From a virus (lineage: Duplodnaviria > Caudoviricetes), in IMG/VR virus record IMGVR_UViG_3300031820_000096, positions 1 through 35,407 of that record: 35,407 bases of DNA; one strand, written 5' to 3'. Under the pieces are notes generated by a model. The model saw only the letters and a list, made by a program, of their open reading frames with translations, was not told the DNA's origin and did no database searches. The position numbers and the translations under genes were made by a program. Positions within the stretch are counted from its first letter, which is position 1, and each line of letters opens with the position of its first letter. Positions 1 to 35,407 of the stretch are shown one piece after another.

Positions 1-147
1 CAGCCGATCATGGTAGCCGTTGAGGTAGGAATCGACGTGGCCGGCAATCTCCGGCCGGTATCTCTCGGCTTCCCGCGCAGAGATTGGAGCATCTCCTAAG
101 TCGCCGTCTGTGTAGCCCATCAGGAACGCGCGTCGGCTTGTCATCAT
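1..147 (-). CDS. Hypothetical protein, runs off the window (MMTSRRAFLMGYTDGDLG...)
   Basis: ATG at 147 preceded by AGGAGAGG; frame open to the window edge; follows the upstream stop at 154. Confidence 0.55.
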   Translation of the reverse strand, partial: MMTSRRAFLMGYTDGDLGDAPISAREAERYRPEIAGHVDSYLNGYHDRL

Positions 148-153
148 CCTCTC

Positions 154-420
154 CTACTCTGTGAACGTCTGGAAGGAGCAATCGCCCGTGCCGCGATACT
201 CTGGCAGCCGGAATGAGTCGCAGCCGTAACGGCCACATTGCCACCATCCGGCCATCGAGGTATTGAGCTTGAGCGCCGCGCCGCAGCCTGGGCACTTGCC
301 GGTCGCCACGATGCGTCGCGCCAGGGAGTGAATCTCGGCCATGCGGACGCTGTGACAAAGGTTGCACCGCTCCGAATACCGCGACATCCTGTTGCCACAA
401 GCACAACGGGTAATCTTCAT
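154..420 (-). CDS. Small Cys-rich (Zn-binding-like) hypothetical protein
   Basis: GGAGG RBS before ATG at 420; CxC and two CxxC motifs plus further Cys (MKITRCACG...CNLC...CPGC). Confidence 0.65.
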   Translation of the reverse strand: MKITRCACGNRMSRYSERCNLCHSVRMAEIHSLARRIVATGKCPGCGAALKLNTSMAGWWQCGRYGCDSFRLPEYRGTGDCSFQTFTE

Positions 421-421
421 G

Positions 422-670
422 CTACCTCCCGTCCGCCGGAGTCGGCACGGCGCATGAACAACCGACACACTGATTACAACGTCCACAGACGGGACAGCAC
501 CAACCGAGGCGACATTCCATACACGGCAATCGTGGCGATTCAGTACCCGCAACATCGCATCCGTCCGCCTCGCAAGCGGCACAGGGAAGTTGGCAAGGAA
601 TCTGGTGTCGGGGGTCGAGACACACGTTTAATTCGGGATCATCTAGATCATCGCGCAGAATCAATGTCAT
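422..670 (-). CDS. Small Cys-rich hypothetical protein
   Basis: Several CxxC motifs (CAAC, CMEC, CPVC, CNQC); tightly packed with neighbours; start ATG 670 or GTG 676. Confidence 0.55.
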   Translation of the reverse strand: MTLILRDDLDDPELNVCLDPRHQIPCQLPCAACEADGCDVAGTESPRLPCMECRLGWCCPVCGRCNQCVGCSCAVPTPADGR

Positions 671-672
671 AG

Positions 673-753
673 TCACGGCTTCCCCTGCCTCTCTTGATGG
701 CAGCAGTTATCCGCCGGAGTCGGGTCCGGCACACGGTCATAGATGATTCGCAT
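673..753 (-). CDS. Possible 26-aa peptide (MRIIYDRVPDPTPADNCCHQERQGKP)
   Basis: GGGAGG RBS, first ORF after the 801-829 promoter, GTGA overlap with next gene. Confidence 0.4.
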   Translation of the reverse strand: MRIIYDRVPDPTPADNCCHQERQGKP

Positions 754-800
754 CTCTCGCCCTCCCGCCCGCCGGGCCGGGTGTCGGCCCTGGGACGGGT

Positions 801-829
801 AATATGCGCCCATGCGGCGCGCATGTCAA
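801..829 (-). promoter_or_regulatory. sigma70-type promoter, leftward
   Basis: TTGACA (829-824) - 17 nt - CATATT (806-801); palindrome CATGCG-N3-CGCATG at 811-825 overlaps the spacer. Confidence 0.65.
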
Positions 830-1254
830 CAAGAATCGACGCCGGGCCCGGGCGTTGTTGCAGGGCGTGAGACGGGGGGAGTTTCGCTGCGTTTTCGCCT
901 AATTTACACCTCCGCCGAATCTACACCCAGAGCGGCGCGGTCGGAGTCTAGCGGCCCGGCGATGCCGACCGACCGCTCGGTAGGCCGCGGCGCGGCAGAG
1001 CGGCGGAGCGGCCCGGCTCGCCCCCCGCGCCCCACTCTAGAGTCGCCTATGCTAGACTGGAGACTAGACTAGACACCGCGGCGGATCGGCATAGGCATCT
1101 CGGCACGGTTGCCTAGGCGCAGCCCGGTCCCTAGGTCGGCAGCCCCGGCGCGGCCCCGTGGCCCCCCCTTCACTCGCTCGTCCGCCCCCGTCAGGACCCC
1201 CATCCTCCGCGCCGGAAAAATGGAATTCCGCGCGAATCCGACTAAGTCCCGCAG

Positions 1255-1267
1255 AATCAACGAGTTA
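1255..1267 (+). promoter_or_regulatory. IHF-binding consensus site
   Basis: AATCAACGAGTTA matches WATCAANNNNTTR; lies in the non-coding region upstream of the terminase genes. Confidence 0.5.
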
Positions 1268-1324
1268 CGTAGGCGTGCGGGGATGTGCGGAGCGTGCCAC
1301 CGCCAGTTGTGGGCGCGGGCGAGG

Positions 1325-1353
1325 TTGACACCATCGGTAGGAGCGCGTATGTT
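1325..1353 (+). promoter_or_regulatory. sigma70-type promoter for the packaging/structural operon
   Basis: TTGACA (1325-1330) - 17 nt - TATGTT (1348-1353). Confidence 0.7.
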
Positions 1354-1359
1354 GATGTC

Positions 1360-2169
1360 ATGTTCGTCGGAAAACGGCGGCGGGGGCGGCCCCCGAAGGA
1401 CGGCGGCGGAATCACGCGCATTTCGGTCGAGTCGCACCTCGGCCGGGATGGACTTTCGGTCGGAGATCGGCTGACGCAAGCCGTCCAACCCGCCCTCGCC
1501 CTCCCCGATGACATCCCGCTCGCCGAAATGGTCGCCGCGCAGCCCCGCTCGAACGGAAATTCCCTCGTCGCCTACCCCAATGTCCTCCGAAACATCGTCT
1601 GGCTGGCCTTTTGCGGGCTCCGAACGAACGAAATCGCCCGCCGAGTGGGCTGGGCACCGACCACCATCGACAATTTCATCAGGAGCGACGACTTCACCCG
1701 GCACTACGAGCGGGAACGCGCCTCGATGCTCGCCCGTGTCGATGAATCCATGCGCGAACGGCTCCAGGAGGTCGTCCTGGAGGCCATCGAGACGAAGATC
1801 GACCTGATGCGGAACGCCGACAAGCAGTCGCTCCGCAACCAGGTCGCCAGCGAACTCATCGAACTGGGCCGCGCCGCGCTGCAAATCGGCCGGACGAACG
1901 TGTCGGACTTGCTCAAGGCGATCCATACCAAGGCGATTACGGAGCGCACGGATGGAACACGCACAACGACGGAACGGGTCACGCTCGAAGGCACCCCGGC
2001 GACCGTCGCCGCTGCTGTCCGCGGTGGTGATGGAGCAGTCGGAGGTGGCCCGCCGCCTTCACCTGACGATAGCGCAGGTGCAGGTGGCGCAGGAGAACGC
2101 GCTGCGGAAGTTGCGCTGCCTCCTGGAAGCGCGGGGAGTGACCCGGGAGACGGTGGCGGCGGCCTTTAA
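1360..2169 (+). CDS. Putative terminase small subunit / HTH DNA-binding protein with N-terminal AT-hook-like motif
   Basis: KRRRGRPPK at the N-terminus; HTH-like GLRTNEIARRVGWAPTTIDNF; helical middle; position upstream of TerL. Start at ATG 1360 chosen from the promoter position. Confidence 0.6.
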   Translation: MFVGKRRRGRPPKDGGGITRISVESHLGRDGLSVGDRLTQAVQPALALPDDIPLAEMVAAQPRSNGNSLVAYPNVLRNIVWLAFCGLRTNEIARRVGWAPTTIDNFIRSDDFTRHYERERASMLARVDESMRERLQEVVLEAIETKIDLMRNADKQSLRNQVASELIELGRAALQIGRTNVSDLLKAIHTKAITERTDGTRTTTERVTLEGTPATVAAAVRGGDGAVGGGPPPSPDDSAGAGGAGERAAEVALPPGSAGSDPGDGGGGL

Positions 2170-2293
2170 CCCGGCCGCACGCCGACCCGCCGACAGCAAC
2201 GAGCCCGCCGAGGAGGAAGACGGCGCGCTGCGGCTGCTGCGGCGGCTGTTTGGCGTCGGCGCGCTGGACGATGACGGCGAGGAGCCTGACTGA
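1952..2293 (+). CDS. Small protein with sigma70 region-4-like HTH
   Basis: QSEVARRLHLTIAQVQVAQENALRKLR resembles sigma region 4.2; TGATG coupling to TerL; start 1952 (GGAG RBS) or 2030. Confidence 0.55.
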   Translation: MEHAQRRNGSRSKAPRRPSPLLSAVVMEQSEVARRLHLTIAQVQVAQENALRKLRCLLEARGVTRETVAAAFNPAARRPADSNEPAEEEDGALRLLRRLFGVGALDDDGEEPD

Positions 2294-4020
2294 TGCACCG
2301 CGACGGCACCCTCGAACCCGGCGACGTCTCCCCCGCCCGCGTCCGCGACGATCTGCTCGACGAGGTCCGCGGCCCGGACGGGCTCCACTTCGTCGCGACG
2401 AGGCTGATTGGTATGGACCGCCTCTCCGCGACCATCCACAAGCCCGGGCAGCGTTGGTTCCAGGCCGCCATCACCCGCCCCGACGCCATCGTCGCCTATC
2501 GCGACCCGCGCAGCAGCGGCAAGACCTCCTCGATCACCATCTCCTTCCCGTTCTGGCTCTGGGCGCAATTGCCGCAGCCTGGCACCCCGCAGCAGGGCAT
2601 CAACTCGCGCATCGCCATCGTCGCGCCGAAGAAGGACATCGCCTCCTACTCGTTCCTGTCGCGCATCGTCCGGGTCTACAACGAGTCCGAAGCCTACCGC
2701 GCCCTCTGCCCCTGGGTCCGCATCCGCACCCAGTCGATGAAGACCGGGCTGCTGCTGTTCCGCACGGTCGAGGTCGGCGACCCGACCATCACTCCCTGCG
2801 GCATGGAGTCGGTCTCGACGTCCTTCCACTTCGACTTCGGCTTCATCGACGACCCGATCCATGAGCAAAACTACTTCAGCGAGATCGAGGTCCGGCGTAT
2901 CTGCGAGTGGATGCTCCTGTCGCGCAACCTTGTCCGCTCGGAGCACGGCGCCCTCGCCTTCATCGGCAACTTCTGGCGCATCGGCGACGTGCAGGACCAG
3001 TTGCGGCCGACAAACCCCTACTTCCGCGACGTGCAGGTCTGGGAGCGCGGGCTGACGGCCTGCGCGGGCTGCGTCGGCGGCCGCGAGCCGGGCCACGTCC
3101 ATGAGCCGCCCTTTTTCCCGGTCGCGTTGCTCAACCCCGACGGCTCCGCGCCGGACGTCTCCTTCATCGACGCCGCCCGCGCCTCGATGCCGACCTACAT
3201 GTACCAGGCGCAATGCGAGAACAACCCGGTCGATCCCTCGACGCTGCACTTCGACAAGGCGTGGCTGCGCCAGTGGTCCTGGCACCACACCCCTGGCGGC
3301 GAACCGGCGCTGCGGGTCGGCGCCAGCCCGGGCCGCGTCGAGGAGGCGCGGCGTATGGGGAACTTCAACTTCGAGCATAGTGCGGGCGGCCCCGACGGCG
3401 CCCACGAACTCATCCCCCTCGCCGCCCTCTCCATGTATCTGCTGATCGACCCGGCGCCTTCGGAGCAGGCAGCGTCGGATCGCTCCCGCTTCGCCATCGC
3501 CCTCGTCGGCTGCGAGCGAACCGGCTCGCGCCGCTTTCTCATCGAGGAATACGCCCGCAACGCCCCGGCCCACGAACACATCAACGCCATCCTCGACCTC
3601 TATACCCGCTACCGGCCCTACGTCCGCCGCATCGCCGTCGAGTCGGTCGGCTACCAGGCGACCATCCCCGACTCGATTCTGACAACGGCACGCGCCCGGG
3701 GGATCAACAGCCTGCGCTCCGCCGACATCATGCCTCTGCCGCGCCTCCGTGCCGAGGGCGCCCAGGAAGACCGCATCCGTTACGCCCTCTCGCCGATCAT
3801 CGAGTCGGGGTGCTTCTACATCAACGCCGCGCACCGGATCTTCCGCGAGGAATACGACAAGTTCGGCGTCAAGGGGGCGAAGCACGACCTCCTCGACGCC
3901 ATCAGCAACGGGCCGCGCGTCTGGGGCCACGGCCGCACGGCGACCGAGGGCCTCGCGGCGGCGGCGGTCGCCACGGCGCAGCAGCGGCGGCGGGACGCCG
4001 ACCCGACGACCGGCTATTGA
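2293..4020 (+). CDS. terL: Terminase large subunit
   Basis: Walker A PRSSGKTS, Walker B FGFIDDP, RNase H-like nuclease acidic motifs LLIDPA, IAVES and KHDLLDA. Confidence 0.92.
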   Translation: MHRDGTLEPGDVSPARVRDDLLDEVRGPDGLHFVATRLIGMDRLSATIHKPGQRWFQAAITRPDAIVAYRDPRSSGKTSSITISFPFWLWAQLPQPGTPQQGINSRIAIVAPKKDIASYSFLSRIVRVYNESEAYRALCPWVRIRTQSMKTGLLLFRTVEVGDPTITPCGMESVSTSFHFDFGFIDDPIHEQNYFSEIEVRRICEWMLLSRNLVRSEHGALAFIGNFWRIGDVQDQLRPTNPYFRDVQVWERGLTACAGCVGGREPGHVHEPPFFPVALLNPDGSAPDVSFIDAARASMPTYMYQAQCENNPVDPSTLHFDKAWLRQWSWHHTPGGEPALRVGASPGRVEEARRMGNFNFEHSAGGPDGAHELIPLAALSMYLLIDPAPSEQAASDRSRFAIALVGCERTGSRRFLIEEYARNAPAHEHINAILDLYTRYRPYVRRIAVESVGYQATIPDSILTTARARGINSLRSADIMPLPRLRAEGAQEDRIRYALSPIIESGCFYINAAHRIFREEYDKFGVKGAKHDLLDAISNGPRVWGHGRTATEGLAAAAVATAQQRRRDADPTTGY

Positions 4021-4054
4021 CGCGCCCGGGCGTATCATGGAGAAGGAGGTCCCG

Positions 4055-4285
4055 ATGCTTGAGGTGTTCGAGCCGCGGGTCGGCCGTGGCTGGCGCTCGC
4101 GCCGCTGGCTGAACGTGCTGCCGAAGTCGATCCGCCGCCGCATCGTCTGGTGTGCCTTCAACGCGCCCGGCCGTCTGCGCCGCCTCCTGCACCCGCTCTA
4201 CATGCGCCCGATGACCGACGCCGAGGCAAGGCGTTACGGCTGCATGACCACCGACGAAGCCGACCGCTTCGAGAGGAATCGCTGA
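4055..4285 (+). CDS. Hypothetical basic protein
   Basis: AAGGAGGT RBS before ATG 4055; TGATG overlap with next gene. Confidence 0.6.
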   Translation: MLEVFEPRVGRGWRSRRWLNVLPKSIRRRIVWCAFNAPGRLRRLLHPLYMRPMTDAEARRYGCMTTDEADRFERNR

Positions 4286-4461
4286 TGCCCGCCGTGTCGC
4301 AGAAACAACAGCGCATGATGGGGGCCGACCTCGCCCGCGCCCGGGCCGGGAAGAAAACACGCACCGGCATGTCCGTTGCCCAACTCAAGGAGTTCGCCGG
4401 GACGAAGCGGCGCGGTCTCCCGAAGCGGGCGCGCGGTTCGCGCCACGGTATCCCCATCTAG
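4285..4461 (+). CDS. Small basic protein, DUF3008-like
   Basis: MPAVSQKQQRMMGA...MSVAQLKEFAGTKRRGLP resembles the DUF3008 pattern as recalled. Confidence 0.65.
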   Translation: MPAVSQKQQRMMGADLARARAGKKTRTGMSVAQLKEFAGTKRRGLPKRARGSRHGIPI

Positions 4462-4473
4462 CGAGGCTGCGGC

Positions 4474-7400
4474 ATGGCCGATCAAGTCCCCTACCCCTCG
4501 ACCGGCACCAACCAGCCCGGCCTCGCGCAGTCGCCCTCGGCAAAGGTCGGCGAGACCCGCGAGTCCTACGGCGGCATCGCCCTGACGACAACCGAGGCCG
4601 CCCGCCTCTGCGGCTTCCTGCACGACGAGATCACCCGCGCCGAAATGGAGACCCGGCCGTTCCGCGAGTCGATCATCCTCTGGCGGGAGTTCGTCGATCC
4701 GCGCCCGCGCGAGAAGGCGTTTCCGTGGCCGCACGCACCCCTGTCACGCGACACCGAAATCTGCACCCGCGCCGGGTGGTGCCGTGTCGATGCCGTCCGG
4801 GTCGGCGATCTCGTTCTGACCCGTCAGGACGGCAGCAGCCTGCTTGAGTGGGCGCCGGTCGAGGCGCTGCCCCGCGTGCAGGCCGAGACACTCATCCATT
4901 TCCGCAGCAAGTCCATCGACCAACTTGTCACGGGCGAGCACCAGATGGTCGTCCGCACCGAGGCGAGTCAGACACAGCGGATGTCGGCGCACATGGCGTG
5001 GAAGGCAACGGGCCTCCGCGTGCCGCTGACCGGCCAATGGTTCGGCGAGACGCCAGACGAACTCTTCGGGCTTGATGCGGGCGACGTCATGGAGTTCCTC
5101 GGCTGGTTCACGGCGGAGGGTTGGCAGGGAGAAGGACCCGACGGCCCGAACGGATCGATCTACATCGGCCAGAGCAAGACGGCGAATCCCGAAAAGTGCG
5201 CCCGCATCGAGGCGCTGCTGAACCGCTTGGAGTTTTCGTGGACGCGGCTAGCCAGCAACGAGGCATATATGATCCGGGCGCGGACGATCCCCGCCGCGCT
5301 CCTCGCAGAACTTCGCCAGTTCGGCCATGCCCATGAGAAGCGCGTGCCGCCGTTCATCTTCGATCTTAACGCGGCGCTGATCGGGCGCTATCTTGAGGGC
5401 GAGATTCTCGGGGACGGGCATACCCGTGCGCCGCAGGCCCACCAGAACTACGAATCGACGTCGATGACGACAGTATCGGAGGGTCTTGCTGGCGATCTCC
5501 AAATCCTCATCCAACTCACGGGTAAGCGTGCTTCGGTGATCCGGCAGGAACCCGGGGCAGGCGGCGTTATTCGAGGACGTCCAATTCATGGTGTTCGCCC
5601 CCAGTTTACCATCCCCGTGTTGCACAAGGACTACGCCAAACTCGACGCGGCCAAGGAGGCGGCGGCCGTGCCTTACAACGACACGGCCTTCTGCGTCACC
5701 GTCCGCAACCATGCGATCTACGTCCGCCGCAACGGCATCGCGTCGTGGACCGGCAACTCGTCCGTCTTCGTGCCGATCCCCCGCATCGTCCTCGACGCGC
5801 TGAAGGCCAGCATCAAGCAGACCATCACCAAGCAGAAGCGCCTGTTCGTCGCCGAGGTGACGTCGCCGGAGCACGCCGGGATCGCCCCCGACGCCGAGTT
5901 CGAGGCGACCCAGGCCGCCGTCGAGTTCGCCGAGTACGTCTCCCTCGACCCCGGCCATCTCGACCTGAAGCGCGTCCTCGACGAATGGGCCGAGGAGATG
6001 CTGGTGACGGGCATCGGCCCCCTGAAGGTCACGCTCGACGACGACTCGCGCAAGGTCACGACCCGCAGCGGCACGGCGACCGTGACGTTCCACCGCGGCC
6101 CGCGCATCCTCGTCGTGCCGGTCGGGACATGGATCTGGCCCGCCGGAATCTGGCACAGCGTCCAGGAGATGCCCTGGGTCGGCAACTGGGTCATGCTGAC
6201 CGAGGCCGCGCTGCGCGTCCGGGGCGCTGCTCCCTGGGGCTACAAGGACGTCGAGGAGGTCATCAAGATGGGCGGGGAGCAACTCTCCTCGGACCCCGAC
6301 ACGGCCACGCGGCTGGAGTCGCAGGGCCAGATGCCCCAGGTCCTCGGCCACCGCATCTACGAGGTCTACTACGTCTGCGACCCCTACGGTGACGGCCGCT
6401 TCTACGACCTCGTCATCACCTACTCGCTGCGGGCGAATCGCATCCTGCGTATCGTCCTCGGCGACGGCATCAAGCCCTTCGAGGTCGAGGTCGCCTCGCC
6501 GCGCCCCGGCACCGTCTTCGGCCGCGGCGTCATCGAGCCGATTATCCAGCCCGTTCGCGCCATCAACACGGCGGTCAACCAGACCTTCGACGCCCAGACG
6601 CTCGCCAACGCGCCCTGCCTCCTGTACCCGGAGGACGGCATGGCGGCGGAGGTCCTGGCGAATGGCTTCACCCCCGGAACCCCCGTGCCCTACAAGGAGG
6701 AGAAGGACGAGATCGGCGTGCTGAAGTTCCCCGACCCCTCGGCGACCTCGTTCGAGACCGTCGCCTTCTTCAAGGGCATCATCGAGGAACTGACGCGCAT
6801 CGGGCCGAATCGGCTCGGGGAGGTCTCGGAGGGCCGCCGGACACCCGCCACCCTCGGCCTCGCGACCCAGCAACTCGGCGCCGAACTGATCGACGAACTC
6901 ATCGACCGGATACGCGACACCATCGGCCGGGTCATGTCGCGCGTGTTCGTCCTCTACTACGAGTCCGACCGGGGCATCTTCCAGCGTGTCCTCGGCCTGG
7001 CGCGCGGGACGCTCCTGGAAACCATCATCGGCAAATCGGTGCGCGAGCAGCGGTCGCTCTCCGAGGCGATCCGCATCCGGCTGTTCGCGTCGTCGGCGAC
7101 TCGCTCGGTCGAACTCGACAAGCAGAACGCGGTCGCGGTCTCCCAGGCCGCGCAGGGCTGGCGCCGGGAGATCGTCGAGTACGCCCAACTTTTCCTCCAG
7201 GCCGGGGCGCTTCCCAACGGCGCCGCCGCGCAGGGGCTCCTCCTCGACCTGGTGCGCTCCTCCGAGGAACAGATGCGCCGCCTGGTCGAAATGAGCAACC
7301 AGCCGGATGCCAAGACCATCATCCCGGAAATCTCCAAGCGGCTCGCCGCGCTGGCAGCGCCACCTCCCGCCGCCATGCCGGGCATCCCCCCGGGTGCTGC

Positions 7401-7533
7401 CGCTGGAGGGCCGCCGGGGGCCGCGCCGGGCGGGCCTCTCCAACCACCTCCGGGTGCGCCCCCGGTGTCGCCCGGGCTGCCGGACCTCATCGCGGCCATC
7501 GCGGCGGGCGGCGGGGGAGGCGCCGTTCAGTGA
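4474..7533 (+). CDS. Portal protein (P22-like) precursor containing a 340-aa intein; spliced product 679 aa
   Basis: Follows TerL; removing residues 89-428 restores FPWPHA|SSVFVP; portal-like segments FGRGVIE and AINTAVNQTFDAQTLAN; Pro/Gly-rich C-terminal tail. Confidence 0.88.
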   Translation: MADQVPYPSTGTNQPGLAQSPSAKVGETRESYGGIALTTTEAARLCGFLHDEITRAEMETRPFRESIILWREFVDPRPREKAFPWPHAPLSRDTEICTRAGWCRVDAVRVGDLVLTRQDGSSLLEWAPVEALPRVQAETLIHFRSKSIDQLVTGEHQMVVRTEASQTQRMSAHMAWKATGLRVPLTGQWFGETPDELFGLDAGDVMEFLGWFTAEGWQGEGPDGPNGSIYIGQSKTANPEKCARIEALLNRLEFSWTRLASNEAYMIRARTIPAALLAELRQFGHAHEKRVPPFIFDLNAALIGRYLEGEILGDGHTRAPQAHQNYESTSMTTVSEGLAGDLQILIQLTGKRASVIRQEPGAGGVIRGRPIHGVRPQFTIPVLHKDYAKLDAAKEAAAVPYNDTAFCVTVRNHAIYVRRNGIASWTGNSSVFVPIPRIVLDALKASIKQTITKQKRLFVAEVTSPEHAGIAPDAEFEATQAAVEFAEYVSLDPGHLDLKRVLDEWAEEMLVTGIGPLKVTLDDDSRKVTTRSGTATVTFHRGPRILVVPVGTWIWPAGIWHSVQEMPWVGNWVMLTEAALRVRGAAPWGYKDVEEVIKMGGEQLSSDPDTATRLESQGQMPQVLGHRIYEVYYVCDPYGDGRFYDLVITYSLRANRILRIVLGDGIKPFEVEVASPRPGTVFGRGVIEPIIQPVRAINTAVNQTFDAQTLANAPCLLYPEDGMAAEVLANGFTPGTPVPYKEEKDEIGVLKFPDPSATSFETVAFFKGIIEELTRIGPNRLGEVSEGRRTPATLGLATQQLGAELIDELIDRIRDTIGRVMSRVFVLYYESDRGIFQRVLGLARGTLLETIIGKSVREQRSLSEAIRIRLFASSATRSVELDKQNAVAVSQAAQGWRREIVEYAQLFLQAGALPNGAAAQGLLLDLVRSSEEQMRRLVEMSNQPDAKTIIPEISKRLAALAAPPPAAMPGIPPGAAAGGPPGAAPGGPLQPPPGAPPVSPGLPDLIAAIAAGGGGGAVQ
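4738..5757 (+). mobile_element. Intein with LAGLIDADG endonuclease domain, atypical Pro1
   Basis: Block A PLSRDTEICTRAGW, block B VTGEH, blocks C/E FLGWFTAEG and YLEGEILGDG, block F TAFCVTV, block G RRNGIASWTGN|S. Confidence 0.93.
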
Positions 7534-7718
7534 GACAGCGCGCGACCTGGGACGACGGCTGGAGTGGCCGCCACGTCCACGCCCTCGGCCCCGACGACCC
7601 GCCCGACAAGCGGTCGCTGACGGTCCACGAACCGGAGAACGACACGCTGCTCTACGTCGAGATGGACGGAGCGCGCTTCCGGGTGCTGCGCCGTGAGCAG
7701 GCGGGCTTCAAGCCATGA
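7530..7718 (+). CDS. Hypothetical protein
   Basis: GTGA and ATGA overlaps with both neighbours. Confidence 0.55.
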   Translation: MRQRATWDDGWSGRHVHALGPDDPPDKRSLTVHEPENDTLLYVEMDGARFRVLRREQAGFKP

Positions 7719-8023
7719 GACCCCTCGCCACCCGCATCGCCCAATACGCCACCGCCCATCCGGTCGAAACCTCGATGGTGCAGGTCTACGAGCGCGTCCT
7801 CTGGGTCTTCGAGCAGGAGCGCGCCGTGCTGGAGTCGGCCATCCTCCACCCGAAGCGCGTCTCCTCCACCCGCTTCCGCCGCCTGCACACCGCCCTCGCC
7901 CGTCTCGCCGAGGACACCGCACTCGTCCAGGCGATGCTCGACCGCCACCTCGGCAACCCGGTTGCCGCCACCCGTAAACCACCGCGCAGCAACGCGCCGA
8001 CGTCCGCCTATGGGGAGTTGTAA
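7715..8023 (+). CDS. Hypothetical protein
   Basis: Coupled ORF with GC3-rich codons, helical composition. Confidence 0.6.
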   Translation: MRPLATRIAQYATAHPVETSMVQVYERVLWVFEQERAVLESAILHPKRVSSTRFRRLHTALARLAEDTALVQAMLDRHLGNPVAATRKPPRSNAPTSAYGEL

Positions 8024-8045
8024 AACCGTGTGTGCGTCCGCGCTG

Positions 8046-8054
8046 TGCTACGCT
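8046..8054 (+). promoter_or_regulatory. Possible extended -10 promoter upstream of head genes
   Basis: TGcTACGCT in the intergenic gap before 8073; no clear -35. Confidence 0.35.
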
Positions 8055-8072
8055 CGTTGATGGAGACCTTCG

Positions 8073-8864
8073 ATGCCTGATCCGACGCCTTCCGCAACCG
8101 ACGAACTGGTCAACCGGCTCGCAGCGGAGATTCGCAAGCCTGCCGCGCCGCCCGCTCCTCCCGCCCCCTCCCGCGACGATCTGATGAAGCGCCTCGACGA
8201 CGCCGGAGCGAAGGGCGCGGGCAAATACACCGAGGAACTCGTCTCCACCGTCCTGATGCCGATGCAGGGGCAGAACATCCGCGCCGCCGCGCAACTGAAC
8301 CGGCGCATCGCCGAGAAGGACCCGGACGTCGGCCGCCTCTACAAGCGTTACCGCGACAAGGTGGAGGCCCGCGCGACCGAACTCGGCGGCGACATCTACA
8401 TCGCCGAGAAGGGACTCGAATCGGTCATCCGCAGCGTCGCCAGCGAAGACCCGGCCTACATCGACGAGATCGCCGATGCCCGGGTCGCCGAGAAGATCGC
8501 CGCCCGCGACGCCGCCGCAGCCGCCGAAGCAGCGAAGAAGGCCGCCGAGGCTGCCGCCGCCGCCCCGGCCCGCCGCCCGCCGACCGAGACGATTCACACC
8601 GGCGTCGTTGGCGCCCCCGCAGCCGCAGCCCCCTCCGAGGAAGAGGCCATCCGCGCCATCGAGATCAGCGACGAGGACGCCGCTCTCGCCAAGACCATTT
8701 TCAGGATGACCCCGACCGACGTGAAGCGGCAGCGCCATGAGATCGCCAAGATGGAGCGCAAGTACGGCCCCATCGGCATCAAGAACCTTGGCGGTGTGCC
8801 CATCTGCGAACTCCGCGACATGAAGACCGGCAGCGGAGCCCCTTACCCGGTGGAGGAGGACTGA
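8073..8864 (+). CDS. Putative capsid scaffolding protein
   Basis: Ala/Glu/Lys-rich helical protein with Pro-rich linkers, between portal and capsid genes. Confidence 0.6.
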   Translation: MPDPTPSATDELVNRLAAEIRKPAAPPAPPAPSRDDLMKRLDDAGAKGAGKYTEELVSTVLMPMQGQNIRAAAQLNRRIAEKDPDVGRLYKRYRDKVEARATELGGDIYIAEKGLESVIRSVASEDPAYIDEIADARVAEKIAARDAAAAAEAAKKAAEAAAAAPARRPPTETIHTGVVGAPAAAAPSEEEAIRAIEISDEDAALAKTIFRMTPTDVKRQRHEIAKMERKYGPIGIKNLGGVPICELRDMKTGSGAPYPVEED

Positions 8865-8865
8865 A

Positions 8866-9450
8866 ATGGACACGACGAAACCTGCACCGGCCTCGGCGCG
8901 TCCCACCACGGTCCCCTCCCCGGCCGCCGCCGAGCCCGAGCCCACGCCTGTCGTCCGCGCCCCGAAGGAAGAGGCGCTCCCGCCCTACTGGGACTCCGGC
9001 CCGACCGAACTCATGGGCCGGGTCGAGAACCTCGACCCCGACCTGCGCTTCTACTGGGTCAAGGTCTCGGCGCACAACCAGCAACTCAAGCGGTATCAGG
9101 GCTGGGAGCCGGTCGAGTTCAACCGCAACGACCCGGCGTCGATGGCGCTGCTCGCCCGCTACGGCTTCGACGAGATCCTGCTCAACGCCAAGGGCCGCAT
9201 TCAGTGGATGGACACGGAACTCTGGGCGATGCCCAAGCGGCGCAACGAGGCCATCCGCGCCCAGATCAACCAGCGGCTCACCCGGCGCTCCGCCTCCGTC
9301 CGCGCCACGCTCGATGCGCTCGCCGAGGACACCAAGGGGCGCTCGCGCAACCGCGTCATTCCGTTCGTCACGTCGGGGACCCCCGGCGAGGACGTCTTCG
9401 ACCGAACCCAAATCACCGAATCCGCCGCCGCATCCGGCAAGGCGAAGTAA
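8866..9450 (+). CDS. Head-region hypothetical protein
   Basis: GGAGGAGG RBS; RFYWV...QGWEPV pattern seen in phage genes just upstream of capsid genes. Confidence 0.7.
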   Translation: MDTTKPAPASARPTTVPSPAAAEPEPTPVVRAPKEEALPPYWDSGPTELMGRVENLDPDLRFYWVKVSAHNQQLKRYQGWEPVEFNRNDPASMALLARYGFDEILLNAKGRIQWMDTELWAMPKRRNEAIRAQINQRLTRRSASVRATLDALAEDTKGRSRNRVIPFVTSGTPGEDVFDRTQITESAAASGKAK

Positions 9451-9462
9451 CAGGAGCCGTCG

Positions 9463-9987
9463 ATGGCCTACAAGCCCGTTTCCGTCGAGTATGTGCCGCA
9501 GTATCGGGGCGACGAGGGCCTCGTCCTGCACTTCGTCCCGACCGCGGCCGAGACCTTCCTCAAGGGCGACCTGCTGAAGATCACCTCCGGCAAGGTGCTG
9601 GTCGCCGTCACCGCGACCGCCGGGGTGCATCTCGGGTTCGCCATGAACGACGCCCAGACCATCGCCACGCCCGGGACCGCCGCCGTGCTGCGCTCCTACG
9701 TCTCCGTCCAGGTCATCCGGGTGAACGATCTCTGGGTCGGGCTGCTCGGCGCCTCCGAGACCTACGCCGACACCGACGCCCTCGGAACCTCCTACGACAT
9801 CATCAAGGTCGCCTCGGGCAACTGGCGGCCCTCGAAGGCGTCGGCGGCGGCCTGCCTCAAGTTGACCGCCTCTGCCGAGGTCACGTCCGGCGTCACCAAC
9901 ACGGGTCCCGCCGCGAACTACACCGCGGGCGGCCCGGTCTACTTCAAGTTCCTCTCCGCCGCCACCACGACGGCCTGGAACCTCTAG
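9463..9987 (+). CDS. Putative capsid cement/decoration protein
   Basis: AGGAG RBS; Thr/Ala-rich beta protein with FLKGDLL, immediately before the MCP. Confidence 0.55.
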   Translation: MAYKPVSVEYVPQYRGDEGLVLHFVPTAAETFLKGDLLKITSGKVLVAVTATAGVHLGFAMNDAQTIATPGTAAVLRSYVSVQVIRVNDLWVGLLGASETYADTDALGTSYDIIKVASGNWRPSKASAAACLKLTASAEVTSGVTNTGPAANYTAGGPVYFKFLSAATTTAWNL

Positions 9988-9996
9988 GAGCCCCCG

Positions 9997-10905
9997 ATGG
10001 CACTCACAACCTCGTCTGTATCGCCGCTGCTCGTCGAGGGCATCCGCAAGTTGGTCGGCGACGAGTTCCGGCGCTACCCGCTGGAATACCCCGACTACCT
10101 GAACACCTACACCTCGCGCAAGAACTTCGAGTTCGACCGTGAGGTCGTCGGTCTCGGCTCCCTGACCTTCAAGACCGAGGGCGGGGCGATCACCATGACC
10201 GACCCGGTGGTCGGCCGTGAGAAGCGGTACACGCACGCCGCCTTCGCGCTGGGCGTGCGGACGACCTGGGAGGCCGAGGACGACGAACTCTACGGCTTCA
10301 TCCGGCGGACGCTCTCCTCGCTCGGCAAGTCGGCCAACGAGACGCTCAACATCGAGGGTGCCGGGCTGTTCAACCGGATGGACTCCGGCGACACCACCCC
10401 CTTCACCGGCTTCGACACCTTGTCGCTGCTGAACGCTTCGCACACCCACCCGCTCGGCTCGACGATGGCCTACACCAGCAACAGGACCGCGGCGGACATC
10501 TCCGAATCGGTCCTCCAGTCGGCGCTGATCCAGTTCGAGAAGATCCAGGACGCCGCCGACAACCGCATCGACGTCGGGCGCCCGGCGAAGTTGATCATCA
10601 CCCCCGACCAGATGTTCTTGGTCCGGGAGATCCTGGAGTCCGAGGGCAAGCCGTTCACGGCCGACAATACGAAGAACGTCCTGAAGGGGATCATCACCCC
10701 GGTCGTGCTCCACTTCGGCATCACCGGGCTCGGCCGCTGGCTGATCCAGGCCGAGCAGCACGACTGCAACTTCTTCATGCGGACGGCGCCGGTCCTCGAC
10801 TCCTACGACGACAAGTCCACCAAGTCGCAGGTGAACACCATCGCGACGCGGTTCGCGCTCGGGTTCGGTGACTGGCGGTCGGTCTACGGAAGCCCGGGGG
10901 TCTAG
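9997..10905 (+). CDS. Major capsid protein (Mu gpT-like HK97 fold)
   Basis: 302 aa; KTEGGAI, PAKLIITPD and C-terminal RFALGFGDWRSVYGSPG typical of this MCP group. Confidence 0.85.
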   Translation: MALTTSSVSPLLVEGIRKLVGDEFRRYPLEYPDYLNTYTSRKNFEFDREVVGLGSLTFKTEGGAITMTDPVVGREKRYTHAAFALGVRTTWEAEDDELYGFIRRTLSSLGKSANETLNIEGAGLFNRMDSGDTTPFTGFDTLSLLNASHTHPLGSTMAYTSNRTAADISESVLQSALIQFEKIQDAADNRIDVGRPAKLIITPDQMFLVREILESEGKPFTADNTKNVLKGIITPVVLHFGITGLGRWLIQAEQHDCNFFMRTAPVLDSYDDKSTKSQVNTIATRFALGFGDWRSVYGSPGV

Positions 10906-10950
10906 CAACCCCTGGCCTGTACCCCCCGGACCTCGGGCGTGGAGGGCTAG

Positions 10951-11892
10951 ATGGCTCGAACGCATGGCGGCATCCTGACGCCGATTCCCAGCGGCACCAG
11001 CACGCGGGTCTACGGCCAGACGATGGTGGGCAATTACGTCACCATCGCACTGGTTTCGCAGATCGACACCCCGCTCTCGACGACCCAGACGGTCTGCCGC
11101 TTCCCCTTCCGGCAGCCGTTTCGGGCCTCCAGTGTCTCCATCGACAGTTGGGGGGCGAACATCAACGCTTGGGACCTGCGGCACGCCGATGCCACGTCTC
11201 TGATCGTCACCTCCGGTTTCGCCTCCGTCGGCAGCACGCCGCGCCGCATCAATACCACGACCTTGCAGCAGACGCGGCGCAACTTCGCAATGGGCGACAG
11301 CCTGGATCTGATCATCCAGACGACTGCTGGCGGCACCAACCCGGCGGGGCAGTTCATGGCCTGGGTCACGGGCTACTTCACCGACCATGTCACGATTGCG
11401 TCGCCCTTCGCCGAAAGCGGGCAGAGCAAGAAGTCCGGCCCCGTGGCGGGCTACTATGATCTGCTCTACTTCCAAGGCACGGACATCGTCCAGGCGGGCG
11501 GCACCAACGGCACCGGGCGGCTCACTCTGCCCTACAACTGTCGCGCCGAGGCGATCTGCTACGACCTGCGCGGGCACACCGAGACAACCGGCACGATTCT
11601 CGGCTCGGTGGACTACTTCGACCCCCTACAGGCCGCTTTCGTGGATTTCACCCAACTCCTCGACATCGACGTGAACGAACAGATATTGGTGGATCGGGAC
11701 TCGGCCCCGCCGATGGACGGCATCGCGCCCAACTCCCCGATTGGGCTGCTTCAGGACGGTCAGGTGCGGATCTCCATCGGCCAAACCGGAGCCGCCGACA
11801 TCGTTCCCATCGCCGCTTTTTCCGCCTATCTGTTGGTCTGGGTCACAGGGCATGTCCGTAACAGCGCGACCGAAGCGACCGTGGAGGACTAG
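10951..11892 (+). CDS. Virion structural protein with two internally repeated beta-rich domains
   Basis: Directly after the MCP; halves end in similar motifs AWVTGYFTDHV and VWVTGHV. Confidence 0.6.
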   Translation: MARTHGGILTPIPSGTSTRVYGQTMVGNYVTIALVSQIDTPLSTTQTVCRFPFRQPFRASSVSIDSWGANINAWDLRHADATSLIVTSGFASVGSTPRRINTTTLQQTRRNFAMGDSLDLIIQTTAGGTNPAGQFMAWVTGYFTDHVTIASPFAESGQSKKSGPVAGYYDLLYFQGTDIVQAGGTNGTGRLTLPYNCRAEAICYDLRGHTETTGTILGSVDYFDPLQAAFVDFTQLLDIDVNEQILVDRDSAPPMDGIAPNSPIGLLQDGQVRISIGQTGAADIVPIAAFSAYLLVWVTGHVRNSATEATVED

Positions 11893-12363
11893 ATGGGCCG
11901 CAGCAGCGTGGTAGGTCCGGCGCTTGGAGGCTGCATCGTCATCCCCCTGTTTCAGAAGCGGCTCTCCGTAGCCGGGCCGCGTGACGAGGCGGAGGCAGGC
12001 ACCGACACGGCACTCCGAGTGATCAGTATTCTCGGCAGCGTGCTCGGTACACCGGGCACCTCTACCGCGACTGTCACTGCCACCGGGACTGCGCTCCATG
12101 CGGGCTTCACCACGGTCAACCGCTATACTGTCGCCGCAGAGGCGAAGACGTTTTCTGGCATGGCGACGGGCCAGGCGTTCATCAACCCCACCGCGCGTGA
12201 CCTGGCCCGCAGCGCGTCCGGCGCCGCCCCGACGAGTCGTCTGCGTCTGAGCATCGCCACTGCCGGGGCTGTGATGGGGACCTACATGGCGTGGGTGGTC
12301 TGCGCTGTGCAGTCGCACCGTTACGATGCCACGCTCAATCCGTCCATTTCGGCGAAGGACTGA
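11893..12363 (+). CDS. Virion structural protein, probable paralog of the preceding domains
   Basis: GGAGG RBS; ends in YMAWVVCAVQSH. Confidence 0.55.
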   Translation: MGRSSVVGPALGGCIVIPLFQKRLSVAGPRDEAEAGTDTALRVISILGSVLGTPGTSTATVTATGTALHAGFTTVNRYTVAAEAKTFSGMATGQAFINPTARDLARSASGAAPTSRLRLSIATAGAVMGTYMAWVVCAVQSHRYDATLNPSISAKD

Positions 12364-12412
12364 CGGGATGGTCTCGACCGGCAGTCTCGGGCCGCTGACG
12401 CTAGGAGGTCGC

Positions 12413-12538
12413 ATGAAGAAGAAGACGAAGGGCAAGCCCCCGGAAAAGGGTGGCGAGAAGGCGCGGGTCAAGACGAAGAGCATGAAGCCGAAGGGCGGCC
12501 AGCGAACCCGCGGCGACCGCTACGGCCTGACGATCTGA
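12413..12538 (+). CDS. Small Lys-rich protein (41 aa)
   Basis: AGGAGG RBS; MKKKTKGKPPEKGGEK... Confidence 0.6.
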   Translation: MKKKTKGKPPEKGGEKARVKTKSMKPKGGQRTRGDRYGLTI

Positions 12539-12545
12539 GGCGGCG

Positions 12546-12698
12546 ATGCGCGCCATGAAGAAACGAGCGATGGCGAAGAAGGGCGGCGGGAAATCCCGCC
12601 TGACGCCCTCCGTCAAGACGAAACTCGACCGCGACACGGCCAAGGAGTTCCATTTCAGCCGCCTCGGCAAGTCGTCGCGCTACGGGAAGCCGATCTAG
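12546..12698 (+). CDS. Small basic protein (50 aa)
   Basis: GAGG RBS; MRAMKKRAMAKKGGGKSRLTPSVKTKLDRD...; fills the gap to 12708. Confidence 0.55.
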   Translation: MRAMKKRAMAKKGGGKSRLTPSVKTKLDRDTAKEFHFSRLGKSSRYGKPI

Positions 12699-12707
12699 GA
12701 GGACGAC

Positions 12708-13049
12708 ATGGCCGACGGCCCCTACGGCGAACGGACGATCTTCATCGACCTCAACTCGCCCATCACCGCCCGGGTGATCAAGGACGCCACCAAGGGCGAG
12801 TGGGTGAAGTTCTCGGCGATCCATATCGCCGGGACCGGCCCGGCGACGGCCGCGAACGGCCCGATCATCCTGCGGAAAGAGTCGGCGTCCGGTCCCATCG
12901 TCTTCCAGTTCATCCCGACCGCGGCCAGCCAGACGGTCACGGAAGACAAGGAATGGTCGGAGAAGGTGCCGATCCACAAGGGCCTCTACATGGACGCGAT
13001 GACGACGGGCTGGGTCGCCGGGTCCTGCATGACCATCGACACGGCCTAG
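12708..13049 (+). CDS. Hypothetical virion protein
   Basis: AGGAGG RBS, beta-rich 113 aa. Confidence 0.7.
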   Translation: MADGPYGERTIFIDLNSPITARVIKDATKGEWVKFSAIHIAGTGPATAANGPIILRKESASGPIVFQFIPTAASQTVTEDKEWSEKVPIHKGLYMDAMTTGWVAGSCMTIDTA

Positions 13050-13059
13050 CGGGGGCAGC

Positions 13060-13311
13060 ATGGACGATCCCGCCATCGGCCGCCGCGAATACGGCCGCTT
13101 CAACCAGCGCAGCCGCCACTACCACTGTGACATCTGCGACCGGGTGGTCCGCATGGATCAGACCATCATCCCCGATCCGCCGCATCCGAAGGCCGGGCTG
13201 CGCGTCTGCCTGACCTCCGGTGGCTTTCAGGGCTGCTACGATGAGCCGGACTACGCCATGAACGTCGCGCTGCGCCCCCCGCTGCCCTCGACGACGGAGA
13301 ACCTCCCATGA
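13060..13311 (+). CDS. Small Zn-binding-like protein
   Basis: CDIC...GLRVC...CYD pattern, in the head-tail region. Confidence 0.65.
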   Translation: MDDPAIGRREYGRFNQRSRHYHCDICDRVVRMDQTIIPDPPHPKAGLRVCLTSGGFQGCYDEPDYAMNVALRPPLPSTTENLP

Positions 13312-13673
13312 GCGTCACCCAGATGCGCCGTCTTGCCTGCAACAAGGGGCCGACGCCTGCGAACATCGTGCTGGGCGGCAACTGGGGGGTTGGAGCGGCG
13401 CTGAGTATCACCGCAGGCAGCAACGACCAGCGGGGGTCCTTCGTCGTCAGCGTCGGCTCGGCGCCCGGCGTCGGCCCGGAATGGCAGATCATCTTCCGCG
13501 ATGATGCCTGGCCGAATGCGCCCTTCGCTGTGGTCACCGTTGCCGATCTCGGCGCGGTTGCGCTGCTTTCGCCTCCTATTTGGACGGCGACGCCGACCAC
13601 GCTGACTGCCATCCAGGGAGGCACACCGCCCGCGGGCGCGTCGCTGTTCTATTCGTATATAGTGATGGGATGA
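13308..13673 (+). CDS. Hypothetical virion protein
   Basis: ATGA overlaps on both sides; Gly/Ala/Thr-rich beta protein. Confidence 0.65.
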   Translation: MSVTQMRRLACNKGPTPANIVLGGNWGVGAALSITAGSNDQRGSFVVSVGSAPGVGPEWQIIFRDDAWPNAPFAVVTVADLGAVALLSPPIWTATPTTLTAIQGGTPPAGASLFYSYIVMG

Positions 13674-14323
13674 ACCGCACGACGCTGCGCTCCGACCTGC
13701 TGTATCGGCTCGGCAACCGTCCCGAGTTGACGACGACCCAACTCGACGGCTGGCTCGACAACGGCCTGCTCGACCTGACGACGAAGCGGGTGCATCTGCG
13801 GTCCCTGGAGACGCTCGCCGCGCCTTTCAACACGGCCGCCAACGACGTCTCCGCGGCGCTCCCGGCGGGCGCCTTCTCTCTGATCGAGGTCGAGGACTTG
13901 ACGTCGAAGTTCGTCCTCTCCCGCTTCCCCGGCGAGTGGCGGGAGTACCTCTGGGCGCGGCAGAACGCCTCCCCCGGCCACCCCGTCTACTACATCGAGT
14001 TCGGTGGCAGCCGCTACTGGTATCCCAAGGTGGACGGCATCTACTCCATCCAGGACTACTACTATGCCCGGCCGACCTTCGGCCCGAACGGCGCCGACTC
14101 CCCGCTGATCGAGGTCGAGTGGCACTATGCCATCGAATTGGTCGCCGCCATCCACGGCTTCCGGGACCTCGGCGACGTCGAGCGCGCGGCCACCGCCGAG
14201 CAGGAGTTCCAGGCGTGGCTCTCGCAGCGTGACACACCGCTGCGCCGGACCCGCCGGACGGCCGTGACGCCGCATGGCATCCGGCCGCACCCGGCCTCGC
14301 GCAACTCGCGGACGGGGGTGTAG
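13670..14323 (+). CDS. Putative head-tail adaptor / tail tubular protein A
   Basis: N-terminal helix MNRTTLRSDLLYRLG, GHPVYY, YWYPKVD, C-terminal helical bundle; position. Confidence 0.65.
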   Translation: MNRTTLRSDLLYRLGNRPELTTTQLDGWLDNGLLDLTTKRVHLRSLETLAAPFNTAANDVSAALPAGAFSLIEVEDLTSKFVLSRFPGEWREYLWARQNASPGHPVYYIEFGGSRYWYPKVDGIYSIQDYYYARPTFGPNGADSPLIEVEWHYAIELVAAIHGFRDLGDVERAATAEQEFQAWLSQRDTPLRRTRRTAVTPHGIRPHPASRNSRTGV

Positions 14324-14325
14324 CG

Positions 14326-15090
14326 ATGAGCACCCGAGCCTGGAACGCGGGCGACGCCGCCGGAACCGACGCCGCCAACACCATCGACGACGCCATCCGC
14401 CGGGTGCGGCAGGATCTCCTCGAACGGGAGATGCAGGGCGGCAGGAAGTTCGTCGGGACCGCCCCGCCCGCGCCCGGCGTCACCGAGAACAACGACGGGA
14501 AGGCGTGCATCGGCATCGAGACGCAGACCTTCCAGACCGACGCGGGCTACCTGACCCTCGCCTGGGACAACGCCGGGACGGCGAAGAAGATGCGGATCTA
14601 TGGCGGCAGCCATGCGACGCAGGCGAATCAGACGGAGATCCCCGGGGATCTCGTCGATTCCAGCGGCAACCTGATCACCAAGTCGGGAAAGGCGGTGGGC
14701 GCGCTGCTCCGGGCGGTCATCGGCGACCCTGCTCCCGCTGCCTCGGCCTATCTCAAGCGCGTCGTCTACAAGGTGCCGTCGTTCACCGGCGCCCCGGCGC
14801 GGACGCTCCAGAAACTCCTCGTCGTCGTCGGCACGAAGCCGGTCGGGGCCGATCTCGTCGTCACCGTGCGGAAACTCGCGGCCCCGGCGGTCGGCGTGGA
14901 CCGCTTCATCGACGGCTCCTCGACGCAGATCGGCACCGTGACGCTGACGGCGGCCTCCAGCAACTTCGCCGCCGAAACGACCGCCATCGCCGCGGCGCTC
15001 GCCACCGACGACGAGTTGGTCATCAAGTACGGCACGGTCGGCAGCTCGACCGCCGCCGCCGACGTCACCGTCATCCTCCAGATCGAGTAG
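14326..15090 (+). CDS. Putative tail/fibre-associated protein
   Basis: N-terminal IDDAIRRVRQDL attachment-like helix; C-terminal beta-sandwich. Confidence 0.55.
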   Translation: MSTRAWNAGDAAGTDAANTIDDAIRRVRQDLLEREMQGGRKFVGTAPPAPGVTENNDGKACIGIETQTFQTDAGYLTLAWDNAGTAKKMRIYGGSHATQANQTEIPGDLVDSSGNLITKSGKAVGALLRAVIGDPAPAASAYLKRVVYKVPSFTGAPARTLQKLLVVVGTKPVGADLVVTVRKLAAPAVGVDRFIDGSSTQIGTVTLTAASSNFAAETTAIAAALATDDELVIKYGTVGSSTAAADVTVILQIE

Positions 15091-15101
15091 CCGAGCCGCC
15101 G

Positions 15102-15608
15102 ATGCTGAACTACGAAATCCCCTCGTCCACCATCGTCAGCCCGGACACGACGCCGTTCAACTATGGCTCCGACCCCTGGAACAACCCGGGCAACTGCCGC
15201 GACGGCAACTCGGCCACCTACGCCGACGGCACCTACACGGTCGGCGGCACTCGCTCCTCGATGCGACTCCAGCCCGTGACCGGCCACGTCGGCCAGGGCA
15301 TCCTCACCGGGATCTGGCTGGACTACGAGATCACCGTCGGCGCGGGCGGCTTCTCCCACCTCGACGCCTACGTCCAGCGGGTCGCCGGGACGACGCTGAA
15401 CCACAACACCTTCAGCCTCTTCGGCAGCCGGACGCAGGAGGTACAGACGCTCAACGCAGGACCCGGCGGGTATCCAACCTGGGACACCTTCTATGTCACC
15501 TTCCGCCCGGAGGATGACCGCAGCGCCGGGAACATAACGACGGTGCGGATCTACGAGGTCCGCTTCCTCTACCGCGCCCGGGGCGAGGTCTCGACCGTCG
15601 ATGGCTGA
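15102..15608 (+). CDS. Hypothetical virion protein
   Basis: ATG at 15102 within ORF 14274-15608; Thr/Gly/Tyr-rich beta content. Confidence 0.6.
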   Translation: MLNYEIPSSTIVSPDTTPFNYGSDPWNNPGNCRDGNSATYADGTYTVGGTRSSMRLQPVTGHVGQGILTGIWLDYEITVGAGGFSHLDAYVQRVAGTTLNHNTFSLFGSRTQEVQTLNAGPGGYPTWDTFYVTFRPEDDRSAGNITTVRIYEVRFLYRARGEVSTVDG

Positions 15609-15882
15609 ATCGCCGAAACTCCCCGCCGTCGTGACCCTCCCGGCGCTGCCGAAGACGCCCGACGAGTGCCCCGCCTGGGCCGCGCGGCTGACGGTGACGC
15701 TGGTGCAGCACTTCCGGCGGGTCATCCAGGCGCTACCGGGGGCGGCGACGACCTCGGCGACCGTGACGCTCCTCGGCTTCGACAAGTTGAACGTCGCCGG
15801 GGGGCAGACGTCACTCCCGGCATCGGCAGTCGCCGCGTCGCCGCCGACTTTTCTGAGCGTTGTCAAGTGGACAGTCGAGTAG
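15601..15882 (+). CDS. Hypothetical protein
   Basis: Coupled ORF, GC3-rich. Confidence 0.55.
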   Translation: MAESPKLPAVVTLPALPKTPDECPAWAARLTVTLVQHFRRVIQALPGAATTSATVTLLGFDKLNVAGGQTSLPASAVAASPPTFLSVVKWTVE

Positions 15883-15893
15883 GGGGGTAGTCG

Positions 15894-16214
15894 ATGGCCG
15901 ACGTCCTCAAGTTGCTCTACGAAGGCCAGCCTGGCACGGGCGACACCCTCCTCTACACCGCCCCGGCGACGCCCACGGCCGTCCGCAACATCCACGTCTG
16001 CAATACGACCGGCTCGGCGGCGACCATCACGCTCGGCCTGAATGCAGGCGGGGCGCTCGGCGCGGCGAACCACTGGCTCTCGGCGTTCAGCATCGCCGCC
16101 TTCGGGACCTACGACTGGAGCGGGCTGGCGACGATCTCCGCGGCCGGGACGATCCGCGCCTTGCAGGGAACCGCCGGGGCCTTGACGGTCACGGCGAGCG
16201 GGGTAGAAACGTAG
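15894..16214 (+). CDS. Small virion beta-sandwich protein
   Basis: TLLYTAPAT...RNIHVCN...LTVTASGVE pattern common in phage structural clusters. Confidence 0.7.
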   Translation: MADVLKLLYEGQPGTGDTLLYTAPATPTAVRNIHVCNTTGSAATITLGLNAGGALGAANHWLSAFSIAAFGTYDWSGLATISAAGTIRALQGTAGALTVTASGVET

Positions 16215-16216
16215 CC

Positions 16217-16399
16217 ATGAGCGAGACCGTCCAACCCTATCAACCCGTGGTGGTTACAAGCGCGCCCGGCACCGCTCGGGTCGCCAGCGACGCCGACGGC
16301 CGCCCGGCGCTCCGCACAACCGACGCCGGGGTCGCCGACACGCTCGACGAGATCCGTCTACTCCTCGTCCGTGCGGTACAATTGCTAGAGGAGAAATAG
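16217..16399 (+). CDS. Hypothetical protein
   Basis: ATG 2 nt after the previous stop; ends LDEIRLLLVRAVQLLEEK. Confidence 0.55.
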   Translation: MSETVQPYQPVVVTSAPGTARVASDADGRPALRTTDAGVADTLDEIRLLLVRAVQLLEEK

Positions 16400-16400
16400 C

Positions 16401-17015
16401 ATGGCCGATGCGATTAAGTTGGGGGTGGGGCCGGATCTCGTCGCCGATGGCAGCGAAGTCCCGGCGCGGGCAGGCAAGACCGGCGAGGCTGTCGTCGCCC
16501 AGGCACATGGCCGCTATAACGAGGCCGCCTCGCGCAATCTTATCTTCTCGGCGGCGAACCAGGCCGCGCAGGCCGTCTCCGTCGCGCTCGCCACGACCTA
16601 CACCGGCATCCTCGTCTACAACCCGCCCGGCTCCGGCAAGTATCTCAGCATCCTGAAGGTCAAGTATGCGCTCTCCGTCGCCCCGGCGGCCATCGCGACC
16701 ATCGGTCTCCTCGGCGGCTGGGCGGCAACCGGCGGCGTCACGGCGCAGACGACCCCCCTGACCCGCCAGAACACCAACATCGGCAATACCGGCGCGGGCG
16801 TCGGCATCCCGCTCTCGGCGGCGACCATCGTGACGCCGACCTGGCTCTTCCAACTCTGGGACGGCTTCACCGCCGCCGCGCTCCCGGCGCCGCAGATGCC
16901 CGTCGATCTGGAGGGTCTCTTCACCGTCCAGCCCGGCGGCTTCATCGGCATCGGGGCGCTGACCGCCGTGACCGGCCTCGGCGCACTGGTCTGGGAAGAG
17001 ATCCCCATCGTTTAG
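16401..17015 (+). CDS. Hypothetical virion protein
   Basis: GAGGAG RBS; LVYNPPGSGK...WEE pattern. Confidence 0.7.
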   Translation: MADAIKLGVGPDLVADGSEVPARAGKTGEAVVAQAHGRYNEAASRNLIFSAANQAAQAVSVALATTYTGILVYNPPGSGKYLSILKVKYALSVAPAAIATIGLLGGWAATGGVTAQTTPLTRQNTNIGNTGAGVGIPLSAATIVTPTWLFQLWDGFTAAALPAPQMPVDLEGLFTVQPGGFIGIGALTAVTGLGALVWEEIPIV

Positions 17016-17034
17016 CAGGGAGGAGGAACGTCAT

Positions 17035-17379
17035 ATGCCCGGTCCCTACGTACGGCTCGGTTCGGTTGCGAGTGTCAACTCGACGCAGGACATCTCCCTG
17101 CCCGTCAGCGAGGCGTGCTTCGACAACGCCCGTTTCGTCGTCGATCTGACCTCCGGCACCGGCGTCCAGTCGTGGACCATCACCTTCAAGAAAACACTCG
17201 ACAGCGACGCGACAATCACGCTCGCTACGGCGGTCATCTCCGGGACCGGCGTGACGCACGCGACTCTGACCTCCCCGTTCGACGGCCAGAAGGTGCCGGT
17301 GCCGATCCCCGACACGATCACCCTGACGCGCGTGTCCGGCACGGCCTCCTTCGACTTCTATGCCTTCTATGGGGGATAG
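17035..17379 (+). CDS. Hypothetical virion protein
   Basis: GGAGGAGG RBS; beta-rich. Confidence 0.7.
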   Translation: MPGPYVRLGSVASVNSTQDISLPVSEACFDNARFVVDLTSGTGVQSWTITFKKTLDSDATITLATAVISGTGVTHATLTSPFDGQKVPVPIPDTITLTRVSGTASFDFYAFYGG

Positions 17380-17381
17380 CC

Positions 17382-17729
17382 GTGGTCGTCGCTCAGGACG
17401 GAACCGCGAACGCCTCCCTGACCGTAACGCTGCCGGGCGTCGCCGGACGGATGCACGCGATCCGCCGCATCCTGTTCTATCGCACGGCGGTCCTCGGCGT
17501 TGTCGGCAGTGCCGCCCTGGCGATCACGACGACGAACCTGCCCGCCTCCATCGGCTGGACGGCGGGTAACGCCATCGCCATCGGCGGGTCGATTACGGAT
17601 GTCGATGAGAGTTACGACGCCGGGGGCCTCGTCAGCACCGGCTACGGCACCGACACGACTTTCACGATGCCCGCGGCGGGGCTTGGTGTGACGTGGCACG
17701 CAGTAGTCTACTACGACGTGGTGACGTGA
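17382..17729 (+). CDS. Hypothetical virion protein
   Basis: GTG start after GGGGGA; Thr/Ala/Gly-rich; TGATG overlap with next gene. Confidence 0.6.
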   Translation: MVVAQDGTANASLTVTLPGVAGRMHAIRRILFYRTAVLGVVGSAALAITTTNLPASIGWTAGNAIAIGGSITDVDESYDAGGLVSTGYGTDTTFTMPAAGLGVTWHAVVYYDVVT

Positions 17730-18229
17730 TGACGACCCGCGACCTGACCCTCGCCCCGCCCGTCCGCCCCTTCGTCGGGCTGCGCGGCCTCGACGGCTTC
17801 GGCGGTGGTGGCTACGACGCGCCCCGGATGGATGCGTCGGGGCAGCACTACGGCCACCGGGGCCTCGACTTCCGGGCCGATGTCGGGGCGGCCATCGTCG
17901 CGCCCTGCCCGTGCATCGTCCAAGCCATTGGCATCGCCTACCTCGGCAGCGACCTCGCCTCCCTGCACCTCGACGGCATCGGCGAGTTCGCGGATCTCTC
18001 GCTGAAGTTGCTCTATGTCAAGCCGCATCCGGATGTCATCACCAGTGCCGTGTTCGCCACCGGGGACCCGCTCGGGATCGCGCAGGCGGTCGCAGGCTAC
18101 TGGCAGGCACGGCACCCGGAGCGGGGGCTGATGCAAAATCATCTACATTTGGAGTTGCGGATTCATGAAGCGTCAGGAGAGCGGCTCGTAGATCCTACCG
18201 GCTATTTTAGTTTCCGGGAGGTCGTGTGA
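17729..18229 (+). CDS. M23-family metallopeptidase, putative endolysin
   Basis: HxxxD (HRGLD) and HxH (HLH) zinc ligands. Confidence 0.85.
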   Translation: MTTRDLTLAPPVRPFVGLRGLDGFGGGGYDAPRMDASGQHYGHRGLDFRADVGAAIVAPCPCIVQAIGIAYLGSDLASLHLDGIGEFADLSLKLLYVKPHPDVITSAVFATGDPLGIAQAVAGYWQARHPERGLMQNHLHLELRIHEASGERLVDPTGYFSFREVV

Positions 18230-18678
18230 CACCAACCGAGGCGGCATACTTGGCGGCATTCATTGACTGCGATGGTTCCATATCGGGGCACGCACGGGAA
18301 TGGGGCCATTGTACGCCGCAGGTGAGCCTAACCAATTGTGACGCAGAAACACTTCTAGAATTGGCGCGGCTTACCGGGGGGCATCTATGCACCCAAGGCA
18401 GCCGCAGTAAGCGGCATCGTGATCATCACCAGTTGATCCACTATTCTGACAAGGCCGAGCGGCTGCTGCGGGCTGTCATGCCCTATCTTCGCGTCAAGCG
18501 TCTCCAAGCAGAACTCGCGCTGATGGTGCTGGTAAATCGTGAACCCAAAGGGACGAACACGCACATGGAACCAGGCGCCAAAGCCATGCGTGAATGGTGC
18601 ATGAGAATGATCAGTCGTCTAAACAAGGGACATGCCAGCCCCGAGACGCATGATCTGCTGCCTCCAGTGGCAGCCTGA
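18226..18678 (+). CDS. Free-standing single-motif LAGLIDADG homing endonuclease
   Basis: AYLAAFIDCDGSI motif and PYLRVKRLQA; lower-GC codons than flanking genes. Confidence 0.85.
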   Translation: MTPTEAAYLAAFIDCDGSISGHAREWGHCTPQVSLTNCDAETLLELARLTGGHLCTQGSRSKRHRDHHQLIHYSDKAERLLRAVMPYLRVKRLQAELALMVLVNREPKGTNTHMEPGAKAMREWCMRMISRLNKGHASPETHDLLPPVAA

Positions 18679-18692
18679 CGGCGGGGGCTTCC

Positions 18693-19037
18693 ATGCAACT
18701 CAATGGCTGGGTCAAGCACGGCGGAACGGCGCTCCTCGGGCTCGCGCTCGGATACGGCGCGACACTGCTTCAGCAGGGCGCCACCCAGAAGCGCGACATC
18801 GAGACGCTCCTGGAGTTCAAGGCGCGCATCGACCGCAACGTCGAGGAGTGGCGCGGCGACCAGCAGGGAGCGAAGGATCTGCGGGAGATTACGATGGAGA
18901 CCCGGCGCAACACCCGCGCGCTCCTGCGCTGGGCGGACCGGGTCAGCGCCCAGTTGCACGTCCCGCCGCCCGATCTTCCCAACGACGGCGGCAGCGGCGG
19001 CGCTTCGGCCTCGGTATCGCGGCTGGCCGATCCATGA
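18693..19037 (+). CDS. Membrane-anchored coiled-coil protein, lysis-associated
   Basis: N-terminal hydrophobic segment then heptad-like region; in lysis cassette. Confidence 0.5.
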   Translation: MQLNGWVKHGGTALLGLALGYGATLLQQGATQKRDIETLLEFKARIDRNVEEWRGDQQGAKDLREITMETRRNTRALLRWADRVSAQLHVPPPDLPNDGGSGGASASVSRLADP

Positions 19038-19144
19038 GCGCCCTCGGTTGGTGGGTTAGACTCTGGCGGCGTCGTAACGACCCGCCCGCGCAACGCAACA
19101 TCGAGACGGTGCTCGACACGGCCGTCTCGCTCACAGGAGGCTCC

Positions 19145-19357
19145 ATGTCGCTCAAGTCCGTCGTAGGCGGCGTCCAGTGGATCAACCTGCTCACGCTGCT
19201 CGCTCAACTCATCAACGACACGACCAACACCTTCCCATCGCTTGCCAACAACCACTGGCTCCTCGTCGCTCAGGGGCTCATCGGCGTCATCCTGCCGAGC
19301 GTCGGAGGGTACGCGCACCAGATCATCTTCAACGCACCCCAGGACCCCAAGAAGTGA
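19145..19357 (+). CDS. Putative holin (alternative in-frame start at 19034)
   Basis: AGGAGG RBS; two hydrophobic segments; charged C-terminus PQDPKK. Confidence 0.5.
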   Translation: MSLKSVVGGVQWINLLTLLAQLINDTTNTFPSLANNHWLLVAQGLIGVILPSVGGYAHQIIFNAPQDPKK

Positions 19358-19383
19358 ACGCCCGGCTTCTCTCAGGAGGCTCC

Positions 19384-19881
19384 ATGCGCTATCTCGTCGC
19401 AACGCTCGTCGTCCTGCTACTTGCCACACCCACGTTCGCCGCGACCGCGACCGCCATCGCTTCGCCCGCCCATAACGGCGAGATCGACCTCGGCGGCTCC
19501 TATGCCGCGAACGAGCATGGCCGTGGCCGGTCGGGCAGTCTGTCGTTCGACATGCTCGCCCCGCTCGTCGGCCAGTTCAAGATCGGCCCCGAGGCGCGCT
19601 TCTTCTACGACAACGGCGCAACCGGCCTCGGCTTCGGCCCGGCGTTCGAGTTGAACCTCGGCAGCAACGCCCGATTCCAGCCGTTCCTCTGGGCCGACGG
19701 TGTGCGCTGGGCGGGGTCCTACGAGTCGCAGGTCAAGACGCAGGCGGCCGTCGGTGGCGGCCTCAAGATCGGCCTCGACCGGGCCTATATCCGCGCCACC
19801 GTCGTCCGGCAGCGGGTGTTCGGCAGCGGCCAGGACACCGACTCGACCGTGTTCTCCTTCGGCATCGGCGTCCGGCTCTAG
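19384..19881 (+). CDS. Outer-membrane beta-barrel protein (about 8 strands) with signal peptide
   Basis: Sec signal MRYLVATLVVLLLATPTFA; alternating amphipathic strands; terminal strand VFSFGIGVRL. Confidence 0.72.
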   Translation: MRYLVATLVVLLLATPTFAATATAIASPAHNGEIDLGGSYAANEHGRGRSGSLSFDMLAPLVGQFKIGPEARFFYDNGATGLGFGPAFELNLGSNARFQPFLWADGVRWAGSYESQVKTQAAVGGGLKIGLDRAYIRATVVRQRVFGSGQDTDSTVFSFGIGVRL

Positions 19882-19899
19882 GCGGCGCAGAGGTGGTGG

Positions 19900-21525
19900 G
19901 TGGGCAGCCTGCTGGAAATCTCGCTGAACACGCCCACGGCAGGGGCGGCCCTTGACGCCAACCCGCGCGCCGTGTCGCGCGACGCCGCTATGCGCCTGGA
20001 GAACCTCCGGGTGGATCGCGGCTTCGCCCGCTCCCGCTTCGGCTATACGACGCTGAACGGGGCGGCCTTCGACAGCAAGCGCGTCATCGACATCTTCGAC
20101 CGGACCTTTGCCGACGGCACCGGCGAGACGACGCGGCACACGCGCGACACCACGCAGCGGTCGGTCGCCGGGGCCTGGTCCGCCGTCACCCTCGACGCCG
20201 CCTGGACCGGCCCGGACACCAGCCGCTTCTGGTGCGCCGCCATTCCGTTCGGCGCCGAGACGAAGGGGCGGCTCGCCTACGGCAACGGCGTCGATATCCT
20301 GAAGACCTGGACGGGCGGCGCCGGGACGATGACGGCCTACCCCGGCGGTTTCGCCTCCCGCTTCGCCATCGTCGGCGACGACAACCGCCTCTTCCTCGGC
20401 TATACGACCGAGGGCGGCAACCCCTACTCCCAGCGTGTCCGCTGGACGGTCATCGGCCTGGTCAACGGTGGCGCGACCGACTGGACCGGCACCGGCAGCG
20501 GGGCGCTTGACCTCCGCAGCGACCCCTGGCCAATCACCGGCTTCTGGAAGCAGGGCGGGCGCATCTACGTCGGGAAGTCCCGCGGGATCTGCGTGCTCAC
20601 CCCGACCGGGATCTCCACGGACGCCTACGGCTACGAGACCCTCCAGACCAACGGCGAGGGCCTCTTCGCCCCCGGCAGCCTCGTCCAGTTCGGCAACCTC
20701 GTCGCCTTCGTGACGCATCTCGGCATCACCGTGTTCGACGGCGTGTCGCTGACGCCGATCCTCGGCCTCAACCAGCGCAACTTCATCCAGCGGCTCAACG
20801 CGACGGCGCTGAACCAGATCACGGTCGCCTTCGACACGCATAACAACCGGGTCGGCTGGGGCCTGCCGCTCGACGGCGCGACGACGCCGACGGAGATCTG
20901 GTGGTATGAGGCGACCACCGGGCACTGGGAGATCGACACCGTGCCGCATTCGGCGATCTCCCTCTACTCCTCGGTCAACACGACCACCATCGACTCGCTC
21001 GCCGGGACTATCGACGCCCTGGCCGGAACCATCGACAGCCTCTCCGGGACGGGCGTGAACGAGCCGATCCTGATCATCGGGACCAATGCCGGGGCGACCT
21101 ACCAGTTCAACAACAGCGCCACGACCGACATCGGCAACGCGATCCCGTCGATCTACGCCTCGCCCGCGCTCGTCCCGCTTGGGCAGACCGTTTCTCTCGC
21201 GGGGCGACAGCACGAAGTCACCGAGGACGACTACCTCGTCGTCGATGGCGTGTCGGTGCGCTTCCTGGACCGCGGCGACGCCTACACAGCCCAGGCGGAG
21301 GTCTCCGGCGACGGCGGGGCGAACTGGACGCTCATCGGCACGGCGGCGATCTCGCCCGGCGGCGGGACGGACAACTACCCGCGGCTCGCCCGGGCCGTGA
21401 TGCGGGCGCGCCAGCCGGTGAAAGACGCCGTGCAGGTGCGGCTCGCCAATAACACGCCCGGCGCCCGCTGGGGCTGGGCGGACCTCACGGTCTACCTCGA
21501 CATCGTCGGCCGGAAGCGGCCATAG
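19900..21525 (+). CDS. Tail nozzle / packaged-DNA stabilization protein (P22 gp10 / tail tubular B-like)
   Basis: 541 aa, beta-propeller-like repeats (NRLFLG, RVRW), TIDSLAG-type heptad x3, upstream of GNAT and ejection genes. Confidence 0.7.
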   Translation: MGSLLEISLNTPTAGAALDANPRAVSRDAAMRLENLRVDRGFARSRFGYTTLNGAAFDSKRVIDIFDRTFADGTGETTRHTRDTTQRSVAGAWSAVTLDAAWTGPDTSRFWCAAIPFGAETKGRLAYGNGVDILKTWTGGAGTMTAYPGGFASRFAIVGDDNRLFLGYTTEGGNPYSQRVRWTVIGLVNGGATDWTGTGSGALDLRSDPWPITGFWKQGGRIYVGKSRGICVLTPTGISTDAYGYETLQTNGEGLFAPGSLVQFGNLVAFVTHLGITVFDGVSLTPILGLNQRNFIQRLNATALNQITVAFDTHNNRVGWGLPLDGATTPTEIWWYEATTGHWEIDTVPHSAISLYSSVNTTTIDSLAGTIDALAGTIDSLSGTGVNEPILIIGTNAGATYQFNNSATTDIGNAIPSIYASPALVPLGQTVSLAGRQHEVTEDDYLVVDGVSVRFLDRGDAYTAQAEVSGDGGANWTLIGTAAISPGGGTDNYPRLARAVMRARQPVKDAVQVRLANNTPGARWGWADLTVYLDIVGRKRP

Positions 21526-21533
21526 GAGGAACG

Positions 21534-22007
21534 ATGCGACTTCGCCCGCTGCGCCATCGCCTGCTGGTCAAGATGGACCCGGAGGATCGCAGCGTCGGCG
21601 CCGCCGGGCTGCTCGTCGCCCCCGACCTCGACACGATCCTCTGGTGCCGGAAGTGCGGGCGCCAGATGGAGGCGATCAAGGAATCCCGCTGTGTCCCGGA
21701 GGAGACCTACGAACTCGATCCACGGCGCGACAACTACCGCTACACCGGCATCGATACCGGGCACCAGATGGAGTCGATCTCGGTGCCGGTCATCGTCGAA
21801 AAGGCGCGCCGGGCGACGGTCATCGCCAGCGGCAGCCCCGAGTTCGACCCCGGCGAGCGCGTCCTCATCGACTTCGCCAGCGGCAAGACGCCCGACGGCG
21901 AGGACCCGGACTCGCCCTATCGGCTGGTCCCCGATGACACGGTGCTCGCGCGCATCGAGGAGGAGGCGGGGGATGGCGCCGATTCGCCTGTTCCAGCCGA
22001 CCGCTGA
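21534..22007 (+). CDS. GroES/Cpn10-like co-chaperonin with large insertion
   Basis: MRLRPLRHRLLVK...AGLLVAP...EKARRATVIASG...PGERVL...YRLVPDDTVLARI follows the GroES consensus. Confidence 0.78.
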   Translation: MRLRPLRHRLLVKMDPEDRSVGAAGLLVAPDLDTILWCRKCGRQMEAIKESRCVPEETYELDPRRDNYRYTGIDTGHQMESISVPVIVEKARRATVIASGSPEFDPGERVLIDFASGKTPDGEDPDSPYRLVPDDTVLARIEEEAGDGADSPVPADR

Positions 22008-22575
22008 CGGCCTGAAGCGTCTCTGGGAGCAGTTCGACAAGCACCGCGCCCACTTCCCCGACGAGTTGCCCCGGGAGCCCATCGACTTCGTGTGCTGGCT
22101 GGCCGCCGAGGACGTCCGGGTGGTCGAGATCGGCCCGGCGGAAGCCCCGGTCGGCGTCTACGTCTTCACCGGCATCGTTCCGGGGGTGTCGGCATGGGCG
22201 CACCCGTTCGTCTGGGACCGAGATGCCTACCCCCCGGCCGATCTCATCGCTGCGGCCCGCCAGGCGTGTCTGGCGCTGTTCCAGGCATTCGGGCTGCGCC
22301 GCATCAACGGGCTGACGCCGACGACCCACCCGCACGCGCGCATCTTCGCCGAACGGGTGGGGTTCCGGGTCGAGGGAACGCTGCGGGCGGCCTGTGTCGT
22401 CAAGGATGCCCCCGTCAATGCCTGGATCTCCGGGCTCATCCCGTCCGACCTCGCCCCGGCTGCTACAATGGGATCGGCAACTCATGGTGCGGTAGGGGCA
22501 GGGACGGCTCCCTCACCGGCCTCCAGACCCGGGAAAGCCGGATCGACACCGGACGCCGCCACCAGCGAAAGGTAG
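21973..22575 (+). CDS. GNAT (RimJ/RimL-like) acetyltransferase-fold protein
   Basis: FGLRRING...ARIFAERVGFRVEGTLR motif; position analogous to T7 gp13-like genes. Confidence 0.8.
   Translation: MAPIRLFQPTADGLKRLWEQFDKHRAHFPDELPREPIDFVCWLAAEDVRVVEIGPAEAPVGVYVFTGIVPGVSAWAHPFVWDRDAYPPADLIAAARQACLALFQAFGLRRINGLTPTTHPHARIFAERVGFRVEGTLRAACVVKDAPVNAWISGLIPSDLAPAATMGSATHGAVGAGTAPSPASRPGKAGSTPDAATSER
22461..22469 (+). promoter_or_regulatory. Extended -10 promoter inside the GNAT 3' end
   Basis: TGcTACAAT, rare in this GC-rich sequence, 16 nt upstream of the tRNA-like element. Confidence 0.55.
22486..22564 (+). tRNA. Degenerate tRNA-Trp(CCA)-like element
   Basis: Cloverleaf spacing with T8A9, D-stem GGGG/CCCT, anticodon loop CT-CCA-GA, T-arm CCGG-ATCGACA-CCGG and 3' A-CCA; four stem mismatches. 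Confidence 0.55.
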
Positions 22576-22600
22576 GTGTACCTGGCCTGTAGCCGCAGCA

Positions 22601-23428
22601 ATGCTCGGTTCGGCGGCGCTCTCGTCGTCCGGCTCCAAGAAGGCGGCGAAGAACGCCACGCCGAAGATCCCCAAGGAGTTCAGGCCGGATCTCGGCAGCG
22701 CCCTGGGACTGCTCGGGCAGCGTCTCTCGGGGGGCTTCCAGGGAATGCCCGGCGGCGCCCTGAACCCCCTTCAGACGATGGCGATGGGACAGGCCGGGCA
22801 GTCGTTCGGACAGGGGCAGGCCGGGCTCGACTCGGCGCGCCAGACCATCGAGTCGCTCGCGACCACCGGCATCGACCCGACGGCGATCAACACGGCGCAA
22901 TCGACGCTCCAGCCCTACTTCGACTTCCTGCACGGCCAGGGGCTCGCCCAGACGCGCGAGGGGGAGGCTCAGGGCGGCCGCTTCTTCGGCAGCGGCGGGA
23001 CTGGCGCCGAGGCGCTCTTCAACAGCAACTTCGGGGCGCAGCAGTCGGCGCAGATCCTCCCGATGGCGATGCAGATGACCGGGATGCGCCTCGGCGCGGC
23101 CAACGCGCTGCCGGGCTTCATGGCGGGCCAGCAGGGGCTCGGCATGAACCTGTTCAACATGGGCGGCGTCGCGCAGCAGCAGCAACTCGCCGAGTTCCTG
23201 CGGCAGCAACCGGAGAACGCCATCCCGCTGCTCGCCCAGTTGATGTCCGGCACGCCGATGTTCCAGCCGCCCGTTCCGACGAACTTCGGGCAGGCGCTCG
23301 GTGGCAGCCTGAACTCGGCGATGTCGAGCGGCGGGTTCTGGGACTACCTGCGGTCGCTGGGAGGCGGCGGCGCGCGTCTCGGCGCCCCGGCCACAGCGGG
23401 CGCGGGCACCTCTCCCGGCGTCTGGTAG
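22601..23428 (+). CDS. Putative internal virion / DNA ejection protein
   Basis: Gly/Gln/Ala-rich, position after GNAT; start uncertain. Confidence 0.65.
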   Translation: MLGSAALSSSGSKKAAKNATPKIPKEFRPDLGSALGLLGQRLSGGFQGMPGGALNPLQTMAMGQAGQSFGQGQAGLDSARQTIESLATTGIDPTAINTAQSTLQPYFDFLHGQGLAQTREGEAQGGRFFGSGGTGAEALFNSNFGAQQSAQILPMAMQMTGMRLGAANALPGFMAGQQGLGMNLFNMGGVAQQQQLAEFLRQQPENAIPLLAQLMSGTPMFQPPVPTNFGQALGGSLNSAMSSGGFWDYLRSLGGGGARLGAPATAGAGTSPGVW

Positions 23429-23436
23429 GAGCGGCG

Positions 23437-24777
23437 ATGCCCATCTTCCCCGTCCCCCCGGAAGTCCAAGCCGCCGTCAGCGGTCAGAACCTCCCCGCCG
23501 CCAACATCGGCCAGGGGTTCGATCAGTTCATGGCGCGGCTCCGGCAGCAGCAGGACGCCGGGCGCACCGTCCTCGACGCCATCGGCCGTCAGACGCCCGG
23601 TTTCATGGCCTACCTGACCGCCAACCACCCCGACATCGTCGAGGAGGTCACGGGGCCGCCGCGGCTGTTCCGGGCGAAGGACGCGCAGCCACTGTCGGCC
23701 CGGCTCCAGGCGGCGATGCAGGGATTCATGGCGCAGCCGCCGCCCGCCGAGGCCCCCGTCTCCGGCGCCGAGTCCGCGTCGATCCGCCGGGGCGTCGAGG
23801 ACTACCTCGGCAAGCAGGCGAATTTCCGCACGCTGCCACCGCAGCAGCAGGCTGCGGCGCACGCCCTCGCCGACCACATGTTCCGGGCGACCTCCAATGA
23901 CGACGCCGCGCAGACGTTCGGGCGTCTTCAGTCGCTCCTCGGCACCGAGCCGACCGCAGAGCAGCAGAAGTACCAGAGCGTGCTCGAACTGGGCAGCGAC
24001 CCGGCGCTCGGCATGACGCCCGAGGAGCGTGCCGACAAGGCGTTCTCCTACGCCACGAATCAGCCGATGGACCCCAAGGACAAGCGGCTGCTCGACGCCC
24101 GGATGGGGCTGAAGGCGGAGAAACTGCGCGACTTGGAGATCATCGCCAAGGAGCAGGACATCGCCCAGAAGAAGAACGAGGCGGCGCACGGGAAGGCGAT
24201 CCCGGTCAACATGATCAACGACCTCTCCGGGCTCGGCTACGTCTCCAAGCGCGTCATCCGGGCCGCCGACATGATCGACAAGTTCGGCTTCGGCGAGACG
24301 AACCTAGGCAACCTGCTGCACGCGCCCGCCTACTCCGAGGACGCGGCGGCCTACAACGCGCTCCTGAACGATCTCGGCGAAGACGTCATCCGGTTCACCA
24401 AGGACATCCGGGGCCGGGTCTCCGCCGGGCTGCTCGACCTCCTGCGCGCCTCGCTGATGTCCTACGACAAGACGCCCACGCAACTCCGGGGCATCCTGAA
24501 CGTCACGGTCGCCAACGTCATCGACCGCCATGAGGCGATCCTCGACAGCCTGCGCGCCGCCGGGGTCGGCAGCGACGCCTACTTCGACGCCGAGGAGGCC
24601 AACCTTCAGCCGCTCCGGGACCTCGAAGCCCGGCTGCGGAAGGCGGCGAAGGAGCACCCGACGAAGCCGACGACGACCTGGCGGCAGCGCCTCTTCGGCG
24701 GCGGCCCCGGCGCCGCAGCCCCGACACCCGAGGACGTCCTGTTCGGCGGCGTGCCGAAGTCGCCGGAGCCGGAGTAG
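23437..24777 (+). CDS. Putative internal virion / ejection protein
   Basis: AGGAG RBS before ATG 23437; helical, Ala/Gln-rich. Confidence 0.65.
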   Translation: MPIFPVPPEVQAAVSGQNLPAANIGQGFDQFMARLRQQQDAGRTVLDAIGRQTPGFMAYLTANHPDIVEEVTGPPRLFRAKDAQPLSARLQAAMQGFMAQPPPAEAPVSGAESASIRRGVEDYLGKQANFRTLPPQQQAAAHALADHMFRATSNDDAAQTFGRLQSLLGTEPTAEQQKYQSVLELGSDPALGMTPEERADKAFSYATNQPMDPKDKRLLDARMGLKAEKLRDLEIIAKEQDIAQKKNEAAHGKAIPVNMINDLSGLGYVSKRVIRAADMIDKFGFGETNLGNLLHAPAYSEDAAAYNALLNDLGEDVIRFTKDIRGRVSAGLLDLLRASLMSYDKTPTQLRGILNVTVANVIDRHEAILDSLRAAGVGSDAYFDAEEANLQPLRDLEARLRKAAKEHPTKPTTTWRQRLFGGGPGAAAPTPEDVLFGGVPKSPEPE

Positions 24778-24780
24778 CCG

Positions 24781-27141
24781 ATGGCCGAGACGACCGCTGC
24801 CGACAAGGCCAAACGCCGGGCGACCTTCGCCGCGCTCGCCGCCGACCCCTCGTTGCCGGAGGAGTCCCGGCGCATCTACCGTGAGCAGGCCGGGACCGCC
24901 TCCGCCGTCCGGGCCTTCCAGCAGGGGCAAGCCGAGCCCGAGACGCCCCAGGCCCGCGTCCGCAGCACGACCTCGCGCGTCACCGCCGAAGCCCGCCGCT
25001 CGCCGTTCGCGCTGCCGGACAAGTCGCGCATCGACGAGTCGCAGCAGGGCGTGACGATCAGCGAGCGGCTCCTCCTGAAGAACCTCGCGACCAACCCCGA
25101 GGTCGCCGCCAACTGGCTGCGCGCGAAGGGCTACGAGGCATACCTCTACGAACCCGGCCAGGCGGGGACGGAGGCGGCAGGCGGCCCAGTGGCATCCAAG
25201 ATGCGTATCGCCGTCCGCAAGCCGGGCGAGCAGGACTTCAAGGTCGTCGATCCGGCGGGCTTCGACGCCCAGGACATCACCGACCTCTTCGGCGACCTCA
25301 TCTTCGGCGCGGCGGTGCCCGCAGCGGCAGCGGCCGGATTCACCCTCGCCGGGCCGCCGGGGGCCGTCGGCGGCGGGGCGTTGGCCGGGGGGGTGCTGGA
25401 GGAAGGCCGCCAGGCGCTCGGCCGGGGCGTCACCAGCCTCTTCGGCCAGCCGCCGCTGAACCCCCCCGGAACCGGCGACGAGGAGATCGGCGCCCAGATG
25501 ATCGGCGGGGGGCTCGCGGCGCCGATGGGCGAGGCGACGGGCTTTCTTGGCCGGACGGCGACGAAGGCGGTCGGCGCGGTCGGCGAGGCCGCCAAGCGCG
25601 TCGCGGGCGGCACCCTCGCCGGTCTGACCCGCGTGTCGCGCGAGCAACTCGCCCATGCGGTCGAGCAGGGCGCAGTCATCCTTCAGCCGCTCGTCGGCGA
25701 CCGTGCCAAGATGCTGGCGTCATCGCTCGCCCAGCGGACGATGCAGTTTCTCACCGGGCTCGACGAGTCGCGCACCGGCGAGTATCAGGCGGCCCAGGGG
25801 CTCCTGAAGTCGGCAGGCGGCGGCCAGGTGCGCGTCCGGCCCGTTCTAGAGGCCATCCGCAACGAGATCACCTCGCCCTTCCATGAGGTGCCGATCCCGC
25901 CGGAGAAGTTTATGGGGATTCCGGTCTCCGGGCCGTCAGCGCCGATCCTCCGGCCCCGTGCGACGACAGCGGGGCGCGTCCCGGCCACGGCAGGCCGCTT
26001 CGGTCTCGCCTCCGCCGAGAACGACCGGGTGCGCCAGATACTCGTCGAGGAAGCGTCGAACATCGCCAAGAACGCCGGGGCCGACTCCGTCGAAGAGGCG
26101 ATCCACCGCGACCTGACCATCCCCGCCGAGATGGCCGACGCGCTCAAGCGGACCTATGCCGAGGCCGCGAACTACTCCGCCGAGGCGCTCAACCGCGACA
26201 CGGCGAAGGAGGCAGCGCACAAGACCCTGGCCGATGGCCTGCGCCGGGCGATCCGGGAGTCGATCCCCGATCCCGCCGCCCGCGAGCAGTACGGTACGCT
26301 GATGACCCAGGCGGGCAAGAAACTCGGGCTCGCCAAGGAGTTCCAGAAGGCGCTGGTCGCCAAGGGCGCCGAGGAGATCGCCCCGGAGGAGGGCGCCGCC
26401 GAGGAGATCGTCCAGGCCGCCAACCGCCCGGAGCAGTTCTTCCGCACCTATCTCAACCGGGGGGCGCGCTCCGGCCAGCAGGGCCTCGTCCGGGAGTTCG
26501 GCCGCCTCTGGGCGCCGGAACTTCAGCAGGCGGGGATCGCCGACTTGGAGACCGCGGCGCGCGACGCCTCGACGCTGGCGGCTTATGGCGCCGAGGGGTC
26601 CGATGTCTTCGGCGGGACGAAGGGGATCTACCTCGGCGCGCCGACGCTCTCGTTCGGCGGCCGTCCGATGGGCATGGCGCTGGGTGCCGGGCTGGGGTTC
26701 GGCAGCGGCTATCTCGCGGGCGGCCTCCCTGGCGCTGAGAAGGGCGCCCTCATCGGTGGCGGGCTGGGCTTCTACGCCGGGTCGCCGCGCGGCTCCATCC
26801 AGACGATGCGGGCGATCAAGGCGGGCGTCAACAAGGCGGCGGAGTTCGGCAGCCTCCCGGGCGAGATCGCGGCGTCGAAGCCGGTAATGTTCGGGGCGGG
26901 CGGGGCTGGGGCGCAGGCAACCGCTGAGACCGGGGCCGCCGCGGGCCGCCAGGAAGCCGAAGCCACCCGCCGCCAGCAGACCGACGACGAGACCATGCGC
27001 GCCCTCTCCGACATCGCCAGCGAGGTTCGCAAGATGGCGGCGGCGAACCCGGCGCTGACCGCAGAGCAGATGTCCGACGAGTTCAGCAAGCGCGCCAACG
27101 ACTACCTCACGAAACGGAAGTTGGTGATGGCCTCACCGTAG
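24781..27141 (+). CDS. Large internal virion / ejection protein
   Basis: 786 aa, Ala/Gly-rich with glycine-zipper hydrophobic segments; last gene of the structural operon. Confidence 0.7.
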   Translation: MAETTAADKAKRRATFAALAADPSLPEESRRIYREQAGTASAVRAFQQGQAEPETPQARVRSTTSRVTAEARRSPFALPDKSRIDESQQGVTISERLLLKNLATNPEVAANWLRAKGYEAYLYEPGQAGTEAAGGPVASKMRIAVRKPGEQDFKVVDPAGFDAQDITDLFGDLIFGAAVPAAAAAGFTLAGPPGAVGGGALAGGVLEEGRQALGRGVTSLFGQPPLNPPGTGDEEIGAQMIGGGLAAPMGEATGFLGRTATKAVGAVGEAAKRVAGGTLAGLTRVSREQLAHAVEQGAVILQPLVGDRAKMLASSLAQRTMQFLTGLDESRTGEYQAAQGLLKSAGGGQVRVRPVLEAIRNEITSPFHEVPIPPEKFMGIPVSGPSAPILRPRATTAGRVPATAGRFGLASAENDRVRQILVEEASNIAKNAGADSVEEAIHRDLTIPAEMADALKRTYAEAANYSAEALNRDTAKEAAHKTLADGLRRAIRESIPDPAAREQYGTLMTQAGKKLGLAKEFQKALVAKGAEEIAPEEGAAEEIVQAANRPEQFFRTYLNRGARSGQQGLVREFGRLWAPELQQAGIADLETAARDASTLAAYGAEGSDVFGGTKGIYLGAPTLSFGGRPMGMALGAGLGFGSGYLAGGLPGAEKGALIGGGLGFYAGSPRGSIQTMRAIKAGVNKAAEFGSLPGEIAASKPVMFGAGGAGAQATAETGAAAGRQEAEATRRQQTDDETMRALSDIASEVRKMAAANPALTAEQMSDEFSKRANDYLTKRKLVMASP

Positions 27142-27595
27142 CCGCTACGCCCTCCGCCCGCACGACCGCGATGAACACGTCCATCCGCGGGCTCGACGGC
27201 GTCACCCCCGGTGGCGGCTCGAACGCGACGCGGCGTCGCAGCCACCTGAACTCCACCCGCCCCGCCCGCTCGCCGTCCCGCAGCATCTCGAACCAGGCCG
27301 CCCGCGTCCGCACCGGCAGAATGAAGACCCACAGCGCCGAGCCGCGCAACGCCCGGCGGATGAACGGCTCGATGTTGCTGTAGGACGGGTTGCAGAAGAA
27401 GCGGCTGCCGCCCGGCGGGTCGAGGTGCAGCGGGTAGTTCTCGACCCGCTCGATGAAGGCCGGGCAGAGCGCGTTTCCGGCGTCGGCCGCCGCGTCGCAG
27501 TCGAAGGCGAACTCGGCGTCGAGTGCCTGGAAGAGCCAGCGGGGCGTCCGCCAGTCGTCGGACTGCGCGGTCGCGGCGTTGTATCCGGGGTTCAT
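27107..27595 (-). CDS. Phage DNA N6-adenine methyltransferase (T1/HP1 Dam-like)
   Basis: DDWRTP, FDCDAAA, FCNPSY, LPVRT...WF and RVAF motifs. Confidence 0.85.
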   Translation of the reverse strand: MNPGYNAATAQSDDWRTPRWLFQALDAEFAFDCDAAADAGNALCPAFIERVENYPLHLDPPGGSRFFCNPSYSNIEPFIRRALRGSALWVFILPVRTRAAWFEMLRDGERAGRVEFRWLRRRVAFEPPPGVTPSSPRMDVFIAVVRAEGVAATVRPSPTSVS

Positions 27596-28800
27596 GGACC
27601 GCTCCCGTTGCTGCCCTTCGCCGCGACGAGCCGCACCAGCCCAGCCTCCCGCGTGACATAGCCGTCCTGCACCAGTCCCTCCTTTGCGAGCCAGACAACC
27701 TTCGCCGGGACCCCCGCCGCCTCGCCGACCTGCTTGTCGAGCAGCCGTTCATCGAGGCTGCCGCCCGCCGACTCCAGCACCCGCAGTACCGTCGCCCGCA
27801 GCCGGGCATACTGCGTCGGGACGAGGCTGCGATACGCCTGAAACATCGGTGGCAGCAGCGCCTCGACGAGCGCGGTCGCCGTCCGCAGCGGCACCTCCCG
27901 CAGCGTCTCCGGGCCATGACCCTCCAGCAGATTCACGACCGCCCCGATCTTCAGCGCGTGGGCCTGCATACACGACGCGAAGTGGCCCTCCTTCTGCCCC
28001 GCCTCCCGCCAGATGCGGTCCACGGTCGTCATGTACCAGCCCTCGAACCAGGTCCCGGCGGCGTCGTCGAGGCGCATTCGGGTCGCGCCGAACGCGCCCG
28101 GACCCAGCCGCTCCCCCATGACCGTCGCCAGCGCCCGGAGCAGGACGCCATCGAGCGGCGGCCGGGCATTGCGGTGCTTCGGCCCGTATTCGACGACGAG
28201 GAGCAGGCGGCGCAGGAAGCCCCCGGCAAGCGTCCGGGGATCGGTCGTCTCCAGCCAGTCGGGCGCCGAGGCGGCGACCATGCAGATGTAGGGATTGATG
28301 ATCTCCTCGTAGTCGTGCGCCTGCGTCCGCCGCGTATAGGGCGAGTGGCAGTCCCAGATGTCCGTCAGGAACTTCGAGTTTGCCGCCCGGTACTCCGCGC
28401 CGCCGATGAGGTCGGAGAGTTCGTGGCTGACGATCAGCCCCGCGCCCTTGCCCGACACCGCGCTGGTCTCGGCGAGGTACGAGATCAGCCCCTCGGCCGT
28501 GAACGACATCGGCAGCACCGGGGCCTCCGGGACCGCGAGATGCAGCAGCCGCGTCGCCTCCTCGATGGCGCCGGTCTTGCGGGCGCCGGACGGGCCGTAG
28601 AGGACCGTGTAGATGTTCGTGAAGCAGGCGGGGCGGCTGTCGGGGTTGACCAGGATGCGGCCGTTGACGGCGGTGGCGGCGGCGGCGAGGAGGGCATAGA
28701 GGAAGTAGGAGTCCGGGCTCTCCAGCGGCCGGACGTACTCCAGCCAGCGCGCCATGAAGCCCGTCGGCGGCAGACAGGCACGGACGTCAATGGTGGGCAT
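27592..28800 (-). CDS. DUF3987/YfjI-like P-loop NTPase (putative replicative helicase)
   Basis: Walker A GPSGARKT, TAEGLI, LTDIWDC, GGFLRRLLLV; GGGAGG RBS before ATG 28800. Confidence 0.75.
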   Translation of the reverse strand: MPTIDVRACLPPTGFMARWLEYVRPLESPDSYFLYALLAAAATAVNGRILVNPDSRPACFTNIYTVLYGPSGARKTGAIEEATRLLHLAVPEAPVLPMSFTAEGLISYLAETSAVSGKGAGLIVSHELSDLIGGAEYRAANSKFLTDIWDCHSPYTRRTQAHDYEEIINPYICMVAASAPDWLETTDPRTLAGGFLRRLLLVVEYGPKHRNARPPLDGVLLRALATVMGERLGPGAFGATRMRLDDAAGTWFEGWYMTTVDRIWREAGQKEGHFASCMQAHALKIGAVVNLLEGHGPETLREVPLRTATALVEALLPPMFQAYRSLVPTQYARLRATVLRVLESAGGSLDERLLDKQVGEAAGVPAKVVWLAKEGLVQDGYVTREAGLVRLVAAKGSNGSGP

Positions 28801-28957
28801 CGCGCCTCCCTCGCCGCTGCCGCCCGCTTCCGCCGCAGCCACCGCAGATCACCCGCATCCCCCAGAGGCGTCGCGGCACGTCGCAGCGCCGCCGAGGCAG
28901 CCAGCCGCGCCCACCGCAGCCACCGCAAGGCTGCGCCGCCGAGCCCCGTTGCTTCAT
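28787..28957 (-). CDS. 56-aa protein with two DnaJ-type CxxCxGxG motifs
   Basis: MKQRGSAAQPCGGCGGRGW...VICGGCGGSGR; ATGA overlap with the upstream ORF; absent from the supplied track. Confidence 0.6.
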   Translation of the reverse strand: MKQRGSAAQPCGGCGGRGWLPRRRCDVPRRLWGMRVICGGCGGSGRQRRGRRDAHH

Positions 28958-29301
28958 GCGACGCATCGTCCCTTGGCATCCACCCGGTCGGCGCGCGTCT
29001 TCGGCAGCGGCGGCTCGCAGTTGGCACGATGGCGTTCGGCGCCACCCTTCGGCCAGTAGATGACGGCGGCGCAGGCTTGGCAGACGGCCGCCACCGCCGC
29101 GAACCCAAGCGGCTGCCCCGAGTCGAACTGCAAGTCGGCGAGCCGGGTGAGATCGTCGGGGGTGACGATGTAGAGAGGCGGCTGCGTCGTGTAGAAGGTC
29201 GGTGACGTCGTCTGTGGGTTCGACGACGTCGGCACATACATCCCCGGCGTCGCGGGCCAGGGGGAGGGGGTAGCGTTCGTCCCCGCCGTCGGCCCCAGCA
29301 T
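28954..29301 (-). CDS. Hypothetical protein (Pro/Thr-rich N-terminus, CxxC...HxxxC)
   Basis: Fills the gap after polA; start uncertain. Confidence 0.5.
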   Translation of the reverse strand: MLGPTAGTNATPSPWPATPGMYVPTSSNPQTTSPTFYTTQPPLYIVTPDDLTRLADLQFDSGQPLGFAAVAAVCQACAAVIYWPKGGAERHRANCEPPLPKTRADRVDAKGRCVA

Positions 29302-29306
29302 CCCCG

Positions 29307-31706
29307 TCAGGCCGCCGAGGGCTCCGCCGAGGAAGCCGCCGTACTGGCGGAGGGCGTCACTCCCCGCAGCCCCTCCCGATTCTCCAGCATCGGGCACGGG
29401 TCCGGGCACGCCTTCGGGTCCGGCGGCTGCCTGTGCCGGTGTTCCTTCCCCCAGTTGTTCCCAACGGAGAAGTCCACCGGGCAGGTGAAGTTTCCGAGCC
29501 CACTGAGCCATATCTCCCTCCACGGGCGCTCCATGATCGCCCTTGCTTGCTGCACCAGGAGCGCCACCTCGCTTCGGTGGCACTCCCACAGGAATGAGTC
29601 GTGTGTCGTCGTCACCAGGGTCGCCGTCGTCAGGGCGCCGATGCCTTCCAGCGCCGGAAGCACCGCCTTGCACATGTCGCCGACCGCCGACTGCGGCAGG
29701 AAGGCCAGCGCCTCTTCCCGGTCGAGGAGCCGCCGCTGGCCGGTCGCCGGGTCCCGTCGGAACCGATGGAAGCGCAGGAGCCGCCCGAACGGATTCCGCA
29801 GGGAACCGTAATGCTCGACCGCCGCTACCGTCGCCTCCTGGAACCGCCGCAGCCCGGGCCAGCGCCGGAAGTAGGCGTCGATCAGCGCCGCCGCCTCCGT
29901 GACCTTGATGCCATACATGCGGGCGGTCTTCTGCGCCCCCAGCCCGTAGTCCCAGCCGTGGGTCGCCCGCTTGGCCGCCCAGCGCGCCTGCACCATCTGG
30001 CCGCCGAAGCGGACGAGGTGCGTGCGGGCCGCTTCCGGCGCACAGCCGAAGAGAGCAGCGGCGTTCAGCGCATGGAGATCCTCCCCGGCGGCGAAGGCGG
30101 CGATCATCGTCCGCTCGTCGGCCAGCCATGCCATGACCCGGGCCTCGATCTGGCTCCAGTCGCCCTGCACGAACACGAAGTCGGGGCGCAGCGGGCGGTA
30201 GATGATCCGGTCGCGGTCAGGAATATTCTGCGCGTTCCCCGGCGACCAGCGTGGCTTGTCGGCCTCGGCGTCGTCGCTGCCGCTGGCGATGCGCCCGGTC
30301 TCCGTGCGGTGCATCGAATAGGCGAAGTGAACCCGGCCGTCGTCCCCCGCCTTCACCCCGAGCACGTTCGAGAGGCGGCGCTGGGCGTGCTGGATCGCCA
30401 CCCGCTGTTTCAGGATGCCGACGCCCGGATGCCGCCGCGCCAGGGTCTCGATGGCGTCGGCGTCCACCTTGGCGAGATGACGCTTCCCGGTGTAGGCGGT
30501 CGGCTTGAGCCCCAGGCCCGTCACCCCGTCAAACAGCAGCCAGCGCCAGGAGTCGTCGCTCTCGCTGTCGAAGGCGTCGCCCAGCCGCCGCAGCAGCACC
30601 CGGCCGTCGGCGGCGAGTTCGCGCTTGGCACGCAGCCCCGCCCGCCACGGCGCGGCCTCGGCATAAACCCGGGCGCACTCGGAGCACTTTGCCCGCTTCG
30701 TCTGGCCGCAGTAGTCGGGATGCTCCGGGCAAATCAGCGTCGGGCAGGTGCGCTCGCCCTGGTCGATCTCGGCGTCGAGGGCGGCCAACTTGAGCCGGAT
30801 CGACTCCAGCCGCCGCCGATGCGCCGCGTCCGCCGCCGCCGCGACCTCCGCCCGCCAGCCCGCGACTTCTATCTCCGTCGCCGCCCGCAACTCCCGCCGC
30901 TTCGGCTCGTCGAGGGGGATGCCGGTCTCTTCGAGGCGAATCAACACCGGGGCCGCCGGGGCGACGGTCTCTTCGAGAAGCGGCAGCATCCCTTCCCGGG
31001 ACAGGATCGTCCGCAGCGCCGCCCAGAGACGCCAGGTGAAGACGCAGTCTAGCCCACAGTAGAGTAGAGGGTGCTGCCAGTCGGCGGCCCCTGGGAACAG
31101 CCGCCGGTAGAGCGCCTTGGCTTCCGGGGTCTCCGGCTGCTTCCAGTAGGGGATGCCGTCGGCGATGCGCGTGACGCACAGCGGCAGCCGCAGCCAGGGG
31201 CGGTCCTTCACCTCGGCGAAGGGAGGCCAGGCGAGCGCCGCGGCCTGGATGGTGTCCACGACCGGCCACGCAACGTCGAGCCCGGCGGCGTGAAACGCCT
31301 TGGTGTCGTAGGCGAAGTTGTGGCCGACCTTGACCTTTGCCGGGTCGCCGAGAATCTCCCCGACGAACGCCGCGACCGGCTCGCTCCAGGGCCAGACGAG
31401 CGCCTGCCGGTCGCCGTAGCCGATGCCGACGATGGTGATCGTCGTCGGCTGGTCCTTGGGCGTCTCGACGTCGATGGCGACGACCGGGGCGTCGCGCAGC
31501 AGTCGGGCGGCGTCGTCGAGCGACGGGTCAACGCGAATGTCGTAGTCCCTGGCCGGGGCGGTGCCGAGCCCGGCCCAGCGCAAGGCTCGGGCCATGCTCG
31601 TCGCGATCAGGGGGAGGAATTGGGGGGAGCCAGACCTCAGCGAAAATGCGGGGTGCAGCGAAACGCCGACAGCCGAAACTCTGGGAGGGAGGGTCAGACC
31701 CGTCAT
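29307..31706 (-). CDS. polA: Family A DNA polymerase with 3'-5' exonuclease, preceded by the C-terminal fragment of a UDG domain
   Basis: Exo I AIDVET, Exo II GHNFAYD, Exo III YCGLD; motif A GDWSQIEAR, B RWAAKRATHGWDYG, C THDS; N-terminal SLHPAFSLR; start ATG 31706 or 31718. Confidence 0.93.
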   Translation of the reverse strand: MTGLTLPPRVSAVGVSLHPAFSLRSGSPQFLPLIATSMARALRWAGLGTAPARDYDIRVDPSLDDAARLLRDAPVVAIDVETPKDQPTTITIVGIGYGDRQALVWPWSEPVAAFVGEILGDPAKVKVGHNFAYDTKAFHAAGLDVAWPVVDTIQAAALAWPPFAEVKDRPWLRLPLCVTRIADGIPYWKQPETPEAKALYRRLFPGAADWQHPLLYCGLDCVFTWRLWAALRTILSREGMLPLLEETVAPAAPVLIRLEETGIPLDEPKRRELRAATEIEVAGWRAEVAAAADAAHRRRLESIRLKLAALDAEIDQGERTCPTLICPEHPDYCGQTKRAKCSECARVYAEAAPWRAGLRAKRELAADGRVLLRRLGDAFDSESDDSWRWLLFDGVTGLGLKPTAYTGKRHLAKVDADAIETLARRHPGVGILKQRVAIQHAQRRLSNVLGVKAGDDGRVHFAYSMHRTETGRIASGSDDAEADKPRWSPGNAQNIPDRDRIIYRPLRPDFVFVQGDWSQIEARVMAWLADERTMIAAFAAGEDLHALNAAALFGCAPEAARTHLVRFGGQMVQARWAAKRATHGWDYGLGAQKTARMYGIKVTEAAALIDAYFRRWPGLRRFQEATVAAVEHYGSLRNPFGRLLRFHRFRRDPATGQRRLLDREEALAFLPQSAVGDMCKAVLPALEGIGALTTATLVTTTHDSFLWECHRSEVALLVQQARAIMERPWREIWLSGLGNFTCPVDFSVGNNWGKEHRHRQPPDPKACPDPCPMLENREGLRGVTPSASTAASSAEPSAA

Positions 31707-31745
31707 CGCCCCGTCCATGTCATCGAGCAGGTTCCCGCTGCCGGG

Positions 31746-31774
31746 AAGGTACGCCCGGGCGGCGGCGGTGTCAA
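31746..31774 (-). promoter_or_regulatory. sigma70-type promoter directly upstream of polA
   Basis: TTGACA (31774-31769) - 17 nt - TACCTT (31751-31746). Confidence 0.7.
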
Positions 31775-31782
31775 GGGGTGTA

Positions 31783-31902
31783 CTACGGGCGAACGAGCGC
31801 GCGCAGCAGGCCCCAGGCGCTCCATAGGAGAAATGCGCCGAACGCGGCCGTGAGCAGCGCCACGGCGACTTCTCCGAGGATCTCCTCCAGTCTATTCTGC
31901 AC
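31783..31902 (-). CDS. 39-aa single-pass membrane protein
   Basis: GAGGAGG RBS, GTG start; MQNRLEEILGEVAVALLTAAFGAFLLWSAWGLLRALVRP; absent from the supplied track. Confidence 0.6.
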   Translation of the reverse strand: MQNRLEEILGEVAVALLTAAFGAFLLWSAWGLLRALVRP

Positions 31903-32452
31903 CGGATACCTCCTCGCCCGCCGCGTGCGCCTCCCGCATCGCGTCGGCTTCGGCCCGGGTGAACACGCTGCCGTGGGCCTCCATGATCGATACGACGCCC
32001 GCCACGACCTCGGCGGCGTCGGCGCCGACGGCCTGGACGAACAGCGCCGCCGTCAGCCGGTCCAACTCGGGCTGGAGATAGGCGGCGCCACAGTGGGCTA
32101 TCGAGGCCGCGCGCACCTCCGGCGTCTCCTCGGCGGGCGGCAGGCACTTGCGGACGTTGGTGATGAAGGCGTCGGCGCCCTGCTGCGGCCCGAGGCCGCG
32201 GCGCACGATCCGCCCGCTCGGCCCGATGAAGGGCGTCGGCGGGTCGGCGGCGATCTCCTCGCGCCCGGGCGCCTCGCCGACGACGACAAGGCGGGCGTCG
32301 AACGGGCCGCAGCCAGGGACGAAGCCGCGGCGGGTCGGCGCGAGCGGGCAGCCGGGGCAGCGGTCAGGCAGAAGTGGCACGAAGGCGACTGGCGTAACGG
32401 CGGCGCGCAGCCCACGCACCAATGCCGGATCGAGGTCAGCGTCCGTCAGCAT
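31892..32452 (-). CDS. Family-4 uracil-DNA glycosylase, N-terminal portion only
   Basis: CPGC, GEAPG, FIGPSG, TNVRKC, HC (four Fe-S-type Cys); ends after SIMEAHGSVF with no HPA motif. Confidence 0.85.
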   Translation of the reverse strand: MLTDADLDPALVRGLRAAVTPVAFVPLLPDRCPGCPLAPTRRGFVPGCGPFDARLVVVGEAPGREEIAADPPTPFIGPSGRIVRRGLGPQQGADAFITNVRKCLPPAEETPEVRAASIAHCGAAYLQPELDRLTAALFVQAVGADAAEVVAGVVSIMEAHGSVFTRAEADAMREAHAAGEEVSGAE

Positions 32453-32909
32453 TGTCCTTCTCCTCTGGGTCATGGCATAGGCGGGCCTTTCGCCGTGCAT
32501 GGAACGCGAGAAACTGTGCCCGCCGACACTTCCGGCAGCCACGTCCGTAATAGTCCTTGCGCCAGTAAGTATTCGTGGCATCGTACGGGTGCCCACGCGG
32601 ACATGCTTTCCGTGTGGCCGGTTCGCCGCGCCGTGTGTTGATGGCGTGCGGCACGGCTTCGAGATGGCGTGGGTTCACGCAGCGCCGCACACGGCAGAGG
32701 TGGTCAAGTTCCAACCCCGCCGGGATCGGCCCATTGAACACCTCATAGGAGCGACGATGCCCGTAGGTGCAGCGTCCCGTCTGGCTGTAACCGAGTCGCT
32801 TGTTGTAGTAGCCCGTCCAGAACCAGCAGGGATCGGCCTGTCGTGTGTCGAGCACGACCTTGCCGAACAGCCATTCTACAGACGCGCTATCCCCTCTAGT
32901 TTGTCGCAC
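32436..32909 (-). CDS. HNH homing endonuclease with C-terminal Cys/His domain
   Basis: CWFWTG, HRRSYE, LDHLCRVRRCVNPRHLE, CPRGH...CRKC; probable GTG start at 32909. Confidence 0.85.
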   Translation of the reverse strand: MRQTRGDSASVEWLFGKVVLDTRQADPCWFWTGYYNKRLGYSQTGRCTYGHRRSYEVFNGPIPAGLELDHLCRVRRCVNPRHLEAVPHAINTRRGEPATRKACPRGHPYDATNTYWRKDYYGRGCRKCRRAQFLAFHARRKARLCHDPEEKDNADGR

Positions 32910-33823
32910 GCTTCCCTCACCGAACACCAGGTCGAACACTTCTTCCCGCCCCACATTTTTCGGCCTTGGAGTGGCACCGCCCTGATCGCCGCCTCCAAGT
33001 CCAGCGGCGCCTCGACGACGACCGACCTGTTCCCCGCACCCAACCCAACCTCGGCGTCGGTCGGAAGCGCGCGGTCCCCCGCCCGCTCCGCCGCGAACCG
33101 GACATAGGCATCGACGATCTGCTGCACCGTGTAGTCGCCGCCGTTCGGGCGGATCGCGGCGATCTCCGCCTCGCTCATCAGCGGCAGCCGCACCTCGAAC
33201 CAGGGCGGGACCGGCTGCTTCGTCCTGAATGTCTTGGTGTTCGCGCTGGTCATCGCGCCGTGCCAGACGACGAGCCGCTCGATCTTCGCCGCCGGGAGAC
33301 ACTGTTCGAGCAGCAGCCGGTAGATGTTCAACTGCGCGGCGACCTCCGGGTCCGCGCCGCCCCCCTCGAACTTGAACGACTGCGCCGACTCGCTGTGCTT
33401 CTTGTAGTCGTGGATCTCCCGCAGATCGGCGGTCAGGAAGTCGATGGTGCCCTCCATCGGGACGCCGAAGAGTGTCGGCGGCTCCTGGCCGGGCAGCGGC
33501 AGATGGACTTCGGTGTAGGTCCCCGGCGGCGCGTGGCGCTGCATCGCCGCGTGTTCGAGGATGCCGTCGTAGATCGAGTTATAGGACAGGACGTCGAGCG
33601 GCCCCGCGATGTTGTCCTCGATGATGACCTGCCGGGCGCAGGTCAGAACGCGGGTGGCCGTGATCTTCCCGTCGCGGTGCGCGGTGTCGCCCGCGACCGA
33701 CGCGAGTATCCCGGCGATGCGTGGCAGCGGCATCGGGAGGCGCCGACAGCCGCCGTCGCTGTAGTGCGTCAGCGGCAGGCGGGCGCCGGGGGTGCAGGAG
33801 CAGCGAAGGCTATCGACAAGCAT
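32876..33823 (-). CDS. PD-(D/E)XK nuclease, Cas4/RecB-like
   Basis: GTID, IHDYK, QLNIY motifs; N-terminal Cys plus C-terminal CSTWCSVREAC; GAGGAGG RBS before ATG 33823. Confidence 0.82.
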   Translation of the reverse strand: MLVDSLRCSCTPGARLPLTHYSDGGCRRLPMPLPRIAGILASVAGDTAHRDGKITATRVLTCARQVIIEDNIAGPLDVLSYNSIYDGILEHAAMQRHAPPGTYTEVHLPLPGQEPPTLFGVPMEGTIDFLTADLREIHDYKKHSESAQSFKFEGGGADPEVAAQLNIYRLLLEQCLPAAKIERLVVWHGAMTSANTKTFRTKQPVPPWFEVRLPLMSEAEIAAIRPNGGDYTVQQIVDAYVRFAAERAGDRALPTDAEVGLGAGNRSVVVEAPLDLEAAIRAVPLQGRKMWGGKKCSTWCSVREACDKLEGIARL

Positions 33824-34067
33824 CGGCTTCCTCCTCGGGAAAAGGCCAGGGGTCCACCCGCCAGCCTGCCGGGTAGCGCGGGGGCGCGGGCCATATCTGC
33901 TCGGCGGCGAGGATGGCGTCGGTTTCGGTGACAGGGCGGCTGCCGTAGCCCGCAAGGGTGAGGATCTCCCGCAGCCGATAGACGCGGCTGTCTACGATGT
34001 CGCACCCCTGAATCTGCTCCGGGTAGAGCCGCCGGATCTCCGCCTTCTGTGCGGGCGTCAGCAGCAT
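33810..34067 (-). CDS. Hypothetical protein
   Basis: Packed ORF overlapping the next start. Confidence 0.55.
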   Translation of the reverse strand: MLLTPAQKAEIRRLYPEQIQGCDIVDSRVYRLREILTLAGYGSRPVTETDAILAAEQIWPAPPRYPAGWRVDPWPFPEEEADACR

Positions 34068-34068
34068 C

Positions 34069-34254
34069 TCAGGCCCCCGCCGTGTCGGACGGCGATGGCG
34101 CCGCCGTCGGTCGCTGGCGCCGCGGCCGGGTTGCCTCTCGCACCTGAACGACCCTGACCTTCCCGTGCCGCGCCAGCGTCCAGGCAGCGGCGACCTTCGT
34201 GTGCGACAACCAACCGATGACCACCCCCGCGACCAGCCAGATGATTCGGTCCAT
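34069..34254 (-). CDS. Small membrane-anchored hypothetical protein
   Basis: GGAGGT RBS; hydrophobic N-terminus IIWLVAGVVIGWL. Confidence 0.55.
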   Translation of the reverse strand: MDRIIWLVAGVVIGWLSHTKVAAAWTLARHGKVRVVQVREATRPRRQRPTAAPSPSDTAGA

Positions 34255-34256
34255 CG

Positions 34257-34694
34257 TTACCTCCCCTGCCCGTAGCCGGGCGGCTCGGGCGTGTCGAATT
34301 GTAACTCCAACTGCACCGGGTCACCCTCTGCTTTCGTGGTGACCGTGCCAAAGCCGAAGACGCGACCCGCCGCCGCAGCCGCCTCCGCCTGCTCCGCCGT
34401 CGGTTCATCGTCCCGCATCGCCGGGAACTCCTCGACCTCCGGCATCACCGGGGTCACGCCGACCCCCAACTCGCGGATCTCATACACGCCCGGGAACACC
34501 GCCCGCAGCGTCTTGCCGTCCTTGGCGTAGACGCGCAGGGCGTAGGTCAGCGGAGACGAGCGCGGGTTGGTGAACCGCGCCTCCTGCCGCGCCGGGAACG
34601 GAATCGCCGGGCCGAAGGTGATCTTGTCGTCGGTGCCGGTCTCCAGCCGGAACTCCTTGCGCTCGGTGGACTTCACGAAGAAGATGCGGGGCAT
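34257..34694 (-). CDS. Hypothetical protein (MPRIFFVKSTERKEF...)
   Basis: GGGAGG RBS and TGATG overlap with the upstream gene. Confidence 0.65.
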   Translation of the reverse strand: MPRIFFVKSTERKEFRLETGTDDKITFGPAIPFPARQEARFTNPRSSPLTYALRVYAKDGKTLRAVFPGVYEIRELGVGVTPVMPEVEEFPAMRDDEPTAEQAEAAAAAGRVFGFGTVTTKAEGDPVQLELQFDTPEPPGYGQGR

Positions 34695-35104
34695 CAGCGC
34701 CTCCCCATCTGGAAGCGCCCGGCCTCCAGTATCGGCAGGTTCGCCTCGGTCGGGACGTAGATGATCTGCCCCGTCACCTTGTCGATGCTCTGAATCCACA
34801 GGTAGCGCAGGTACTCCTCCTTGTTCTTCAGCGAGTCGCCGATGATCTGATTCGCCTGGGCGAGATACTTCGCCCGCGTGACCTCGGCTTCGCCCAGCAA
34901 CTCGGCGGCGTTCTTCTTCGCCTGGGCCTCCGTCACCATGATCTGCCGGTCGTAGTTCGCCTTTGCCAGCGACGCCTCCCCCTCCAGCCGCTGCTGGTAG
35001 ACGTTGTATTGGGGGCAACCCCACATGCCAGCGCCGATCAGCACCGTCAGGGCTACCAGCACGAACACCCCTATCGACACGCCTACTGCTGTATCACTGT
35101 CCAT
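34694..35104 (-). CDS. Membrane-anchored coiled-coil protein, SPFH/band-7-associated type
   Basis: N-terminal TM, PQYNVYQQRLEGEA, YLRYLWI, IYVPTEANLPILEAGR; AAGGAGG RBS. Confidence 0.75.
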   Translation of the reverse strand: MDSDTAVGVSIGVFVLVALTVLIGAGMWGCPQYNVYQQRLEGEASLAKANYDRQIMVTEAQAKKNAAELLGEAEVTRAKYLAQANQIIGDSLKNKEEYLRYLWIQSIDKVTGQIIYVPTEANLPILEAGRFQMGRR

Positions 35105-35240
35105 TCGGTTCCTCCTTTGCCGCATCGAGGCGGCGACGTTCGGCGGCGCGCCTGTTCTTCCCGGCGCCGTTCATCTTGTGCGACTTGCACATCAGGCAGC
35201 CGCCCCGCCGGTTCTTCGGGCGGCGACGCTTATGGTGCAT
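35094..35240 (-). CDS. 48-aa basic protein (MHHKRRRPKNRRGGCLMCKSHK...)
   Basis: AAGGAGG RBS; CxxC-x2-H motif. Confidence 0.6.
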   Translation of the reverse strand: MHHKRRRPKNRRGGCLMCKSHKMNGAGKNRRAAERRRLDAAKEEPNGQ

Positions 35241-35407
35241 GGGGCGCTGCCTCCTTCTCGGCCTCGCGGGCGCGGGATTCGAGCCACCCGTCCCACGGGC
35301 ACGGGAACTTGTCGCTACAGTAGTAGCCTGGATGCTCTCTCAGCGCCTCTCTGAACGCCTCCGCCCTCGCCTTCTGCGCGGCCTGTTCAGCCATCGCCAG
35401 CGCCGCA
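35230..35407 (-). CDS. 3' part of a hypothetical gene entering from the right edge
   Basis: Open frame ...AEAFREALREHPGYYCSDKFPCPW...EKEAAPHAP*. Confidence 0.4.
   Translation of the reverse strand, partial: AALAMAEQAAQKARAEAFREALREHPGYYCSDKFPCPWDGWLESRAREAEKEAAPHAP

Follow-up and report, generated by a model that had tools for sequence, protein, structure and literature searches.

A uracil-DNA glycosylase domain of family 4 split between two genes of a soil phage, with its last strand and motif B carried by the DNA polymerase

A uracil-DNA glycosylase (UDG) of family 4 is split across two separate phage genes: one, UDG-N, encodes the N-terminal part of the fold, and the other, encoding a family A DNA polymerase (PolA), carries the remainder. 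We read this as a phage UDG-PolA gene divided within its UDG domain, whose two separately translated products likely reassemble non-covalently; the resulting polymerase of two chains would remove uracil from the template in front of the fork. Docking of UDG-N and PolA as two chains is highly probable, and excision of uracil by the docked domain in this copy is fairly probable, with less confidence. A UDG split across two genes with the polymerase was not found in the literature searched. The window is the whole 35,407-nt stretch of DNA that was analysed (IMG/VR record IMGVR_UViG_3300031820_000096), and belongs to a contig no shorter than 46.9 kb.

Table 1. Features around the split UDG in the window.
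Feature	Position	Strand	Description
PolA, family A DNA polymerase	29307..31706	-	799 aa, ATG 31706 to 29307; PF01612, PF00476, phrog_17; same protein as P0001
UDG-C piece	31572..31706	-	PolA residues 1-45: last strand, motif B and final helix of the UDG fold
Sigma-70-like promoter candidate TTGACA-17-TACCTT	31746..31774	-	40 nt before PolA start
39-aa hydrophobic ORF	31783..31902	-	GTG start; overlaps UDG-N stop
Shine-Dalgarno-like GAGGAGG	31909..31915	-	6 nt ahead of the 39-aa ORF's GTG; seen in the sequence
UDG-N	31892..32452	-	ATG 32452 to TAG 31892, 186 aa; N-terminal ~3/4 of the family-4 UDG fold: four Cys, GEAPG, E66, F75, N99, clade-specific last helix
HNH endonuclease gene	32436..32900	-	PF13392 (E 2.7e-12), phrog_826; start not fixed

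The initial annotation had read family-4 motifs followed by a stop in the UDG-N frame, and profile comparison agrees. UDG-N matches the Pfam UDG family PF03167 at E 1.1e-11, but just positions 2-102 of the 141 in the profile are covered, and its alignment with Thermus thermophilus UDGa (Tth UDGa, 1ui0) covers residues 8-143 and goes no further; the fold ends short of its last strand. The missing strand, motif B and helix are found, as that annotation proposed, in the first ~45 residues of PolA, in a different frame and 185 nt downstream from stop to start. In PolA, this piece precedes a 3'-5' exonuclease and the polymerase domain, and its His-Pro-Ala occupies residues 18-20 (His18 codon at 31655-31653). 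The fold is interrupted in the loop that leads from the clade-specific helix to the last strand, and each of the two halves has a start or stop of its own. The HNH gene is upstream of UDG-N and overlaps its start; it does not lie between the halves.

Comparison with relatives indicates that the split is natural and conserved. Seven other loci show both parts, and six of them (L045, L046, L048, L049, L051 and L052) are broken in the same loop; the seventh, L047, encodes a 988-aa fusion in which the counterpart of the UDG-C piece is the segment after the linker. The distance between the halves ranges from a 17-nt gene overlap in L046 and L048 to 742 nt with an RNA-ligase gene inside, and overlapping ORF chains lead into the polymerase start in L045, L049, L051 and L052. 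Gap genes include an RNA ligase in L045 (E 2.8e-18) and a MazG-like gene in L051. No endonuclease family was detected in eight gap ORFs from five loci (two loci are gapless, and one further L052 ORF fell outside the scan), and none of the seven split loci showed a homing endonuclease separating the halves. Among proteins, most of which come without genomic context, none of the 36 closest UDG-N homologs has the HP motif, and all end 10-39 residues past a G-S-V-F-like motif, the tails being unconserved and freely variable in length. Of 21 aligned non-fused polymerases, 15 start 15-27 residues before HP, which all 15 keep, and six start just past it.

An assembly error or a decaying pseudogene is extremely improbable, and is largely refuted by the break that the relatives share and by dN/dS. 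Because the same break recurs in other loci with different DNA between the halves, the split is not an artefact, and the initial view that it is no sequencing frameshift holds. A Logan contig of run X1 spans window positions 30500-32856 and shows neither a difference nor a gap there; this sole confirming contig may come from the same sample as the window, and the evidence consists of contigs, not raw reads. Run X2 yielded short unrelated pieces only. Purifying selection acts on both halves: dN/dS is 0.07-0.13 for UDG-N, 0.04-0.13 for the 45-codon piece and 0.08 for the exonuclease, from three pairs among L046, L048 and L049 that include no close pair with the window.

The relatives that carry the split belong to an uncultured group, and the window phage comes from soil. 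Searching viral contigs with the window polymerase as a single query returned one candidate and no relative; alignment A2 returned 39 loci, of which only L003 is a clade member (L003, L001 and L052 are one contig) and the other 38 are distant. Among genome contigs, 20 candidates included no relative and hence gave no clue to the host. The annotated phage collection gave distant matches only (5 records; 2 records). In one such distant region, L002, a UDG plus exonuclease gene is separate from the polymerase gene; in another, L054, a 905-aa polymerase gene adjoins a dUTPase.

A whole UDG is fused N-terminally to the exonuclease-polymerase in L047 and P0276-P0281, and P0141-P0143 are also fused; on quick trees, fused and split forms interleave. 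A second break, between exonuclease and polymerase, occurs in other members of the polymerase family. Methionines occur in 4 of 23 fused linkers (P0141, P0202, P0260, P0281), a frequency near chance, and their interpretation as left-over starts from re-fusion was set aside. A broader reading combines three elements: a polymerase-gated glycosylase, a replicase handled as a kit with one to three chains, and a ratio-shifting promoter. The kit would comprise UDG-N, UDG-C plus exonuclease, and polymerase, the same two joints having been opened and closed repeatedly. The UDG active site would exist only at the replisome, since the polymerase donates its histidine, and the extra promoter before PolA would shift the ratio toward replication with uracil excision turned down. 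Taken jointly, these elements make an unlikely whole.

It is very improbable that a covalent UDG-PolA is restored, whether the means were a frameshift or ribosome bypass (recoding) or splicing of the RNA or the protein. The PolA frame of the window is open from 32363, well inside UDG-N, across the gap, and one -1 shift would give a fusion with a ~60-residue insert; the window copy alone therefore cannot exclude a -1 frameshift, but the relatives do. In all six other split loci, in-frame stops lie 9-147 nt ahead of the polymerase ATG, which is at the same place in all seven. Although a +1 shift within the L046/L048 overlap would fuse the halves, the gaps vary in length and contain real genes, and the UDG-N tail lengths vary freely. 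Rfam gave no match in the five sources scanned, the gap RNA folds no better than shuffles (z -0.58), and neither UDG-N nor PolA has a Hint (intein) match.

The gap itself holds the 39-aa ORF, its putative ribosome-binding site and the promoter-like sequence where the initial annotation had placed them. The ORF has a GC content of 0.77/0.46/0.79 at the three codon positions, no Pfam family, and atlas matches of at most 0.85, all unnamed; it is not seen in the gaps of relatives and is likely a passenger gene. The annotation had also proposed that the internal promoter is a switch for excision. By this account the split is a regulatory device, the promoter or separate translation yielding polymerase without the UDG half, so that excision is off. 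Two genes do permit unequal amounts, and the pattern TTGACA-17-TANNNT, chosen post hoc, occurs twice in the window, once in the gap, against 0.02 expected. However, a consensus promoter scan returned 0 sites, the -10 box of the gap site matches at only 3/6 positions, and the pattern is missing from the gaps of all six other split loci, which leaves the switch unsupported. The 17-nt overlap and the overlapping ORF chains of the relatives also argue against separate control, and were UDG-N missing, the polymerase strand and helix for which about 240 contacts with it are predicted would lie bare. We regard the regulatory account as quite improbable.

Structure models favour docking of separately made chains. 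An AF2 model of the fused L047 domain (pLDDT 90.6) places the break in a loop and resembles the family-4 UDGs 1vk2 and 4zbx (Z 20.6, rmsd 2.8, 183 residues aligned); for the whole 988-aa fusion, the model that AF2 made from the single sequence had a pLDDT of 35.7 and was set aside. In the modelled UDG-N/PolA complex, the polymerase strand is docked in the UDG sheet with a score of 0.91, the best of three controls scoring 0.00; the mark it passes is reached by 116/157 solved complexes and 2/215 mismatched pairs, and halves cut from a solved fold would be expected to pass; the score shows likeness and not binding by this copy. Contact agreement between runs is at least 97% and partner pLDDT at least 87. 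PolA residues 10-15 are predicted to pair with UDG-N strands 136-141 and 162-165, packing against UDG-N is predicted for the PolA helix and for exonuclease residues 169-203, and His18 would adjoin motif A. As initially proposed, the fragments are complementary, and a non-covalent complex is the best reading of the relatives' break, the dN/dS values and the complex model.

The active site is divided by the split, motifs A and B residing on separate polypeptides (stop 31892, new start 31706), as in all 36 homologs. Over 31 aligned UDG-N rows, with Tth UDGa (1ui0) as reference, motif A is G59-E60-A61-P62-G63 plus E66, and E60, P62, G63 and E66 are present in 31/31. E60 and E66 are the equivalents of E41 and the thymine-excluding E47. 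The uracil-stacking F54 is F75 here (29/31), and the uracil-binding N80 is N99 (31/31). Cysteines C32 and C35 occur in 29 rows (two start later) and C103 and C121 in all 31, aligned with the Cys of 1ui0. In family-4 UDGs these four cysteines have an iron-sulfur role. The motif B H155 equivalent is His18 of PolA, on the other chain from motif A; in Tth UDGa, H155S lowers k2 about 3000-fold (PMC5387724 Table 1). Thus five of the six catalytic positions tested are kept, the lost one being the water-positioning N89, for which no Asn is found at window residues 107-109 in any of the 31 rows. The Arg of the KCR motif is replaced in UDG-N, and the KRRIH R-loop of UdgX (PMC10359453) occurs neither in UDG-N nor in alignment A3.

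These features bear on a further alternative, in which the chains dock but the UDG domain serves structure or processivity, binding template with little or no uracil excision. We think this alternative rather unlikely. A processivity role has been proposed for inactive N4-like and T5-like UDG domains (PMC3201878, PMC10201439), and 43 window ORFs gave no dUTPase or thymidylate-synthase match (35.4 kb covered). The N89 equivalent is lost throughout, motif A is degenerate in the L051 lineage though both halves are kept, and fused L047 has Ala in place of F54; the latter two indicate that some parts of the family can do without catalysis. Conversely, E60, E66 and N99 of the uracil pocket are invariant and His-Pro is kept in 15/15, N89A costs less than 10-fold in Tth UDGa (PMC5387724), and the domains of phiLo and YerA41 do have activity (bioRxiv 2025.03.26.645540).

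We favour an excising two-chain polymerase, whose assembly may be envisaged as follows. UDG-N and PolA would be translated separately and dock without a covalent link, the PolA strand completing the UDG sheet and bringing His18 beside motif A. Since the last strand and key histidine sit on PolA, the enzyme is likely whole only once both proteins dock. Family-4 chemistry suggests that free UDG-N would be near-inactive until then, because it lacks the histidine stabilising the leaving uracil. By analogy with phiLo and YerA41, the docked domain would read template lying 5' of the active site. Should the two proteins reassemble, they would make up a natural split enzyme with one active site distributed over a repair protein and a replicative polymerase, and uracil excision would be confined to the fork. 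The pair offers a clean test of excision versus processivity roles of UDG domains on phage polymerases, as the domain can be added or omitted without engineering. The split also accounts for many UDG and PolA genes that are annotated as "truncated" in metagenomes, and the natural split point has possible use in conditional glycosylase tools.

The closest known systems are the single-chain UDG-PolA of SPO1/SP-10-like phages and SP15-like phages (phiLo, PDB 9qhs, and YerA41), which share an N-terminal family-4 UDG before the exonuclease and polymerase. They keep the catalytic residues (PMC10201439; bioRxiv 10.1101/2025.03.26.645540, published as PMC13697223); the motif A Glu and motif B His are kept in both these proteins and the window system. 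9qhs is matched by sequence and fold, and fused members occur in the window's own clade. In the window, by contrast, the fold is cut between two genes with motifs A and B on different chains, the polymerase is 799 aa long whereas the 9qhs chain has 1142 residues, no N89 equivalent is left, and the part of the phage genome seen has no sign of T-modification genes. N4-like PolA (cluster 17, PMC10201439) also bears a UDG-derived domain, but on one chain and with catalytic residues lost, against five of six kept on two chains here. The same source describes T7-like S-SBP1 polymerases in which the PolA gene has undergone fission between exonuclease and polymerase; stop and start overlap there, and reassembly is predicted. 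An exonuclease/polymerase break also occurs in other members of the window family. The S-SBP1 break falls between domains, whereas the window break is internal to a domain and runs through an active site. The initial analogy to Aeh1 nrdA/mobE stands for outcome, an enzyme from two genes assembling without splicing, and fails for cause: a homing endonuclease lies between the Aeh1 halves and the new tails are essential (PMC3045599). Unlike Aeh1, the window's family has varied ordinary genes or none as inserts, no homing endonuclease between the halves at seven loci, and variable, unconserved UDG-N tails. Poxvirus UDG belongs to family 1. Separately encoded (D4/E4), it docks a B-family polymerase via A20/A22 (bioRxiv 2025.03.26.645540). 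The poxvirus protein is a complete domain of another family, whereas in the window system the histidine and a portion of the fold come from the polymerase.

The UDG-PolA gene of the window is split inside its glycosylase fold, and this split is real and conserved. As the initial annotation had observed, the uracil-DNA glycosylase (UDG) is divided between two genes with its HPA motif carried on the family A polymerase (PolA). The same break is found in relatives. The upstream product, UDG-N, is incomplete: its match in the Pfam UDG search spans positions 2-102 of 141, and the alignment of its family profile with the T. thermophilus family-4 enzyme (Tth UDGa) covers residues 8-143 only. His-Pro-Ala occupies residues 18-20 of PolA, within the first ~45 residues that form the UDG-C piece. 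The 185-nt gap between the genes contains the annotated hydrophobic ORF of 39 codons, preceded by a good ribosome site, as well as a TTGACA-17-TACCTT site. An assembly slip is very unlikely: a separately assembled contig, possibly from the same sample, shows no difference across 30500-32856. A point absent from the initial annotation is that, in the window copy, the open polymerase frame extends from 32363; in the split relatives, in-frame stops lie 9-147 nt upstream of the polymerase ATG.

The window belongs to the genome of a tailed phage recovered in a soil metagenome; a search for a host clue gave no relative among 20 candidates from genome contigs. Residues 91-173 of the portal protein match the Hint (intein-like) family PF13403 just under the cut-off (E 3.6e-6), and the portal-family match begins well after this stretch. 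Polymerase motif B of PolA reads K-R-A-T-H-G-W-D-Y-G, with His at a position usually held by Phe or Tyr; this His is common to proteins P0002, P0004, P0006, P0141, and P0276 and is not found in P0003 or P0005. Near the replication genes of three related loci, we noted a Cpn10 co-chaperonin (L044, L050) and a dATP/dGTP diphosphohydrolase with DUF4406 (L047).

Coordinates of features in the window and in related loci (L###)
Locus	Feature	Coordinates	Strand	Remark
Window	TTGACA-17-TANNNT match	1325-1353	+	
Window	Terminase	2293-4020	+	
Window	Portal	4474-7533	+	1019 aa
Window	Capsid-like gene	9997-10905	+	
Window	LAGLIDADG-like endonuclease gene	18226-18678	+	free-standing
Window	Replication module		-	nuclease, HNH, UDG-N, PolA, DUF3987 gene, Dam methylase
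Window	Dam methylase	27107-27595	-	
Window	DUF3987 primase/helicase-like	27592-28842	-	
Window	PolA	31706-29307	-	799 aa, start ATG 31706
Window	PolA motif B	about 29970-29940	-	residues 579-588
Window	UDG-N	32452-31892	-	186 aa
Window	HNH endonuclease gene	32436-32900	-	free-standing
Window	Nuclease	32876 upward	-	
L045	Zinc-ribbon ORF	831-992		
L001	Zinc-ribbon ORF	5699-5827		same contig as L052
L044	Cpn10	3916-4194		
L050	Cpn10	918-1349		
L047	Diphosphohydrolase with DUF4406	5171-6105		
L051	Both split halves	144-680 and 1243-3753		
L002	UDG-exonuclease, separate polymerase	1727-4364		
L053	UDG-exonuclease, separate polymerase	5998-10953		

Twelve loci were compared at the DNA level: the window, seven others with both parts, three that end early, and a distant one. 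Of the seven, six share the break point of the window, and L047 is fused (988 aa). In L043, L044, and L050, the contig ends before the polymerase, and the UDG-N stop is at the identical place in all three. The distant L053 is of another type, with a whole UDG plus exonuclease apart from the polymerase. The junction is filled differently across the split loci: the genes overlap by 17 nt in L046 and L048, and gaps of 216 nt (one ORF), 511 nt (three small ORFs), 562 nt (a MazG-like gene), and 742 nt (a zinc-ribbon ORF and an RNA-ligase gene, E 2.8e-18) are found in L049, L052, L051, and L045, respectively. The junction acts like intergenic DNA, with a gene in L049 where its near kin L046 and L048 have an overlap. 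These three are close kin (dS 0.6-0.8), which leaves about five independent split lineages, window included. The polymerase ATG is at the same position throughout, and ahead of it lies either a site rich in purines or a stop that overlaps it. The small zinc-ribbon ORFs of L045 and L001, two related phages, are alike and both lie in gaps, where the other genes differ. In the distant phages L002 and L053, one gene joins a whole UDG to the exonuclease, while the polymerase domain has a gene of its own at a distance of 151 nt and about 2 kb, respectively.

The initial annotation had also proposed that an internal promoter makes uracil excision switchable, which is unsupported, as the pattern is missing from the other six split gaps (0/6, for this promoter type only). 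The pattern, TTGACA-N16-18-TANNNT, was chosen after seeing the gap site and has 2 matches in 35.4 kb versus 0.02 expected; a consensus promoter scan did not report the gap site. The second match lies before the packaging genes and directly precedes the ATG of a peptide, basic and AT-hook-like, that is encoded ahead of the terminase region. The gap site may be a real promoter in the window phage, and it looks like it came in with the insert rather than being the reason for the split.

Relatives known from proteins extend this picture. The UDG-N search was limited to 89-326 aa (120 of 121 matches listed), so fusions could not show up there. The best 36 of the 121 (P0008-P0043, E 4e-15 or better, window's own included) all have no HP after the G-S-V-F-like motif and stop 10-39 residues past it (two rows read from the alignment); among five lower matches read, four are complete UDGs (P0044, P0045, P0047, P0048) and one is a fragment. 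From the polymerase searches, 150 listed representatives were scored with a profile of the UDG-C piece, and 30 reached the 27-bit threshold: 13 begin with UDG-C and 17 carry a long N-terminal part before it, recognisable as UDG-N in 16 and ambiguous in P0148. With six additional fusions and P0145 from a further polymerase search, these counts indicate that neither the fused nor the split form is rare. Of the 21 non-fused polymerases in alignment A5, 15 begin 15-27 residues before HP, which all 15 keep; the other six begin just after HP and are probably late start calls. P0167, P0192, and P0190, polymerases at a greater distance, also start shortly before HP, but behind a leader of unrelated sequence; in them this loop may have been split independently. 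P0167 sits on a long branch that falls outside the clade.

A first tree (quick ML, 43 exo-pol regions mostly known as proteins alone, no bootstrap) intersperses the fused with the split forms; on it, the fused label takes five changes, at least two of them forced by well-supported branches. A second tree of 35 rows, likewise without bootstrap, left out the long branches P0148, P0149, P0167, and P0193, the unclassified P0146, and the outgroups P0184, P0187, and P0194. This tree requires at least four changes of state and rejects a single clade of split forms (p-AU 0.013), with the six late-start proteins counted as split, a choice made once the first tree was known. Two histories fit, namely a single fission with three re-fusions or recurrent fission at one loop, and recombination may also have played a part. 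The family has a second conserved break at the exo/pol border (~residue 240 of the window PolA), where 10 of the 12 shorter proteins inspected end in the same 'ML' and many pol-only proteins begin (ends: P0191, P0200, P0202-P0204, P0217, P0227, P0249, P0250, P0198; starts: P0150, P0151, P0153, P0154, P0170, P0180). P0198 (256 aa) consists of the UDG-C piece and exonuclease only, i.e., has both breaks, and its sequence would imply a three-chain enzyme, provided it is no fragment.

Where the cut falls is seen on an AF2 model of the L047 UDG domain (31-row alignment; pLDDT 90.6, pTM 0.88), which resembles family-4 UDGs and UdgX (Foldseek E 2.4e-12 to 1l9g; Z 20.6, rmsd 2.8, 183 aligned versus 1vk2 and 4zbx). 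On the model, the break lies in loop 182-193, which joins helix 170-181 to strand 194-198. This helix, at the tip of the hairpin preceding the last strand, is a clade-specific insertion, so the cut sits in a lengthened surface loop. The docking of the split UDG on PolA proposed in the initial annotation agrees with complex prediction: PolA 1-250 with UDG-N 20-186 scored 0.91 (0.90-0.92; best control 0.00), a measure of fit and not of binding, as two parts of one solved fold tend to score well through resemblance. The mark used was reached by 116/157 solved complexes and 2/215 mismatched pairs. Runs share at least 97% of contacts, with partner pLDDT at least 87; PolA 10-15 pairs with UDG-N 136-141 and 162-165, and the interface comprises PolA 1-21, 33-53, and 169-203 plus UDG-N G59/E60. 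UDG-N and PolA are likely to reassemble as two chains.

In Tth UDGa, according to PMC5387724, the pocket comprises E41, G42, E47, F54, N80, and H155, with the water placed by N89; k2 drops from 0.23 to 7.2e-5 per second with H155S, and N89A costs under 10-fold. In the UDG-N alignment, E60, E66, and N99 are invariant (31/31 rows), F75 is present in 29/31, all four Cys are retained, and Asn is missing from the N89-equivalent position in every row; the catalytic His is His18, on PolA. Judging by these residues, the site is probably active but altered, with both chains needed. Speaking against activity, both halves persist in the L051 lineage although its UDG motif A is degenerate, and L047 has no counterpart of F54; the pair can thus be kept for a structural role alone. 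In three pairwise comparisons of L046, L048, and L049 (distant pairs being near saturation), Nei-Gojobori counting gave dN/dS of 0.07, 0.13, and 0.12 for UDG-N, 0.13, 0.04, and 0.07 for the first 45 polymerase codons, and 0.08 (one pair) for exonuclease codons 49-190. The window has no close partner and is therefore judged by residue conservation only. Its copy would probably excise uracil.

In the main texts of the open-access papers searched, no description of a split within the UDG domain turned up, and a term search of PMC13697223 gave no mention of a split or two-gene UDG-PolA. Earlier papers describe related arrangements. First, UDG-PolA enzymes on a single chain are known (PMC10201439; PMC3201878; bioRxiv 2025.03.26.645540), and those of phages phiLo and YerA41 excise dU, with H178, P55, and E53 at the site (bioRxiv 2025.03.26.645540). 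Second, exo/pol fission has been described in T7-like phages (PMC10201439). Third, Aeh1 nrdA provides an enzyme made from two genes (PMC3045599).
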